Assembly: GCA_041653495.1 (NCBI GenBank) | Contig: JBAZFF010000001.1 | Location: 4,987 to 68,986 of the forward strand | From: Minisyncoccota bacterium | GTDB taxonomy: Bacteria; Patescibacteriota; Minisyncoccia; Minisyncoccales; RBG-13-42-11 | DNA length: 64,000 bases | Direction: 5' to 3' | Shown here: in pieces, positions 1 through 64,000 of the stretch | Numbering within the stretch: the first letter of the stretch is position 1 | Layout of the letters: each line of letters begins with the position of its first letter | The notes under the pieces: model-generated | The model's database searches: none | The model's input: only the letters and a program-made list of their open reading frames with translations | Told to the model about the DNA's origin: nothing | Translations under genes and position numbers: made by a program

Positions 1-7117: not shown

Positions 7118-10093
7118 TTAAATCTGACTTCTTGTCGATATTTGATACTTTTTCTTTCTCCTATCAAAAGCCCTCTCTCCACCTTCCAGGATATCGCATA
7201 CCTGTTCAATAATTCCATTCTCAAACTGGTCAACGGGCATATTTGGTAATTGTCTTGCCTGATCCTCAAGTGAACCACAATCATATTCAAGACGAGGCGT
7301 GCGCTTGCCATTATAATTTGAAACGATGATTTGCTCGGCGTCTGTATTGACGACAAGATTAGGATTGTGAGTCACTATTATAATTTGTCGGTATTGTTTC
7401 CTCGATCGGAAATAATCGATTAAATCTTTATAAACCGACAGATTATCCAGATTTTCTTCTGGTTGGTCTATAATAAGCGGCCTGTAATCTCCTTTATCTA
7501 TCTCCAAATAAAGCATTAAAAGAATAATACCTTTTTGACCAGGAGATAGGAGGTACAAATCTGTGTCATCGAATTTTAAAGACGAAATAATCTTAAAATT
7601 CGTTGGATCGAAGAGCCAATTAAAGAAATCGTCGATACTATAATTTTCCCGTAGCTGTTCTTCAATAGAAATAATACCACCTTCAAAAGCGGTAAAACTC
7701 TCTAAAATTTTATTAATCTGTGCCTCTAACATTGCATCAGCAAAATCACCTCTCATGCATTCATCCCAGAAATAATTTAGTGTTGTTTTTAGCGTGTTGA
7801 TTTCTCTAAAATTTCCACGTCGCGTTCTGTCAATAATATCTAAACCACTTCGATAATGAGAATCGAGCTGGTAATTGATCTGTGCTTCAAATACAAGTTT
7901 TTTATCTGTGTCAGTTCCAGCAGAAAGTATATCTTGTAATGGTTTGTACAACTGCTCGATCTGCGTTTTTTCCTCTTTTAATAATTTAAAATAAGAACAG
8001 TAAGTAGTCATTCTATCTTTCTCTAAACGTTCTTTCTCTGGAGTAGATTCTGTTTTTATTTTAGTTATTTCATTCTCTAAGGCTTTAATTGATGCCTCGA
8101 CAGATAGGGCCGTTTTCTTTTGTTGTTGATACTTAAGTTTGGTTGTCTCAAAGGCTCTCGTTTGTTTCTGTTTTTCATCAATCCCATTATTTAAAGACTG
8201 CAGATTATCAAAGGGTAAGTCGATGGCTTGGATTGCAAGCAATTGAGCAACATCTTTCTTGGCGCCTTCTTTTAGGGTTTTTAGTTTTCCGCTGATTTCA
8301 TTTTTCTTTTGATCAAGTAAAGTTTTAATACCAGACTCATCAATATCAACCCTAAAGACTGAGGAGTTAGTAATGCCTACGTCTTGTAAAAGAGTTCCTG
8401 TTTCCTCTCGAAATTCTTCAATATGAGTTTTAAAAACTTTTACTTTTGTTTCAATTTCAATAATTTTACTAATTTGTGCCTGTAGTTCAATTATTTTGTT
8501 CTCAAATTTCTTTTTTATTTCAGATAAAGCCGCGAGCTCTTCTTGTCCCTTCTTATCTTCGGCTGGAAGTTCGGGTAAACTTTTATTAAGTCTTTCTAAT
8601 TCTTTTTTCTTTTCATCAAAGGTTTTTTCTTTGTCGGGCAGCGTTTTAAGAATTGTGGACAAAGAGCCTATTTTTTTGTTTATACCATTAATCTTCTTTA
8701 ATACTTGGTCTTTTTCATATTGAAAAGAACTTAATATTCGAGATTTTAGTTCATCAAAATCGGAAGCTCCAATTCGTTCTGTTTCATCAAGTGCCTGAAA
8801 AATAACATTTTCTATTTGTCTTTGCAGCTTCTCACTATTCTTGTGTGAGCATAAGTCTTCCACTGCACCCTGCGGTAAATACTGAACCAATTCTTGATCC
8901 TTAGTAAGGTTACCGACTTCAAATTCGGTCTTCGAATCGTCGGCCCAATCGATTGTTATCTTAGTATTAGAAATACTACTTTTATGCTTGGCTGCTTTTT
9001 TCAAAAAAGCATCTTCGTTATCGTCTTTACTACCAGCACCATAAGCAATTGCTTCGACTAAGGCCGACTTTCCAGAACCCCTACCACCAATAACCGCAAT
9101 CAAATCTCGGTTCAATTCTAATTTAAAGTTATCAGGAAACCATCCGTTAGATGAAGGTATTGATATCTGTTTAATCACTTTATGGTCTGGCTTGAAATTG
9201 GGAGGCGTGACCCCGATAAAGACGCGCGCATCTGGTTCGTTCAGTACTTGCTTCAAACCAGCAAATGTCGGATCGGCTTTTATCCAAAGTAAAGTTTCGC
9301 CGATACGATCGATTTTGTGAGCGTCTGACGAATGGAGGATAAGACTATTTAATTTATTAGTGATAAGGTCCTGTTTGTTTTCAAGAATTTTTGCTGGATC
9401 GTCTAAGCTTGTTAAGGAAAAATTAGCAGTATTAATAATCGTCCGCTTCTCGGCCGCAGCTTGATTCCACCTTGATTGGTCCCATTCGGAATAGCCAATA
9501 GCAGTTACAAACCTTCCTTTAAAACAATTCTTCTTCAATAATTCTTCTATATCCTCTCTTTTATAGGTGATATTTTCGAAACCAACTTCCAGGTCCGATT
9601 TGCTTTGAACAGAGTTATCACTTGGCGCAGCTGCTTTAATTTGCTGGCCAAGCTCCTGAAGGGATCGAACTGTTGGCGTTTGTCGCCACTCGGTCTTATC
9701 CTGAATCTTATATCCAGTAGATAAACAATTTAACAATTGATCTTTAATATCTTGAACTGAAACTGATGGATCAAAAAGGATGTGAAAATTATGACGCTTA
9801 GCACTATCTGCTGTACCACTAAAAGTATTCAGTCGGAATTCGATATTCGGAACAATAAGCTCTATATTCGGTATCTCGTTTTTTCTTGTTAATAAATGTT
9901 CGTATCCTTCACAAAAAAGATAATCGGTTATACCAATTACCTTTATTTCTTTGGGAAGCGAAGCAAGCTTAGTAATGAATGCATCCCAAGACGTTTTGTT
10001 ATCTCCGCCATACTCCTGAATTATCGATTTTGGGGTGTGAATGTGTAGGTCCCATTTACGCCACTCAGAACCCCTTGGGTATTTACTATTCAT
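7118..10093 (-). CDS. PHP-domain phosphoesterase fused to a Rad50/SbcC-like coiled-coil ABC ATPase; defence-associated and uncharacterised
   Basis: N-terminal PHP motifs WDLHIHTPKS (HxH), HNFHILFD and LHSSDAHKID (DxH). Walker A AVIGGRGSGKSALVEAI near residue 335, about 350 aa of charged heptad-rich coiled coil, then C-terminal signature-like LSPGQKG, Walker B LIIDQPEENLD and H-loop VTHN. Starts 4 nt after the res stop. Confidence 0.6.
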   Translation of the reverse strand: MNSKYPRGSEWRKWDLHIHTPKSIIQEYGGDNKTSWDAFITKLASLPKEIKVIGITDYLFCEGYEHLLTRKNEIPNIELIVPNIEFRLNTFSGTADSAKRHNFHILFDPSVSVQDIKDQLLNCLSTGYKIQDKTEWRQTPTVRSLQELGQQIKAAAPSDNSVQSKSDLEVGFENITYKREDIEELLKKNCFKGRFVTAIGYSEWDQSRWNQAAAEKRTIINTANFSLTSLDDPAKILENKQDLITNKLNSLILHSSDAHKIDRIGETLLWIKADPTFAGLKQVLNEPDARVFIGVTPPNFKPDHKVIKQISIPSSNGWFPDNFKLELNRDLIAVIGGRGSGKSALVEAIAYGAGSKDDNEDAFLKKAAKHKSSISNTKITIDWADDSKTEFEVGNLTKDQELVQYLPQGAVEDLCSHKNSEKLQRQIENVIFQALDETERIGASDFDELKSRILSSFQYEKDQVLKKINGINKKIGSLSTILKTLPDKEKTFDEKKKELERLNKSLPELPAEDKKGQEELAALSEIKKKFENKIIELQAQISKIIEIETKVKVFKTHIEEFREETGTLLQDVGITNSSVFRVDIDESGIKTLLDQKKNEISGKLKTLKEGAKKDVAQLLAIQAIDLPFDNLQSLNNGIDEKQKQTRAFETTKLKYQQQKKTALSVEASIKALENEITKIKTESTPEKERLEKDRMTTYCSYFKLLKEEKTQIEQLYKPLQDILSAGTDTDKKLVFEAQINYQLDSHYRSGLDIIDRTRRGNFREINTLKTTLNYFWDECMRGDFADAMLEAQINKILESFTAFEGGIISIEEQLRENYSIDDFFNWLFDPTNFKIISSLKFDDTDLYLLSPGQKGIILLMLYLEIDKGDYRPLIIDQPEENLDNLSVYKDLIDYFRSRKQYRQIIIVTHNPNLVVNTDAEQIIVSNYNGKRTPRLEYDCGSLEDQARQLPNMPVDQFENGIIEQVCDILEGGERAFDRRKKKYQISTRSQI

Positions 10094-10097
10094 ATTT

Positions 10098-12329
10098 TTA
10101 TAAATTCAAAAACTCCCAATCCTTCAGATTGTTTGGATCGTAAGAGTACTTATCTTTACTATTAACGCGCCAGCTGTTTTTATCCTTAACCACAATGCCG
10201 CCAAATAATTTCTTCCCAGTTTTGTTTAACTTTTTAATGTAAGCTTGTAAACCTTCGGCGCGATCCTTTGCAGTTTGAGCATAAATGCCACCCTTAGTAT
10301 CAAATAAACCAATGCGACCATCTTTCATCTTCACGATAAAATCGACATAAAATGGTTTGTCAGCTCCCGCCTCTGTGTATGGCACAGCAAAATAAGTCGC
10401 ATCACTCTTGCCGTTCTTAAACCACCACTCAATTTGTTTAGCTTTTTCCAAGTACTCAATAAACGAAACTTCAACATCGCTGTCTTCTTCGAACAATGAG
10501 AGAGTGTTGTTGCCCTTTGTCTTCGCGTAATAAGGCTGAATAATTGATTTTTTATAGTCCTTCTTCACAAAAGTCAGATTGTAATTAATCGTGCCAGGAA
10601 CATTCCATAGCTCCTCGTTCTCGATTAATTCGTACTTGCCTCTGCCAACAACGTCCTGGTAAAGCTCTTTTGCTTTATTAATGACATCTGTGACGATTTG
10701 TCTGTTTTCTTCGGCCAACACGATGGCTTGAATCTTCGGCCAGTCATCAACACCCATCTTAAATGCCTTATCAAAAAAACGATAAATAGAATCATTGATA
10801 CGCTTAATCGATCGTAATTCAGGAGCAAACGGGGTCAAATTTTCACGAGCAAAATAATCAAAAGCGTTCTGTAATTCCACTTCATTCTTCGGTATGTCAA
10901 GCGTTCCTTTTTTCTCAACGCTTTTTGTTTCTTTATCAACATCGACAATGCGTCCGCTGGCGATAATTTTAGTATCGACAATGCTGTGTTTAAGAGAAAT
11001 GTGGTCCTTTAGTTTAAGCTCGTCGGCCGCTTTAAAAAAGATAGGCACAAAATCAGACGACAAACGAGTTTCCTCACGAAAACGTTTAGAATGATATGAT
11101 GACAAATTAATATTTTTATAATTATCACGGCGCTTGCCTTCAAAAACTGTTATGTATTCTTTGGCAATATCCTCAGCAATACCAATATCGCTTAAGCTTG
11201 TAAAAACATAACCAAGATTTAGCTCAGGAGTCTTGTAGTGATGATGCTCTGGCATACGCATGATACGGCCTATAGTTTGGATTGAGAATACAACACTCTT
11301 CCATTCACGGAACAAAACTAATATCGCAGCGCGAGGGCAATCCCAGCCGACTGCAATGGCTTGCTTAAAGATCATCACCTCAACCTCGTTCTCATCTTTT
11401 TCAATATTCTCCAGGTTTATTTTGTTATCTTTCTCAGAGAGATAAATTGCAAGTTTTCCATTCTCGGTAGTGATGCCATACTTGCCCAATAATTGAATTA
11501 CGGAATCCTTTTTATCTATTCCAGCGTGGGAGTCAGGTATCTGTATTAGCATTAACGGATTAACATTTGATCCCTCGGCTGTGTAAAGTTTTGTCAACTC
11601 AACTCGTTTCTTGAGCCCCGCTTCGACAACGATTTCGTCTGCCGTTTTATCGGCTAACTTCTTATCCAAATGAAAACTTTCAAACCCAGGGTTAATAACG
11701 ATTTCCTTCTTAATCATCCCTTCGTCCTTAACTTCCTTAAGCTCAACTTCAACACCACGGAAAACACCCTTGAACTGTGGAGTAGCGGAAACCTCAATGG
11801 TTATTTTGGGACCAATCTCTTCGATGAGTTCTTTTGATTTTTCAGTTTCAGCGTTGCGGTGACTCTCATCGATTACCAGGATAATTGTTCTGCCTTCATC
11901 TTTCGTTCTGGTAATTACATTGGAAAGGTTATTGTCGCGTTCGTTAGCGCGAACATAAATATTTTCTTTTTTGTTTATACTGGCCCAATTTAAAAACAAA
12001 ATTTCGTTCTCTGCGATTTTTCTATCTTCCAGATCTTCATAATAAGAACACTTCAAGCCAACACCAAACTGGTCATAATATTTTTTTAAACTATTACGGC
12101 TTTGATCATGTAGTTTGTTTACCGCTATCCAAACAAAAGAAAATTTACGTCCATCAATTCTTGAATCAATAAGGCGCTTTAAAAACTCAGCCATCATTAA
12201 AGTCTTGCCTGATCCTGTGGGTGCTTTAAAAATACAGATTTTATCGCCTTCTGCTTCCAATAAATCGTTAACCTCTTGTTTGAGTTTTACGATTGCTTTT
12301 TCTTGATAATTTTTAAATTCAATCCACAT
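10098..12329 (-). CDS. res: Type III restriction enzyme Res subunit (SF2 helicase plus PD-(D/E)xK nuclease)
   Basis: KAPTGSGKT (motif I), VIDESHR (motif II), and a C-terminal nuclease-like PFYVDFIV…LFDTKGG. Sits 3 nt downstream of mod. Confidence 0.8.
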   Translation of the reverse strand: MWIEFKNYQEKAIVKLKQEVNDLLEAEGDKICIFKAPTGSGKTLMMAEFLKRLIDSRIDGRKFSFVWIAVNKLHDQSRNSLKKYYDQFGVGLKCSYYEDLEDRKIAENEILFLNWASINKKENIYVRANERDNNLSNVITRTKDEGRTIILVIDESHRNAETEKSKELIEEIGPKITIEVSATPQFKGVFRGVEVELKEVKDEGMIKKEIVINPGFESFHLDKKLADKTADEIVVEAGLKKRVELTKLYTAEGSNVNPLMLIQIPDSHAGIDKKDSVIQLLGKYGITTENGKLAIYLSEKDNKINLENIEKDENEVEVMIFKQAIAVGWDCPRAAILVLFREWKSVVFSIQTIGRIMRMPEHHHYKTPELNLGYVFTSLSDIGIAEDIAKEYITVFEGKRRDNYKNINLSSYHSKRFREETRLSSDFVPIFFKAADELKLKDHISLKHSIVDTKIIASGRIVDVDKETKSVEKKGTLDIPKNEVELQNAFDYFARENLTPFAPELRSIKRINDSIYRFFDKAFKMGVDDWPKIQAIVLAEENRQIVTDVINKAKELYQDVVGRGKYELIENEELWNVPGTINYNLTFVKKDYKKSIIQPYYAKTKGNNTLSLFEEDSDVEVSFIEYLEKAKQIEWWFKNGKSDATYFAVPYTEAGADKPFYVDFIVKMKDGRIGLFDTKGGIYAQTAKDRAEGLQAYIKKLNKTGKKLFGGIVVKDKNSWRVNSKDKYSYDPNNLKDWEFLNL

Positions 12330-12332
12330 ATT

Positions 12333-14057
12333 TTATTTAAAAATCTCACGATATACTTTCAAAATAACTTCGGGTATAGCACAAAGCGTGACTCGACTGC
12401 GCACATCCATAAACTGCTTCTCGTGCGGATCATCGCCCAAAGAAAACACATAGACATTAAAATGGCCCTTGATTTTCTTTATTGCTTTTTTGAAATCATC
12501 GATAGCTTCTTCATAAAATACGATACCGAGATATTTATCGCTATTCTTGAAAATCTTAAAATCGCTCTCGTCCTGAATTAACTCAAAAGCACTCTCTTTA
12601 ATACAGAGCATCTCAGTCGATTCATTAACCAGCTTGCGCTTATTGCGGTCCGTCGGTTCGGCTTCTACAAAATCGCAGGTGTAATACTTTAAGTTTCCTC
12701 CCAAGCCCTTAACCTTTTCTCCTTTCGTGCCCTTATATCCTTCAATGGCTTTATTCAATCGCGGATAACAAATATCTGAAGCAATCTTTAATCCACTACC
12801 ATTATTATCTTCATTGTTTGTACACAGGATGAATCGTCTCTTTCCACCATCTTCTTTATTTAATTCAAGTAATGCATGTCCAGTAGTCCCTGAGCCCGCA
12901 AAAAAATCCAATATAGTTATATCGTTGGGCTTATTCGTTATCTGAATAAGATATTTAATTAAATTTACAGGCTTCGAATAATTAAAATCTATTCCCATTT
13001 CGCTCAACAAGTCAGCGCCACGTCTATTTATAAATTCATCAAGGAAATTTCTTGGTCTTTTTCCTTCTTCTTCTCTATCGCTAAGATAAGTTTTTGTATA
13101 AATATTCCATACAGATTTTTTTCCTTTATCGTCTAAAAGAGGTGAATTTTTTGCTTTCTTAAAAACAACCCGATCATTTTTAAAGTTTTCCAGAAATGTC
13201 TTTTCGGTCCATCGATAAACCTTTCCTTTCGGTGGTCGCGCCTTAGAGCCATCAGGACATATGATAAAATAGTTCTGATTCGGCCGAACATCCAAAGCGG
13301 CCTGATATAAAGATATCTCTCTATATTTTCCTCTCTTGTCTTCTCTATTAAAAAGCTTTACCCAGTCGTCGGTAACAATGTCTTTGAACTTACCTAATTG
13401 TTGGAGGTCTTTTGTATAGCACAAGAGATAATCAACTGATGGAGAGAATTGGGTTCCTTTATTACTGGCCGTTTTAGCTACCCTGGATATAACTTCCACA
13501 AGATTAAGCTCGCCAAATATCTCGTCACACATCATCTTGAGCTGCGCTAATTCATCATTACCAATACTTATAAACATAACACCGTCTGGCTTAAGAAGAT
13601 TTCTTGCAAGCTTTAACCTTTTTTCCATGAAATTAAGCCATTTACTGTGACGAAACGGATCTTCTTTGTCGACTCTTTTATCATTATAAATAAAATCATC
13701 ATTCCCAGTGTTGTACGGAGGATCGATGTAAATAAAATCAACCGCTTCATAATTGGTAAAATTTAAAACTGCAAGTGAATGGTAATTATCTCCCTCAATT
13801 AATAAATTTACGGGTTTATTTTGGTCATCATTTATTTCTTTACTTTTAGCCTCTTTTAAAACTGGGAATGGTCTACCCACCATTTCATTAGGGAACATTT
13901 CATTGGGAGTACGAGCATCAGGATTGATAAGAATATCGATCTTTTCTTCTGGGAGATCGCGATGCCAAACAAGCCCGTATTTTGTTTCCTTAATACGGCG
14001 CAACTCTTTAATGAGTTCCTCTTTGGACCAATTGTCGTAATTAATTTTTCTTGCCAT
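12333..14057 (-). CDS. mod: Type III R-M Mod subunit (beta-class N6-adenine DNA methyltransferase)
   Basis: IYIDPPYNTG (motif IV) precedes FFAGSGTTGHA (motif I), the beta-class order typical of Type III Mod. Confidence 0.85.
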   Translation of the reverse strand: MARKINYDNWSKEELIKELRRIKETKYGLVWHRDLPEEKIDILINPDARTPNEMFPNEMVGRPFPVLKEAKSKEINDDQNKPVNLLIEGDNYHSLAVLNFTNYEAVDFIYIDPPYNTGNDDFIYNDKRVDKEDPFRHSKWLNFMEKRLKLARNLLKPDGVMFISIGNDELAQLKMMCDEIFGELNLVEVISRVAKTASNKGTQFSPSVDYLLCYTKDLQQLGKFKDIVTDDWVKLFNREDKRGKYREISLYQAALDVRPNQNYFIICPDGSKARPPKGKVYRWTEKTFLENFKNDRVVFKKAKNSPLLDDKGKKSVWNIYTKTYLSDREEEGKRPRNFLDEFINRRGADLLSEMGIDFNYSKPVNLIKYLIQITNKPNDITILDFFAGSGTTGHALLELNKEDGGKRRFILCTNNEDNNGSGLKIASDICYPRLNKAIEGYKGTKGEKVKGLGGNLKYYTCDFVEAEPTDRNKRKLVNESTEMLCIKESAFELIQDESDFKIFKNSDKYLGIVFYEEAIDDFKKAIKKIKGHFNVYVFSLGDDPHEKQFMDVRSRVTLCAIPEVILKVYREIFK

Positions 14058-14276
14058 ATCTTTTATTATCTTTAAGATTGCTCGTCTTATCTAAAAAAGC
14101 ATTAAGGTCAGATTCTTTGATCCGCCAAACCCCAATCTTCGAATCTCTGAACTTACCGAGTTCAATCTTTATATAAATTTAACATTTCCAAGAAAGAAAA
14201 CAACCTTCTCGGGAAAGCCAATTTTGATGGCGGGAAAGTCGACCTATTTACGTTTAAATATTGAGGACTTTTCGTC

Positions 14277-14310
14277 TATATGTCGCACAAGGTAGATTGT
14301 GAGACAAATA
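14277..14310 (+). repeat. 34-bp palindromic core site TATATGTCGCACAA-GGTAGA-TTGTGAGACAAATA; candidate dif/att-type tyrosine-recombinase site
   Basis: Two 14-nt arms that are inverted repeats of each other (12/14) flank a 6-bp spacer. The left arm equals 985-998 and the right half is the array motif. Confidence 0.55.
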
Positions 14311-14338
14311 AAAAACCAGCCATTAGGCTGATTTCTTA
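14311..14338 (+). terminator. Hairpin CCAGCC-att-AGGCTG flanked by an A-run and a T-run
   Basis: Bidirectional terminator-like structure abutting the core site. Confidence 0.45.
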
Positions 14339-14373
14339 TCCTAAATAAATCTCTTATGACACTTGCTTAGGAA

Positions 14374-14412
14374 TGTTAGCGGGAAAATCTTATATAATCT
14401 TCCCGCTAATTG
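14374..14412 (-). terminator. Perfect 10-bp inverted repeat TTAGCGGGAA…TTCCCGCTAA downstream of 14428..14781
   Basis: Hairpin 16 nt after the stop of the minus-strand gene. Confidence 0.4.
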
Positions 14413-14427
14413 TGCAGTAATTCTAAT

Positions 14428-14781
14428 TTACCCAGGTGCTTTTGAAAGCCAATAACCTTGGGCGGGATTGACGGTGGCGACAGAACATTCGACCAGCGCC
14501 TGAGGGTAAAGTCTTTTTACGGCTTCCCCCACTCTTGTTGCGAGGCACTGACGAACTTCCGCCGTCCGCTCAGGTTTCTCGTACAGGGCGCTGATCTCGA
14601 CGATTATTTCGTCTCCGAGGCCGTACTGCATTAGGTCCGGCGGGAAGAGACACGTCATATCTTTTTCATCGCGAAGGCCCAACTCGGGCACCGATAGGAC
14701 GGCTCTTACGATTTCTTGATGAAGCTTATTAAAGTCAGCCTCATCTCCTTTTGGCAAACACCATACTTTAATTACTGGCAC
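14428..14781 (-). CDS. Tautomerase-superfamily-like protein (N-terminal MPVIKV); high-GC cassette gene
   Basis: Begins (GTG)M-P-V-I-K-V as in 4-OT/MSAD family proteins. AGGAGG RBS 9 nt upstream. GC is much higher than in neighbouring genes. Confidence 0.35.
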   Translation of the reverse strand: MPVIKVWCLPKGDEADFNKLHQEIVRAVLSVPELGLRDEKDMTCLFPPDLMQYGLGDEIIVEISALYEKPERTAEVRQCLATRVGEAVKRLYPQALVECSVATVNPAQGYWLSKAPG

Positions 14782-14784
14782 TTA

Positions 14785-14870
14785 TTCTTTCCTCCTTTAT
14801 TTTCGCTAACAAAACAATAACATATATTTATGGTATTGTCAACTGTAAGGTAGATCGTGAGACAAATAAA
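14785..14870 (-). promoter_or_regulatory. Cassette 5' module: motif copy R2 plus TTGACA-N17-TATTGT promoter plus RBS; about 85% identical to 22381..22462
   Basis: The minus strand reads TTGACAataccataaatatatgtTATTGT, then AGGAGG and the GTG start. A near-identical block lies upstream of the unrelated gene 21997..22356. Confidence 0.5.
14849..14868 (+). repeat. Array motif copy R2 (GGTAGATCGTGAGACAAATA)
   Basis: 19/20 match to the consensus, followed by hairpin GAGGCTTG…CAAGCC and TTTT (14872-14905). Confidence 0.7.
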
Positions 14871-14920
14871 AAGAGGCTTGCAGTAATTAACCACAAGCCC
14901 TTTTGAACTGTTTCCCTAAA

Positions 14921-16036
14921 TCACCGGACACCGAGGGTTGAGCCCAAGTATTCGAGATTTTTAGGTTCGATGATAACCTTTTTGTCGCTGCTCCGCTTGA
15001 TGAAGCCGGCCCGTAGAGCGACAAGGCCGAGACGTTCAGCGACCAAGCAAACATTTTTCACATCCCGTTGCGATACATAAAGAGCAAAACCCGCTCCCAT
15101 ATTCAGGTTGCCGTATGCTTCCCTGTCGTCCACCGGGCCGTGCTTCTGCAAAAATCCGAAAATAGGCTGTTGCCTCGGTAAACGCTTGATTACGTATGCG
15201 AAGGACTGAGGGGCGCGCATTAGTTTCCGCCATCCGTGTCCGGTTATATTCACCGCATAGTGAATATTTATACCGGAATTCATGCAGTCTTCCACGAGTC
15301 CGACGTAGATGTGTGTCGGGTCAAGAAGCGTCTCTCCGTATGTCCGTCCGTCATCAATCCGCGTAAGATATCCTTCGGGCAATATTTTTGCAATTTCCCG
15401 GGCCATTGTAAGGCCGTTTGCATGGATGCCGGAGCTTTCAATAAGAATAATCGCATCCCCATCCCGGATGTTTTTTGCAGAGATCAGCCTTTCTTTGGGC
15501 TTTACAAGACCCATCGCTGAACCGGAAAGTACAACGGCATACGGCACGACCACTCCCTTGAGAGTCGGCGTTTCGCCGCCACCCCATACGCACCGCGCTA
15601 GGTTGCAGGCCTTCTTCCATCCCTCGACTAAGTCGCGACACCGCTTCTCGTCTTTGAACCATTGGGAATCTCCGACGGCAAGATGCATCGCCACTGAAAG
15701 GGGCAGCGCGCCAAGCGTAATCATATCGTTAACGATCATTGCTACTGTACACTGCGCAATCTGGTCGTAATACGATTTGCCGGTACACCGGTACATCTCA
15801 TCTGCAACCAGATTCTTTGTTCCGAGCCCCTCCTCTACGTGGGCGAAATAGCTTTTCGCCGCTTGGATAAGATAGGCACTTTCTCCGCGGCTCGCCTCAA
15901 GTTCTTCGAACTCTCCGTTATTAAGGCGATCTATATTTGCCGCCGTTTCACGGCCGGCAATTTGTGCCATCCTCTTGAAAGGATCCATGGCGTCATAGTC
16001 GACGCCCACATCCGCATAGGTCATCCTTTTTTCCAT
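14921..16036 (-). CDS. AIR-synthase-related (PurM-like) protein; high-GC cassette gene
   Basis: N-terminal YADVGVDYD resembles PurM YKDAGVDIDAG; GLGTKNLVA…IAQCTVAMIVNDMITLGALPL resembles the PurM-family ATP-binding region. Confidence 0.55.
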   Translation of the reverse strand: MEKRMTYADVGVDYDAMDPFKRMAQIAGRETAANIDRLNNGEFEELEASRGESAYLIQAAKSYFAHVEEGLGTKNLVADEMYRCTGKSYYDQIAQCTVAMIVNDMITLGALPLSVAMHLAVGDSQWFKDEKRCRDLVEGWKKACNLARCVWGGGETPTLKGVVVPYAVVLSGSAMGLVKPKERLISAKNIRDGDAIILIESSGIHANGLTMAREIAKILPEGYLTRIDDGRTYGETLLDPTHIYVGLVEDCMNSGINIHYAVNITGHGWRKLMRAPQSFAYVIKRLPRQQPIFGFLQKHGPVDDREAYGNLNMGAGFALYVSQRDVKNVCLVAERLGLVALRAGFIKRSSDKKVIIEPKNLEYLGSTLGVR

Positions 16037-16123
16037 ATATTCCCTCCTGTCTTATATTATGAACTGTATGTCGATATTATAACTTTTTCTTAGAAAATCA
16101 AGCCTAGGATTATTCGGTCGGCT

Positions 16124-16143
16124 GGTAGATTGTGAGACATAAA
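16124..16143 (+). repeat. Array motif copy R3 (GGTAGATTGTGAGACATAAA)
   Basis: Followed by the GAAGCC…GGCTC hairpin. Confidence 0.7.
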
Positions 16144-16194
16144 GAAAAAGAAGCCATCAAGCGGCTCCTTGTAATTATTCAGACCAACTATTGA

Positions 16195-17250
16195 TTATCT
16201 CATAATATAAGCAGAAGAGGGACCCTTTCCAATCTGGGTGATTATGCCAATTTTTTTAAGCTGGCTTAGTTTTAACTGAACCGTCCTTTTGGGAGAATTA
16301 AGGATATCTACGGCATCTTTCACTGTAATCCTGCCAATCTGATCCAAAAAATCCAGCAATTTTAGTTGATCCTTGTCAAGGTATATTTTTGATTCAATGC
16401 CCTTGTTAATGTTTTTGAAAGACAAAGAAACGACTTGCGCCTTAACGCCGTCGATCTCTTCCTTGAATCCCCTGACGAAATATTCAAGCCAAGGCGTGAA
16501 GTCCTTTTTTCTTTCTTGATAGTTCTTGCCTGTGTTTATTGCCGCATAGTATTTCCCTCTGTCTTTGTTGTAATAGTCTTCCAGGGCAAACAATCTTCGG
16601 AAATTATATCCTCTCTGGTAGAGCACGAGCGTTGCTATAGCCCTGGCCGTCCTGCCGTTACCGTCCTGGAAAGGATGGATGGCCGCTACTTCCTGGTGAA
16701 CTATTCCGGCAGCAATGACAGGATTGATATTTTTGGCCTTACTCTCCTTTAGCCATTTTATTAGATCCTGGCAAAGACGAGGAACATCTTTAGCATCTGG
16801 ACCGGTATAAACGATTTCATCTGACAAACCGATCCTTTGGCGCACAACATATATCAAACCCCTGCGATAATGACCAGACTGATGTTCTGGTAAAGTCTTG
16901 TTAGTAACAAGCTCATGAATTTTCAACAAAACCCTTTCGGTAATCGGCTGTTCATCTTTGACGACTCTCTCTATGTATTTTAAAGCTTTAAGATAATTTT
17001 CAACTTCATAGATGTCGCGCGCTGGAGCATCTATTTTTTTACGGGCGACTATTGCTTCCACCTGTTTATAATCAAGGGCATTACCTTCTATTCCAGTAGA
17101 GCTGTGACTCATCCTGATTAACGCCTGGCGCCTCAATTTTATTTCATTTTTGGGCAAAAGCTTGGCACGATCGATAACCGCTCTTGATTCAACAATGGCG
17201 GTAAGCATCTCAACAATTTTACTCGTTATTTTATAGGAAGGATTAAACAT
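16195..17250 (-). CDS. Fic-family protein (AMPylase-type) with N-terminal inhibitory motif and C-terminal wHTH
   Basis: Fic motif IHPFQDGNGRTAR. The N-terminal STGIEGN matches the (S/T)xxxE(G/N) autoinhibitory helix of class II Fic. Confidence 0.85.
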   Translation of the reverse strand: MFNPSYKITSKIVEMLTAIVESRAVIDRAKLLPKNEIKLRRQALIRMSHSSTGIEGNALDYKQVEAIVARKKIDAPARDIYEVENYLKALKYIERVVKDEQPITERVLLKIHELVTNKTLPEHQSGHYRRGLIYVVRQRIGLSDEIVYTGPDAKDVPRLCQDLIKWLKESKAKNINPVIAAGIVHQEVAAIHPFQDGNGRTARAIATLVLYQRGYNFRRLFALEDYYNKDRGKYYAAINTGKNYQERKKDFTPWLEYFVRGFKEEIDGVKAQVVSLSFKNINKGIESKIYLDKDQLKLLDFLDQIGRITVKDAVDILNSPKRTVQLKLSQLKKIGIITQIGKGPSSAYIMR

Positions 17251-17280
17251 ATTCTATTTGTATTATAACCAATTAAAGAA

Positions 17281-17302
17281 AATCGCGCAATAATCGCGCA
17301 AA
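17281..17302 (+). promoter_or_regulatory. Tandem direct repeat AATCGCGCAA-t-AATCGCGCAA over the -35 region of the Fic promoter (candidate operator)
   Basis: Two exact 10-mers 1 nt apart, about 15-35 nt upstream of a TATAAT -10 on the minus strand at ~17262-17267. Confidence 0.35.
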
Positions 17303-17382
17303 ACTTTTAAAATAAGGTAAAAATAAGATTTAATTTCTCCTTGACAAATTATACGACGAAAATGATGCTTCGAGTCTTCGTT

Positions 17383-17402
17383 GGTAGATTGTGAGACAAA
17401 AT
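17383..17402 (+). repeat. Array motif copy R4 (GGTAGATTGTGAGACAAAAT)
   Basis: Followed by a GC-rich hairpin and TCTTT (17403-17432). Confidence 0.7.
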
Positions 17403-17449
17403 AAAAAGGGCCGTCCGTAGGCGACCCTCTTTAAACTAATCGTGTTTTA

Positions 17450-18106
17450 TCAAGCCGGCTGAAGAGAGCGTTTCTGGGGCTTAAAAAGCTCGTCCGAGAA
17501 AGACTTGTCGTTGTAAAAGACGTTCTTCCCGTAGCTTAGTAATTCATTCCCCTTCCAGGTCATAAAGAAGAACCACTGGGCGATATCTTTCCCATATTTG
17601 ATAGAGCCGCATAAGGTGAAAATCGGAACCTTCAGGGACTTATCATCCATGGTGTTGGCGCGGTAGAGGCTAAATTCCAGATTCTTGGTAATCTTTTCGT
17701 TGAAAACATCGGTGAGATTCGAAAAGACCTGGTCCGTGCGTTCGTCGCCGAATATCTTCTCGGGGCCGAGCGTTGACCCCTGCGCCAGAAACTTTGCCCT
17801 TTCCCTGATGAATTTCTTTGTAAAGAAGTTCTCTTCGAAAGAGCGGGCCCTAGTCACGAATCCGGGATTGAGAAGCACCATATCCTGGTATTTAGTTTCT
17901 TTGAGATTGATTACCCCGACGCGGCACAAATCATCCGGTTCGATGCCTAAGTCGCAGTCTATCGTGATCTCATCCATGAAACGCAGAAGATTGAGTGTTA
18001 CACGGTTGTGCAGGCCGATAGTCAGATGATCATCGTCGTTTATTAAGTCAACGACCGGGAAATCTCCCTTTCTTTCTGTTGATAAGACAACTATTCCTTT
18101 ATTCAA
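17450..18106 (-). CDS. Hypothetical protein (cassette cargo)
   Basis: 218-aa ORF with an AGGAGG RBS and a perfect 16-bp palindrome just upstream. Confidence 0.5.
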   Translation of the reverse strand: MNKGIVVLSTERKGDFPVVDLINDDDHLTIGLHNRVTLNLLRFMDEITIDCDLGIEPDDLCRVGVINLKETKYQDMVLLNPGFVTRARSFEENFFTKKFIRERAKFLAQGSTLGPEKIFGDERTDQVFSNLTDVFNEKITKNLEFSLYRANTMDDKSLKVPIFTLCGSIKYGKDIAQWFFFMTWKGNELLSYGKNVFYNDKSFSDELFKPQKRSLQPA

Positions 18107-18127
18107 AGATCTAACCTCCTAATTATT

Positions 18128-18143
18128 TCCCATTGCAATGGGA
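18128..18143 (+). promoter_or_regulatory. Perfect 16-bp palindrome TCCCATTGCAATGGGA immediately upstream of the RBS of 17450..18106
   Basis: Dyad-symmetric sequence read directly from the window; typical of a dimeric-repressor operator. Confidence 0.4.
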
Positions 18144-18192
18144 TTCTAAACTATAAAATAATTCAATCTCAAAGTCAATTCAGCTCCTCCTA

Positions 18193-18212
18193 GGTAGATT
18201 GTACGACTAGAA
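18193..18212 (+). repeat. Array motif copy R5 (degenerate: GGTAGATTGTACGACTAGAA)
   Basis: GGTAGATTGT is conserved and the rest has diverged. Confidence 0.5.
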
Positions 18213-18342
18213 TGACACGTAATGGCACACAACACACATTATTCGACATGTGTGTTTCAGAATATATTTCCCGATGTATAGACGAATACCCACGGCGTGA
18301 ATATTCCTTGGGTACTTAGTGCTTATTCTCAGCTAATAGAAT

Positions 18343-19098
18343 TTAAGAGAAATATGTCTCTATTTCCCTAGTTAAACGAGAAGAAAAATCTTTTGATATA
18401 GTTTGATGGCTTACTGGCAAAAATATTTTTAATTCTCTTTCTAAATTTCCTACTTCTGAAAGAGCATTCAATAATTTTTCCTTTAAACCAATCTCACTTC
18501 TAGGAATATAGCTCACTAGGCTTGGATTCTTTGAAATAAAATACAAATCAAAGAAATCTCTAGGTTTTTTTCTATAAAGTAAGGCTTCAATCTTCTCTTT
18601 TACTAAGATTCTCTCTGTTAAAAAAGTGACAACATATGAATCTGTAAATTCACTTTGTACAAGACTAGTGTTCGCTTCAACCTCACTAGGATTACGAAAT
18701 GAAATTTCTAATCTTATTTCCGAATCGAAATCTAACATCTTTAATTTAATAACAGTTAAATATCCTCCCGTAGTTTCCCCCTGTGTCCCATCATTAACTT
18801 TTTTCTCAGTTTGTATCCCCTCTTCTTCCATATTTCCCAAAGTTTCGTCTATTAATCTATTAATCTCTGAGTAATCTGGTCCATGATCACCAATCGCGGA
18901 AAAATCAAGATCTTCTGAAAATCGAGGACTATGGAAGACAATCCTTAGAGCAGTACCTCCTTTAAAGAGGAACTTTTCCGAACCCTTTTTCTTATAAAAA
19001 TAAGATAAAAAAAGATGTTGACAGTATTCCCTGGCTATGTTCTCTTCTATTGTCTGATATCTCGTGGCAAGTTGGCTTATGAAATGACGTGAAATCAT
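18343..19098 (-). CDS. AbiEii-family nucleotidyltransferase toxin (type IV TA / abortive infection)
   Basis: FKGGTALRIVFHSPRFSEDLDF matches the DUF1814/AbiEii GG…R.SeDlD motif. Confidence 0.7.
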   Translation of the reverse strand: MISRHFISQLATRYQTIEENIAREYCQHLFLSYFYKKKGSEKFLFKGGTALRIVFHSPRFSEDLDFSAIGDHGPDYSEINRLIDETLGNMEEEGIQTEKKVNDGTQGETTGGYLTVIKLKMLDFDSEIRLEISFRNPSEVEANTSLVQSEFTDSYVVTFLTERILVKEKIEALLYRKKPRDFFDLYFISKNPSLVSYIPRSEIGLKEKLLNALSEVGNLERELKIFLPVSHQTISKDFSSRLTREIETYFS

Positions 19099-19724
19099 AT
19101 TGGTTTATAAATTATTTTTATTAAATTAATGAATGATTTATTCTTCCTAAGATTATTTTTAAAATATTTAACATAATATCCTAATTTGTTGTCATCTATT
19201 TTACTCAAATCTACTCTATCGTTTAAATCTTTTTTCCGTAGAGACAAAAGATAAATATAATCCAACAAAGCCTTTTCTCTTTCTGCCATTAAAACATTAA
19301 CGCCCCTCATTTTTTGTGGTTGATACCCAAAAAAGAGACTCTTTTTTATTTTTATATAGTCAAAAAATGATCTTTGTACGGAGAAACTTTTTGTTTGTTT
19401 TGTAGTCGCAGAAATTATACTATAAACATTTTCTGGAATTATCCCATAAAAAGAGAGGGCTGTTTCAAATGATATATAAGATGGCTTGTACAATTTATTA
19501 GCAATCTCAAATTTGTTAGGAAGATTATGTGCAAAAATATAGAGACCTTTTTTTATTTTCAAAAAATAAGAATTTTGTTTTTTTGAGTTACGCGAAAGGA
19601 ACGCTCTCGCTGTAGAGGATTTTATCTCTAAAAATTTAGAAAATTCAGATACAGTAAAAATCCTGAGCCCAGTATTATTCAACTTTCTCTCGACTAAGCT
19701 CAAGCTTAATCTTTCATTAGTCAT
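19095..19724 (-). CDS. AbiEi-family antitoxin / transcriptional regulator
   Basis: Located directly upstream of the AbiEii gene with a 4-nt overlap; SFETALSFYGIIPE matches the AbiEi_4 signature. Confidence 0.55.
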   Translation of the reverse strand: MTNERLSLSLVERKLNNTGLRIFTVSEFSKFLEIKSSTARAFLSRNSKKQNSYFLKIKKGLYIFAHNLPNKFEIANKLYKPSYISFETALSFYGIIPENVYSIISATTKQTKSFSVQRSFFDYIKIKKSLFFGYQPQKMRGVNVLMAEREKALLDYIYLLSLRKKDLNDRVDLSKIDDNKLGYYVKYFKNNLRKNKSFINLIKIIYKPI

Positions 19725-19931
19725 GATATTTCAATATAACATAATACTACGATACCAACAATGTTTTAAACAAGTTTATCTTCGTGACAAATATGTCACT
19801 TAGAACAACCCATTATTGGATTATCGACTCATTTAGCATAACATTCTAGGTGGGAAAAGTCAATATAACCGGCCCGTAAATCATGTTCAATTAAAAAAGG
19901 GCCGTTTTCGCACAAATGCGAGCGTACCCCA

Positions 19932-20417
19932 CTAATCATTGGACCACATCCACGGATAGCCGAATCTTTGCTTTTCTACAACATTCTTTCTGAAAGCGAG
20001 CAGCTCATCCGCCGTCAGCTCCTCTTGGGCCAGCTCTATTTCATCCAGAACAGCAACCGTATGGGCCCTCTGCCAACGAATCCAAGCCTTAATACCTTCT
20101 TCGTCTATGATCACTCTGCCTATTACGTTGGCCAAATGGATTCCTTCTGAAACCATTTGAAACAACTCTTCATCGGTTTTTCTTTTATACAGAATAGATT
20201 CTCGATGTTCGTGATAGAGCGAGTAACGCAAGAAAGGATCTGTTTTGGACAGGAATATCATTACCTTTCCGGTCTTTTTATGCCGGATAAAGAGGCCTCC
20301 TCCGTATATCATGAAAGACGGAAGCCCTAAGTAAGATATCTCTTTTCCGCGTATTACTTCTTTCTTTTTGGGCAATAAGTTCCACAGAAGATGCAAAACC
20401 TTATCGGGCAAATTCAC
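19932..20417 (-). CDS. Hypothetical protein
   Basis: 161-aa ORF with no recognisable motif. Confidence 0.45.
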   Translation of the reverse strand: MNLPDKVLHLLWNLLPKKKEVIRGKEISYLGLPSFMIYGGGLFIRHKKTGKVMIFLSKTDPFLRYSLYHEHRESILYKRKTDEELFQMVSEGIHLANVIGRVIIDEEGIKAWIRWQRAHTVAVLDEIELAQEELTADELLAFRKNVVEKQRFGYPWMWSND

Positions 20418-20507
20418 GGTAAGTCCCCCCTCTCTTTAGAATATAAAGGAAGAATAATCTCCTTGCTGATATTAAATTATATAATTTCAGGAAAAAGTCA
20501 ACCCACT

Positions 20508-20527
20508 GGTAGATTGTGAGACATAAA
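20508..20527 (+). repeat. Array motif copy R6 (GGTAGATTGTGAGACATAAA)
   Basis: Followed by an A-run, hairpin and TTTT (20528-20566). Confidence 0.7.
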
Positions 20528-20841
20528 ATAAAAAAGGCTGCCGAAGCAACCTTTTAAGAGCAAAGAGTGAACTCCCCTAATAGAAGCGGTATCAAAGGAG
20601 TTCGCTCTACAACCGATTGGCCTTTAAAGCAGCCGTGCATGATAAAGAGATTCCTGGCGCATTCTTCACTTGTCCATCTTATCTCAAGTGTTTCCGCTTC
20701 CCTACCCAAGGGATAGACAAATTCAGAAAAACCAGCTTTCTCAACAAAATATTAACTGATTACTCAAAAGAATACAACAAAAAGGTAGGTCTCATGCTAT
20801 TACACATCAACAGATATCAAACAGGGGTGCTCCTCCGGTAC

Positions 20842-20861
20842 GGTAGATTATGAGGCATAAA
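20842..20861 (+). repeat. Array motif copy R7 (GGTAGATTATGAGGCATAAA)
   Basis: Variant carrying the compensated small palindrome TTATG-agg-CATAA, followed by hairpin AACCA…TGGTT and TTTCTT. Confidence 0.65.
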
Positions 20862-20941
20862 AAACCAACCATTTGGTTAATTTCTTAATTATCAATAACT
20901 AAACCATATCGTAAGAACTTGAAAAATGTTAAATTAAAAAT

Positions 20942-21832
20942 ATGAAATACAAAACAATATTATCGTTATTCTTTGTTGTGTTTTTTGTTTTTCTCTCTCC
21001 TAACCCAAGCACTGTTCAGGCATTAACCCAGGAAGAAAAAGAGAGACTAATACAACAGATTGAAATTCTCCAACAAGAAGTCACGACTTTGAAAAATCTA
21101 ATCTCAAACCTTCAATTACGACAGGAAATTACTGCCGAGTCGTATTTAGCAGTAGATCTTTCTAATAACTTAGTACTCCTGAGCAAAAACTCTGATGAGA
21201 TTCACTCCATAGCCTCTGTCACTAAGCTTATGACTGCCGTAATCGCTATTGAGAACATTGATTTGAACCAGACAATAACATTGACGGATGAAATGCTGAA
21301 TCCCCTGGGCAGCAGCCCGACTCTCTTTTCAGGATTAACCATAAGCGCGGAAGACCTTCTTAAGGCCTGCCTTATTCAATCAACTAATGACGCGGCTGAA
21401 GCCCTGTCTTACTTTATGAACGACGGAGAATTTTTAGCTTTAATGAACCAAAAGACAACGGCACTCGGAATGACCAATACCGTTTTTTACGACGTTCACG
21501 GGTTAAACCCTGAGAATCGTTCTAATGTAGTTGACATTGCCAAACTCGTATCTTACGTTTATAAAAACCATCAAGAGGTTCTAGACATTACAAAGAATAA
21601 CGACTTTTGGCTTCCAGACAAGACAGGAAGACTTCTTAAATTCAAGAATTCAAACGGATTTTATTATCTTCCCACATTTATCGGAGGAAAGACTGGATAC
21701 TTGGTGGAAGCAAAACAGGCCCTGGCTTCTGTATTTGAATTGAACGGAAATCCTACCGCCATCGTCGTACTCTATTCAGACAACCGCCAAGCCGATACTT
21801 TTGCAATAATCAGAAAACTGGAAGAAGAATAG
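20942..21832 (+). CDS. Serine-type D-Ala-D-Ala carboxypeptidase (PBP5/S11-like) with a signal peptide
   Basis: SVTK (SxxK), STN (SxN-like) and GKTGY (KTG) motifs, plus an N-terminal hydrophobic signal. Confidence 0.6.
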   Translation: MKYKTILSLFFVVFFVFLSPNPSTVQALTQEEKERLIQQIEILQQEVTTLKNLISNLQLRQEITAESYLAVDLSNNLVLLSKNSDEIHSIASVTKLMTAVIAIENIDLNQTITLTDEMLNPLGSSPTLFSGLTISAEDLLKACLIQSTNDAAEALSYFMNDGEFLALMNQKTTALGMTNTVFYDVHGLNPENRSNVVDIAKLVSYVYKNHQEVLDITKNNDFWLPDKTGRLLKFKNSNGFYYLPTFIGGKTGYLVEAKQALASVFELNGNPTAIVVLYSDNRQADTFAIIRKLEEE

Positions 21833-21954
21833 CTTTACAGAAAAACAAATCAATGAAGTGCCTGTATATCATAAACGTCTCACCGGATAGTAAAATTTCA
21901 TTTCAAAAAATTGGCTTCCCTGACTGGATGATGTTAGAACCTGTTTAAAATAAA

Positions 21955-21985
21955 AAAACACCGTTATTGGCACGGTGTCACACCT
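21955..21985 (+). terminator. Bidirectional terminator CACCGT-tattggc-ACGGTG between convergent genes
   Basis: A-run, hairpin and T-rich tract. Confidence 0.5.
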
Positions 21986-21996
21986 TATTGCTTTTA

Positions 21997-22356
21997 TTAT
22001 TTTATTTTCTTGATGAATCCCTCGAAGCCTCCATAAAGATTTAAAATTTCTCTCTTTTCTCTCTCTTGTTTTACAAGGGGTTCAAGTTTAACCCAGAGAT
22101 CTTTCCACCATTGAGGTGTCCAGGTTAAAAAGATTGTTTTGGAATCGAGAATACCCGCAGTCACATTGGTTCCTACCCGATTACCAACATAAATATATTC
22201 GAGAAAAAGCTGTTTTCTTTGAGGGTCATCTCCAATATAGGAGAGTATATCTTCTTTGCCAAGTTTCGCCATCTCAGTCCTAGCGCCCTTTATCGTTAGA
22301 CTATCCATCTGTTGACTGACAAAGGCCAATGTTGCTATTTTCTTGTTAGAGAACAT
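21997..22356 (-). CDS. Hypothetical protein
   Basis: 119-aa ORF driven by the duplicated promoter module at 22381-22462. Confidence 0.45.
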   Translation of the reverse strand: MFSNKKIATLAFVSQQMDSLTIKGARTEMAKLGKEDILSYIGDDPQRKQLFLEYIYVGNRVGTNVTAGILDSKTIFLTWTPQWWKDLWVKLEPLVKQEREKREILNLYGGFEGFIKKIK

Positions 22357-22442
22357 TATCGCTCCTCCTTTTATTTACTTACCATTCTTCCCTTTTTCTC
22401 TAATAAAACAATACCACATTTCTATGGCATTGTCAACCGTAA

Positions 22443-22462
22443 GGTAGATTATGCGTCATAAC
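22443..22462 (+). repeat. Array motif copy R8 (GGTAGATTATGCGTCATAAC)
   Basis: Variant with the palindrome TTATG-cgt-CATAA. The upstream 60 nt are near-identical to 14806-14848. Confidence 0.65.
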
Positions 22463-22723
22463 ATACAGATATCCTCCAAAGCCCCTTAATTGGGGTTTTG
22501 GTTTCTTTTAAATCGTCTATAATACATTAAAGGTCTCTAAACTGAATAATTTATTAAAATATGCCCAAGGACCTAAAAGCAGAAAAACCTAGCGGAATAG
22601 GACTATTTGTTGTTTTGGTAATAGTAGTAGTTTTAGCTTTAATCTTAAGATAGCAAATACATAAGAGCTTTCTCTCTGTTTAAGCATAGAGGGGCCGCTA
22701 AGCTTAATTTCGTATAGTAACAT

Positions 22724-22996
22724 ATGTTACTATACGAATATATGGATAAAGAATACTATTCAACAATAGAAGCGGCCAATATATTACGGGTAAGTCGTAA
22801 GACGGTTTTTAAGTGGGCCCAAAGCGGAAAAATCAAAGCCACTAAGGTCGGGCGAAATTATATCATTCCCCACTCTGTCGTTCTGGAAAAACTTGGAAAG
22901 AGCATAGGCAAAGACAAAAAGGCTAATATAGAAAAAGCCATTGACAAGGCCATGAGGGAATATGAAAAAACATTTAGAATGCTCGGAAAAAAATGA
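22724..22996 (+). CDS. Excisionase/MerR-superfamily HTH DNA-binding protein (putative antitoxin/regulator)
   Basis: YYSTIEAANILRVSRKTVFKWAQSGKIKATKVGRNYIIP matches the HTH_17 pattern. Its stop overlaps the doc ATG (ATGA). Confidence 0.7.
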   Translation: MLLYEYMDKEYYSTIEAANILRVSRKTVFKWAQSGKIKATKVGRNYIIPHSVVLEKLGKSIGKDKKANIEKAIDKAMREYEKTFRMLGKK

Positions 22997-23423
22997 GACC
23001 CAAATCAATAAGCATTGCCGAAATTGAATATACTTCATTCCGTTTAGCGGAAAAGTTTATGACTTAGGATGAGCCGATTCCCAACTTCGGATCCAGATTT
23101 CCAAATATTCTGGAAAGCTGTCTAAACCAACCGTTTGTAAGTTTTGCTAAAAAGATTTATATCGCGGGCTCGTCGGGAAGGCTAGCATCTTATTCTGTTT
23201 GATGATCAAAAATCATCCGTTCCAGAACGGAAACAAGCGCATAGCCGTAATGACTCTCTTTTATTTCTTATACAAAAATGGCAAGTGGCTTAATATCAAT
23301 AATACTGATTTATATAATTTCTCGGTTGGGGTTGCTGAAAGCAAAACAACTTCTCGGGAGAAAACAACCAATCATATCGGCCACTTGATTAAAAAGCATC
23401 TAATCAATTCTCCTAAGTTATAA
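22993..23423 (+). pseudogene. doc: doc (death-on-curing / Fic-fold toxin) disrupted by an in-frame TAG at 23065 and a frameshift near 23170-23200
   Basis: Three in-frame pieces: MRPKSISIAEIEYTSFRLAEKFMT*; DEPIPNFGSRFPNILESCLNQPF…AKKIYIAGSSGRLASYSV* (Doc N-terminal LLESaLarP-like); and, after a frameshift, …ASILFCLMIKNHPFQNGNKRIAVM (Doc motif HxFxNGNKR). Confidence 0.55.
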
Positions 23424-23442
23424 TCTTTATTTCTGTCTAGAC

Positions 23443-23460
23443 AGATTGTGAGAAAAAATA
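23443..23460 (+). repeat. Array motif copy R9 (partial: AGATTGTGAGAAAAAATA)
   Basis: Lacks the GGT. Followed by a perfect hairpin AAAAAGCG-N14-CGCTTTTT (23460-23489). Confidence 0.55.
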
Positions 23461-23500
23461 AAAAGCGGTGAAAATATTCATCGCTTTTTATCCTCTTATA

Positions 23501-24094
23501 TTATAGATATTTGATTTGTTTCTTAATCGCCTTGAATAAGTCGGAAACTATCTTTGATATATTCGCCAAATTAATCCCTACGTTGTTTAGTACGCTTTGG
23601 GGCGCCACGCTTATATTATACGTTATAGCATATGCGGTTTTCGGCTCATCCCCGACGACGGGGATCATCTTTGTCTCTACATTCATTGAGGAAGCAGAGT
23701 TATTAGTGAATATAAGGTAGATAACGCCGTCAGTAGCCATTCTTCTGCCGGGTTCCCCGCAGGCGAAATCCTCTCCCGTAGCAGCGTCTTTTATGGCAAG
23801 CCCGTCCTGGCAGGTTACTCTAAAGTCGAGAAAATCGGCATTTTTAACTTCCCAATTGAATTTCACATCTCCTTCATACAGAGAATCGGTCTTTGAATAT
23901 CCGCTTATCCAAAATTTAGGCTTTGCCACCGGGGTGGTCGGAAGCGGTTCTGCAAGACAAGCTCCGTTGCTGCAGCCGTTTGGGCATTCATAGCCTATTG
24001 AAGTCAGATTCCCTTCCTCATTACAATAAACTTCGTTTAGTTGGCGATTCGTCAGGCTATTGGAACAGCAATCGTTTGCAATACTATAGCCCAA
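23501..24094 (-). CDS. Hypothetical Cys-rich protein (possibly secreted)
   Basis: 197 aa with an N-terminal CC…C…C…C cluster. Last module before obg. Confidence 0.4.
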   Translation of the reverse strand: MGYSIANDCCSNSLTNRQLNEVYCNEEGNLTSIGYECPNGCSNGACLAEPLPTTPVAKPKFWISGYSKTDSLYEGDVKFNWEVKNADFLDFRVTCQDGLAIKDAATGEDFACGEPGRRMATDGVIYLIFTNNSASSMNVETKMIPVVGDEPKTAYAITYNISVAPQSVLNNVGINLANISKIVSDLFKAIKKQIKYL

Positions 24095-24101
24095 ACTGGC
24101 A

Positions 24102-25073
24102 TCAAACGCTTTCTTTCTGCTTTATTATTTCTCTTAACACTTCTTCCACCTTCTTTAAGCTCTTTTCGTCTATTATGGAAACGGGTAGCACTTTCTTCCC
24201 CGTCTTTTCCAAGAGAGCCACTTTCTTTTCAATGTCTTTCTCAGGAATCAAGTCTGCCTTGGCTAAAAGAATGTATTCGGGCTTTAATAAGAGTTCTTTA
24301 TTATGGGTCTCAAGCTCTTTTCTGATAACTTTATAATCTTCCAGGGGATCTGCAGAGTCGGCCGAGATAAAATGAAAGATGGTCTTGGTCCTTTCAATGT
24401 GCCTCAAAAACTTAATACCCAAACCCTTGCCCAAGGAAGCTCCCTCGATAAGCCCGGGGATGTCAGCTAGAATCAGCCCGTAATAAGACCCCAAATTGGG
24501 ATCCAGAGTAGTAAAAGGATAATTAGCCACTTTGCTGTTGGCCTTGGTAAGCTCGTTCAGTAAGCTGGATTTCCCGACATTCGGAAAACCGACGAATCCT
24601 ACATCGGCTATCATCTTTAATTCTAATCTCAGTTCGTATTCCTCCCCGAAACCGCCTTCTTTGAATTCCTGCGGACTCGTATTGGTGGAAGACCTGAATT
24701 TGAAGTTTCCCCTGCCGCCGTTGCCTCCCTTGGCCGCCAGCAATCTCTGCCCCACGGAAATTATTTCCGAATCTTCCTTCAAGGACAAATTATGGATGAC
24801 CGTTCCCACGGGTATTCTCAATATTAGGTCCCTTCCGTCTGCTCCGTCATGATTCTTCCCTTTGCCGTTCTCTCCGTCTTCAGCGGACAGCTCTTTCTTG
24901 TAAAGGAATTGGTTTAAAGTGCTTAAGTCGGAAACTCCTTCAAAATAAATATCCCCTCCTTTGCCTCCGTCTCCGCCGGTGGCTCCGAGAGACATTTTAA
25001 CCTTGCTGAAAGCCACGGCTCCCCTGCCGCCGTTCCCGGACTTTACTTTGATTTTAATGTCGTCAACTATCAT
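24102..25073 (-). CDS. obg: GTPase Obg/CgtA
   Basis: Gly-rich N-terminal Obg fold (GNGGRGAVAF, GGDGGKGGD) and GFPNVGKSSLLN G1 motif. Confidence 0.9.
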   Translation of the reverse strand: MIVDDIKIKVKSGNGGRGAVAFSKVKMSLGATGGDGGKGGDIYFEGVSDLSTLNQFLYKKELSAEDGENGKGKNHDGADGRDLILRIPVGTVIHNLSLKEDSEIISVGQRLLAAKGGNGGRGNFKFRSSTNTSPQEFKEGGFGEEYELRLELKMIADVGFVGFPNVGKSSLLNELTKANSKVANYPFTTLDPNLGSYYGLILADIPGLIEGASLGKGLGIKFLRHIERTKTIFHFISADSADPLEDYKVIRKELETHNKELLLKPEYILLAKADLIPEKDIEKKVALLEKTGKKVLPVSIIDEKSLKKVEEVLREIIKQKESV

Positions 25074-25184
25074 ATTCTCGGGCTGTCTTGTAATACCTTA
25101 TTATAGCTTTATTGCGGACATATTGATACTTACGCATTCTGCCACACGCTAATATAAAGCCCCGATAAATACATATCATCGGGG

Positions 25185-25448
25185 CTAGTTCCCATCCTCC
25201 TCGGATTTGAAGTGGCCTACTTTCTTCTGCCATAAAGGTTTCTTTACATCCAGCATCTTTGCGATGAATCTTAACAGCCTTATATTTTCCCCCTCAATTT
25301 TCACGTTAAGAGGAGAAACTCTGGAGACTTTTAACCTGTAATAAGGCGCTCTCTTTTCAACCAGCTCTAAAAACTCAGCAGCCGGTATCTCGTCATCGTC
25401 TTTGTCTGTTATTGAAAGATCAACGATCCTGAATTCTTCGTTCTCCAT
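25185..25448 (-). CDS. Hypothetical small protein
   Basis: 87-aa ORF. Confidence 0.3.
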   Translation of the reverse strand: MENEEFRIVDLSITDKDDDEIPAAEFLELVEKRAPYYRLKVSRVSPLNVKIEGENIRLLRFIAKMLDVKKPLWQKKVGHFKSEEDGN

Positions 25449-25615
25449 CTGGCACCTCCTTTCATATATAAGTTACGCCCGAACGGAAAAAGAATCAAAT
25501 TCTAAAATAAAATGTCTCCAGTGTGGTAGGCCACCGAAGACTTCAAATAAAGAAAGAAAATACTTTAAGGAGGAATGACTGACGAAAGGTTTACCAGCCT
25601 ACCCTGATAAATACA

Positions 25616-26134
25616 TTAGAGAAACAATCTGTTAAAGCATCTTACCTCTTTTACCTCTACGTCGCCAATGAGAGTCTTTTGGAAAGGGCCGTATGAAGCC
25701 TTGACCTGGATCCTCTTTCCCTCCAGGACCAGCGGCAACCAGGTCTTGTCTGCCAGCATAAGGTTGTCCGGCAGATTATTGAAATCAAACCAAGCAGGGT
25801 CAGCCATTTCATCTGTTTCTGACGGCTCCCCTTCCCATTTATAAAGGAAGAAAACATGGACCCGGCAGACAAAGGTCTTCCCTTCCGCAGTGGCATTGTG
25901 AAAATCTATTACAGCCACCTTAGAAAGATCCTTTGGTTTTGCCTTTACTCCCCCGCTCTCTTCTCTCAGCTCCCTTATGGCTGCTTCACTGGGGTTCTCG
26001 CGGAACTCTATCCCTCCGCCGTACCCGTTATAGCAGCCCTTGCCGATCTTCTTGGTCTTTAAAGCAAGCAGCACTTTACTATCTCTTATTAAATAGCAAA
26101 GCGTCGCGTTAAGCAGAACTTTTTCTTTTTCCAT
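25616..26134 (-). CDS. NUDIX hydrolase (MutT-like)
   Basis: Nudix box GGGIEFRENPSEAAIRELREESGG. Confidence 0.75.
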   Translation of the reverse strand: MEKEKVLLNATLCYLIRDSKVLLALKTKKIGKGCYNGYGGGIEFRENPSEAAIRELREESGGVKAKPKDLSKVAVIDFHNATAEGKTFVCRVHVFFLYKWEGEPSETDEMADPAWFDFNNLPDNLMLADKTWLPLVLEGKRIQVKASYGPFQKTLIGDVEVKEVRCFNRLFL

Positions 26135-26279
26135 AAGAACCTCCTTCTAACTGCCTTAAATCTATAACTAATTAATAAAAAATCAAGAGAGTGTCAATCC
26201 TAAAGTTTCCGCTCATTCAGCAATTCCCAAACAAATAAAAAGGCCGTTTTCGTAGAACGGCCTCGCTTTGAAATTGCAC

Positions 26280-26897
26280 TTACAGCGGTGATCCTATTAA
26301 AGCCTCCACCTTTGGAAGCACTGGCCGCAAATCGCAGAATGATACTCTTAACGACGAGTAGCCATTTATCAGTTGATAAGCAATGTACCTGCCGTCGCAG
26401 AGTTCCGATAATCCGCAATATCCCATAAATTCTTCCCATTCCCTTTGGTCTATCAATGAAACCCCGTAGAAATGGAAAGACCTTCCCGAGGAAAGAATGG
26501 CTCCTCTGTATCCCTTGTGCTTGAAGAAATATATTGCATCAGCCAGAAGCTTTTCTCTGTCCTCTTTCTGAGCCAGATCCATCATCGGGATGTGAAGTAT
26601 TCTATTTTTCTCAACGCGGACTTCAGACATTATAGCCAGGACCGTCCCCGGTTCCAGATGGTCTATTATGTGAAGAATCTGACTAGCTGAGATAACATCT
26701 TTTCTCCTCATCTGAATGATTCTCCCCTTGGTCTCCTTGGGATTATCGTTGCGGAGTAGACGCGTGAGAGATTGCCCTTCGGGCAACTCGATCACGTTTT
26801 CCTTGGGCGTATAGACATAGAAGCTCAAGGCCTGGATGGCAGTGTTCTTTTCCACTATTTCAGCTATCACGTTAATGATGTCCATCCCTACTTCCAT
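26280..26897 (-). CDS. Hypothetical protein
   Basis: 205-aa ORF. Confidence 0.4.
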   Translation of the reverse strand: MEVGMDIINVIAEIVEKNTAIQALSFYVYTPKENVIELPEGQSLTRLLRNDNPKETKGRIIQMRRKDVISASQILHIIDHLEPGTVLAIMSEVRVEKNRILHIPMMDLAQKEDREKLLADAIYFFKHKGYRGAILSSGRSFHFYGVSLIDQREWEEFMGYCGLSELCDGRYIAYQLINGYSSLRVSFCDLRPVLPKVEALIGSPL

Positions 26898-26901
26898 TGA
26901 A

Positions 26902-27504
26902 TTATTCCTCCCTTATTTCTTTCTTCTTTACTCCTTGGCTCCTTACCGTTTTCCGGAAGGATTCCAACAGATCTCTTGAAGCTTCCAGGCTGAGGGGCGG
27001 CAACCCCTCAATAAATCTTTCAAAGATGTTCATCCAGAAAAGTTCGGATGCTTTTCCCCAGGTCATTATCTCGAAGTGCGCATCGTAATTGTGCCAAGCA
27101 GCCCTGCATTTTAAACAAAGGCAGGTCTTTGACGCCTCTTCCTTCGTCTTTGGCTGCCTGATAGCGAATTCGGCTTTCCCCCCGCATTTTATACAAGGAA
27201 GATTATAAGAAGCTATCTTCTTATCTGGCGTAAAGTCAGAAGCCTCACACGGTCCTTCAGCTTTAGCTTTTATCTTTTGGGCCTGCGAGAGGATTTTTTG
27301 CACCCAGTCGCTAGGAATCAAATTCTTCTTAAGGGCTTGATCAAGGGTATATTTATGACCCCGGGGGCAATGGAATATAACTGATTCCAAGCTCACAATC
27401 TCACTGTTTGTGTTCACGTAAGACTTAAAGCTGGCTATAGGCCATGTTTCTCCCTTTATACACTTCATATTCATTTCTATAGTCATATCTTCCTCCTGAG
27501 ACAT
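26902..27504 (-). CDS. Hypothetical Cys-rich zinc-ribbon protein
   Basis: Several CxxC pairs (CPRGH, CIKCGG, CLCLKC). Confidence 0.4.
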   Translation of the reverse strand: MSQEEDMTIEMNMKCIKGETWPIASFKSYVNTNSEIVSLESVIFHCPRGHKYTLDQALKKNLIPSDWVQKILSQAQKIKAKAEGPCEASDFTPDKKIASYNLPCIKCGGKAEFAIRQPKTKEEASKTCLCLKCRAAWHNYDAHFEIMTWGKASELFWMNIFERFIEGLPPLSLEASRDLLESFRKTVRSQGVKKKEIREE

Positions 27505-27670
27505 TATTCTCTATATATAGTTCTAAAGGAACCAGATTTGTGAATAGTCTACTCTAAAACAATCGCCGCTAAAGTCAATAGAAGATGCCTATCTTTATAA
27601 TCTGCCTTCCACGACCATAAGTGAGAACTCTTTTGGCCCTTGCTGGCTTAAGATCTTTCGTTCAATTAAA

Positions 27671-27701
27671 AAAGGCTGAACCGCATAACGATTCAGCCTT
27701 T
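27671..27701 (+). terminator. Terminator GGCTGAA-ccgcataacga-TTCAGCC
   Basis: A-run, hairpin and T-rich tract. Confidence 0.5.
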
Positions 27702-27718
27702 CATAGTTAAAGTACAAT

Positions 27719-28549
27719 TTAGAATTCCAGCTCCATAGCCGTAGCCTCAGGATAGTCTATGTGGCTCCTGAGCCTTTCTCTTCCGGAAGTCTTCCGGGAA
27801 GATTTGAGAACAGAGTATAGTCCCCCCTTCCGATGAAGCTTGAGGACTTTCTTGGCCATATATTCCGGATCTTCGGTCCAGGAAAATCGGACGAATCCGT
27901 CGGAAAAAATGATTAACCTTTTGATCCTGCTGGTCTCAAGGCTGAAGGTTGCGGCTACCTTCTCGAAATCATCTTCTCCGTTGATCAGGGCGTAAGTGCT
28001 ATTCACGTTTTGTTTACGCTCTCTGGCAAGAATCGGGAATAATTCCTTCCACATTTCCTGCCGATTTCCCCTGTGCTCTTTCATCAACGAGCTTATGATA
28101 TTTCTCAACCTCTGCTCGTAATCAAATGTCTGGCTCGGAGTCGCTCCGCATTCTCCGTCTTTCATTTCCCAAACACAGAGGCAATCTGCTCCCTGGATTA
28201 TCTCGGTATTTAAGTCCCCGATTCTTAGCGCCACAAATGCCGCAGAAAGCTTATGCCCCGGTCCGAGCAAGGTATATTCGCTTCCCTGGCAGACCTTTAG
28301 GGCAAGATTTGCCTTCTTTAACACATTCAGCAGCGATTCTTTCTCCTCCGCCCTCTCAAAAGTCTTCCTGAGTATCTCGGAAGCTAACTGGCCTCCAGTT
28401 CTTCCTTTAAATGTTCTCGGAACGTCCGTATATAATCCGCTGACGCCGTCAAACACTCCGGCAAATGGAAACCTGAAGATATGCCCGTCTTCTGCTATTT
28501 TCGCGCTTCCCTGACAATATAAATGGCTTTCCCTTACTGAAATTCCCAC
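27719..28549 (-). CDS. PP2C-family Ser/Thr protein phosphatase
   Basis: FAGVFDGVSG matches the PP2C motif FGVFDGHGG, with downstream D/G metal-binding residues. Confidence 0.6.
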   Translation of the reverse strand: MGISVRESHLYCQGSAKIAEDGHIFRFPFAGVFDGVSGLYTDVPRTFKGRTGGQLASEILRKTFERAEEKESLLNVLKKANLALKVCQGSEYTLLGPGHKLSAAFVALRIGDLNTEIIQGADCLCVWEMKDGECGATPSQTFDYEQRLRNIISSLMKEHRGNRQEMWKELFPILARERKQNVNSTYALINGEDDFEKVAATFSLETSRIKRLIIFSDGFVRFSWTEDPEYMAKKVLKLHRKGGLYSVLKSSRKTSGRERLRSHIDYPEATAMELEF

Positions 28550-28670
28550 AGAACACTGCTCCTCTCTTTGAAAATCATTCTATCGCACAATTACTCTAAA
28601 CTGTTTTAATCCGAAAGTCAAGCTGTGTTTATAGCTCCAACCAAACAAAAAACCAGCCTAGCGGCCGGCT

Positions 28671-29849
28671 TTATCTTCTTCTCCTGCTGTGATAGACCAT
28701 CCTCGGTTTCGCAAACTGCCTGCCAAGGCCCGGAATCGTAGACACATTCAGTTTCTTTTTTATAAGCCATTCTATAGCTCTAAGCTCAGCCTGTTCCGAT
28801 GGCATGACGAAAGAGATGGCTATGCCTTTATTTCCTGCCCGAGCGGTTCTTCCTATTCGGTGGACGTAATCTTCCGCCTGGGAAGGCAAGTCGTAATTGA
28901 TGACCACTTCTATCCCGGCCACGTCTATCCCCCTGGCCATTATATCCGTTGCGACAAGGACTTTATATTTTCCTGATTTAAAGCCGTCCAGAGCCATTTT
29001 CCTCTGGCCGAAAGTCCTGTCTGAATGCATTTCCGCCGCCTGGTACCCCATTTGAGATATTGCCTTTGCAACCTTGTGGGCTCCGTATCTGGTTCTGGCA
29101 AAAACCAAGGCTGATCCCGCATGCCTTGACAATATCTTTTCCAGCAGTATGATCTTTTCTTCCTTTGAAACTATAAAAATATCCTGGGATACGGTTTCAA
29201 CCGTCGTCCCGGCCGGAGCTATCTCAATCCTGACGGGAAGCTTCATTTCGGCAGAAGCGATTTTCATGACGTCGGAAGACAGAGTGGCGGAAAAAAGCAT
29301 CGTCTGCCTTTCTTTCGGAACAACTTTTAGAATTTCCTTTATCTGGGGCAAAAAGCCCATGTCCAACATGCGGTCAGCTTCGTCTAAGACAAGGATGTTC
29401 ACCTTAGAAAGACTGGCCGTCCTTTGGTGCAAATGGTCTATCAGCCTTCCGGGCGTTGCGACAATAATGTCGGGATTCCTGCGAAGATCTGATATTTGGG
29501 GCCTGATGGGGACACCCCCTATCAAGACTGCCGTCTTTAAGCCGATGGTATTCCCCAGCCTGTGAAGCTGGAGGTCTGTCTGCATGGCCAACTCCCTGGT
29601 CGGAGAAAGAACCAATCCCATGCCCTTGGTCTGGGCCAGGCGCTGGATCATCGGTATTCCGAAAGCCAGGGTCTTTCCTGTCCCTGTTTGAGCGACTCCC
29701 ACTATGTCTTTCCCCTCAATAGCGACTGCGATTGACTGGTGCTGGATGGGAGTGGGCTTTACATAAGAAAGCTTTCTCAATATCTCAAGCATGCCGGGAG
29801 CTATCCCTAATCCGTAAAATGTTAAATCTTCTTTTTTATTATTATCCAT
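28671..29849 (-). CDS. DEAD-box ATP-dependent RNA helicase
   Basis: Q-motif PTPIQ, AQTGTGKT, DEAD, SAT, HRIGRTAR. Confidence 0.9.
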   Translation of the reverse strand: MDNNKKEDLTFYGLGIAPGMLEILRKLSYVKPTPIQHQSIAVAIEGKDIVGVAQTGTGKTLAFGIPMIQRLAQTKGMGLVLSPTRELAMQTDLQLHRLGNTIGLKTAVLIGGVPIRPQISDLRRNPDIIVATPGRLIDHLHQRTASLSKVNILVLDEADRMLDMGFLPQIKEILKVVPKERQTMLFSATLSSDVMKIASAEMKLPVRIEIAPAGTTVETVSQDIFIVSKEEKIILLEKILSRHAGSALVFARTRYGAHKVAKAISQMGYQAAEMHSDRTFGQRKMALDGFKSGKYKVLVATDIMARGIDVAGIEVVINYDLPSQAEDYVHRIGRTARAGNKGIAISFVMPSEQAELRAIEWLIKKKLNVSTIPGLGRQFAKPRMVYHSRRRR

Positions 29850-29852
29850 ATA

Positions 29853-31637
29853 TTATTCTCTCCTTGCCTTTGATCTCTCGTTCTCTGCCAAATATTTCTT
29901 CCTGAGCCTTACGGACTTTGGAGTCACCTCCAAATACTCATCTTTGTCCATAACCTCCAATCCGCTTTCAATAGAAAGCGTTCTCGGAGGCGTAAGCTTA
30001 ATAGCGTCATCCGAACCGGCAGCTCTCATGTTGGTCAAGTGCTTGCCGCGAATCGGATTCACGACCATCTGGACTCCTTTGGAGGTATCTCCTATTACCA
30101 TGCCTTCGTAAACTTCAATATTGGCTCCGACATACAGATTCCCCCTGAGCTGCAGATTATCCAGAGACCAAGCGAGAGTCTTTCCGGTAAATCCGGAAAT
30201 CATGGAGCCTGCCTGCCTGTGTTCTATTTCTCCCACATGGGGGCGATAGCCTATAACCCTGGTAGACAGTATTCCCTCTCCTTTAGTATCCATAATAAAC
30301 TGGTTCCTGTATCCGAATAATCCCCTGGTCGGTCCTTCAAAACTCATTACAGCCCTTCCTCCTTCCAGTTTCATCTGCAGCATCTGGGCCGCCCTCATGC
30401 CAAGCCTTTCAATAACTATCCCTTGGCATTCCTCCGGAACATCGGCAATAATCTCTTCAAAAGGCTCGTGGTCCTTCCCGTCAATCTTCTTGATAATAAC
30501 CTGGGGTTGGGAAACCTGAAGCTCGTATCCCTCCCTTCTCATGTTCTCAATCAGAATGGCAATATGCAGTTCCCCCCTGCCCCTGACGACAAACCTGTCG
30601 GCAGACTGGGAAAAATCTATTTTCAATCCGACATTGACTTCAAGCTCTTTCTCCAGCCTCTCCCTAAGATGCCTGCTTGTCACGTACTTTCCTTCCTTTC
30701 CGGCGAAAGGAGAATCATTCACCAGGAAATTCAATTCTATCGTCGGTTCGTCCACGGAAATGTCCTCCAGCAAGGGCTCTTCTAGAAGCTTAGATAGCGT
30801 ATCTCCTATGTAGACGTCGGGCAATCCTGCAATCATGGCAATGTCCCCGGCAGAAATGCTTTCCGCCTCTTTCCTGTGCACGCCCTCGAAAGTAAACAAT
30901 TTAGTAATCTTATAGCTCTTGCTCTCGCCCGAATGCTTTTTCAAATAAACAGCATCTCCTAATTTTGTCGTCCCCTTGTAAACCCTGACTATTGCCATCC
31001 TGCCCAAAAAGTTATCATAGGCCAGATTGAAGGCCTGGGCGGAGAACGGCTGTTCAATGTCTTTTGAAGCGACGGGAACGTGCTTTAAGACCATGTCTAA
31101 AACAGGAGTTATGTCCTTTGCTTCGTCCGATAAATTATTCTTAGCTAATCCGTCCCTGGCTATTGCATATACCACGGGGAAATCCAATTGCTTGTTGTCT
31201 GCCCCCAGTTCAGCAAACAGCTCAAAAACCTCTTCATGAACCCTGTTCGGGTCGGCAGCGGGCTTGTCTATCTTGTTTATGATCAATATCGGCCTCAACC
31301 CCAATTCCAAAGACTTCTTCAAAACAAACCTCGTTTGGGGCATCGGCCCTTCCTGGGCGTCCACTACCAGCAAAACAGAATCAATTGACTTTAGGACCCT
31401 TTCCACTTCCGAACCGAAATCGGCGTGTCCCGGAGTATCCACGATATTGATTTTCGTCCCCTTGTAGAAAACAGTGGCATTCTTTGAATATATGGTAATG
31501 CCGCGCTCTTTTTCGAGTGCGTTTGAATCCATGCTCTCTCCGGTTTCCATCGCTCCCGTATATCTCAAGATGGCGTCCGTAAGCATTGTTTTACCATGGT
31601 CTACATGGGCTATTATTGCTATGTTTCTGATCTCCAT
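29853..31637 (-). CDS. typA: Translational GTPase TypA/BipA
   Basis: [15 protein letters not shown] and DTPGHADF motifs, about 595 aa. The probable start is MEIRNIA; the track ORF extends to 31661. Confidence 0.9.
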
Positions 31638-31785
31638 ATAAATAAAAAATCTTCTCGGCAACGCAAGAAGATTGCATAAATAAGTAAGAATTTATCTCTC
31701 TGCGGTCGCTTGATTCGTTTAGGATACCATATTTTAACAAAAAGTCAAAATAAAATAGCCCGTCAGGGCTACTTTATCAAATATC

Positions 31786-31983
31786 TTATATTTTCTTTAC
31801 GTTCACGGCGTTAGGTCCCTTGGGAGAATCTCCTTTCTCGAAAGACACTCTGTCGCCCACCTGCAAGTCTTCGAAATTTACGTCTTTCAACTCGTTCTTG
31901 TGAAAGAATAAATCCTTTTCTTCACCGTCTACGGTGATGAACCCGAAGCCCTTGTCTATGAGGTTTTTAATTGTTCCTTCCAT
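31786..31983 (-). CDS. cspA: Cold-shock protein (CspA family)
   Basis: GTIKNLIDKGFGFI RNP1-like motif; 65 aa. Confidence 0.85.
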   Translation of the reverse strand: MEGTIKNLIDKGFGFITVDGEEKDLFFHKNELKDVNFEDLQVGDRVSFEKGDSPKGPNAVNVKKI

Positions 31984-32111
31984 GTTAAATAGGATGTTTA
32001 TAATATGAAAAACTCGACTAAATTTTCAACAAGGTCATATTAGCACAATCTGCAAATTAATCAACAAATAAAGAGACAAAGAACCGCAGGACAAGCCTGC
32101 GGCATTTTATG

Positions 32112-33497
32112 CTATTCTGCCAGGTCTATCATCGGCACGCTTATTTCCTGTTCCATCATTCCCCCGACCAAGGGGACTACGACATCGCTCCCGTAATAAT
32201 ATTTGTAGTTCTCAATGTTCTCAACCGGGAAGATCAGCGAAGGGACCAGCAGTTCAAAAGATTCGCTGCCGTCGTACTTCCAAGTCTGCACTAATGCGTA
32301 AATGGGGGTTCCCATCCTTATTTCCACGGTCTTTGCGGCCTGCTCGTAAACGTAGCTTCCCTGGATTCCTCCTTTTTTGGCGTAGGAAATGATCTGTTCC
32401 TTGGTCAGATCTGAATCGTAATCGGAGCTCTGGAAATTCCCTGCGTTTATATTGCTGACGTTGGCCACTTTTCCCGTTCTGAAATCCACCACCACATTCA
32501 GCCCGTATTTGTATCCCGACTGGCTGTAAACGTCATTCCCTTCTATCTGCAGAGGATAAACTACAGTGGCCGACTCTGTAATCGCGTCCTCAATGTTTGC
32601 ATGCCCGATTACTTCTCCGCTCCCGAAGGCGGAGTGGTCTATATTGTAATTCGAAAGAAACTTATCCGCTATCTCTATAGCCTTGGAATCGGGCAACTGG
32701 GCAAAGGATGACTGCTGGTTTTCCCTGCCGTCATAATACCCGGGCCACTTTTCCCAGTTTTGGCCAATGTACACAATATTCTCTTTAGGATATGCGTATA
32801 AAATGTATCCTTGATCCTTATCCTCGGATATCTGAATGCTGTCCACCTTTAAATTGCTGAACTTGCCGATATCGACTCCGTCCAGTTTTATCCCTTTTAG
32901 CAGGCCGGATAAGGAATCATTGTATTCCAAAGTCTTCTTGTAAACCGTCACCTTTCCGTTCTGGATGTCGAAATCCTCTCCCGCATAAACATATTCGTAA
33001 TTCACCAGATCCGGAAACACCATAGATGTCTCGCTGTCTAGGGCAGACGGAGCGCTCTTGGAATCGTTCCCGTCGCCAGCTCCTCCTAATCCGAATTTCT
33101 CTGAGCTGCCTATGTAATCCTGGGCGCTTTCCTCGGATGAATCTGCCGAGAACGTGATTTCTCCGAAGGCATTGTCCTTCGCCCTGTCCACCACCAGGCC
33201 TTGTATCGATTGCTCGGGAAGGTTGATAAAAGATATTAAAGCCAGCAGAATCACCGCTGTTCCGGCAAAAGCGTAAGACAATTTGCTGAATGAAAATCTA
33301 GGTCTTTCCTCTCTTAATGATTTCGACATTTCCAAAACCCTGGCCCTGAGGCTGGAAACGAAATTCTCGTCTATCGCGCTGTCCGGCTTTGAAAGCAGAA
33401 GCTCCTGGATCAGCTTTATTAAATATTCCTCCTGGGGCTGCAGGCTCTTATCAATGGAATATATGTCTTTTAATATTTGTTTTATTTTCTTATCCAT
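32112..33497 (-). CDS. Putative anti-sigma factor / membrane-anchored regulator
   Basis: Lies downstream of an ECF sigma gene; single TM near residue 80-100 with a large extracytoplasmic domain. Confidence 0.4.
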   Translation of the reverse strand: MDKKIKQILKDIYSIDKSLQPQEEYLIKLIQELLLSKPDSAIDENFVSSLRARVLEMSKSLREERPRFSFSKLSYAFAGTAVILLALISFINLPEQSIQGLVVDRAKDNAFGEITFSADSSEESAQDYIGSSEKFGLGGAGDGNDSKSAPSALDSETSMVFPDLVNYEYVYAGEDFDIQNGKVTVYKKTLEYNDSLSGLLKGIKLDGVDIGKFSNLKVDSIQISEDKDQGYILYAYPKENIVYIGQNWEKWPGYYDGRENQQSSFAQLPDSKAIEIADKFLSNYNIDHSAFGSGEVIGHANIEDAITESATVVYPLQIEGNDVYSQSGYKYGLNVVVDFRTGKVANVSNINAGNFQSSDYDSDLTKEQIISYAKKGGIQGSYVYEQAAKTVEIRMGTPIYALVQTWKYDGSESFELLVPSLIFPVENIENYKYYYGSDVVVPLVGGMMEQEISVPMIDLAE

Positions 33498-33521
33498 ACA
33501 CTGTTTAATACGCCGCTTAAT

Positions 33522-34076
33522 CTAAAAAAGTAACAGGGACAGAAAAGCGGAAAGGGGCATGTCTTCCCTGAGCTTCTTCATGGTCCTTGAGAACAGCACT
33601 TTGCAGTTGTTCTCCGTCTTTCCCATAATCTCGGCTATCTCCCTGTAGGAATAATCCCCCCAGACTCTCAGGAGCACTACTTCCCTCTGTTCCGGCTTCA
33701 ACGCTTTCAGATATTTCCTGACCTTCTGCAGCTTCTGGGCGGCTTCTATATCCCTCTCTATGTCCGTATCGTCTGCCAAATCCCACACATCCTCCACGTT
33801 GATATTGGATTTCCTGGTCCTGTAGAAATCAATTACGTTATTCCTGGCTATGGCATAAAGCCAGGAGGAAAAAGATCCTCTCTCCCCGTCAAAGTCGGAA
33901 AGCTTGTTCAGAGCCTTCGCGAAAGTCTGGCTGGTAAGGTCCTCCGCAGTCTCTTTGTGGTGGGTCTTGTAATAAATGAAATTATAAATTCGCCTTACGT
34001 ATTTATCGTAAACTCCCCCGAAATCTTCAATTTTTACCGTTTGGGCCATATTAAAAGAATACGAAAAAAGCGGCAA
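33522..34076 (-). CDS. RNA polymerase sigma-70 factor, ECF subfamily
   Basis: Region 2 (FSSWLYAIARNNVIDFYR) and region 4 (YSYREIAEIMGKTENNCKVLFSRTMKKLRE). The start is probably MAQTV at 34049. Confidence 0.8.
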   Translation of the reverse strand: MPLFSYSFNMAQTVKIEDFGGVYDKYVRRIYNFIYYKTHHKETAEDLTSQTFAKALNKLSDFDGERGSFSSWLYAIARNNVIDFYRTRKSNINVEDVWDLADDTDIERDIEAAQKLQKVRKYLKALKPEQREVVLLRVWGDYSYREIAEIMGKTENNCKVLFSRTMKKLREDMPLSAFLSLLLF

Positions 34077-34080
34077 AAAG

Positions 34081-35268
34081 TTAAAAGTAAGGAGAATAGA
34101 CTGAGCCGGCCTGCAATGCCGCCTTGGGCAGGATGACCGTTACGGACCCGAAAGCCCCGAAAGCCACCTGGTACCTCTGAAAATAGATTATAAGGCTGTC
34201 TTCGTTAAAGTTGAAATTCTCATAGTTCTCCCAGTCGGGGCCCGCTCCCTGGTCCACCCATTCTTCCAAAGAAGTGTCTATTTGGGTTCCGGATTGCTCC
34301 AGCTGATAGATAACGTCTGCTATGGCCAGTTCGGACAGCCGAATCAGAGATTCCTGAGAAGAATCAAGGAAATCTATGATTGAAACCTGCCTCTTTTCCT
34401 TAAGATCATAGTTGAAAGCTAAGACTTCGTTCGTCCCGTGGGCGCCGCCTTCGTAATAATAGATGTCCAACACGAAGTTTATCTGCCCGTCTGAAACTAA
34501 GACGGGGCTCCATTGGCAGATAAAATCAAACGGGGCCTCCGGATATTCCGAGACTTCTTCCCCGGGCAGAGCAGTCTCCTTCCTCGCCTCCCAAGCCTCC
34601 ATTGCGTTTACCTTAAACAGCTCAACTTTGTCGGAAAGGAGCTGGAGTATCTGGGCATTGAAGGCATTTTCCGCTCCTGCAATCTGCGGATACCTTACGT
34701 TTATATTGTAAAACTCGTCCTGGCGGATAATGAATCCTTCCGTAATAGATTGTTCGGCAGCTGTAGGATCTTCAAACAGGAAACAGTCTGGCGGACGGAA
34801 GGTAAAGAATGTAAACAGGGAAAACAGGGCCAGAATCAATAATACGAATATCTTGTTAAGCCCGAAAGAGAAATCCCGCCTGGTCATTATGAATATGCTC
34901 GCTAACTGCCCTATTATAACAGCCAAAACGAATATTGAGATATCCAGGGCCAAAAGATTGTATCCTAAAATGGCCTTGTAGGAATAGAAGAATGCTGCTA
35001 TTAGGACCGGAATCAGGATAAGACTTACCGCCTTTGCCAGCCAGAAATTATTGGCTCGGAGCTTAAAGAGAAAATATTCCAGAAGAGCAAAAATAAATGC
35101 GGGAACTGCGGCCAGCTTCAAATGCTCCCATGTGCTCTCGTTTACCGCCGAGAAAACCCCCGCTATCTGGTTCCCTCCCGACCAGCCGTAAGTATAATGC
35201 AGCACGCTCCCCAAGATGGAAATGAAAAACATTCCCAGAATCTCCAGTCTTATTATTTTAGAGTTCAT
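34081..35268 (-). CDS. Membrane protein with an RsiV-like DUF3298 extracytoplasmic domain
   Basis: Multi-TM N-terminus and a C-terminal YYYEGGAHGT motif. Confidence 0.45.
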   Translation of the reverse strand: MNSKIIRLEILGMFFISILGSVLHYTYGWSGGNQIAGVFSAVNESTWEHLKLAAVPAFIFALLEYFLFKLRANNFWLAKAVSLILIPVLIAAFFYSYKAILGYNLLALDISIFVLAVIIGQLASIFIMTRRDFSFGLNKIFVLLILALFSLFTFFTFRPPDCFLFEDPTAAEQSITEGFIIRQDEFYNINVRYPQIAGAENAFNAQILQLLSDKVELFKVNAMEAWEARKETALPGEEVSEYPEAPFDFICQWSPVLVSDGQINFVLDIYYYEGGAHGTNEVLAFNYDLKEKRQVSIIDFLDSSQESLIRLSELAIADVIYQLEQSGTQIDTSLEEWVDQGAGPDWENYENFNFNEDSLIIYFQRYQVAFGAFGSVTVILPKAALQAGSVYSPYF

Positions 35269-35272
35269 ACTA

Positions 35273-35704
35273 TTAAAAATTAATTACTTGAGCCTTGGCG
35301 GTTTTCCCTTCCGCTGACGGCCAGAAGGATATGCTGCCGTGGGCTATCCTGAATATCGAAAGCCTCGGGTCTGTTGGGCCTTTGGCGCCGAACTCAATAA
35401 GAAAAGGCCTGTCTTTCAACATTTTTTCTTTCAGGGGCTGGTCTTCCAAAAATTCAACCTCTCCCCTGACTCTCATCATAGAGCATGGGTCTGCCTTGTC
35501 TTTAGAAAAAAAGCATACTTCTATGTTGGGATTGTTTCTCAGCTGCGCATCAACGCTCTTGAAAGTCCAGGCCTGAAAGTAAAATCCATCCTTAGAGGCA
35601 AACCAAAGACCCATCATCCTCACTCTGGGTTTCCCGTCTTCCACGGTAGCCATGGAGCAGTCCCTTATTTTATTTGCGAGCTCAATAGAGTCTTTAAAGT
35701 CCAT
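35273..35704 (-). CDS. Pyridoxamine 5'-phosphate oxidase-like FMN-binding protein
   Basis: Split-barrel family pattern (PRVRMMGLWF…RVRGEVEFL). Confidence 0.5.
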   Translation of the reverse strand: MDFKDSIELANKIRDCSMATVEDGKPRVRMMGLWFASKDGFYFQAWTFKSVDAQLRNNPNIEVCFFSKDKADPCSMMRVRGEVEFLEDQPLKEKMLKDRPFLIEFGAKGPTDPRLSIFRIAHGSISFWPSAEGKTAKAQVINF

Positions 35705-35763
35705 ACTTCATTTTAACAGATTCAAAGCGATAATCAATTTGCAATAAAAAGGGCCGGTAATCC

Positions 35764-36045
35764 TTACCGGCCAGAAAGACCTAAAACTTCTTCTGCCTCC
35801 CTCACAAGGCAGAAAGTGATGAAAACGTTCTTGTATTTCTCAAGCTCTTCCCTTGTCAGGAAGGCTGCGAAGGCTGAACGTCTCGTCCACTTCTCTTTTC
35901 CTATTTTCTTCACTTTCCCGTCTATATTGACGAAGACGAAGTCAATCCTGCTTTCCCAAGTCGTTGTGTTCATCTTCCCCTTATAGACATTCAGCTTGCA
36001 ATCAAGGATGTAAACATTGATCTTGAAATCGTTTCTTTTCTTCAA
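35764..36045 (-). CDS. Hypothetical protein
   Basis: 93-aa ORF. Confidence 0.3.
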   Translation of the reverse strand: MKKRNDFKINVYILDCKLNVYKGKMNTTTWESRIDFVFVNIDGKVKKIGKEKWTRRSAFAAFLTREELEKYKNVFITFCLVREAEEVLGLSGR

Positions 36046-36101
36046 CGCATTGCCTCCTTAATCTAGTGATTACAACAGCTTAATATTTTGGTTAAATAAA
36101 A

Positions 36102-36350
36102 TCAATACCCTATCACTTCGAATATTTTGTTCCTTTCCGTAAATCCCTTCACCAGCCTGATTTTAGAAACAGGGACTTTAAAATAAAAAGAGAGTGTCTG
36201 CACCACTTCCCTGTTAGCCAGCCCCATTACGGGCTTTGCTTTCACTTTTATTTCAAAGCTGTCCGGATCCTTCTTTATTATTTCGTTCTCTTTTGAACAG
36301 GGATATACTTTTACTTTTATCAACATATTAGCGGAAGAAAGATGCGACAA
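36102..36350 (-). CDS. DUF167 / YggU-family protein
   Basis: IKVKVYP…VKAKPVMGLANREVVQTLSFYFKVPVSKIRLVKGFTERNKIFEV. Confidence 0.55.
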   Translation of the reverse strand: MSHLSSANMLIKVKVYPCSKENEIIKKDPDSFEIKVKAKPVMGLANREVVQTLSFYFKVPVSKIRLVKGFTERNKIFEVIGY

Positions 36351-36810
36351 AAAATCCGAACATCACCAGGCCGAATATAAGCTTTAGCAATGTCCCGAAC
36401 AGGAATCCTATTACGGCTCCGAAAGCGGAACTGAAAGCCTGGCTCCTTTCCTTGCCTGAAATCAATTCTCCGGCTAAGGCCCCCAGGAAAGGCCCCAAAA
36501 TCAGGCCAATCGGGCCCAAAGTGGCCACCCCCAGAAGAGTTCCGAGGAAAGCTCCGACGACCCCCCATTTCCCCGACTTGTATTTCTTGGCTCCCAGCAA
36601 GGGCGCAAGGAAATCCAACAGAAAGAATAATACGGTAATTACTGAAAATACTATTAAAGTCGCGAGGGAGATCGTTTCAAACCCGGTTTTGGAGGCATAA
36701 ATAAAGATCCCCAGCCAGACAAAAGCAATCCCCGGGAGGAAAGGAATTATTATTCCGATGAGCCCGACAATAATCAGAACAAAACAAAGTATGACTATTA
36801 GAATATCCAT
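36328..36810 (-). CDS. DUF456-family membrane protein
   Basis: Four TM helices, a KYKSGKWGV motif, and a Gly-rich amphipathic segment. Confidence 0.45.
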   Translation of the reverse strand: MDILIVILCFVLIIVGLIGIIIPFLPGIAFVWLGIFIYASKTGFETISLATLIVFSVITVLFFLLDFLAPLLGAKKYKSGKWGVVGAFLGTLLGVATLGPIGLILGPFLGALAGELISGKERSQAFSSAFGAVIGFLFGTLLKLIFGLVMFGFFVASFFR

Positions 36811-36891
36811 GACACTATTGATTCTCACACTTTTCCCCTTTTTTGCAAATAAAATGGCTGGAGGTCGCCCGCCAGCCATCTAAAGAACGGT

Positions 36892-37389
36892 TTAAGCAGC
36901 TACTAACTCGGAATGCTTAAGGACATATCTCTCCAGCGGAATAAACTCTAGCAAGAGTCTTTGGCCGCCGAGATCTAGCCCTAGGGGGTCAGGACAGGGC
37001 AATCTTTTACCCGACGCGTCTATTAGGCCGCTCTTTCCGGCTTCTCCATCCGATAGCGTAATGGCGACCTGGGCGCTCAATGAGCTGACCATCATATCCC
37101 AAGAAAGGAAGACTCCGTTTGAGAGTTCAACTTCGGCAAACCTTTGATCTTCCTGGTCCTGAAGGTTCAGGGAATCAACCAGTAAAGAATATAATCCTGT
37201 GTCATATTCAAAGGTGACTGAAGACTTCATATCTAACGCTTCCAGAGTGATTCCTTCCTCTTCAATTCTTCCGAAGTTTGCTGTGACTTCCCACAAGTTC
37301 CAAAGAAAATGGGATATCAGCAAGGGATCGCCTTTTGGAACAAATTTGGGACTAAAGTCATTTTTCACTTGAAAGATCTTTCTATCCAT
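36892..37389 (-). CDS. Hypothetical protein
   Basis: 165-aa ORF. Confidence 0.4.
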   Translation of the reverse strand: MDRKIFQVKNDFSPKFVPKGDPLLISHFLWNLWEVTANFGRIEEEGITLEALDMKSSVTFEYDTGLYSLLVDSLNLQDQEDQRFAEVELSNGVFLSWDMMVSSLSAQVAITLSDGEAGKSGLIDASGKRLPCPDPLGLDLGGQRLLLEFIPLERYVLKHSELVAA

Positions 37390-37413
37390 ATTTCCTCCTT
37401 ATGAAAAAACTTA

Positions 37414-37923
37414 TTGTTAAATAATAGCAAAGAGAGAAGCAAATGGCAAAAGACTTTATCTTTTAAAATGTTTGTATTATCATTCTCTAAAGAGGGATTT
37501 GTACTTTTAGAGAGGAGTTATATTTTGAAGAAAGATGACAGAAAAAAATTCCACGAACGCAGGGCTGAAAAGAGGGAGCAGAAATGGATGGAGTCAACAG
37601 AGATAACGAAGCATCACGTTTTCTCTAGGAAGTTGTTCTTCTGGTTAAAGAATCTTAAGTGGAACAAGAATAATCTTCCCAGAAATCTGCATACTGCGTA
37701 TCACGCTCTTTTTAACCACTTGTCACCCGAGAGAATCGCACGGTATCTTCAGGTCATCTTTTCCCGACATCTGGCTTTCCTGATTCTGCAGGAATTGAAT
37801 GAAAAGATATGGAAAGGATTATTTAAGATAGAGGAGGAAAAAGAGAGGATAAGAATAACCCTAAGAGAGCCGTTTAAGAGCGAAGCGGAGGCGGCGGAAG
37901 CTAAAGCAGAACATAGAAAATAG
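37414..37923 (+). CDS. Hypothetical protein, possibly HNH-like (HH…N…H)
   Basis: HHVFSRKL…NKNNLPRNLHTAYHALFNH, a weak HNH-like pattern. Confidence 0.3.
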   Translation: MLNNSKERSKWQKTLSFKMFVLSFSKEGFVLLERSYILKKDDRKKFHERRAEKREQKWMESTEITKHHVFSRKLFFWLKNLKWNKNNLPRNLHTAYHALFNHLSPERIARYLQVIFSRHLAFLILQELNEKIWKGLFKIEEEKERIRITLREPFKSEAEAAEAKAEHRK

Positions 37924-37966
37924 TACGCTTAAACAAAAAGCCCCTTTTGGCAAGGGGCTTTTATTA

Positions 37967-38719
37967 TTACTTTTTTTCTTCCTTCTTTCCGAATCCTTCA
38001 AACGCCCTCAAAACTTCTATCGGAACGGCAAAAACAATTGTGTTGGACTGATCCGAGCTGATATCGTTTATGGACTGCAATGTCCTTAAATGAAGAGCTC
38101 CCTTTGAAGAGGCCAAAGTTTCGGCAGCCTTCGCCATATTATTAGCGGCTGCCACCTCTCCTTCCGCCTTTATGATAATAGACCTCTTTTCCCTCTCGGC
38201 TTCCGCCTGCTTTCCGATGACCCTCTTCATCTCCTCCGGCAAGGTTATATCCTTCAGCTCAACGTTTATGACCTGTATCCCCCAGGGATCGGTAGCTTTA
38301 TCTATTATCCCCCTGATATTCTCGGACACCCTGTCCCTCTGGGCCAGCAAATCGTCCAGGTCCACCTGGCCTACGGCATTCCTCATTGTCGTCTGGGCCA
38401 TCTGGGAAATGGCGTAATAGAAGTTCTCCACTTCCAAGATAACCTTGTCCGCTTCTCTTATCTTATAGTAAATGACCGCGTTTACGCTTACGGAAACATT
38501 GTCTTTGGTAATGGCCTCCTGGTTCGGGACATCCACCGCTTTTACTCTCAAGTCCACTTTCTTGTAAGACTGCACTATTGGCCAGACAAGCCTCCAGCCG
38601 GGGTCCATAATCCCCGAGTACCTCCCTAAAACAAACCTGAGCCCCCTCTCATACTGGTTTATCTGCTTTATTGAAATTATTATTAAGAATAATACTGCGC
38701 CCGAAATTGCATACCACAT
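37967..38719 (-). CDS. SPFH/Band-7 (stomatin/prohibitin-like) membrane protein
   Basis: N-terminal TM, SPFH core (ERGLRFVLGRYSG…), C-terminal coiled coil. Confidence 0.8.
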   Translation of the reverse strand: MWYAISGAVLFLIIISIKQINQYERGLRFVLGRYSGIMDPGWRLVWPIVQSYKKVDLRVKAVDVPNQEAITKDNVSVSVNAVIYYKIREADKVILEVENFYYAISQMAQTTMRNAVGQVDLDDLLAQRDRVSENIRGIIDKATDPWGIQVINVELKDITLPEEMKRVIGKQAEAEREKRSIIIKAEGEVAAANNMAKAAETLASSKGALHLRTLQSINDISSDQSNTIVFAVPIEVLRAFEGFGKKEEKK

Positions 38720-38731
38720 GTTTTTGAGATA

Positions 38732-38932
38732 TTAATTGTTATTTTGAGGCTCTTCAGAAACTATCAGCACCGCCAAGAAATAAGCAATGATTCCCGGAAA
38801 GAAGCCGCTGAATACGGAAATCACGACCCAGGCCACCCTGAAAACAGTCGGGTCAACCCCGAAATATTCCCCGAATCCTCCCAGGACTCCGGCCAGCATC
38901 CTGTTTTTTCTACTCCTGTACAGTTTCTTCAT
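38732..38932 (-). CDS. PspC-domain protein
   Basis: RSRKNRMLAGVLGGFGEYFGVDPTVFRVAWVV. Confidence 0.6.
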   Translation of the reverse strand: MKKLYRSRKNRMLAGVLGGFGEYFGVDPTVFRVAWVVISVFSGFFPGIIAYFLAVLIVSEEPQNNN

Positions 38933-39530
38933 CTGCTATTTTCACCTTAAAAGTTTCCGCGGCTTTGTAAAAGACAGGTTTCAAATCGTCCCATTTCACG
39001 TCAGTCGTGTTGAAAGACATAGTCCAGGCATCATCCCCTTCTCCTTCCACCGAAACCAAGAGAGTCTTATATTGATACGCTCCCTCCACAATTAGCGCTT
39101 CCACGGCTATGGCATTCCTCCCGCCTATTTCCATAGGCTGTTTTCCTCCGAAGGTGATCTCTCCGTCTATCAGATCTTTCAAAAAGCTTTCTATTTGATC
39201 CGTAAGTTCAGAAAGAGTCAATCCTCCGTTTTCTCCGTGAGTAACGGCCAGATAAGTCCTGAACTCTTCTTTCTCTTTTTCGGGATCAGTCACCACGCTC
39301 TCTGAGTCAACCAAATAAAGGGCTATGCCTTCCGGCGGGGTTATTTTATACCAGCTCAAAGGAACGCTGACTTCAAATCCTTCTTCGGCCACTACGCTTA
39401 AATCTATTTCCACCTCTTCCTCTTCCTGGACCGGGACTTCCTCGGCCTGATCCAGCCAGTCCCAAGTGAGGTATCCTCCTGCTAAAACCAAGATTAATGC
39501 AACCGCTATATATGCTATTTTGTTTTTCAT
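38910..39530 (-). CDS. Hypothetical secreted/lipoprotein
   Basis: Signal peptide followed by an acidic region. Confidence 0.4.
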   Translation of the reverse strand: MKNKIAYIAVALILVLAGGYLTWDWLDQAEEVPVQEEEEVEIDLSVVAEEGFEVSVPLSWYKITPPEGIALYLVDSESVVTDPEKEKEEFRTYLAVTHGENGGLTLSELTDQIESFLKDLIDGEITFGGKQPMEIGGRNAIAVEALIVEGAYQYKTLLVSVEGEGDDAWTMSFNTTDVKWDDLKPVFYKAAETFKVKIADEETVQE

Positions 39531-39830
39531 AGTTTTAATAATTAATTTTAACTTTATTCATTTTGGCACTTTTAATTATTCTTGTCTATTGAAAAGGAGG
39601 GTTTAAAAGCCCTCCTTTAAAAGAACAAAGAATCAGCTTCTCCGGCTTCTTTTACCATTTCTATTAAAAGGTATTTTTCTCTTTCTCCACTGGTATTCTT
39701 TTATCTTTTTCAAACAGCCCTCCTAAAATCAAGCATTATAAAAACGTAGCACCTAATGGCAAAAATGCAAGAAAAACAATCCACAGGCTAATGACTTTTA
39801 TGCCAGTTTATGATTAAATAAAATAAATTT

Positions 39831-41027
39831 ATGCCTTTTATAATAGCATTCATAGTGATCGCAATAGCCGTTTCTCTGGCCGGCGTTTTTATGAACGGCG
39901 ATCCGAACGTCCCGGAGGCGGAAGAACAGGCGCAGGAAGAAACGATATCTCAGGGAAATACTTCGTCCCAAGGCGGAAACTCCCAGGGTTCGCAGATATC
40001 TTCCGACGGCCAGCAGGCGCAGACCTCCATAGACCCAAATTTTCCCATCAATACCTACATAAAATACGGGTCGGCTGCAAAGGATGTTTTTGACGATACG
40101 ACGGAAGTGACTTTTGAGTTTGATGCAGTGGTTTCAGACAGCGTAGATTTGTCCGACCTCTATTTTGAAACTAAAGCCGAAGGAGTTGATACAGACTGGA
40201 AAAAAACCAGCCAGAAATACAGGAAAGTGACTTTTCCGAGCGGGAGCCACCAATACGCCTTCTGGGTCAGGGGGAGGACGGACGAACTGACTGAACCCTC
40301 TCCGGCCTACCACACGATAACCATAAACGTATCTCCCTATTACAATAAAATAAAGATTTCCAATTTGAAGGCGCCTGACAATCAGGCCAATCCTTCTTTA
40401 ATCACCCTTTCCACGAACATACCTTCCGGGGAGACTATAAATATCTCGGGATGGACCTTGGAGGGGGAAAAAGGAACGGTGGCAATACCGAAGGGAGCTG
40501 AAAGGTACGATCCCAACGATTCTTCTTCCTGGAACCAGAATATTCTTTTGAGGAGGGGCGATATGGCTTATATCTCCAGCATGTCCAGCCCTTTCGCCTT
40601 CAGCCAGCTCAGCTTCAGGCCGAACAAGTGCATGGGGTACTATGCAGACTCCAATAACTTTGAAATATCAGTATCAAAAAGCTGCCCGAGGCCCACTGCG
40701 GACAGTTTGCCCAGCTACATTTCGGCAAAATGCAAGAACTTCATTTTGGATGAAATAGGGACTTGCGAATTCCCGGATACGGACAAGATGAACGAATATG
40801 ATCTGTACGACGAGGACGCCTGTATCGCCTATCTGACCGCCAACTTCAACTATTCAGGATGCCTGGCCAAATACGGCAGCGATTCCAACTTCACCCAAAA
40901 CTTGTGGCACATATACACGGACAGATACGAAAGGGAGATAATGGACAGGTTCGGGGACACTGTTTATCTTAAGGATTCAAGCGGATTGGTGGCGGCGAAA
41001 TACTGCTTTGAGGACTATTGCAATTAG
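39831..41027 (+). CDS. Hypothetical secreted protein
   Basis: 398-aa ORF with an N-terminal hydrophobic segment. Confidence 0.45.
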   Translation: MPFIIAFIVIAIAVSLAGVFMNGDPNVPEAEEQAQEETISQGNTSSQGGNSQGSQISSDGQQAQTSIDPNFPINTYIKYGSAAKDVFDDTTEVTFEFDAVVSDSVDLSDLYFETKAEGVDTDWKKTSQKYRKVTFPSGSHQYAFWVRGRTDELTEPSPAYHTITINVSPYYNKIKISNLKAPDNQANPSLITLSTNIPSGETINISGWTLEGEKGTVAIPKGAERYDPNDSSSWNQNILLRRGDMAYISSMSSPFAFSQLSFRPNKCMGYYADSNNFEISVSKSCPRPTADSLPSYISAKCKNFILDEIGTCEFPDTDKMNEYDLYDEDACIAYLTANFNYSGCLAKYGSDSNFTQNLWHIYTDRYEREIMDRFGDTVYLKDSSGLVAAKYCFEDYCN

Positions 41028-42088
41028 AATTTTCTCTTTAATTCAGCCAAGGCGTTAGAAGCTATCCACTTGGCGGATTTGGAATCCATTTCATAAATAT
41101 TTTTCCCCGCCTTTATAGCTTTCTTGTTCAAGTTTCTATTCCTCTTCCCTATCTGCCTCAAGGCCCAATTGACCGCTTTTCTTACAAAGTTCCTATCGTC
41201 CTGCGCCTCCCTTTTGATTATCGGGAAGAATCTCTCAAAAAAGGAATCCTCGGCCGATTTGTCGTGGACCGCCAAAACGGCCATCAGTACAAACCCCGCC
41301 CTTTTTACGAATTCCCTTTTTCTCCTGGTCCATTCAAATATTTTCTTCTCCGCAAAAGGCGTATCCCCGAAAAGGCAAGAACATGTCTGATCGCAAATAT
41401 CCCAGGAATCAATGTCTTTTGCCATAGACTCCATTTCCTTCTCAGTCAGCTTGCAGGGATCGGCAATGAAAACCGCCAGCAATCTGGCTTCGTGTATTTC
41501 AGAGTTCCAAAGCTCTATAGCTAATTCATGGTTCTTTCCTATCTGTTTTGCAAGGCCTCTCAAGTAAGGGACTGATATTCCCAAGGTATTTTTGGGGCTT
41601 ATCCCAAACCTCGCCATACCCTCCTTGTTCTTCTTATCGGCCAAGGATTTTAATTTTTTGATAATCTCGCTGCGGCTGAAAGCCAGCCTAGTGGAAGAAA
41701 TAGGCTTCCCACACTTATCCAGGACAAAAGGCACTTTAACTGTCTTAATGAGCTTCTTCCCCAGCTTTTTCCTTCTTGCATTTATTTCCCTGGCCACAGA
41801 AACGCTTTCGGGAGATACGACTATGTAATCATAATTTCTCTTTAGCGCATCTCCGAATTTGTCTTCTATCTTGTAAATCGCAAAACTCTTTTTGAATTTT
41901 CTCTTGATCAAATTCTCCAAGTTCTTTTTCCTTTCCGAGAACTTCTTTATCTTCCTCTTTTTCCTTTTGGCGTAATTGTCGGAAGTCAGGCCTAAAGAGA
42001 CCTCTCCCAGAGAGAATGCTTTCTTTAGCAGGGCTTCGTGCCCTTTGTGCAGGATGTCAAATGTCCCGCCGACAGCCACCTTTTTCAT
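41024..42088 (-). CDS. Fusion: archaeal-type cytidylyltransferase/PPAT-like N-domain plus AlkD-like DNA alkylation-repair (HEAT-repeat glycosylase) C-domain
   Basis: N-terminal GGTFDILHKGH nucleotidyltransferase motif; C-terminal EARLLAVFIAD…SWDICDQ…FVLMA, typical of the AlkD/AlkC family. Confidence 0.45.
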   Translation of the reverse strand: MKKVAVGGTFDILHKGHEALLKKAFSLGEVSLGLTSDNYAKRKKRKIKKFSERKKNLENLIKRKFKKSFAIYKIEDKFGDALKRNYDYIVVSPESVSVAREINARRKKLGKKLIKTVKVPFVLDKCGKPISSTRLAFSRSEIIKKLKSLADKKNKEGMARFGISPKNTLGISVPYLRGLAKQIGKNHELAIELWNSEIHEARLLAVFIADPCKLTEKEMESMAKDIDSWDICDQTCSCLFGDTPFAEKKIFEWTRRKREFVKRAGFVLMAVLAVHDKSAEDSFFERFFPIIKREAQDDRNFVRKAVNWALRQIGKRNRNLNKKAIKAGKNIYEMDSKSAKWIASNALAELKRKF

Positions 42089-43221
42089 ATTTTTCCCGAT
42101 TTAATGTCTTTCCTGATCCTTTCGACGAAAGTATTGAAGAAATAAAGATTGTGGAAAGTGAGCAGGGACATTCCTGTAATTTCCTTAGCTCTCAACAGAT
42201 GGTGTACGTACCCTCTGGAATATTCCCGGCAAACGGCACATGAGCATTTTGAATCCAAGGGCTTCTTGTCTTTCTTGAAAATTTCCTTGTTTAAATCCAG
42301 TTCCCCGGCAGAAGTATAAGCCATTCCCCTCCTGGCATAATGGGTCGGGGCTATGCAGTCGAAAGTATCCACTCCCGCTTTTATTATCTTCGGGATGTCT
42401 TGGAGATAACCTATCCCCAATAAATGCCTCGGCTTCTCCTCCGGAAGCTCTTTTAGGGTGAGTTTTAGCATGTTTATCATCGTCTTTTTATTGTCTCCGA
42501 ATTCCCCTCCTATACCGAATCCCTCAAAGGGAAGGGACCCTATGAATCTTGCGCTTTCTTTTCTCAAGTCCTTGAACTTCCCTCCCTGGACTATCCCGTA
42601 CAAAGCCTGCTTCGTTCTTTTGGCTTTTAAGCATATTTTCGCCCACTCATGCGTTTTCAAAAGAGAAGCCTCGGTGTATTCCTTGGAAGCCATGGGAGAA
42701 GTGCATTCGTCAAAAGCAAAGATAATGTCAGCTCCCAGTTTTTCCTGAATTCTTATGGATTCCGCCGGCCCTAGGAACAGTTCTTTGCCGTCCAAAAAGG
42801 ACCGAAAGTTCACTCCCTTGTCTGTTATTCTCAAAAGCTTAGGCTGCTGGCCGTATTCTATCCCTTCCGCTTTCTGTTTCTTTAATATCTTTCCCGTCCC
42901 AAAATCCCTGCCGAATCCCAGGCTGAAAACCTGGAATCCCCCCGAATCCGTCATCAAGGGCTTTTGAAGGCTCATGAACTTCTGCAATCCTCCGAATCTT
43001 TCAATTAATTCTTCTCCCGGACGAATGTGCAGATGGAAAGTGTTGCAGATTAAAATCTGGGTCTTGGATTCTGAAACGTCTTTTGAACTTAAAGTCTTTA
43101 TTACCGCCTGGGTGGCCACCGGAACCAAAGACGGAGTTTCTACGACTCCGTGGGAAGTTTCCAGCAATCCCAGCCTGGCATTGCTCTTTTTAGATTTTTT
43201 GACAATCTGGAAGCTGAACAT
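42085..43221 (-). CDS. tgt: Queuine tRNA-ribosyltransferase
   Basis: TPSLVPVAT, DSGGFQVFSL, and the zinc site CSCAVC…H. Confidence 0.9.
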   Translation of the reverse strand: MFSFQIVKKSKKSNARLGLLETSHGVVETPSLVPVATQAVIKTLSSKDVSESKTQILICNTFHLHIRPGEELIERFGGLQKFMSLQKPLMTDSGGFQVFSLGFGRDFGTGKILKKQKAEGIEYGQQPKLLRITDKGVNFRSFLDGKELFLGPAESIRIQEKLGADIIFAFDECTSPMASKEYTEASLLKTHEWAKICLKAKRTKQALYGIVQGGKFKDLRKESARFIGSLPFEGFGIGGEFGDNKKTMINMLKLTLKELPEEKPRHLLGIGYLQDIPKIIKAGVDTFDCIAPTHYARRGMAYTSAGELDLNKEIFKKDKKPLDSKCSCAVCREYSRGYVHHLLRAKEITGMSLLTFHNLYFFNTFVERIRKDIKSGKI

Positions 43222-43577
43222 TTTGTTATTTTCTCACTTAAATTGTCTTATGTCTAATAGAAACCCCTCGGTTTTGAAACGAGGGGGTTCTGCGAGCTTA
43301 AAGGGCAAAGAGTACGATAGCAACCAGCATCGAGATTATACCCAAGGCAAAGTTGGCCATCAGTATCTCCATGCTATTTCTATGATTGTCCTCCACCGCC
43401 CAATAAGCTCCAGCTAAAGGAACGAGATATTTGATCTTCACCTTATTCCTCCTAATTCTTCGTTCAACTAGCAATATATTGCAATATTTGCGGGAAAAAA
43501 TCAAGACCAGAATGTGTAACAAAAAACCAGTCTAATCGTCTTAATTATAAGAGGAAAAACTAAAAGACTGGTTCTTT

Positions 43578-43604
43578 TGTGCCCGCGGTAAATGCGGGCT
43601 TTTT
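43578..43604 (+). terminator. Hairpin GCCCGC-ggtaaat-GCGGGC plus TTTTT
   Basis: Oriented for a plus-strand transcript although the flanking genes are on the minus strand; preceded by a second 9-bp inverted repeat at 43527-43577. Confidence 0.35.
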
Positions 43605-43606
43605 CT

Positions 43607-44308
43607 TTACTTCCCAAATCTCCTTTCCCTGCTTGCGTAATCTAAAAATGCTTCGTCCAGATCCTTCTCCTCAAAATCCGGCCAGAACTTTTTGCAAAAA
43701 TACAGTTCAGAATAGACAGACTGCCACAACAAGAAACCTGAAGTTCTTCTCTCTCCGCTGGTTCTTATTATCAAGTCCGGGTCTTTTTGGCCGGCTGTCC
43801 AAAGATTGTCAGAAATTAATTTCTCGGTAATATTTGCGGCAGGAATATTGTCTTTGGCTATTTTTTTGACCGCTTCCAGAAGCTCCGCTCTCCCTCCGTA
43901 GCTGAGCGCTAAGTTTAAAATTCCTCCGGTATTGTTTTTTGTTTCCCGCTCGGCTTCGGCCATTAGCTTCTGGATGTCTTTGGAGAATCTCTCCTTCTGC
44001 CCTATTATCCGCAATCTTATGTTTTCCTTGTTTATCCACGCTATCTCCTTCTTGCTTAATGCAAGCTTAAATATCCTCATTAGGTATTCAACCTCTTTCT
44101 TGGACCTAAGCCAATTTTCCGTGGAAAAACCCCAGACAGTCAGTATTTTAACCCCCTTCTCTTTACACCATTTCCCCACCTTCTTTATCTTGTCGTATCC
44201 CCTCCTGTGGCCTTCCAAAGTGGGCAGATTATTTTTTTTTGCCCATCTCCTGTTCCCGTCCATTATGATTCCCACGTGATAAGGGATATTTTTTGTTTTA
44301 GAATCCAT
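43607..44308 (-). CDS. uppS: Undecaprenyl diphosphate synthase
   Basis: HVGIIMDGNRRWA and the C-terminal RTSGERRTSGFLLWQ. Confidence 0.9.
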   Translation of the reverse strand: MDSKTKNIPYHVGIIMDGNRRWAKKNNLPTLEGHRRGYDKIKKVGKWCKEKGVKILTVWGFSTENWLRSKKEVEYLMRIFKLALSKKEIAWINKENIRLRIIGQKERFSKDIQKLMAEAERETKNNTGGILNLALSYGGRAELLEAVKKIAKDNIPAANITEKLISDNLWTAGQKDPDLIIRTSGERRTSGFLLWQSVYSELYFCKKFWPDFEEKDLDEAFLDYASRERRFGK

Positions 44309-44309
44309 A

Positions 44310-45236
44310 TTAAAAAAGAAAGTCGCTCTCCATCCTTACTTTCTTTGGCAGCAGCCAGGGGAATTTGAACCCCAAGAGGTAAACCAAGAAAGTAGCGACT
44401 TTGGAAATAAAAATTCTTAATAGAAAAAACTTTTCAACTTTATTCTTATATTCTAGAAAATCTGGAAAATATTTCAATAGTATGTCTGCCGCCATCAATC
44501 CCCAGACCACTCCCCCTCCAGACCACGACTTGCACAGCCCGGCAGCATCCCCGCAAAGGGTCACCTTCTCGTTCCTCGGAATTGCAAGTCCCTGGGGCAC
44601 CAAGCCGGATTCTACCCTTTCCAAGACCAATCCTCTCGCCTTTAAGAACTCTTCAAAAACGGATTTCACCTCCTTAATTTCTCCCAAAGCCCCGTATTCC
44701 ACCTCCTTGCCCCTGGGTATCTTCCATATAAAGCCCTTGTTTATGGGCCAGGTTTCAACGGAGCCGGAATAGTCCTCCTGTCTCACAAATCCCATGACTC
44801 CAAGCCTCAAAGAAGGCCTCTTTAATCCTAAAATGCCCCTTACGGCAGAGTTAGGCCCATCGCACCCCAAGACCCTGTCAAACCCCTCCGGAAGGGCTTT
44901 TATCTCGTTCTGCAGCCTTATTTTAACCCCATTGACTGCGGCTTCTCTGGCAACCAGCCTGTCTAATTCAGCATGGCTCATAACCAGGAATCTCCTGGAA
45001 AAAGAGACGTTTACGGTCTTTCTGGGGAAATGAATAAAAACAGACCTTATTTCGTTTTCAATAAGGCTTTTGGCTTCCGGAATAAACTCCAATATCCTGT
45101 CCGAAAAAAGGCCGGAACACGCCTTTTTCCCTATCTCATTCTTCTTTTCAAATACTGTTACCTCGTGGCCTGATCCTGCCAGTTTCGCTGCCAGATTCAA
45201 GCCCGATATCCCAGCTCCTATAATAGCTACTTTCAT
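44310..45236 (-). CDS. Geranylgeranyl-reductase-family FAD-dependent oxidoreductase
   Basis: KVAIIGAGISGLNLA Rossmann motif and GDAAG. The probable start is MKVAI. Confidence 0.6.
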   Translation of the reverse strand: MKVAIIGAGISGLNLAAKLAGSGHEVTVFEKKNEIGKKACSGLFSDRILEFIPEAKSLIENEIRSVFIHFPRKTVNVSFSRRFLVMSHAELDRLVAREAAVNGVKIRLQNEIKALPEGFDRVLGCDGPNSAVRGILGLKRPSLRLGVMGFVRQEDYSGSVETWPINKGFIWKIPRGKEVEYGALGEIKEVKSVFEEFLKARGLVLERVESGLVPQGLAIPRNEKVTLCGDAAGLCKSWSGGGVVWGLMAADILLKYFPDFLEYKNKVEKFFLLRIFISKVATFLVYLLGFKFPWLLPKKVRMESDFLF

Positions 45237-45436
45237 AAGTCTCAATCGGGCATTTCAGCTCTTCTCTAGCTACAATATAACCCAACAAAAAAGAAAGCAA
45301 GGAAATCAAGATGACTCCTATGCACAGGATTATGTCTCCCTGGCGTTTCTTCACCCATTCTCTTATTATTGATAAATTCATATGATAGTCTCCGCTGGCT
45401 GAATCTTAGGATTCCGGCGGGTTTTTATTAAGCCTT

Positions 45437-45465
45437 TTGACAAACTGCGTCCTATCTGATAATAT
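45437..45465 (+). promoter_or_regulatory. Sigma70-type promoter for rpmA (TTGACA-N17-TAATAT)
   Basis: Canonical hexamers read directly, 10 nt upstream of the rpmA ATG. Confidence 0.5.
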
Positions 45466-45474
45466 ACAACCATT

Positions 45475-45747
45475 ATGTCAAAGACAAAAGCCGCAGGTTC
45501 AACTAAATTAGGCAGAGATTCCAACCCCCAGTATCTGGGGATTAAACTGTCTGCCGGACAGAAAGCAAAGCCCGGAAACATTATCGTGAGGCAGAGGGGA
45601 ACGAAGATAAATCCCGGAGCGAACACCAGAATCGGGAAGGACGACACCATCTACGCAATAAAGGAAGGAGTTATCCATTTTGAAACTAAATCCAAGAAAA
45701 GATTCAACGGGGCCAAGAAACTAATAAAAGTAGTAAGCGTAAAGTAA
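45475..45747 (+). CDS. rpmA: 50S ribosomal protein L27
   Basis: GSTKLGRDSNPQYLGIK…GNIIVRQRGTKINPG. Confidence 0.9.
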   Translation: MSKTKAAGSTKLGRDSNPQYLGIKLSAGQKAKPGNIIVRQRGTKINPGANTRIGKDDTIYAIKEGVIHFETKSKKRFNGAKKLIKVVSVK

Positions 45748-45758
45748 AGAAGTCAGGC

Positions 45759-47390
45759 CTAACGCCTGGCTTTTTTGTTTGCGGCAACTCTAATAAATTC
45801 TCTGAAAAGCGGATGGGGCCTTAACGGCCTGGATTTGAATTCGGGATGGAACTGGACCCCGACGAAAAACGGATGGTCGGGCAGTTCTATTATCTCCACC
45901 AGATCTCTCTGGGGATTTATTCCGGCCACCACCATTCCTTTCTTTTCCAGGGCAGCCCTGAAGGAATTATTGACCTCGTACCTGTGTCTGTGCCTTTCGG
46001 AAATATCCAGTTCTTTGTAAGCTCTGGCCGCTATAGTTCTCGGAGTAACCCTGCATTTGTAAGCCCCCAGCCTCATGGTTCCTCCCATCTTTTTCTCCTG
46101 GATCAAGGCCTTCTGCTCGGGCATCACGTCTATGACAGGATATGGAGTTTTCGGGTCAACCTCCGTTGAAGCCGCTCCCTTTAACCCGCAGACATTCCTG
46201 GCGAATTCCACGACAGCCAATTGGAGCCCGTAGCATAATCCAAAGAAAGGAATCTTATTCTTCCTGCAATATTCTATGGCCTTTATCTTTCCTTCGACTC
46301 CCCTGGCGCCGAATCCTCCCGGAACTATGATCCCGTCGTACTCCTTCAATTCTTTCAGTTTCCTCGGGTTCTTCTCGTATTCTCCCGCCGCCAGCCAATG
46401 GATTTCGGGCTTCAGTTTGTAATGCCAGGCGGCGTGCTTTATGGATTCTATCACGGAGATATAAGAGTCCATCAGGGTAAAAGCTCCCGTCTCAAAATAT
46501 TTTCCAACGATTCCGATTTTGACTGTCTTTTCCGCGGCTTCAATGGTCCTCAAAAGCTTCCTCCAGTCTTTGAGATCCTGTTTCGTAGACCTCATTTTGA
46601 ATTTCTTCAGTATCCTTTTCCCCAGATTGTCTCTCTCAAAATTGACGGGAATCTGATAAATCGATTTCACATCCGGAGCGGAAATCACGTCTTCCTTGTC
46701 GATATTGCAGAAGACGGAAATCTTCCTTTTCCTCGGCTCGTCTAGGGGAACCTGGGACCTGGCCAATATTATGTCGGGCTGTATCCCGGCCTCGTTCAGA
46801 GTCCTGACTGCCGTCTGAGTAGGCTTGGTCTTCATCTCGCCTATCATGGAAGGAATAGGAAGATAGCTTACCATTGCGAACAGAACGTCTTTGGGATGCT
46901 GTAATCTTAACATCCTGGCCGCTTCCAAAAAGAGCATATTCTGGTATTCTCCGACCGTTCCCCCTATTTCTATTAAAATAAAATCAGCCTTGTGCTTTCT
47001 GGCTGCTTTTTTGATTCTGGAGATGGTTTCGTTGGGAATGTCCGGGACTACTTCTACACACCTTCCCTTGTATTCTAAGTTTCTCTCTCTGTTTATAACC
47101 GACTGATAAACCCTCCCGGTGGTCATGTAATTCTCGCTGGTGATGTCCTCGTCCAGGAATCTCTCGTAGTTCCCGATGTCCTGGTCGCATTCATCCCCGT
47201 CTTCGGTCACAAAAACCTCACCGTGTTCCACTGGATTCATTGTCCCCGCATCAACATTGATATAGGGGTCTATTTTTACGGCAGTAACCCTGAAACCCTT
47301 GCTCTTTAGAATCCTCCCGATTGAAGCTACCGCCACGCCTTTTCCCACGCCGGACATGACACCGCCGGCTACGAAAATGTATTTAGGCAT
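45759..47390 (-). CDS. pyrG: CTP synthase
   Basis: MPKYIFVAGGVMSGVGKG and the glutaminase domain GLCYGLQ. Confidence 0.95.
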   Translation of the reverse strand: MPKYIFVAGGVMSGVGKGVAVASIGRILKSKGFRVTAVKIDPYINVDAGTMNPVEHGEVFVTEDGDECDQDIGNYERFLDEDITSENYMTTGRVYQSVINRERNLEYKGRCVEVVPDIPNETISRIKKAARKHKADFILIEIGGTVGEYQNMLFLEAARMLRLQHPKDVLFAMVSYLPIPSMIGEMKTKPTQTAVRTLNEAGIQPDIILARSQVPLDEPRKRKISVFCNIDKEDVISAPDVKSIYQIPVNFERDNLGKRILKKFKMRSTKQDLKDWRKLLRTIEAAEKTVKIGIVGKYFETGAFTLMDSYISVIESIKHAAWHYKLKPEIHWLAAGEYEKNPRKLKELKEYDGIIVPGGFGARGVEGKIKAIEYCRKNKIPFFGLCYGLQLAVVEFARNVCGLKGAASTEVDPKTPYPVIDVMPEQKALIQEKKMGGTMRLGAYKCRVTPRTIAARAYKELDISERHRHRYEVNNSFRAALEKKGMVVAGINPQRDLVEIIELPDHPFFVGVQFHPEFKSRPLRPHPLFREFIRVAANKKARR

Positions 47391-47844
47391 TAGACTCTTC
47401 GTCTGCTATCTTGTTTACTATAACTTTTATCTCGGCTTCCAAATTATGCTCAAACTTTATCTTGACCGGAAATTCTCCGAGATCCCTGATCGGATCCATT
47501 TCTATCTGGCCCTTCTTGATGTCCACTCCCTCCTCTCTCAATTTTTCTGTTATCTTCTGGGCGGTAATTGATTCAAACAGCTGGTCCTTGTCTCCGACTT
47601 TGACGTCAAAAATAAGTTCCCTGCCGTCCATGGAAGATGCAAGTTCTTCTGTCTCCTTTAGTCCTTCTTCAGCTTTTTTCTCCTCAATCTCTTTCTGGGT
47701 TTCCAGCCAGATCAGCGCTTCTTTAGAAGCCTGCTTGGCTAAGTTCTGGGGAAATAAAAAGTTCATGGCATATCCTTCCTTTACTTCCTTCACCTCAAAC
47801 TTCTTTCCTATCTTTTCTACGTCTTTTAATAGTATTACTTTCAT
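47383..47844 (-). CDS. rplI: 50S ribosomal protein L9
   Basis: MKVILLKDVEKIGKKFEVKEVKEGYAMNFLFP. Confidence 0.85.
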   Translation of the reverse strand: MKVILLKDVEKIGKKFEVKEVKEGYAMNFLFPQNLAKQASKEALIWLETQKEIEEKKAEEGLKETEELASSMDGRELIFDVKVGDKDQLFESITAQKITEKLREEGVDIKKGQIEMDPIRDLGEFPVKIKFEHNLEAEIKVIVNKIADEESNA

Positions 47845-47855
47845 AATAGATAATT

Positions 47856-49034
47856 TTAATTCATACCTTTTATAATTTCAATAGCCTTGTCAAGCTGGGG
47901 ATCCCTCCCGGCTTTGACATCTTCTTCGGTCATTTCAACCTTAATATCCGGCTCCAATCCTACCCCGTGGATCATCTCTCCTGCAGGAGTGAGCCATTTG
48001 GCGACAGTCACTTTCAAAGAAGTTTCTCCGGAAAGAGTCTCTAAAATCTGGACCGATCCCTTTCCGAAAGAAGTAGCTCCGATCAGAGCGCTCCCGTTTA
48101 CGTCCTTCAAAGCTCCTGCCAGAATTTCCGAAGCGGAAGCAGACCCTTCATTAATAAGGATTACGATGGGATAAGGCTTTAAGTTCGCATTCCCGTTTGA
48201 TTCGTATGTTTCCTGCCTGTCCCCGAAATCTTCTATCACGACCGTATCTCCCCTATCTATAAACCATCCTGCTATGTCCTGGGCCACCTCAAGATACCCT
48301 CCCGGATTGTTCCTCAAGTCCAAGATTATCCTGTCGGCGTCGCTGTTTAATATGTCCATTGCCGCCTCCCTGAAACCGTAAAATGCGGCTTCCGAAAATT
48401 GGTAAAGCTGGATGTAAGCTATGCCGTCATTCCTCAGCTCAAGCTTCAGGCTTGGTATCACAATAACTTCCCTGGTGATGGCAATATCCCTGGTTTCTTT
48501 CCAGTTATCCCTGTAAATCCCCAAGACGACTTGCGTTCCGGCTTCCCCCCTGATTTTTTTCACTGCTCCATTGGTGGTAATCCCGGCCGTAGACTCACCG
48601 TCTATTGTCATTATCTTGTCCCCGGGCATTAGTCCAACCGCTTGGGCGGGAGTTCCTTCCAAAGGCGATATTACCTGCAATTGGTTGTCTTTCACGTCTA
48701 TCTCCATTCCTACGCCCTCAAAGCTTCCCGAGACGTCCTCTAAAAAGATCTGGGTGTCTTCCGGAGTCATAAAAACCGTATAGGGGTCTTCTAGGGAGTT
48801 GACCATTCCTTCTATGGCTCCGTAAATCATGCTCTGGATATCTAATCCTCCCCTGTCCACATACTCTGACTCCAGCTTTTCCCAAGTTTCCCAAAAAAGA
48901 GAAAGGTTAACATGCTCTAAGGCGCATACGGGGCAGACAGTCTGCGATTTCTCAAACCAAACCCCGCCTCCAAATCCTCCGGCCACCAATAAAATTCCCA
49001 AAAAAAATAAAACAAAATGTTTCAGCTTGATCAT
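47856..49034 (-). CDS. ctp: Carboxyl-terminal processing protease (S41)
   Basis: PDZ segment and GATSFGKGSVQ catalytic region. Confidence 0.8.
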   Translation of the reverse strand: MIKLKHFVLFFLGILLVAGGFGGGVWFEKSQTVCPVCALEHVNLSLFWETWEKLESEYVDRGGLDIQSMIYGAIEGMVNSLEDPYTVFMTPEDTQIFLEDVSGSFEGVGMEIDVKDNQLQVISPLEGTPAQAVGLMPGDKIMTIDGESTAGITTNGAVKKIRGEAGTQVVLGIYRDNWKETRDIAITREVIVIPSLKLELRNDGIAYIQLYQFSEAAFYGFREAAMDILNSDADRIILDLRNNPGGYLEVAQDIAGWFIDRGDTVVIEDFGDRQETYESNGNANLKPYPIVILINEGSASASEILAGALKDVNGSALIGATSFGKGSVQILETLSGETSLKVTVAKWLTPAGEMIHGVGLEPDIKVEMTEEDVKAGRDPQLDKAIEIIKGMN

Positions 49035-49132
49035 ATAAATTAATATATCATACAATAAATGTTAAAACAATGAAAGCTTGCACCAAAAAATCGCCTAAGG
49101 CGATATTTTGGTTAGATTGGTATCAATTATTT

Positions 49133-49525
49133 TTATCGCATGGACCCTATCTGTATTGAATTTGCGATAAAAATACCGTCTGAACTCTCCTCTCCCGTTG
49201 CCGTTATCTGCTTCCCGACACTCAAGTCGCTGATTGAAGCGTCTATCGTCTCTCTAACAGAAACACTGTCTGAAAAATAAACTATAGTCTCAGTCCCGGA
49301 AGAATCCTTGATTGTAACGCTTTCGTCATCCATGGAAGTAATCTCTCCGCTCGCTCCGGCCCTTCCGGACTGCATTCCTTCCAAATCCGCATTCTGCATC
49401 CCCTGGAAATCTTTCATCCCTTCAAAATCCGCTAGAGGAGATTTCCCTTCTCCATATTTCATGCCGCCGAAGAATATGCCTCCGGCTGCTGCTAAGAATA
49501 TTAGAATAAATAATGGTTTTCTCAT
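49133..49525 (-). CDS. Hypothetical secreted protein
   Basis: Signal peptide; 130 aa. Confidence 0.4.
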   Translation of the reverse strand: MRKPLFILIFLAAAGGIFFGGMKYGEGKSPLADFEGMKDFQGMQNADLEGMQSGRAGASGEITSMDDESVTIKDSSGTETIVYFSDSVSVRETIDASISDLSVGKQITATGEESSDGIFIANSIQIGSMR

Positions 49526-49542
49526 AATCTTAAAATTAATGA

Positions 49543-50766
49543 TTATTCATATCTCAAAGCTTCTATGGGATTCAGTTTTGAAGCTCTTTGGGCCGGCCAG
49601 TATCCAAAAACAATTCCGATCCCCGTAGAAACTCCGAAAGCCAGTATTATGGAGAACAAAGATATCTCCGTGTCTAAATCAGAAAAGAAGTTTATGCTAA
49701 AAGAAATAACGAAACCCAGAATTATCCCGGCTATCCCGCCAAAGAATGTGAGCATCACCGATTCGGAAAGAAACTGCAGAGTAATATCGCTCCTCTTGGC
49801 CCCGATTGATTTTCTCAACCCTATTTCCCTGGTCCTTTCCGTAACCGTAGTCATCATCATATTCATAATGCCTATTCCTCCCACGACCAAGGATATTCCG
49901 GCTATGGCGGCTAAAAGTATTGTCATGGTCTGAGTCGTGGAAGAAGCGGATTCTATCAGATCCTCCTGGCTGCTCACGCTGAAATCAGCTGAATCTTCGT
50001 CTAATATCTCGTGCCTCGTAAGAAGCAGGCTGGTTATCTCGCTTTGCACTAGCTCCATGCTTTCAACATCTTCCGCCTGGATATTAATGCTCGAAACGTA
50101 ACTTACTCCAGCCAGGAATTTCTGGGCCGTGGTCACGGGGATAAAGACGTAGTTGTCCTGGGATCCCATACTGGTTCCTCCGACGGATTCCAAAACCCCA
50201 ATGATCGTGAAATTAATCCCGTTCATCCTTATGGTCTCCCCGACGGCATCAGTTCCTTCCCCAAAGAGATCATCCCTAACGGTGGAGCCCAATATGGCAA
50301 CCTTGGACATCTTCGTCACATTCTGTTCTGAAATAAAACTGCCCGACTCCAACTGCAGGTTTCTTATCTCTAAATAAGAATCGCTTGTGCCCGTGACCTG
50401 GGCATTGGTATTCGTTCCTTTTCCCTTTGCAACTATCTGATACCTGCCGGATAATTCAGGAGCGACTGAACTCACATAATCCAGCTCTTCTATCGCTTCC
50501 GCGTCTTCCAAAGTCAAAGTCTGGGCACTTCCCCTGCTTGAAGAAACTTGGGTGAAACTTCTTTGAGATCCCGGGCTTACGGTAATAAGATTGCTGCCCA
50601 TGGAAGTAATGCTGTCTTCTATGGAACCCGTTGCTCCCTGCCCGACTGAAATCATTGCGATGACCGAGCCCACTCCGATGACGATGCCTAAAATAGTAAG
50701 GCCGGACCTCACTTTATTGGACACTATTGCAAAAAATGTTTCTTCAACCAAATCTTCAAACAGCAT
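49543..50766 (-). CDS. ABC transporter permease (MacB/FtsX-like)
   Basis: N-terminal TM, large periplasmic domain, C-terminal FtsX 3-TM bundle. Confidence 0.8.
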
Positions 50767-50767
50767 A

Positions 50768-51481
50768 TTATTCCTTTATCAGCTTCGCCTCTTTAGACTT
50801 CCCCGTCTCGATGTCTTCGACTATTTCCCCGTCTCTGATTGTGATTACCCTTTTTGCCCTTTCGGCAATATACCTTTCGTGGGTGATCAGAATAATAGTC
50901 TTTCCCCGCGCGTTCAATTTGTTGAAAGTATCAAGCACTATCTCTCCGGTCTTGCTGTCCAGATTTCCGGTGGGCTCGTCCGCAAAAATCAAATCAGGAT
51001 CATTGATAAGGGCCCTGGCGATAGCAACTCTCTGCATCTGCCCCCCGGATAACTGGTTTGAAAGGTGGTTGAAATGAGTTTCAGGCAAGCCGGAGTCCCT
51101 CAAAGCCTCCTCGGCTATATTCTTTCTCTTTTCCCTGTCCACTTCCGTATAAATCAAAGGTAGCATGACATTCCTGATGACAGACGTTCTTTTTAAAAGA
51201 TTGAAGGCCTGGAAAACAAATCCTATTTTTTTCTTCCGAATGTCCGCCAATTCCTCGTCAGACAAGCTGGAAACGTCTTGGCCTCCCAGAAAATACTGGC
51301 CTGAAGTTGGGCTATCCAGGCATCCTAGAATATGCATTAAAGTGGATTTGCCGGATCCGGACGGTCCGACGATGGCTACGAATTCCCCCTCTTTTATCGA
51401 AAGGGAAACTCCTTTTAGAATCTGGGTTTCCACATCCCCCGATTTGTAGACTTTGGTTATGTTTTTTGCTTCAATCATCAT
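50768..51481 (-). CDS. ABC transporter ATP-binding protein (MacB/LolD-like)
   Basis: [35 protein letters not shown]. Confidence 0.9.
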
Positions 51482-51486
51482 ACGGA

Positions 51487-53298
51487 TTACCTCATCATAT
51501 TCATCCCGCCCATTATGCTGCCTCCGGGCATTTGGAAATCGCTACTTTCGCTCTCGCTGTCGGAATCGTTGCTTATACTGGCGGAGGAAGAAATTACAAC
51601 ATCATCCTCTTCAAGCCCGCTTACTATTTCCGTATAAGAATCGTTGGAAATTCCGATTTCCACAGTTTGGGTTTTTATATAATTCCCTAAGGCCGCATTG
51701 GAAACGTTGGCCAGGAAAGTTTGGCTGTCCTGGCTCCCGGTATCCACCAATTCAACATAATAATTCTCACCTTGGGATTTAACAGCTCCGTTAGGCACGG
51801 TTAGAATATCCTGTTTCATCTCTGTAACAATGTCGGCTGTGACGCTCATTCCGGTTTTTACGCTCTCTAAATCAGAATCTAAAGCGATTACCACTCCGTA
51901 ATTGACTACTCCCTGGGAAGACTCGCCTTCTTCGTCAACCTCGGTGACTTTTCCCGTAGCGGTGATATCCGACAGGGCATCAAAAGTAAGAACCACTTTC
52001 TGGCCCACCTCCACCAATGCTGCATCGACTTCATTCAAGCTTATCTCTGCTACCTTCTGATGAGTTATAATGCTCGCTAAAACTGTGCCCGAAGATACGG
52101 AATCTCCTCTTTCAACCGAAACTTCCGTAATCACTCCGTTGTAGGGAGAATATATTTCGCAATTGGCTAAATCTTCCTGAGCCGATTCAAGCGCTTTCTG
52201 TTTTTGCCTGAGAGCGCTCTGCATAGACCTCACATCCAACTCATCGGGAGAAAGCAGATCCTCCAGATCTTCTTCTTTCTGGACAACCAATTCCTCTGCA
52301 TCCGAGAGAGCATCTTTACTGTTTTCTATTGATTGTTTTGTAGAAGATATCGCTGAAGAAACGCTGGCCGCAGAAACAAGTTTGCTTCTTAAACCGGACT
52401 GGTAGGAAGTTATCTGGGACGGAACATTTTTATCTTGTTCGGTCAAATAATCTATCGTGAAATCTATGAGATTTATTTCATTCTTTATCACCTGGACAAA
52501 AGATTTTGCAACTGCTGAAGTTTCGCTCAGAATATCCTCCAAGTCCTCCTGTTCATAATTAATAGTCAGGGACTTGAATTCCGAAAAGACTTCATCGTAA
52601 TCTTCCTTCGCGGAAAGATATGAATCGTCGGCAGACGTCAAGAAAGGGACAACTTCGGCCCTGTCCTCCAGCGCAAAAAGATTTTCATAAACCGTTTTAT
52701 TGTCGTCTGAATTATTGAACCTCGCCTCATCCTCGGCTATATCATATGAATATAGAATGTTTTTCGCATAATCGACAACTTCGGCCAGATCCAAAAAAGT
52801 GCTGCTTAAATCATTAAAAGCATCTTCGTAAGATTCGGCTATGGCGTCTTCGGCGTCTAATTCGGCCTCCTTAGCATCCGCCAAGGCATCCTCGGCATCT
52901 TTTATGTCGTCTTCATCGGGGTTTGTCAGAGATTCCAAATCCTCTTTGGCGGAATCGTAAGCCAATTCCGCATCTTCTAATTCGTCTTCCAAATCACTTT
53001 TATCCAACACAGCTACCAGTTGGCCGGCTGTCACCTCCTGGCCTTTTTTCACATAAATATTGGAAACTGCGCTATTTACCTCGGATTTAATGTCAGTTTC
53101 CTCTAAGGCCGATATTTGCCCGGAACCGGAAACGGAAATGACTATGCTTCCTTTTTCCACTGCAGCTGTAACATATCGGACAAGGGTTTCCTCGCTATTC
53201 CCTTGATATATGAAAATGCCTGCGACTAAAAGCGCGGCTGCGGCTAATAGCGTCAGAATCTTGTGCTTGAACATTTTATTAAATAATTTTCTTACCAT
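51487..53298 (-). CDS. HlyD/MacA-family periplasmic adaptor with an extended acidic coiled coil
   Basis: N-terminal TM, lipoyl-like beta hairpins, and a very long D/E-rich helical insert. Confidence 0.6.
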   Translation of the reverse strand: MVRKLFNKMFKHKILTLLAAAALLVAGIFIYQGNSEETLVRYVTAAVEKGSIVISVSGSGQISALEETDIKSEVNSAVSNIYVKKGQEVTAGQLVAVLDKSDLEDELEDAELAYDSAKEDLESLTNPDEDDIKDAEDALADAKEAELDAEDAIAESYEDAFNDLSSTFLDLAEVVDYAKNILYSYDIAEDEARFNNSDDNKTVYENLFALEDRAEVVPFLTSADDSYLSAKEDYDEVFSEFKSLTINYEQEDLEDILSETSAVAKSFVQVIKNEINLIDFTIDYLTEQDKNVPSQITSYQSGLRSKLVSAASVSSAISSTKQSIENSKDALSDAEELVVQKEEDLEDLLSPDELDVRSMQSALRQKQKALESAQEDLANCEIYSPYNGVITEVSVERGDSVSSGTVLASIITHQKVAEISLNEVDAALVEVGQKVVLTFDALSDITATGKVTEVDEEGESSQGVVNYGVVIALDSDLESVKTGMSVTADIVTEMKQDILTVPNGAVKSQGENYYVELVDTGSQDSQTFLANVSNAALGNYIKTQTVEIGISNDSYTEIVSGLEEDDVVISSSASISNDSDSESESSDFQMPGGSIMGGMNMMR

Positions 53299-53359
53299 AA
53301 ATTTGAATAATCTAAGTTCTCCGTTCTTCGTTCGGAGCGGAGAACCCAGACTACTATTA

Positions 53360-53812
53360 TTACTTTATGGGTTGTTCCACCCTTTGGCCGTGAGGGCCTC
53401 CTCGTCCGAACATTCCTCTAAAACAGGGAGCGTCTATCCCATTCTCCTCGGCCCAAGCTTCCATTCCTTCCTTAATCTGATCTATGGCCTCCTGCCTTTC
53501 CTCTCCAGAAAGGTCCTTAATTCCTTCCATCTTCTGTTTCATCTCCTCCATCTTTTCGGAGATAGCGGTTTTTTGCTCTTCCGTCAGATTGGTGAATTCT
53601 TGTGAGGTTCTCTCCTCCATCTGTTCTTTATTTTCCGCCTCAAACTCGTCGAACACTTCCTGTACTTCCTGTTCGTTTAGATTAAACCTCTCTACGAGCT
53701 CTTGGATCAGCGCCGAATGGAATCCTCCATTGTCGGCCTGGGCGTTCGCCACTGTGAACCCGAGAATGCCGACTGCGACTAACGTCATAATCAAATAGGT
53801 TATTTTCTTCAT
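53360..53812 (-). CDS. Spy/CpxP-like periplasmic protein (LTxxQ motifs)
   Basis: Signal peptide; helical, with LNEQEVQ and LTEEQK repeats. Confidence 0.4.
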   Translation of the reverse strand: MKKITYLIMTLVAVGILGFTVANAQADNGGFHSALIQELVERFNLNEQEVQEVFDEFEAENKEQMEERTSQEFTNLTEEQKTAISEKMEEMKQKMEGIKDLSGEERQEAIDQIKEGMEAWAEENGIDAPCFRGMFGRGGPHGQRVEQPIK

Positions 53813-53895
53813 TTAATTCTTTGTTTCATATTTCCGACCTTTCACTTATTACTACAAAGTAAAGAGGTTTTTATTCCAAACAAAAAAGCCGCTCT

Positions 53896-54666
53896 TTAGA
53901 GCGGCATTTTATCCTGTGATTCAGGTGGTCCGTGCAAAGGACCATTATCAGGTCTAAAGGGCGGGAAATCCCGCAGATTATCGTTGATCTCTAAAACGCC
54001 CTTAGCGCGCACTTTCCCCTCCTCCTCTTCTCCAAAAACGACTACCGAATCTTCCTTTTCCAAGTCTTCTCTGTGAATGAATTTAGTATCTTTGTCAACT
54101 AATATCTCTATTTCTGAATCTTCCAGGGTCTCAATGATAAATCCCTGTTCCAAGATTCTTAAAACAGTCCCCCTGTATATCCCCTTTTCTTGCATCATCC
54201 CGATGTCCCGGTAGAAAGGATTCTTAAGAGGGTCTTCTTGGGATGAAAAGATGCTTGGATGTAAAGGAGTCCTATCCAGAATTAAGCTGCCCATAAAAAC
54301 TAAGAGAGCTATGACTATCAAAGAATAAACCAGAGGCCTTTTATATACGAATGAGAATCTTTTTGCCAAAATTTCCAAAACAAGAATGAGCGCCCCCACT
54401 GCCGAAATAAGAGCCCAAGGCAGTAATTTTATATATGGTCCCAGAGCCGGAAATCCGAATCTCGGCAGATACCAAACCCCGCTGGCCTTCAAGTTGAAAA
54501 AGATCAGACTTATCAAGAATAAGATTGAAGCTGCAACTACAAAAATAACGGCCACGGCTAATATCGTCTTTAGAATAAAGTAAGAGCTCGGCCTCATTTT
54601 TATCTGGCCGCTTCTAACCTTATCCAGTATCTTATTTATTATTGCTTTCGGTTCTTCTTTATCCAT
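53896..54666 (-). CDS. Putative anti-sigma factor (membrane)
   Basis: Overlaps the upstream ECF sigma gene by 8 nt; carries TM segments. Confidence 0.4.
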   Translation of the reverse strand: MDKEEPKAIINKILDKVRSGQIKMRPSSYFILKTILAVAVIFVVAASILFLISLIFFNLKASGVWYLPRFGFPALGPYIKLLPWALISAVGALILVLEILAKRFSFVYKRPLVYSLIVIALLVFMGSLILDRTPLHPSIFSSQEDPLKNPFYRDIGMMQEKGIYRGTVLRILEQGFIIETLEDSEIEILVDKDTKFIHREDLEKEDSVVVFGEEEEGKVRAKGVLEINDNLRDFPPFRPDNGPLHGPPESQDKMPL

Positions 54667-55231
54667 AGATTTCTTTTATATCTTTACAACTTGATTTTAA
54701 CATCTCCTTGGCCCTCTTTATCCTTACTCCAACCGTAGAAACGGGCACCTGAAGTATTTCCGATATCTCTTTATAGCTGAGCTCTTCCATATAATATAAG
54801 AAGATCGGCTCTCTGTATTTCCAGTCCAGTTCGTTCACGCAGCTTTCAATCTTTTTGGAGAAATCCCTACGGTCCATTTCCTCACCTGCCTCGTTCTTTG
54901 AAATATAATAAGGGAAAAGGATATCCATGTCTATTAAAGGAAGGGGCATCTTCTTTCTCTTTTTCAGGTGGTTCACCAGCTCATTGTGGGCTATCCGGTA
55001 AAGCCAAGTTGAAAATTTCCTTTTCAGGTCAAAACTCTTAATATTGATGAAAACTTTAATAAAGATATCCTGCACGATATCGTTTATATCTTCTCCGTCG
55101 GAAAGGAACTTTCTGGCATATCTCTTAATCTTTTCTTCGTATCTCTCTATTAAGATGCTAAAAAGATCAGTTTCCCCTAATCTGACCAAATTCATAATGT
55201 CTTCGTCCGTTTTAGCAGAATCATCCTTCAT
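54659..55231 (-). CDS. RNA polymerase sigma-70 factor, ECF subfamily
   Basis: KFSTWLYRIAHNELVNHLKK (region 2.2-2.4) and LSYKEISEILQVPVSTVGVRIKRAKE (region 4.2). Confidence 0.8.
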   Translation of the reverse strand: MKDDSAKTDEDIMNLVRLGETDLFSILIERYEEKIKRYARKFLSDGEDINDIVQDIFIKVFINIKSFDLKRKFSTWLYRIAHNELVNHLKKRKKMPLPLIDMDILFPYYISKNEAGEEMDRRDFSKKIESCVNELDWKYREPIFLYYMEELSYKEISEILQVPVSTVGVRIKRAKEMLKSSCKDIKEIYG

Positions 55232-55337
55232 AGTTTTACTACAAAACTCTCTGAAAATTATTTCATTATACTAAAAAGAGGCCGGTTTTAAAACTGCTCC
55301 GAGTAATAAAAAAACAGAAATCCAATTCCTGCGGCTG

Positions 55338-55410
55338 TGCCCCCAGCAGGGCTCGAACCTGCAACTTACTGCTTAAAAGGCAGTTACTCTACCAATTGAG
55401 TTATAGGGGC
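55338..55410 (-). tRNA. tRNA-Lys (anticodon UUU); CCA not encoded
   Basis: Minus strand reads GCCCCTA-TAACTCAATTGGTAGAGTA-ACTGC-CTTTTAA-GCAGT-AAGTT-GCAGGTTCGAGCCCTGC-TGGGGGC-A. Cloverleaf with a 7-bp acceptor stem (one G-U pair), TTCGAGC T-loop, and anticodon loop CT-TTT-AA. Confidence 0.85.
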
Positions 55411-55425
55411 AAAACGATGCTTCTA

Positions 55426-56487
55426 TTATATACCCTCTTGCCCCAATTCTTCAAGTAGTTCTTTCTGCTTTTTAGTCAGCTTCTTTGGAACCCTCACCTT
55501 CAGCTCGACGTATACATTTCCCCGGCCGTAGCCCGAGAACCTGGGAATGCCCCTCCCGGAAATCCTCAAAACTTTCCCGGATTCCGTCCCGCTGGGCACT
55601 TTGAGCAGAATGGAAGCTCCGTCTAGCATTCGGACTTCAATCTCCCCGCCCAATGCGGCCGCGGCGAAAGATATTTCAGACTTGGCGTACAAGTCGTCGC
55701 CTTTCCTCTTAAAATTAGTATCGGGCCTTACAAAAATCCTAACATATAAATCCCCGGCTCTCTTTCCCCTTCTGCCAGCTTCTCCTTTTCCTTCCACTTT
55801 TATAACTTGATTTGTATCAACGCCAGCGGGGATGAATATCCTTACGGTTTCATTCTCTTTTATCCTGCCTTCACCCCTACAGACGTTGCAGAACCTTTCA
55901 GGAACGTTTCCTTCCCCTTTGCATTCAGGGCAGACTCCCACCCTGGTAAACGAGCCGAGGGGAGTTCTTCTTATCTCCTGGACCTGCCCCGTGCCCCGGC
56001 AGGAAAAACATTCCTTTACTCTGCTTCCGGGTTCCGCCCCCGTTCCTTTGCATCTCTGGCAGGCAACGAGCTTGTCAATATTTATCTCTTTTTCCCCTCC
56101 GAGCAGGACTTCCCTCAGATCCATTTCCAATTCCACTTCCAAATCACGCCCTTTTGCTTCCCCTTTCCTCTGCCTCTGGCCGAATCCGAAGATCTGGTCC
56201 ATCATGTCCCCCAAATCAAAATCAAACTCCTGGCCGCCGAATCCCTGTCCGAAATTGAAATCAAATCCCCCCTGGCCGGATCCATCAAAAGTCTGCCCGA
56301 ATTGGTCGTATTGGGATCTTTTATCCTTATTTGAAAGGATTTGGTAAGCTTCGTTTATCTCTTTGAATTTTTTCTCATCGCCCCCTTTGTCAGGATGATA
56401 CTTATGGGCCAGCTTCCTGTAGGCCTGTTTGATATCATCCTGTGAAGCATCCTTGGATATTCCAAGGACTTCGTAGTAATCTTTCAT
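55426..56487 (-). CDS. dnaJ: Chaperone DnaJ
   Basis: J-domain HPD (YHPDKG), G/F-rich linker, and four CxxCxGxG zinc-finger repeats. Confidence 0.9.
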
Positions 56488-56492
56488 TTATA

Positions 56493-58355
56493 TTATTTCT
56501 TTTCTTTGAACTCTCCTTCCTCGGGATTCTGCTGGTTAGGATTTTGCTGCTGCGTGTTCTTGTACATCTCGGCCCCGATTTTCTGGATGGCCTGGGAAAG
56601 ATCCCCAGTCTTTTGTTTTATCTCTTCCAGATTGTCGCCGTCTTTCACTTTCTTCAGATCTTCCAGCTTTCCTTCTATATCTTTCTTGTTGTCGCCGGAA
56701 ACCTTGTCCCCCATTTCCTTCAAGGTCTTCTCAGTCTGGTAAACCAAATTGTCCGCTATGTTTTTTGCCTCAATAGTTTCCTGCTTCTTCTTGTCTTCTG
56801 CCGCATGCGCCTCTGCCTCTTTCTTCATCCTTTCCACTTCCTCCTTTGACATACCGGTAGACCCCTCAATTCTTATGGACTGGGTCTTCCCCGAGGCCTT
56901 GTCTTTTGCGGTAACGTTCAATATCCCGTTGGCATCTATGTCAAAGGATACTTCAATTTGGGGAATACCCCTGGGAGCAGGCGGAATCCCGTCCAGCATG
57001 AACCTACCCAAAGACTTGTTGTCCTGGGCTATAGGCCTTTCTCCCTGCAGAACGTGTATCTCCACGGAAGGCTGGTTGTCTGCAGCCGTTGAGAATATTT
57101 GGGATTTCGCGGTGGGAACTGTGGTGTTCTTTTGGATCAAAACCGTGCTGACTCCCCCCATGGTTTCAATTCCCAAAGACAAAGGAGTGACATCCAAGAG
57201 TAATACGTCCTTCACGTCCCCCTGCATGATACCCCCCTGGATTGCAGCTCCCAAGGCCACGACCTCGTCCGGGTTTATGGACTTGTTCCCTTCTTTCCCG
57301 AAAAGCTTCTTGATCTCTTCCTGGATTAAAGGCATCCTTGTCTGGCCTCCGACCAGCACGACTTCTTCTATATCTTTAGTCTCTAAATGGGCTTCCTTGA
57401 GAGTGGATTTGACCAGGTCAATTGACTTTAAAACAAAATCCCTGACCAATTCTTCCAATTTAGCCCTGGTCAGCTTGTAATAGAGATGCTTCGGCCCGGA
57501 AGCGTCGGAAGTTATGAAAGGAAGATTGATCTCTGACTCCACGGCGGAAGACAGCTCTACTTTTGATTTTTCAGCAGCTTCCTTTAGCCTCTGGAGGGCC
57601 AGCTGGTCTTTGGACAGATCTATCCCTTGGTCCTTCCTAAAGTAATCCACAAGCCAATCCATTATTTTCTGGTCAAAATCGTCTCCCCCTAAGTGGGTGT
57701 CTCCACCCGTAGCTTTTACTTCCACCGTATCGGAAGAAACATCCAAAACGGAGATATCGAAAGTCCCTCCTCCAAAATCATAAACCACTATCTGCTGCCC
57801 CTTTTTCTTGTCCAAGCCGTAAGCCAAAGCTGCGGCCGTAGGCTCGTTAATAACTCTCTTTACGTTAAACCCTGCTATTTCTCCCGCAATCTTCGTGGCC
57901 TTCCTCTGCGAATCGTCAAAATAAGCGGGGCAGGTTATTATGGCTTCCGTGATGGTCTCTCCCAATTTGGCTTCGGCATCCGCTTTCAGTTTCTGCAAAA
58001 CCATTGCCGAAACCTCTACGGGCTTCAGCCATTTTTCTCCGAGTTTAAGTTCTACGCCGCCGTCTGATCCTTCCCTTATCTCATAAGGCATCAGCTTCTT
58101 GTCCCTCTGCACTTCGGCATCAGAAAATCTCCTGCCGATCAGCCTCTTGGCGGAGAAGATTGTGTTCTGGGGATTGGTAATCTGCTGCCTCTTGGCCAGC
58201 ACTCCGACCAGCCTTTCTCCCTGCTTTGTGACAGCAACGACCGAAGGAGTAGTCCTGTTCCCCTCCTTATTCTCTATGATTTTGGGTTCTCCCCCTTCCA
58301 CCACTGCCATGGCTGAATAAGTCGTACCTAAGTCTATTCCTAATATTTTACTCAT
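56493..58355 (-). CDS. dnaK: Chaperone DnaK (Hsp70)
   Basis: [28 protein letters not shown]. Confidence 0.95.
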
Positions 58356-58425
58356 ATTTTTGTTTTTTTATTTAATTAATTGACAATTTGTTAATATATG
58401 TTATTCTATTGACAGGAGGTGTGAC

Positions 58426-58707
58426 ATGGAAAATACAGTAGTTTTTGGAATCCTTGTCTCTGTGCTTATCACCTTTATGCTGTTCCTTATAAACCAATTT
58501 TTGGCGGAAAGCGGAAGGTTAAAAGAAATCATTCTTTACATTATCTGCTTTCTGCTCCTGTTTGTTGTCTTCCTTTTCGGCATTTCTCTTGGCGAAGACC
58601 CGGAGATGCAAATTCATCTTTATGCGTTTATTGCGATGGTTTCTATCATGGTAGTGTCCCTCGCAGTTTCCGGGGCAGACATAGGGAACAAGGAATACAA
58701 CTCTTGA
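58426..58707 (+). CDS. Small hypothetical membrane protein
   Basis: GGAGG RBS 7 nt upstream and three predicted TM helices. Opposite-strand gene between dnaK and grpE. Confidence 0.4.
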   Translation: MENTVVFGILVSVLITFMLFLINQFLAESGRLKEIILYIICFLLLFVVFLFGISLGEDPEMQIHLYAFIAMVSIMVVSLAVSGADIGNKEYNS

Positions 58708-58745
58708 CTCCTTTCCCCCTTTTTTTTAACCACTAAAGGGGGATT

Positions 58746-59207
58746 TTATTTTGAAACTTTTGCTTTTGAAGGCCTTACCACTTTTCCGGCCATCAAATAC
58801 CCTTTTTGCAATTCTTCTATTATAATTCCTGGCTCCTTGTCCGACTCCACGAGCTCTACGGCTTCGTGAAGGCTCGGGTCGAATTTCTCTCCCAAGGCCT
58901 TTATCTCTTCCACCGAACTGTTCTTCAACAATTCTCTAATTCTCCGTTTTATCTGTAAAATTCCTTTAATCTTTTCGTCCTCTTTCTCCTGGTCCGTCAA
59001 ATGCTTCTCCGCCAGATCGAAGTCGTCCACTATGGAAAGAAATTTTAATATCATCTCTTCCTCGGCGAACTTTATTATTTCCTGCATCCTTTCCAGCTCT
59101 TCCCTCTTGTGGTTTATAAAATCCGCTTTTGCTCTCTGCCAGCCAGCAAGGTACTCGTCCCGCTCTTTCTGGCACTCTTGCAGCTCTTTTTTTAATTCTT
59201 CACTCAT
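58746..59207 (-). CDS. grpE: Nucleotide exchange factor GrpE
   Basis: Coiled-coil N-terminus plus the GrpE beta-domain (…GYLMAGKVVRPSKAKV). Confidence 0.85.
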   Translation of the reverse strand: MSEELKKELQECQKERDEYLAGWQRAKADFINHKREELERMQEIIKFAEEEMILKFLSIVDDFDLAEKHLTDQEKEDEKIKGILQIKRRIRELLKNSSVEEIKALGEKFDPSLHEAVELVESDKEPGIIIEELQKGYLMAGKVVRPSKAKVSK

Positions 59208-59911
59208 AAGCTTTTTAATATTTCTTTTAAATTATTAATTGAATCAATGCTTTTTTCGTACGCCATTCTTTTGGGCCCCACAATTCCCAGGTACCCCTTT
59301 TCCTTCTTCGGAAAACTGCACTGGGAAATGATGATGCTGAAATCCTTCACCTTATTAAACGGATTCTCCTTCCCTATGAATACTTTCAAGTCGGGGCCAA
59401 GCTCAAAATCCTGGATGTCTTTTTCAAAATCTTCAAGGAAATCAGTGAAGGTTTCCAGCAAATCCGCTTCCTTGAATTCGGGCTCTTTGAAAACGCGGCT
59501 CCAGCCGTCTTTCCAAAAGACATTGTCGTTGAAGGTAAAGGCCAAAGCAGAAGAAGAATCGGCGAGATCTCTGGTAATAGACTGTAAAAGCTTTATCTCG
59601 TCCTCCGCCAGCAAGCTCTCTTTCTCTGACAATTCTTTAACGCTTGGCTTCTCTTTAATCTTTTTTTCTTGAAGAAGATTGTTCACGTAAAACCTGTATC
59701 CCTTGTCAGAGGGAACTCTTCCGGAAGAGGTATGGGGCTGGGAAAGATATCCTGCTTCAGTAAGCTTGTACATCTCGCTTCTTATCGTAGCCGGGGAGAA
59801 ACCGAAACTGTACTTCCCCTCCAGGGTTTGGGAACTGACGGGCTGGGCGGAAGAAATATATTCCTCAACCAGCTTGTCTAGAATAAGTTTTTGCCTCTCG
59901 GTTATTTGCAT
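59204..59911 (-). CDS. hrcA: Heat-inducible transcription repressor HrcA
   Basis: MQITERQKLILDKLVEEYISSAQPVSSQTL wHTH; 4-nt overlap with grpE. Confidence 0.8.
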   Translation of the reverse strand: MQITERQKLILDKLVEEYISSAQPVSSQTLEGKYSFGFSPATIRSEMYKLTEAGYLSQPHTSSGRVPSDKGYRFYVNNLLQEKKIKEKPSVKELSEKESLLAEDEIKLLQSITRDLADSSSALAFTFNDNVFWKDGWSRVFKEPEFKEADLLETFTDFLEDFEKDIQDFELGPDLKVFIGKENPFNKVKDFSIIISQCSFPKKEKGYLGIVGPKRMAYEKSIDSINNLKEILKSL

Positions 59912-59930
59912 ATATTCCATAATAGCTGAT

Positions 59931-59957
59931 TTGGCAGTCTAATGTCAAGAGTGCCAA
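59931..59957 (-). promoter_or_regulatory. CIRCE-like operator TTGGCACTC-N9-GACTGCCAA overlapping a TTGACA -35 hexamer upstream of hrcA
   Basis: Compared with the consensus TTAGCACTC-N9-GAGTGCTAA there is 1 mismatch on the left and 2 on the right, with an exact 9-nt spacer containing TTGACA. A TATTAT -10 lies 18 nt downstream. Confidence 0.55.
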
Positions 59958-60320
59958 ACACAAAAAGGCGGAATGATTCCCTTTGTAAAGGAATATCCCG
60001 CCCTAGGTTATAGGCCCGCTGTTTTCAAGCCCATACCCTTTCTGTTTCCGAATCCATGGGTCAGAAACGGAAACCTGGAATTAAAGAATACTGTGCCCTG
60101 GTCTTTTTCAATGAACTAAAAAATCTGGCTTGCTGGCCAGATTGTTCTTTTGAATGTTTTTTAATTAAATCAATCTAACCAGACATCGTAAGCCACGACG
60201 TTCAACAATAATACTGTAACGGTTAGATTCTTCCTGTTCATATGCTGATTAATTTAAAATAACAGATAGGAAAAGCTTGTCAATACGACTGCCACTGCTA
60301 CAATGTAATAATACTCAAAC

Positions 60321-62072
60321 ATGTCCAACAAGCTAACTTATCTCTTTGCGGGATTATTAATAATAACGATGTTCGCCGGAGCTTTCTTCAGTATGACGGA
60401 AGACTCCCTGACCTACGACGAACTGGCGCACATACCTGCCGGATACTCTTATTTGACCCAGCAGGATTACAGGGTCAACCCCGAGCATCCTCCCCTGCTG
60501 AAAGGAATTGCCGCCCTGCCGCTTCTTTTTTTAAACCTAAATTTCCCTTTGGAAGACCAGACCTGGATCCAAGATTCGGCCCCGGCCTGGTGGGTCCAGT
60601 TTGATTTGGGGACTAAGTTCCTGTACGGATCAGGAAACAGCCCGACAGAAATAATCTTTTGGTCAAGAATCCCCATGATACTGCTGACGCTTCTTTTGGG
60701 CCTCTTTGTTTTTAAATGGGCAAGGAAGCTGGCCGGAAACGAAGCGGCTCTTGCGGTCCTAGCCATTTTCTGTTTTTCTCCGACCATTCTTGCGAACGGC
60801 AGGCTGGTGACGACCGATGTCGGAGCTGCTTTCGGGGCAGTCCTGGCTACCTATTTCTGGCTGAAATTCCTTCCCAGTCCCAAAGCCAAAAACATCATCC
60901 TGGCAGCCCTGGGCTTTGGAATAGCCCTGCTTTGCAAGTTCTCTTTAGTGTTGCTTGTTCCCTTTTTCGCAATAATAACGATAGTCTATGCTCTTTTATT
61001 CTCAAATAACCAAAAAATGAAGAATCTACTTTCTTACGCGCTAAAGGCGATATTGATAGGAGTGCTTGCCATGGTATTCGTCGTAGGGCCGATCTACCAG
61101 CTCGTCCTCCAGAATTATCCGCCCGAACAGCAGAAAAGAGATACTGTCTCGGATCTGGGACAAGGCGGCATGCAAATATTAAAAAACGCAGACATTTGGA
61201 TGGCCGATAAGCCTCTTTTGAGGCCTTTCTCCCAATTCTTCAGGGGGATATTAATGGCCGGGCAAAGGACAATTTTCGGAAACACTGTCTATTTCCTCGG
61301 AGAAGTTTCCACGTCCGCCTGGTGGTACTATTTCCCGACAATATTTTTATTGAAAGAGTCTCTGCCCTTCTTATTGATTTGCCTGACAGCGTTAATCGGA
61401 TCAATACTCTTAATGAGGCGCGGATTCTCGCTGAAACAATGGGTTAAGAACAATTTCACCTTATTTTCCTTCATTGTCTTTATAGCCATTTACTGGCTCG
61501 CTGCTGTTCTGGGAAACCTGAATATAGGCATCAGGCACCTCCTGCCCACCTTCCCGTTTATTTTTATCCTGGCGGTTTTAGGGCTGAAAACAATAATAGA
61601 CAGGAGCCGGGGAAAAATAAGAAAAATACTCTTATCCCTTTCTGCAATTCTCTTCCTTTGGCACATCGGATCCTCCGTTTCCGCCTTCCCCCACTATATC
61701 TCTTACTATAATGAATTAGTCGGGTCCGACACGGGATACAAATATGCCGTAGACTCTAACTACGATTGGGGCCAGGATTTCTACAGGCTCCTGGTTTTTG
61801 TCGAGAAAAACAACATAGAGAAAATAAACTTAGACTATTTCGGCGGAGAAAACCCCGAATACTGGCTGAAAGACAAATATGTCCGCCTTAAACCGAAGGA
61901 AATAACGGAGCCGCCCAAGGGATGGGTGGCGGTGTCGGTGAACGAGCTCCAGAGAGGAATAGCCGATCCTGTTCCCGGCTTTAACCAGGAAACCGGATAT
62001 TACAATTGGCTGAAAGACAAGGAACCTGTCGCTAAAATGGGATATTCCATATTTGTCTACTATATAGACTAA
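60321..62072 (+). CDS. Glycosyltransferase family 39 / ArnT-PMT-like polyprenyl-phosphate-dependent glycosyltransferase
   Basis: N-terminal SLTYDELAHIPAGYSYL…NPEHPPLLK motif and more than 10 TM segments. Confidence 0.7.
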   Translation: MSNKLTYLFAGLLIITMFAGAFFSMTEDSLTYDELAHIPAGYSYLTQQDYRVNPEHPPLLKGIAALPLLFLNLNFPLEDQTWIQDSAPAWWVQFDLGTKFLYGSGNSPTEIIFWSRIPMILLTLLLGLFVFKWARKLAGNEAALAVLAIFCFSPTILANGRLVTTDVGAAFGAVLATYFWLKFLPSPKAKNIILAALGFGIALLCKFSLVLLVPFFAIITIVYALLFSNNQKMKNLLSYALKAILIGVLAMVFVVGPIYQLVLQNYPPEQQKRDTVSDLGQGGMQILKNADIWMADKPLLRPFSQFFRGILMAGQRTIFGNTVYFLGEVSTSAWWYYFPTIFLLKESLPFLLICLTALIGSILLMRRGFSLKQWVKNNFTLFSFIVFIAIYWLAAVLGNLNIGIRHLLPTFPFIFILAVLGLKTIIDRSRGKIRKILLSLSAILFLWHIGSSVSAFPHYISYYNELVGSDTGYKYAVDSNYDWGQDFYRLLVFVEKNNIEKINLDYFGGENPEYWLKDKYVRLKPKEITEPPKGWVAVSVNELQRGIADPVPGFNQETGYYNWLKDKEPVAKMGYSIFVYYID

Positions 62073-62887
62073 TCTTTATATTTCGGAAATACTCGGTTGG
62101 AGAATCTGACTTCTATATATTCCAAATCCCCTCTCCTCTCCGCCGTAACAACTTCCTCCAGCACCGCATTCAGCTTGGCAATCTGCCAGTCTGAGTCTTT
62201 TTGAAGCGTGAAATATATCTCCCACCCCTCGGCCGTTTTTATTATCAGCTTGTCTTCCGAAAACAGCAGGAAATTATCCACCTCAATGCCTAAAGACCCG
62301 AGGCTCTTTTCAATATATAATATCTTCTCTAAATCGTCTTCGGAAACAACGGCTTCCTTAGATTCCAAGAAATAATCTGGCTTTACTAAGACAGGCAAAT
62401 CTCCGCCCGGCAGGTACGTATCGAATATTTCCCCGAGGGAGTCTAAGAGGAGAAATCCTTCCTCGGTGCTTAAAAGGGCCACTCCTTCTTTTCTGGCCAA
62501 TTCAATCTTTATCTTATCCGGCCATTTCTTCCTCACTTTTACCGATTCTAACTCAGGATATTTCTCCGCAATCCCTTTTTCCAGGCTTCCCGAATCAAAA
62601 AAGAACATGCTTTTCGTGTCCCAGAAAAGAAACTTTTTGCTCAAGACATTCTCGGCTAAAACCTTGACGTCTGCCATAATCTCGGGGGAAACAGCAAAAA
62701 TGCCAGGAGCCTCTTCCACGCTTTCCCTTTCCACTATTATTTCTTCCACCTGCAAAAAGGGGGAAAGGCATAAGAGGTAGATGAAACCTATTAGAACGAT
62801 AAAGCCGGCCAGGCTGAATAAAAAAAACTTGCTCTTTAAAACGCTTTCCCTTTTTTTATACCTGTGGGGCTTTCTGTAATAGTTCAT
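62069..62887 (-). CDS. ftsQ: FtsQ/DivIB-like cell-division protein (POTRA)
   Basis: Single N-terminal TM followed by a POTRA-like region; sits among cell-wall genes. Confidence 0.45.
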   Translation of the reverse strand: MNYYRKPHRYKKRESVLKSKFFLFSLAGFIVLIGFIYLLCLSPFLQVEEIIVERESVEEAPGIFAVSPEIMADVKVLAENVLSKKFLFWDTKSMFFFDSGSLEKGIAEKYPELESVKVRKKWPDKIKIELARKEGVALLSTEEGFLLLDSLGEIFDTYLPGGDLPVLVKPDYFLESKEAVVSEDDLEKILYIEKSLGSLGIEVDNFLLFSEDKLIIKTAEGWEIYFTLQKDSDWQIAKLNAVLEEVVTAERRGDLEYIEVRFSNRVFPKYKD

Positions 62888-62888
62888 A

Positions 62889-63917
62889 TTACAATCCTCT
62901 CTTCATTTTTCTTAAGTTCTCAAAAATGTTTATGAAAAAATATTTCCAAGACAGAGGATAATCGTAGGTCTTTAAATATTCATACCCCCTTCCGCCAAAG
63001 CCCATTTTAAAGAGAGTCGGCCCCGCCCAAGGATGCTTGGGATTATTTTTTGGATCCACATACCCCCAGAAATCATACGTGCCGCATCCCCTTTTTTTGG
63101 CCTCTTTTATCGCTTCCCACTGCAGGAGATAAGGTATGGAAAGCTTTGAATATTTTGAATCGGAAGCTGCTTGGTGGTAATAAGCGCTGCCTGACCAGAA
63201 AATAACTAGGGAGGTTGCGGCGATTTTTCCCTTGTATTTTCCGAAGAAAAGAAGAGCATTGCCGTTTTCAGAAAAAACCTTGAACTCTTTTTTGACGAAA
63301 TCCAGGGGAAAGGACACGAAATTATGCCTTTTGGCGACAGTTTTGTTCAACTCCTGATAGAGGCCGATATCTTCCACCCTGTCGCTCTTTTCTATTGAAA
63401 TATCGCTGTTTTTTGAGGTTTGGCGGATAAGATATCTGGTAGTTTTCCTCATTCCGTTCATTATCTCTTCCTCGGAGGGAGCAATATCAAGTTTCCAGGT
63501 GGATTCATAAGAATTGGCGTGCATCGGGGATTTCCTGAATCCGAGATCTTCCATTATCTTTTCGTTCTCCTTGCTCCTCCCCCATAAAGGATTGATCCTT
63601 ACAAAGTCCGCCTTTTCCGACTTTCCGATTCTCTTTAACTCTGAGAGAATCAACCCGAGGATTTCCTTTTTAGAGAAAGATGGCAGAACGGCGGGGCCGT
63701 GCTGTCCCAAAAGGAAGGTTCCTCTTTTTGCCTTTATTTTGGAAACAAGGAACAAAGAAACAATCCTTTCTTTATCAAAAAGGCCCAGCCTCCATACTTT
63801 ATTCCCCATCTCCATATTAAACTCTCCCCAATCAAAGGACTGCAGGAAAGTTTTTTCTTTCTGCTCTGTGAAAAACCCATCCCATATTTCTTTATCCTCA
63901 ATTTCCCTTATTTCCAT
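62889..63917 (-). CDS. FemAB-family peptidoglycan interpeptide-bridge peptidyltransferase
   Basis: FemABX-like pattern (FLQSFDWGEF…, WSGSAYYHQAASD, paired GNAT-like halves). Confidence 0.65.
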   Translation of the reverse strand: MEIREIEDKEIWDGFFTEQKEKTFLQSFDWGEFNMEMGNKVWRLGLFDKERIVSLFLVSKIKAKRGTFLLGQHGPAVLPSFSKKEILGLILSELKRIGKSEKADFVRINPLWGRSKENEKIMEDLGFRKSPMHANSYESTWKLDIAPSEEEIMNGMRKTTRYLIRQTSKNSDISIEKSDRVEDIGLYQELNKTVAKRHNFVSFPLDFVKKEFKVFSENGNALLFFGKYKGKIAATSLVIFWSGSAYYHQAASDSKYSKLSIPYLLQWEAIKEAKKRGCGTYDFWGYVDPKNNPKHPWAGPTLFKMGFGGRGYEYLKTYDYPLSWKYFFINIFENLRKMKRGL

Positions 63918-64000
63918 AAGATTTTAACAAACCGACGATCTTTTCAGCGTCCTCTTTGGTGATATTGATGTGGGTCGGAAGATTGAAAGTTGTCTGGGCA
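63899..64000 (-). CDS. 3' end of an upstream gene (5' part lies outside the window); function unknown
   Basis: The open frame …AQTTFNLPTHINITKEDAEKIVGLLKSYGNKGN* overlaps the FemAB start by 19 nt. Confidence 0.35.

Follow-up and report, generated by a model that had tools for sequence, protein, structure and literature searches.

The analysis of the window, the whole 64,000-nucleotide stretch of DNA, shows that a 991-aa open reading frame (7118..10093, minus strand, ATG start) encodes a TrlF-family protein in which an N-terminal PHP-fold phosphoesterase is joined in one chain to a Rad50/SMC-like ABC ATPase with a coiled coil of ~285 aa interrupting the ATPase head, and that the gene comes last in a compact mod-res-trlF transcription unit. 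TrlF is not new in kind, as its family is large and already named by curators, and the sibling family Ppl has validated anti-phage activity. What this locus adds is context, as a clean natural case in which trlF is built into the transcription unit of a complete Type III R-M pair; moreover, our survey reveals that ties of this kind to R-M systems (Type I, ISP, III and IIG) are found time and again across the family. With a confidence somewhat better than even, we propose that this TrlF would be an autonomous Ppl-like nucleotide-gated DNA-end nuclease, co-transcribed with a Type III R-M system as a two-layer defence cassette.

When 7118..10093 was read on the plus strand the translation was riddled with stops, which places the gene on the minus strand, a detail absent from the earlier note. 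The mod and res genes lie upstream on this same strand, with gaps of 3 nt between the mod stop and the res ATG and 4 nt between the res stop and the trlF ATG, bearing out the third-gene operon position that an earlier note on this DNA had described. A terminator-like hairpin with a T-run (6989..7007, minus strand) follows trlF and precedes an MgsA/RarA-like gene, just outside the segment shared with another genome (see below), and no comparable signal is present between mod, res and trlF. A promoter-like -35/-10 pair (14065..14093, minus strand) is positioned just 5′ of the mod ATG, within an ~85 nt leader that is conserved with the related locus L001; it is a weak consensus match for which position alone is supportive, and promoter-like sites across the region showed no excess over shuffled expectation. 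The neighbours of trlF are Mod, Res, the MgsA-like gene and a 117-aa ORF. Genes for Fic and AbiEii are found 2-6 kb away in the same window.

Together, Mod and Res make up a Type III R-M system that is complete and has a nuclease of its own. Mod (12333..14057, minus strand, 574 aa) is a beta-class methyltransferase in which DPPY precedes FxGxG, and it was matched by Pfam N6_N4_Mtase (4.6e-38), by PADLOC MTase_III (2.2e-81) and, in the PDB, by the Mod subunits of H. pylori (6k0w, 6e-46) and EcoP15I (4zcf, 1.6e-33). Res (10098..12329, minus strand, 743 aa) is an SF2 helicase (APTGSGKT, DESH) that carries a PD-(D/E)xK nuclease motif (VDF...DTK) at its C-terminus, and was matched by Pfam ResIII (2.2e-21) and PADLOC REase_III (6.6e-21). 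The pair shows the Type III arrangement, a beta-class N6-adenine Mod encoded upstream of a Res that joins an SF2 helicase to a PD-(D/E)xK motif; canonical Type III enzymes are assembled as Mod2Res1/2. We call this Res divergent because a search of PDB sequences gave no direct match to EcoP15I Res. Its C-terminal motif is kept in homologues at 23-40% identity, as VDF..DTK, PDY..EVK and PDF..EAK.

The three genes also have a common history. Comparison by blastn with L001, from a Paceibacterota MAG, showed the two loci to be 95% identical across 7015-12911 and 80% identical across 13510-14142, whereas their flanks are unrelated, and this common extent in otherwise unrelated contexts delimits a mobile mod-res-trlF cassette at 7015..14142 (minus strand). 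GC content is 36-39% in the cassette versus 44-47% for most of the window, and a housekeeping-like gene common to the window and L001 has a protein identity of only 38-78%. These comparisons show that mod, res and trlF have moved horizontally as one ~7.1-kb cassette, in a recent transfer between CPR genomes. The central target-recognition region (TRD) of Mod differs from that of the L001 allele, with only 18-36% identity, so that the specificity region of Mod is swapped between the two copies. An integrase, a tRNA or terminal repeats were looked for at the cassette ends and none were seen.

Within TrlF, residues 1-305 (9179..10093, minus strand) form a PHP-fold metal-dependent phosphoesterase/nuclease domain with its HxH motif, E85, H104 and DxH motif. 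The N-terminal lobe of the ABC ATPase head follows (residues 306-445; 8759..9178, minus strand), with the Walker A motif GGRGSGKS and Q-loop Q408, and was matched by Pfam SMC_N and AAA_23 and by SMC/Rad50 heads. Next is an antiparallel coiled-coil insertion (residues 446-730; 7904..8758, minus strand) without a CxxC zinc hook or hinge domain, which in the AlphaFold model (pLDDT 86) consists of long helices at 446-571 and 586-724 and is thus shorter, at roughly 285 aa, than the "roughly 350 aa" given earlier. It is the least conserved part of TrlF (0.54), and a cysteine pair is absent from its apex and from residues 446-730 as a whole, the cysteines of the protein being at positions 61, 123, 190, 415, 699, 779, 939 and 966. 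The C-terminal lobe of the head (residues 731-991 plus the stop; 7118..7903, minus strand) contains the signature LSPGQKG, Walker B IIDQPE, a D-loop and the H-loop THN, was matched by Pfam AAA_21, AriA and Rad50, and ends in a conserved ILEGGxxAF tail.

All of the motifs quoted in the earlier note (WDLHIHTPKS, HNFHILFD, LHSSDAHKID, AVIGGRGSGKSALVEAI, LSPGQKG, LIIDQPEENLD and VTHN) are present in the translation. The Walker A, Q-loop, signature, Walker B, D-loop and H-loop elements are invariant across 43 relatives, and the catalytic residues of both the PHP and the ATPase modules are invariant or nearly so. The proposed architecture of a PHP domain with a Rad50/SMC-like coiled-coil ABC ATPase is upheld, its ATPase part by the Pfam matches, the AlphaFold model and the conserved motifs. 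Pfam did not detect PHP in the isolated N-terminal domain even at E<=10, and a profile built from 84 N-terminal domains found PsfC as its sole match among PDB sequences, marginally (E 0.45); for this reason the PHP call was made by structure together with a profile bridge, and the best structural matches of the domain include RNase AM and PsfC.

The 991-aa protein scored 578.9 bits against the NCBIfam model NF045780, 'TrlF family AAA-like ATPase' (cutoff 350), with residues 7-984 aligned to positions 1-944 of its 944. The earlier note had not recognized the architecture as a described family; in fact, the protein is a full-length, above-cutoff member of one that is named in RefSeq, where hundreds of plasmid copies already carry the TrlF family label, and that has an experimentally tested sibling in Ppl. 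This family comprises at least 1,775 cluster representatives at E<=1e-30, nearly all of ~950-1050 aa and aligned end to end, and is found on 623 plasmids, of which 426 are conjugative. An exact-sequence look-up of the 991-aa protein returned no record. In the literature searched, the phrase 'TrlF family' was absent and we found no experiment showing phage defence or DNA cutting by any TrlF-family protein; the sole genetic study, of the Photorhabdus trl locus, mapped a temperature phenotype to TrlG and not to TrlF (PMC7554251).

Ppl itself is a single-gene anti-phage system that protects against T7 and Bas63 (PMC11482910), and a review describes the E. coli protein as an NTP-inhibited ssDNA 3′-5′ exonuclease that senses 3′-OH ends (PMC12904381); Ppl is absent from the main text of Rousset et al. 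2022. The TrlF of the window scored 115.5 bits against the Ppl model (NCBIfam NF042955, cutoff 1000), and PADLOC Ppl matched it at 2.5e-27, chiefly over the C-terminal half, while a distant TrlF (L046) aligned to positions 1-878 of the 882 in the Ppl model. Because the score is far under the Ppl cutoff, we regard TrlF as a sibling family of Ppl rather than as its orthologue, and carry the biochemistry of Ppl over to TrlF by analogy only.

To place this locus within the family, 110 TrlF loci were surveyed for R-M genes within 4.5 kb. Such a gene was present in 24 (22%) and none was detectable in the other 86 (~78%), and in 14 loci (13%) an R-M gene abutted trlF on the same strand. The partners included Type I (12 loci), Type III (7 loci), ISP (1 locus) and also IIG systems. 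For example, trlF is inserted between mod and res at L018 and L044, and inside hsd operons at L027 and L059. R-M linkage is spread over 12 of 29 TrlF clusters (45% identity), and the association therefore arose repeatedly. Within the window's own cluster (>=45% identity), some copies are linked to Type III, some to Type I and others stand alone, and close relatives (57-76% identity) are solitary, adjoin recombinases or are located behind Type I systems. In an unbiased Pfam census, R-M families made up ~10% of the ORFs neighbouring TrlF; a distance-decay control for R-M enrichment is supportive only, as it was biased by R-M queries that came from TrlF-adjacent genes. In aggregate, the linkage of TrlF to R-M is recurrent and non-random, but it is not obligate. 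The earlier description of the protein as "coupled to Type III restriction" goes too far, given that R-M genes lie near only 22% of the loci, that close relatives are found in other settings and that Res has its own nuclease.

Plasmid copies of trlF adjoin Type I R-M, toxin-antitoxin, NACHT and Abi genes and a Gabija-like ATPase/UvrD pair; one family member sits in the P2-like phage gpA-gpQ hotspot; full-length relatives occur on ~25 prophage/viral contigs, with 1 of 21 viral copies beside R-M genes; and still other copies lie beside integrases and recombinases. A random distribution relative to defence loci had been named beforehand as the outcome that would count against the earlier proposal of a defence nuclease. 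The neighbourhoods are instead defence-island-like, and that proposal fits the evidence.

In the reading that we favour, TrlF would work in the manner of Ppl, its ATPase/coiled-coil module engaging DNA ends and its PHP domain degrading foreign DNA. It would thereby provide a second defence layer that is co-expressed with restriction and may exploit the DNA ends left by it, and would not itself be a subunit of the restriction enzyme. PHP domains act on RNA and small phosphoesters too, and this range beyond DNA, with RNase AM and PsfC among the best structural matches, was counted against a DNA nuclease. Counted against autonomy were the same-strand abutment at 13% of loci and the insertions between mod and res, which hint at more than passive co-location. 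These latter observations also speak for a rival that we consider possible, if clearly less probable, in which TrlF would be a portable post-restriction end-processor that loads on R-M breaks, like SbcCD/Mre11-Rad50 or RecBCD, and degrades the fragments. Its premise is that the double-strand breaks made by ATP-dependent restriction enzymes (Type I, ISP, III) are few, and its outcome would be restricted phage DNA beyond repair or recombination by a cassette that brings its own 'RecBCD substitute', useful in reduced CPR genomes. The counts of nearby and abutting R-M genes, the predominance of translocating partners (Type I, Type III and ISP), the positions within mod-res and hsd operons, the repeated origin of linkage, the share of R-M families among neighbouring ORFs and the joint transfer of mod, res and trlF are all in keeping with such coupling, as is the report that Ppl needs 3′-OH ends made by other nucleases (PMC12904381). 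Most TrlF copies, however, are solitary, with viral copies almost never beside R-M genes; a single subclade is joined to different R-M types, so that partner-specific co-evolution is not seen; R-M operons are known in general to house defence genes unrelated to them (DarTG in Type I, PMC12255303; Payne et al. preprint); and the distance-decay control carries the bias noted above. Extended to the whole family, the same idea would make TrlF a portable 'finish-the-job' module, that is, single-chain SbcCD-like end-loading PHP nucleases that repeatedly and independently joined Type I/ISP/III operons, at times between mod and res, and destroy the few large fragments, which we offer as a tentative suggestion. 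If true, it would represent an R-M-encoded RecBCD-type substitute that could matter most in reduced genomes, for example those of CPR bacteria; no description of a functional coupling of TrlF to ATP-dependent restriction was found in the literature searched.

A different relationship to R-M would be that of a guard or back-up, as for PrrC and PARIS, in which the R-M complex silences TrlF or is monitored by it and an anti-restriction protein triggers abortive nucleic-acid degradation. PrrC, an ABC ATPase-nuclease, is without exception embedded in the Type I R-M locus that silences it, and DNA breaks activate RloC, an ABC ATPase-nuclease with a Rad50-like coiled coil (PMC3458546, PMC2610378, PMC3874168); furthermore, embedded trlF positions mimic that of prrC, and the top PDB sequence match of the C-terminal head of TrlF is AriA of PARIS, a sensor of the anti-restriction protein Ocr. 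We nonetheless regard a guard function as unlikely, since the effector is a PHP domain and not a HEPN/anticodon nuclease or Toprim, a mostly solitary protein with four types of R-M partner would need several different silencing interfaces, and an R-M-binding module is not indicated by the TrlF sequence. Still less probable is a housekeeping role as a single-chain SbcCD/Mre11-Rad50 analogue for hairpin and double-strand-break processing that adjoins R-M genes by chance. Although the ATPase head and coiled coil resemble those of Rad50, SbcC and RecN, and the PHP domains of PolX, Pol III and EndoQ have nuclease roles in proofreading or repair, horizontal transfer has given TrlF a patchy distribution (copies 46-83% identical were found across unrelated phyla), with copies on plasmids, many of them conjugative, in phage hotspots and beside integrases and recombinases; in addition, the zinc hook is absent and the Rad50 HMM gave 29 bits versus a cutoff of 700. 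The least probable reading, which we consider very improbable indeed, is that Res is a bare helicase and the PHP domain of TrlF supplies Type III DNA cleavage. Res is short (743 aa versus ~970 for EcoP15I Res) and no library flagged a nuclease domain in it, but this candidate was dropped once the conserved PD-(D/E)xK motif was found at its C-terminus; in addition, the TrlF-linked Res of L044 has a recognized endonuclease domain (PF19778), and TrlF mostly occurs without any Res. Because TrlF is mostly without Mod and Res, and Res has its own nuclease, we likewise reject the status of a third subunit in a Type III enzyme.

These results turn a vague 'AAA-like ATPase' annotation into the testable idea of a layered or synergistic defence, with restriction followed by end-dependent degradation, for which the compact three-gene cassette is a candidate for heterologous testing. 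In addition, genes of this family, for which 'ABC transporter ATPase' and 'chromosome partition protein Smc' are frequent labels, are probably better read as Ppl-like defence nucleases.

Several known systems share parts of this organization. The Photorhabdus laumondii trlR-trlF-trlG locus falls in the same HMM family, with the same PHP ('histidinol phosphatase') and ATPase architecture and a similar size, but its partners are TrlR (a 79-aa regulator) and TrlG (AlbA_2/HATPase_c_4) in place of Mod and Res. TrlR/TrlG-type domains were not found among the trlF neighbours in the window, and this partnership is a trait of the Photorhabdus locus that lies outside the HMM definition of the family. 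Rad50/SbcC resembles TrlF in its ABC head with a long antiparallel coiled coil; however, it has the CxxC zinc hook that TrlF lacks, is housekeeping whereas trlF is mobile and patchily distributed, and works with a separate calcineurin-like nuclease (Mre11/SbcD) where TrlF has a PHP nuclease fused in cis, and no Mre11/SbcD-like gene neighbours trlF. The ATPase heads of PARIS AriA, Gabija GajA/OLD, Lamassu LmuB and Septu PtuA are of the same broad clade as that of TrlF, with AriA as the top PDB sequence match and LmuB, PtuA and OLD as structural matches, but the effectors of these systems are Toprim, Cap4, HNH or others, usually on separate or C-terminal modules, and none has a PHP domain; TrlF is not an ABC ATPase-Toprim fusion of the OLD/GajA kind. 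Defence genes embedded in R-M operons, such as DarTG2 between hsdS and hsdR ('guilt-by-embedding'), offer a parallel in which an unrelated, co-regulated module lies within an R-M unit or at its end. TrlF is not named among such systems in the literature searched, although the 'RNA-binding protein + AAA-like ATPase' pair of PMC12255303 may correspond to TrlG/TrlF. PrrC and RloC likewise fuse a nuclease to an ABC ATPase, which in RloC is Rad50-like and has a coiled coil, and are embedded in R-M loci, and TrlF shows this 'restriction-linked ORF' behaviour in 13-22% of loci. Their effector, however, is a C-terminal HEPN-type anticodon nuclease rather than an N-terminal PHP domain, and no HEPN match was found in TrlF, whose C-terminus is the second head lobe with its short tail; their substrate is tRNA, whereas that of TrlF is likely to be DNA ends; and R-M linkage is obligate for PrrC and facultative for TrlF. 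TrlF also resembles Ppl (~880 aa), which has an N-terminal PHP nuclease with an ABC-type NTPase, full-length homology at the family level and mobile defence contexts, and which differs in being described as a stand-alone gene, whereas the TrlF of the window is co-transcribed with Type III R-M.

The 991-aa open reading frame at window positions 7118-10093, which an earlier note had called together with a set of sequence motifs, is genuine: it starts with ATG, lies on the minus strand, and its translation contains every motif quoted. The tight operon spacing claimed there likewise holds, for a 574-aa mod gene (12333-14057, minus strand) is followed after 3 nt by a 743-aa res-like gene (10098-12329, minus strand), and this after 4 nt by trlF. 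No terminator-like signal was found between the three genes; on the same strand a weak promoter-like pair precedes mod (14093-14065) and a terminator-like hairpin with a T-run lies 3′ of trlF (7007-6989). A 104-aa TTG-initiated frame overlaps the trlF 3′ end in a different frame (7042-7356, minus strand) and also occurs at 9032-9346 of L001, a Paceibacterota contig carrying the same cassette; rather than being a gene, it most likely just reflects the high nucleotide identity.

The earlier note did not recognise the architecture as a described family, a view that needs correcting, as it is catalogued as NF045780 and the sibling Ppl has been characterised. In an NCBIfam search the protein matched this model, "TrlF family AAA-like ATPase", from end to end at 578.9 bits (cutoff 350), and the sibling models Spaf_1101 (167 vs 475) and Ppl (115 vs 1000) below threshold; the PADLOC Ppl model also matched (2.5e-27). 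The name derives from the Photorhabdus "temperature restriction locus" trlR-trlF-trlG, where TrlF is annotated as a histidinol phosphatase and the temperature phenotype mapped to TrlG (PMC7554251). Our literature search found no paper giving TrlF a function or describing its recurrent embedding in restriction-modification (R-M) operons. The family has at least 1,775 representatives (50% identity, E<=1e-30), almost all of 950-1050 aa and aligned over their full length. A word-indexed search returned more than 2,996 90%-clusters, with copies 46-83% identical to the window protein in Paceibacterota, Nomurabacteria, WOR-3, Omnitrophota, Ignavibacteria, Zixibacteria, Rhizobiales and Hodarchaeales. 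Relatives were present in 623 plasmid records, 426 of them conjugative, where the RefSeq label is already TrlF family, and about 25 viral contigs carry full-length relatives.

Pfam detected the ATPase alone (SMC_N, AAA_23, AAA_21), and its PHP models gave no match. An AlphaFold model built on an alignment with 43 homologues was confident (pLDDT 86, pTM 0.67), and places an α/β domain at residues ~8-300 and an ABC head at ~306-445 and ~731-985, its two lobes separated by an antiparallel coiled coil of ~285 residues. The residues that would bind the metals (D15, H17, H19, D57, E85, H104, D257 and H259) were compared across 84 homologues (23-80% identity); each is either invariant or conserved in at least 90% of them. 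Moreover, hhalign aligned the N-terminal domain with the N-terminal end of a TrlF member from a phage (94.8%, E 5e-8), which itself matches the PHP-superfamily CehA/McbA model; because of these conserved ligands and this bridge, we assign the domain to PHP despite the Pfam result. The ATPase motifs are invariant among the relatives compared, and the coiled coil is the least conserved region, with no CxxC hook found in it. In 6 of 89 homologues the first His of the PHP HxH motif is replaced by Gln: L031, L063, L068, L077, L078 (WD[LF]QVHT), and L019, whose motif is degenerate (WDLQACT; L-numbers denote surveyed TrlF loci). Judging from the motif, these copies may be altered-metal or inactivated variants; one of them, L078, is R-M-linked.

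Mod is a typical Type III Mod, with PDB matches to the H. pylori and EcoP15I Mod proteins. Res is divergent and had no sequence match in the PDB. ResIII helicase motifs are present, as is, at the C-terminus, a PD...(D/E)xK motif that is kept in homologues at 23-40% identity; the R-M system is therefore self-sufficient.

The same three genes occur in L001, where 987 of the 991 TrlF residues and 729 of the 743 Res residues are identical. Mod is conserved at its ends, and its central target-recognition region (TRD; window 12776-13515, Mod residues ~180-430, vs L001:2818-3492) is just 18-36% identical. At the nucleotide level the two cassettes are 95% identical over 7015-12911 and 80% over 13510-14142. 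Their flanks are unrelated, and a gene that the two genomes share is found on one side of the cassette in one genome and on the other side in the other, with a protein identity of just 38-78%. Therefore, the three genes moved recently as a unit and specificity then changed; from the alignment, the Mod divergence looks like an exchange of the TRD that took place during the transfer or later. The cassette ends were searched for integrase genes, tRNAs and terminal repeats, and none was found. In L001 an intact 69-aa excisionase/MerR-type HTH frame (2078-2287), possibly a controller-like regulator, overlaps the mod start by 17 nt; of this frame just the final ~85 nt are left in the window (14058-14142), so the upstream recombination breakpoint falls inside the HTH gene.

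At 2-6 kb from the cassette, where GC is low (32-39%), lie one gene for a Fic/DOC protein (16195-17250), one for an AbiEii toxin (18343-19098) and, overlapping the latter from upstream, a 209-aa frame (19095-19724) that is probably AbiEi. Together they make this neighbourhood resemble a small defence island. Downstream of the cassette lies a co-directional run (3009-6971) of an MgsA/RarA-like AAA+ gene (5829-6971), a SET-domain gene (5450-5839) and CYTH, HD and CYTH genes (3009-5125); SET, HD and 2'-5' RNA ligase genes are also close by in L002, a Nomurabacteria TrlF locus.

In a survey of 110 non-redundant TrlF loci from metagenomes, genomes, plasmids and viral contigs, an R-M gene lay within 4.5 kb of TrlF in 24 (22%), and on the same strand within 150 nt in 14 (13%). 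Partners were of Type I (12), Type III (7), Type ISP (1) and Type IIG (1), and also included C5 methyltransferases. The density of R-M matches dropped from 0.90 to 0.07 per 10 kb away from TrlF, a control biased by query choice. The mod-res-trlF order recurs in L046 and L065, with all three proteins just 30-35% identical to those of the window; mod-trlF-res is found in L018 (1116-9729) and L044 (444-8485), and trlF-mod-res in L078. Similarly, trlF sits within Type I operons in L027 (hsdM-x-trlF-hsdS...hsdR) and L059 (hsdM-hsdS-trlF-x-hsdR). When TrlF is clustered at 45% identity, R-M-linked copies turn up in 12 of the 29 clusters; in the cluster of the window protein, copies linked to Type III, copies linked to Type I and solitary ones occur together. 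Among relatives at ~75% identity, two come immediately after a Type I hsdM-S-R operon, and in one of these the gap after hsdR is 11 nt and a PDDEXK gene lies 2 nt downstream; two others stand alone, the first next to a serine recombinase and the second with AbiEii close by. Four relatives at 57-74% identity on long contigs are without an adjacent Mod/Res pair and neighbour integrases, a DGR, or a methyltransferase-like gene with an AAA_16 protein. On plasmids TrlF stands as a single gene, in the company of Type I R-M, toxin-antitoxin, NACHT and Abi genes and of a Gabija-like ATPase/UvrD pair. An unbiased Pfam census of 136 neighbouring frames found no constant partner; R-M families, integrases, resolvases, HipA, RhuM and reverse transcriptases were present.

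In two loci the neighbour of TrlF is just 0-2 nt away: a single-chain Type ISP enzyme in L070:3567-10820 and an Eco57I/TaqI_C-type IIG enzyme in L085:209-6024. Tightly linked downstream genes outside R-M encode a PDDEXK_1 protein 2 nt after TrlF (L093:9979-10731), a DUF2779 protein (L005:10029-11516), and a methyltransferase-like protein with a 1222-aa AAA_16 protein (L004:9988-15061), which may be alternative multi-gene TrlF systems. The P2-like Yersinia phage vB_YenM_42.18 (OM046624.1) carries a family member (L092:1754-4372, 465 bits) in the gpA-gpQ hotspot; its N-terminus matches the CehA/McbA model, and its deposited annotation, "chromosome partition protein Smc", is probably wrong.

The data establish the identity and fold of TrlF and its conserved catalytic residues, the layout of the operon, transfer of the cassette as a whole, and the defence-island and R-M-linked settings. 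As to mechanism, the analogy with Ppl makes it most likely that TrlF works autonomously, as an end-dependent nuclease gated by nucleotides. The best-supported reading, toward which we lean, is that it would be co-expressed with the Type III system as layered defence. A mechanistic coupling, in which TrlF would degrade the ends made by restriction, is plausible and we consider it rather unlikely; a guard role like that of PrrC or PARIS is possible, with lower support, and improbable. Housekeeping repair is disfavoured. So too is the idea that TrlF supplies a nuclease missing from the Type III enzyme; the conserved motif that Res itself carries speaks against it.

Ppl protects E. coli from phages (PMC11482910), and according to a review is an NTP-inhibited 3'-5' ssDNA exonuclease that requires 3'-OH ends (PMC12904381). 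The RptR paper (PMC12255303) mentions a 79-aa regulator followed by an "RNA-binding protein + AAA-like ATPase" pair, which in some cases lies between hsdS and hsdR; by its resemblance, this set may be TrlR/TrlG/TrlF. The embedded positions of trlF in L018, L044, L027 and L059 are the same as those of prrC and darTG in embedded systems already known.

Follow-up and report, generated by a model that had tools for sequence, protein, structure and literature searches.

A chromosomal array of gene modules bounded by dif-like sites, probably built by the organism's own Xer recombinase

Introduction

The locus analysed here, a 64-kb stretch (64,000 nt, hereafter the window) of the chromosome of a Minisyncoccota bacterium, raises the question of how small gene modules, each delimited by a copy of one co-oriented motif, came to be lined up, and which enzyme joined them. 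The first-pass annotation had proposed a cassette-capture array, integron-like or of the dif-module kind, served by the Xer-family recombinase encoded at 2-943. Integrase-less elements exploiting Xer are established as IMEX (PMC9765430, PMC4246890), and dif modules likewise (PMC6449649, PMC13141974). Our best reading is a Xer-dependent (IMEX- or dif-module-like) accumulation of cassettes at a secondary dif-like site. The small, circularisable modules would have been lined up on the chromosome by recombination at such sites, with the organism's own conserved Xer as the most probable catalyst. We give this reading a probability of about 0.6. It would suggest integron-like gene capture by a chromosome-segregation recombinase in a tiny uncultured CPR/Paceibacterota bacterium; the literature searched yielded no published description of such an array.

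Results

Nine co-oriented sites with a sharp conservation edge

The array site is about 26 nt long and occurs nine times on the same strand between 14,277 and 23,460 (nine copies in 9.2 kb); the remaining 54 kb has none. Searching with the 20-mer at up to three mismatches returned positions 14291, 14849, 16124, 17383, 20508 and 20842, all on the + strand; 100 shuffled sequences gave 0 matches, so that no co-oriented sites are expected by chance. Weaker yet real copies lie at 18193 (5 mismatches), 22443 (4) and 23443 (5), the true register of the last being 23440-23460. A profile made from 27 copies, scanned over the 64 kb, found exactly nine array sites, on one strand only, and elsewhere just two copies of the opposite arm (985-998 and 14277-14290). 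Together these searches bear out the nine + strand copies listed in the first-pass annotation.

Read on the - strand, an array site consists of a T-tract, the 11-bp arm ATGTCTCACAA and the 6-bp spacer TCTACC (GGTAGA on the + strand), the arm being a putative recombinase-binding sequence. When 30 sites from six genomes were aligned, T-tract, arm and spacer had an information content of approximately 1-2 bits, which fell to about 0.3 bits right after the spacer, an exact edge of conservation. Over the 11 nt beyond it, 3.1 of 11 positions match the other arm; this is the chance level and agrees with the earlier remark that spacer and right arm are kept while left arms have diverged. So sharp an edge at the spacer is the kind of trace that a crossover point leaves.

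A hairpin plus T-tract adjoins every copy, with a different hairpin sequence each time, as had been noted. Since the T-tract leads into the motif on the - strand, these hairpins are intrinsic terminators of - strand genes, not a + strand feature following the motif. In every case the site stands between a terminator and a promoter, and the sites of the window array mostly have a single good arm; both points count against the cassette reading. A tyrosine recombinase requires two bound monomers per site.

Among the window array sites only the one at the xer-proximal end, 14277-14310 (site C in Table 1), has a second, inverted arm, which makes it an 11-6-11 dif-like palindrome. Its 34-bp form, TATATGTCGCACAA-GGTAGA-TTGTGAGACAAATA, is present as first described, the arms being complementary at 12 of 14 positions. 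Full 11-6-11 palindromes occur only at one array end, in the window at 14277 and in the related locus L008 at 8045, where the array ends with the same full site (aaATGTCGCACAA-GGTAGA-TTGTGAGACAT). A related full palindrome lies 6 kb from xer in L012.

Modules and their cargo

On the - strand a module reads as a promoter, one to three genes, an intrinsic terminator, then arm and 6-bp spacer (Table 1). GC content jumps from ~52% to ~30% between modules, the abrupt change pointed out previously; the AbiE genes of module 5 are at ~30%. The PurM-like, Fic, AbiEi/AbiEii, HTH and DD-carboxypeptidase assignments all hold, as does Doc, in truncated form. The tautomerase-like one does not: the family search with the 117-aa protein of module 1 gave no significant family. 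Family searches assigned none to the 197-aa ORF (23501-24094) and found no recombinase among the module proteins of the window array; no integrase family was found in the scanned L008 cassettes or among the called L070 genes.

The 3' flank and terminator of module 1 (14311-14371) are 85-88% identical to two terminator modules of L001, the obg 3' flank being one. The DUF4760 gene of module 7 has a TTGACA-17-TATTGT promoter. Module 8 encodes an excisionase-family HTH protein at 22724-22996 and the truncated Doc at 23199-23423. Module 6 is a candidate structured RNA: it is 78% identical to L008 3160-3400 across ~210 nt, with an amino-acid identity of only 49% in the best reading frame, and of the 55 pairs in the consensus fold of the two, 6 show compensatory changes.

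Table 1. Positions of the recombinase gene, recombination-like sites, modules and flanking genes in the window.
Feature	Position	Strand	Evidence
Xer-type tyrosine recombinase	2-943	+	Pfam Phage_integrase, NCBIfam, structure comparison
xer terminator hairpin, AAAAACCACTAGCTCCCCTAGTGGTTT	947-973	+	conserved in L012, L013
Half-site B: arm TATATGTCGCACAA + TATTAA, no second arm	985-1004	+	
Full dif-like site C: arm ATGTCGCACAA, spacer GGTAGA, inverted arm TTGTGAGACAA	14277-14310	+	
Module 1: 117-aa gene (14428-14781), TTGACA-17-TATTGT promoter, terminator	14311-14848	-	
Array site 2 (spacer + arm)	14849-14868	+	20-mer match, profile match
Module 2: PurM-like AIR-synthase-related (AIRS) protein (14921-16036), GC ~52%	14869-16123	-	
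Array site 3	16124-16143	+	20-mer match, profile match
Module 3: Fic / SoFic-like protein (16195-17250)	16144-17382	-	
Array site 4	17383-17402	+	20-mer match, profile match
Module 4: 218-aa protein without assigned function (17450-18106)	17403-18192	-	
Array site 5, weaker: GGTAGATTGTACGACTAGAA	18193-18212	+	profile; identical variant at L008 4395
Module 5: AbiEii (18343-19098), AbiEi (19095-19724), 161-aa ORF (19932-20417)	18213-20507	-	
Array site 6	20508-20527	+	20-mer match, profile match
Module 6: 314 bp, no convincing ORF	20528-20841	-	
Array site 7	20842-20861	+	20-mer match, profile match
Module 7: S11 DD-carboxypeptidase (20942-21832, +), DUF4760 protein (21997-22356, -)	20862-22442		
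Array site 8, weaker	22443-22462	+	profile match
Module 8: 30-aa hydrophobic ORF (22561-22653), HTH, truncated Doc	22463-23439	+	
Array site 9, degenerate: GACAGA-TTGTGAGAAAA	23440-23460	+	profile match
197-aa ORF (23501-24094), abuts obg, in variable region	23461-24101	-	
obg, conserved flank of array	24102-25073	-	

Conserved sites and changed content in related genomes

Relatives had been predicted to differ in module content between conserved sites, and they do. The L001/L070 locus carries eight sites directly after obg (all eight copies of L070 lie in its last 6.6 kb, none in its first 8.8 kb). L008 has seven, mostly around single co-oriented genes; the exception is one interval with three units and two decayed sites. 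No cargo protein was found to be common to the window array and those of L001/L070 or L008. In L001/L070, L069 and L071, obg is immediately trailed by a terminator and a site. The L069 Obg protein is 97% identical to that of the window (~89% at the nucleotide level), and homology between the two ends exactly at the obg stop codon, after which L069 continues with a terminator, a site and a different gene. At a further place, L002 has a 618-aa gene flanked by sites where the window has only 0.4 kb and no site; the motif, missing from the rest of the window, is to that extent not confined to one locus as had been supposed.

Two cassettes recur elsewhere, bounded by sites and among other neighbours. 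Module 6 reappears in L008 amid other cassettes, its terminator and a decayed site being kept. A homologue of module 4 (59% identical) is found in L073/L074 in another context, with a terminator and a site on both sides. In L073 this homologue splits a segment (parts of module 8) that runs uninterrupted in the window; the "empty" state of the window lacks any site there, which counts against the cassette reading, as does the presence of only two sites in L071 despite many accessory-looking genes after obg. Nor was any excised circle, empty-site junction or polymorphism within a population seen, a further point against: L005 and L007, the only contigs from the same sample, do not differ from the window.

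A terminus-located Xer recombinase linked to the array by its arm

The window's sole tyrosine recombinase gene, xer, lacks its first five codons, which precede the window; the 313 aa encoded here are the C-terminal part of a protein of 318 aa. The product matches P0001 at 100% identity and the 119 other proteins listed, of 7,889 matches at E <= 1e-40, at 75-92%; the named proteins among the homologues listed are from Parcubacteria-group MAGs. Its best NCBIfam matches are XerD, XerC and XerA, all under the equivalog cut-offs, and the nearest solved structure is XerD (1a0p). The integron-integrase model reaches 91 bits, against a cut-off of 265, over residues 234-306 only. Judged by these comparisons, the enzyme is of the Xer type and not IntI, the variant that the first-pass annotation had called unusual.

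Upstream of xer, the mraY-murD-ftsW-murG cluster keeps its synteny in L011, L012 and L017. Downstream, convergent genes follow in all of L011, L012, L014-L016 and L017, and in the same loci GC skew turns from + to - exactly at xer. The flip of skew and gene orientation in five related loci places xer at the replication terminus. In the window the skew is negative over the whole 64 kb and nearly all genes are on the - strand, with xer on the + strand at the left edge. On these features xer is a core gene, located at the terminus.

The 14-mer TATATGTCGCACAA has exactly two copies in the window, at 14277-14290 in site C and at 985 in half-site B, 40 nt past the xer stop codon; the association between array and recombinase asserted earlier thereby gains sequence evidence. 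At the place of half-site B after xer, L012 and L013 have ATGTCGCACAATATTA, which in L011 and L014 stands one gene further downstream. Two observations count against the Xer reading. Site C is 13 kb from xer, with at least one core gene (CYTH) between them; and skew switches at xer rather than at the array, so that the array is not strictly at dif. Site C is more likely a secondary dif-like site than dif proper.

A possible route of module insertion

Under the Xer-dependent reading, a free module circle would carry arm, spacer and degenerate arm, and its partner in recombination would be the complete arm-spacer-arm site on the chromosome (14277-14310). Strand exchange would take place at the spacer border on the side of the non-conserved arm, restoring a full site at the xer-proximal end, and a hybrid site, made up of the spacer and one good arm, would remain after each module. 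Repeated insertion would stack modules in one orientation, the newest beside the full site, and we propose that modules would be fairly stable because hybrid sites are poor substrates.

Alternative explanations

The sites and cassettes could be just as described and the enzyme a different one whose gene lies beyond the window, either another Xer paralogue or a dedicated integrase; the likeness to the xer-adjacent arm would then go back to a shared ancestor of the sites. In many bacteria there are two Xer paralogues (PMC5357621), only 64 kb of this genome are visible, 13 kb separate the array from xer, and the array spacer is GGTAGA as against TGTAGG and TATTAA next to xer. We nevertheless consider another enzyme unlikely: the array arm and the xer-adjacent one agree at all 14 nt, arm-bearing sites are linked to xer in every genome examined, and no other recombinase was found in the window, L001/L070, L008, L069, L071 or L073.

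Slightly less probable again is that the motif is a protein-binding or transcription signal (operator, insulator or termination enhancer) and that gene variability has another origin. Every copy does lie directly past an intrinsic terminator, and several are just upstream of good -35/-10 pairs; the xer-proximal palindrome, which follows a consensus promoter and precedes the start of xer, is operator-like, and phi29-like phage contigs have arm copies upstream of a first gene. Such a signal, however, sits poorly with a motif whose distance from the -35 box ranges from 4 to >40 nt, whose conservation stops exactly at the 6-nt spacer, whose full 11-6-11 palindromes are restricted to array ends and at which inter-strain homology breaks, while intergenic terminators elsewhere in the window (54 kb) do without it. 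In L002 the motif precedes a housekeeping promoter by 27 nt; the orthologous promoter of the window functions without it, so in L002 the motif was brought by the inserted gene.

A selfish repeat of the REP or MITE kind, invading intergenic terminators, is improbable, even with the second locus in L002, an L072 gene flanked by 75-nt inverted copies (terminator plus arm) and 40-80 nt of extra flank common to some copies: sites occur strictly in clusters and in one orientation (9/9, 9/9 and 7/7 in three genomes), only ~26 nt are conserved next to hairpins unrelated in sequence, and the unit has neither terminal inverted repeats nor an associated transposase. A classical integron or CALIN (an attC array without integrase), to which same-orientation small cassettes, toxin-antitoxin and defence cargo and a nearby tyrosine recombinase might point, can be rejected, and with it the integron-like label taken literally, since the enzyme is not IntI (91 bits against 265, C-terminal 70 residues only), the sites are not attC (no R''-L''...L'-R' structure, no GTTRRRY core) and the cassettes have their own promoters and terminators.

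A candidate dif upstream of xer

Dimer resolution probably relies on a different, paralogous palindrome that, to judge from the relatives, lies immediately upstream of xer, beyond this window. In L011, L012, L014 and L017 the interval from a consensus promoter to the start of xer contains a palindrome of 23 nt that has the same arm; in relatives it reads (T/G)(G/A)(T/A)GTCGCACAA-TGTAGG-T(A/T)AAGCGAC. The spacers TGTAGG (upstream of xer) and GGTAGA (array) differ at the two outer positions, which would prevent recombination between the two classes of site. Compared with the E. coli dif sequence, the arms are alike at 6/11 and 7/11 positions. The full xer-proximal palindrome is also present on a phage contig, L078, as ATGTCGCACAA-TGTAGG-TTATGCGACAT, which suggests that mobile elements of the clade mimic Xer sites.

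Nine co-oriented sites delimit the array

Searching the window for the motif GGTAGATTGTGAGACAWAAA with up to three mismatches returned six occurrences, all on the + strand, against no matches in 100 shuffles; the copies at 18193, 22443 and 23443 are weaker yet recognisable. A profile built from 27 copies found in several genomes gave exactly nine matches in the 64-kb window, on one strand and all within 14,289-23,464. These are the nine same-strand copies that the first-pass annotation had listed. The 34-bp site with inverted arms around GGTAGA, also claimed at that stage, was found at 14277-14310 as the palindrome TATATGTCGCACAA-GGTAGA-TTGTGAGACAAATA (the full site).

Nearly all genes of the array region lie on the - strand. 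Read on that strand, each unit consists of a promoter-like element, the gene or genes, an intrinsic terminator hairpin and a T-tract running into ATGTCTCACAA-TCTACC. The hairpin and T-tract noticed earlier at each copy are thus present but are to be read differently, as the terminator of the preceding - strand gene. Matches to the promoter consensus predict promoters directly after sites 14849, 18193 and 22443, and predicted terminators precede most sites. Modules measure 0.3-2.3 kb, and their GC content varies from ~52% to ~30% from one to the next, in agreement with the abrupt compositional changes first described. The cargo is largely as initially reported (a PurM-like protein, SoFic, AbiEi/AbiEii, an S11 carboxypeptidase, an HTH protein of the excisionase family and a truncated Doc), with a DUF4760 protein added and the "tautomerase-like" assignment left unconfirmed. 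The Doc gene adjoining the HTH gene encodes a 74-aa C-terminal fragment only; a perfect 30-bp palindrome, TTCGTATAGTAACATATGTTACTATACGAA (22709-22738), overlaps the start of the HTH gene. A conserved 30-aa hydrophobic ORF (MPKDLKAEKPSGIGLFVVLVIVVVLALILR) lies at 22561-22653 on the + strand and recurs in the related locus L073.

To characterize the site, 30 copies from the window and from five loci of related genomes (L001, L002, L008, L071 and L073) were aligned. Information content is ~1-2 bits over the T-tract, an 11-nt arm and the 6-nt spacer, and falls to ~0.3 bits at the next base. Beyond the spacer, the next 11 nt agree with the opposite arm no better than by chance (3.1 of 11 positions). 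Within the window array a second, inverted arm is found only at 14277, and likewise only the terminal site of the L008 array has one. This is the pattern of a tyrosine-recombinase core site (11-6-11) accompanied by a series of hybrid sites with a common crossover edge. Co-orientation is complete in three arrays (9/9, 9/9 and 7/7 sites). Degeneration in the window is greatest at the two sites most distant from the full site (22443 and 23440), which agrees with entry of the newest units at the full site.

A coding role of the motif was considered, as GGTAGATTGTGA can be read as a C-terminal "GRL*" and, on the - strand, as "MSHNLP..." (the latter called as an ORF in L001). It was rejected, given that the frame varies among copies and is interrupted by a stop in L002, and that the place of the motif is between terminator and promoter.

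Some sequences next to the sites are shared by units with unrelated cargo. Promoter modules at 14782-14848 and 22357-22442 are near-identical (CTTAC(A/G)GTTGACAAT(A/G)CCATA...TATTGTTTT), and a terminator module beside the site is common to window 14311-14371 and L001 2025-2092 and 5006-5093. A conserved stretch of ~60 nt (AGTGTGGACTAAGAGCCTCCTTAATGA...) follows the spacer in several cassettes of L001, L002 and L006. Such segments could be accessory sequences or traces of cassette making.

Array content varies between related genomes

The exact 20-mer is rare in public genomes, being found at two loci, both from the Candidate Phyla Radiation (CPR). From a metagenome scan came one further array (L008), two contigs identical in sequence to the window, the short fragment L006 and, unrelated to these, four matches in tandem repeats. 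In the genome bin represented by L001/L070, whose Obg is 80% identical to that of the window, eight co-oriented sites occupy the 6.6 kb directly after obg and none the preceding 8.8 kb. The L008 array has seven co-oriented sites, mostly around single co-oriented genes (including those for TspO, a nucleoside hydrolase and a TPR protein); its interval 2509-4395 comprises three units and two decayed sites. As had been predicted, related genomes carry other modules between the same sites: no cargo protein is common to the window, L001/L070 and L008 arrays.

The variation extends to close strains. L069 (Obg 97% identical, flanks ~89% identical in nucleotide sequence) and the window remain colinear as far as the stop codon of obg. 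Beyond it, L069 has a terminator, a site and a different gene, and the window has a 197-aa ORF 7 nt after obg. In L002, from a Nealsonbacteria genome, a 618-aa gene lies between two sites, the downstream one 27 nt before a housekeeping promoter conserved in both genomes; the syntenic window region, 59.9-60.3 kb, has no site. The expectation that copies would be confined to one locus therefore holds for the nine clustered in the window and fails for the L002 pair. At L002 4749-4830, two partial site copies (CACAATCTACCAGCGTGGACTAAGAG... and GACAATCTACCGGTGTGGAGAAAGAT...) stand 57 nt apart and look like an "empty" cassette or the scar of a cassette loss. Relative to L069, the window has a 1.47-kb insertion at 26188-27662, encoding a protein with an AEP-like primase domain and a 200-aa ORF; a terminator immediately precedes it, and it closes with a terminator of its own, behind which TTTTTATTTGT... 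may be a decayed site.

Two cassettes recur in other surroundings. Module 6 (20528-20841) has a counterpart of 78% identity in the L008 array, where the neighbouring units are different; this counterpart retains the terminator with a compensatory change, followed by a decayed site. Amino-acid identity in the best frame is 49%, compared with 78% at the nucleotide level, and the consensus fold of the two sequences has 55 pairs, six with compensatory changes. On these two sequences, a structured RNA seems a likelier identity for the 314-bp module than a gene; Rfam has no match to it. For the 218-aa protein of module 4, a homologue of 59% identity occurs in L073/L074 with a site on each side; it separates two segments, 22702-22817 and 22496-22652, that the window has side by side.

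Contig ends fall exactly at a terminal array site in L070 and L012 and 366 bp past the full site in L008, which would be expected were assemblies to break where arrays vary between strains. A different arrangement is seen in L072, where 75-nt inverted copies of "terminator + ATGTCTCACAA + CGCATC" (16940-17023, + strand; 18407-18490, - strand) surround a 364-aa gene; it is unlike the direct arrays, and an IS1595 transposase gene lies 0.5 kb away.

The recombinase gene and the replication terminus

The enzyme encoded by xer is a plain Xer-type recombinase and not IntI, the case that the first-pass annotation had called unusual. Its best models are XerD, XerC and XerA, all scoring below the equivalog cut-offs; the XerS and XerH models are not the best scorers, and the nearest solved structure is XerD. 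The integron integrase model TIGR02249 scores 91 bits (cut-off 265) over residues 234-306 only, the last 70 residues, and the match to IntI4 (2a3v) covers residues 238-301 only. The search returned 7,889 proteins at E <= 1e-40; the 119 matches listed, the window's own apart, are 75-92% identical to the protein, and named sources among them are Nealsonbacteria, Wildermuthbacteria, Pacebacteria and other Parcubacteria.

Contexts of xer homologues were compared in L011, L012/L013, L014-L016 and L017/L018. In each, xer is the last gene of a + strand run and is followed by - strand genes; the run contains the mraY-murD-ftsW-murG cluster in L011, L012 and L017, and other + strand genes in L014. GC skew turns from + to - at xer in these relatives. 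In the window, skew is negative across all 64 kb and nearly all genes are on the - strand, with xer on the + strand at the left edge, an arrangement that fits a position of xer at the replication terminus. The array occupies the terminus-proximal 14-24 kb of one replichore, and the skew switch lies at xer, not at the array. A canonical dif at the array was rejected, as neither GC skew nor gene orientation changes at 14.3 kb. The arrays thus probably sit elsewhere than dif proper, with attachment probably at a secondary dif-like site, 6-13 kb away from the skew switch.

Between xer and the array, a defence-type block (3009-5125 and 7118-14057) encodes a Type III methyltransferase, a restriction helicase, a 991-aa Ppl/SMC-like ATPase and a CYTH - PDC-S07-like - HD - CYTH cluster. 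The 13-kb stretch from 985 to 14277 is not a single mobile island, since the first of its CYTH genes has been conserved close to xer in both L012 and L017.

Arm-bearing sites around xer

The left arm of the full site occurs as an exact 14-mer once more in the window, at 985-998, 40 nt past the xer stop codon and just behind the xer terminator; TATTAA follows, without a second arm. Sites carrying this arm take three forms, A, B and C.

Site A is an invariant 23-nt palindrome, TCGCACAA-TGTAGG-T(A/T)AAGCGAC, present in four genomes (core also written TCGCACAATGTAGGT(A/T)AAGCGAC). In L011, L012, L014 and L017 it stands between the xer start and a consensus TTGACA-17-TATTAT promoter, at 70-140 nt from the start in L011, L014 and L017 and at ~700 nt in L012, where a called 163-aa ORF intervenes. 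By analogy with the linkage of xerS to difSL and of xerH to difH (PMC2731167), site A is the best candidate for dif; more broadly, it is a candidate dif, or xer operator, for Parcubacteria. Site B, the arm followed by TATTA(A/T), directly follows xer in the window, L012 and L013; in L011 and L014 it stands one gene further on. In L011 and L012 an inverted copy of site B upstream places a 2.2-kb xer segment within inverted repeats of 18-27 nt, whose arms face inward. This layout recalls a mobile xer/dif module or an Acinetobacter "C module". The arrays of the window and L008 are headed by site C, the full site, of which L012 has a related form 6 kb from xer. The spacers of sites A and C have the central GTAG in common and differ at both outer positions.

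Coordinates of site A, of the inverted repeats around xer and of the module 6 homology
Feature	Location	Remarks
Site A	L011 9861-9890; L012 ~9290; L014 9920-9947; L017 ~9925	Upstream of xer, a region outside the window
Inverted repeats around xer segment	L011 9339-9365 / 11564-11590	27 nt, 89% complementary
Inverted repeats around xer segment	L012 8780-8797 / 11001-11018	18 nt, perfect
Inverted repeat of xer segment	Window 985-1004	Right copy only
Module 6 homology	Window 20528-20745 (- strand) vs L008 3160-3400	

A long gene-free stretch separates the Zip transporter gene from xer in L011 (9400-9800) and L012 (8850-9250). A second consensus promoter lies within it, as do conserved blocks such as CGGAAAGTTCTTTCATCA, and it may hold an unannotated RNA; Rfam and ARAGORN gave no match in this gap. 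Across the array and around xer, a known RNA family was rejected for want of Rfam matches.

Comparison with known systems

Integrative mobile elements exploiting Xer (IMEX) include CTXphi, TLCphi and VGJphi of Vibrio, the gonococcal genetic island and LME-1 of Legionella. Neither IMEX nor the window modules bear an integrase of their own. In both cases the borders are direct repeats of a dif-like site, one full and the others hybrids with the spacer and one arm (here, the full palindrome and eight further sites); the elements stack in tandem beside the replication terminus, and the host Xer is the presumed enzyme. What looks like a single-recombinase Xer system is a further likeness, with Legionella and Coxiella, whose system was discovered via a dif-mimicking element (PMC9765430). 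The units described here differ in being usually single-gene, without replication, packaging or transfer functions, neither phages nor islands, in numbering 7-9 per array, and in using what is probably a secondary dif-like site, whereas IMEX use the chromosomal dif. The arrangement amounts to IMEX logic (PMC4246890, PMC9765430) applied to units as small as the dif modules of Acinetobacter (PMC6449649, PMC13141974).

The pdif modules of Acinetobacter Rep_3 plasmids are likewise small, carry one to three accessory genes, including toxin-antitoxin genes, lack mobility genes and have Xer-type borders. Their content is shuffled between replicons, as the two recurring cassettes are between contexts, and inverted sites occur here too, in the xer segment (L011, L012) and in L072 (17013/18417). 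Spacer identity appears to decide which dif-module sites recombine (PMC13141974, PMC6449649). However, each pdif site is a complete XerC-spacer-XerD site and orientation switches from one to the next (C/D, D/C), so that C and D modules alternate (PMC13141974), whereas the array sites are all direct and conserve one arm, their other side being at chance level. The array also differs in being chromosomal, near the terminus, in Patescibacteria, and in having what looks like a single-Xer system.

The closest functional analogy is with integrons: one full entry site at the end of the array, and co-oriented, mostly single-gene cassettes, each ending in a recombination site, with content hypervariable between close relatives and rich in toxin-antitoxin and defence genes. 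attC sites are imperfect palindromes (R''-L''...L'-R') with a GTTRRRY core, and integron cassettes are promoterless and expressed from a common Pc. None of the 30 sites aligned has a second inverted box or GTTRRRY; the conserved element would instead be a double-stranded half-site of the dif type. The cassettes have their own predicted promoters and terminators and no common Pc, and the recombinase, not an IntI-type enzyme with the additional domain specific to integron integrases, is encoded by a core gene 13 kb away. A classical integron was rejected on these defining tests (IntI, attC, promoterless cassettes).

We know of no cassette arrays in the single-recombinase systems XerS/difSL and XerH/difH. 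In these, from streptococci and epsilon-proteobacteria respectively, xer is linked to a dif-like site at the terminus (PMC2731167, PMC2965235). The palindrome upstream of xer in L011, L012, L014 and L017 and the arm copies after xer recall this linkage: xer adjoins a dif-like palindrome at the GC-skew switch in L011, L014 and L017, and the window shows the downstream half-site.

Altogether, the array combines the workings of IMEX or dif modules with the organisation of an integron, and it is a full member of none of these classes; we rate it as a variant of Xer-exploiting modular elements. Apart from the corrections noted above, every test run supported the cassette-array interpretation.

A model for array formation

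The reading best supported by the sequences is that circular modules accumulate at a dif-like entry site in an Xer-dependent manner. A module circle carrying arm-TCTACC-degenerate arm would recombine with the full site. Strands would be exchanged at the border of the spacer next to the non-conserved arm, which would restore the full site and leave a hybrid site, and repeated insertion would build a co-oriented stack. We put the probability of Xer-type site-specific cassette accumulation at about 0.6. The link of Xer catalysis to the array is one that we infer from the identical arm beside xer. More tentatively, with the odds somewhat against so complete a picture, one can envisage an integron-like chromosomal gene-capture platform of Paceibacterota (CPR), in which a single housekeeping Xer encoded at the terminus acts on a full dif-like entry site and promoter-gene-terminator modules keep half-sites and are exchanged between genomes as units. 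Such a platform would have evolved independently, as a second cassette system, and would be a main route by which accessory and defence genes turn over in these reduced genomes.

The arrays could instead be built by another recombinase of related specificity, which we regard as unlikely. The only tyrosine recombinase gene in the 64-kb window is xer, and integrase families are absent from the window modules, the L008 cassettes and the genes called in L070. Slightly less probable still is a purely transcriptional role for the motif, which does lie between terminators and promoters; its distance to the promoter varies, conservation ends sharply at the 6-nt spacer, homology breaks at the sites, and the L002 locus also speaks against it. 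A REP- or MITE-like repeat is very improbable, given clustered, strictly co-oriented copies with unrelated hairpins. An att-site origin in a tRNA or tmRNA gene was rejected, the sole tRNA gene of the window being at 55.3 kb and none lying near the arrays.

To our knowledge, the mobile genetics of the CPR is almost unknown, and dif modules have so far been essentially limited to Acinetobacter plasmids. A full-text literature search found no such arrays and no dif/Xer system described for Patescibacteria. If Xer does build the arrays, a near-universal housekeeping recombinase would have been co-opted for chromosomal cassette capture in the CPR, and the dif-module idea would extend to chromosomes of a distant phylum in directional, integron-like form. 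Genomes of <1 Mb would have a route for turning over defence, toxin-antitoxin and metabolic genes without integrases or transposases. The 34-bp site and the 318-aa protein make a concrete candidate site-enzyme pair.

Dif-like palindromes in viral contigs

BLAST searches of plasmid and phage collections gave no matches. Scans of viral collections with 16-mers gave mostly chance matches in coding DNA, with three leads (L052, L067 and L078). L078 (IMGVR_UViG_3300014204_000043) is a tailed-phage contig encoding a terminase, a head protease, HNH endonucleases and an ImmA-like protease. At 10391-10418, in a gap between packaging and regulatory genes, it carries a complete palindrome, ATGTCGCACAA-TGTAGG-TTATGCGACAT, which is a full site A differing by 1 nt from the L011 core. 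This suggests that mobile elements of the clade mimic Xer sites, and the palindrome is possibly the dif-mimic attP of an Xer-exploiting temperate phage of these hosts. Site A and xer make a first candidate dif/Xer module for Parcubacteria, together with a phage apparently mimicking its site.

The other two leads, both IMG/VR contigs, carry complete sites of the form ATGTCGCACAA-TATTA(A/G)-TTTTACGAC(A/G)T, ~100 nt from the start of the locus (L067 60-135; L052 70-110). L067 is a phi29-like phage contig encoding an upper collar connector, a lower collar protein and tail proteins, and the site-bearing end of L052 is closely similar to its own. In L067 the complete site is preceded by an adjacent copy of AATGTCGCACAATGTAGG.
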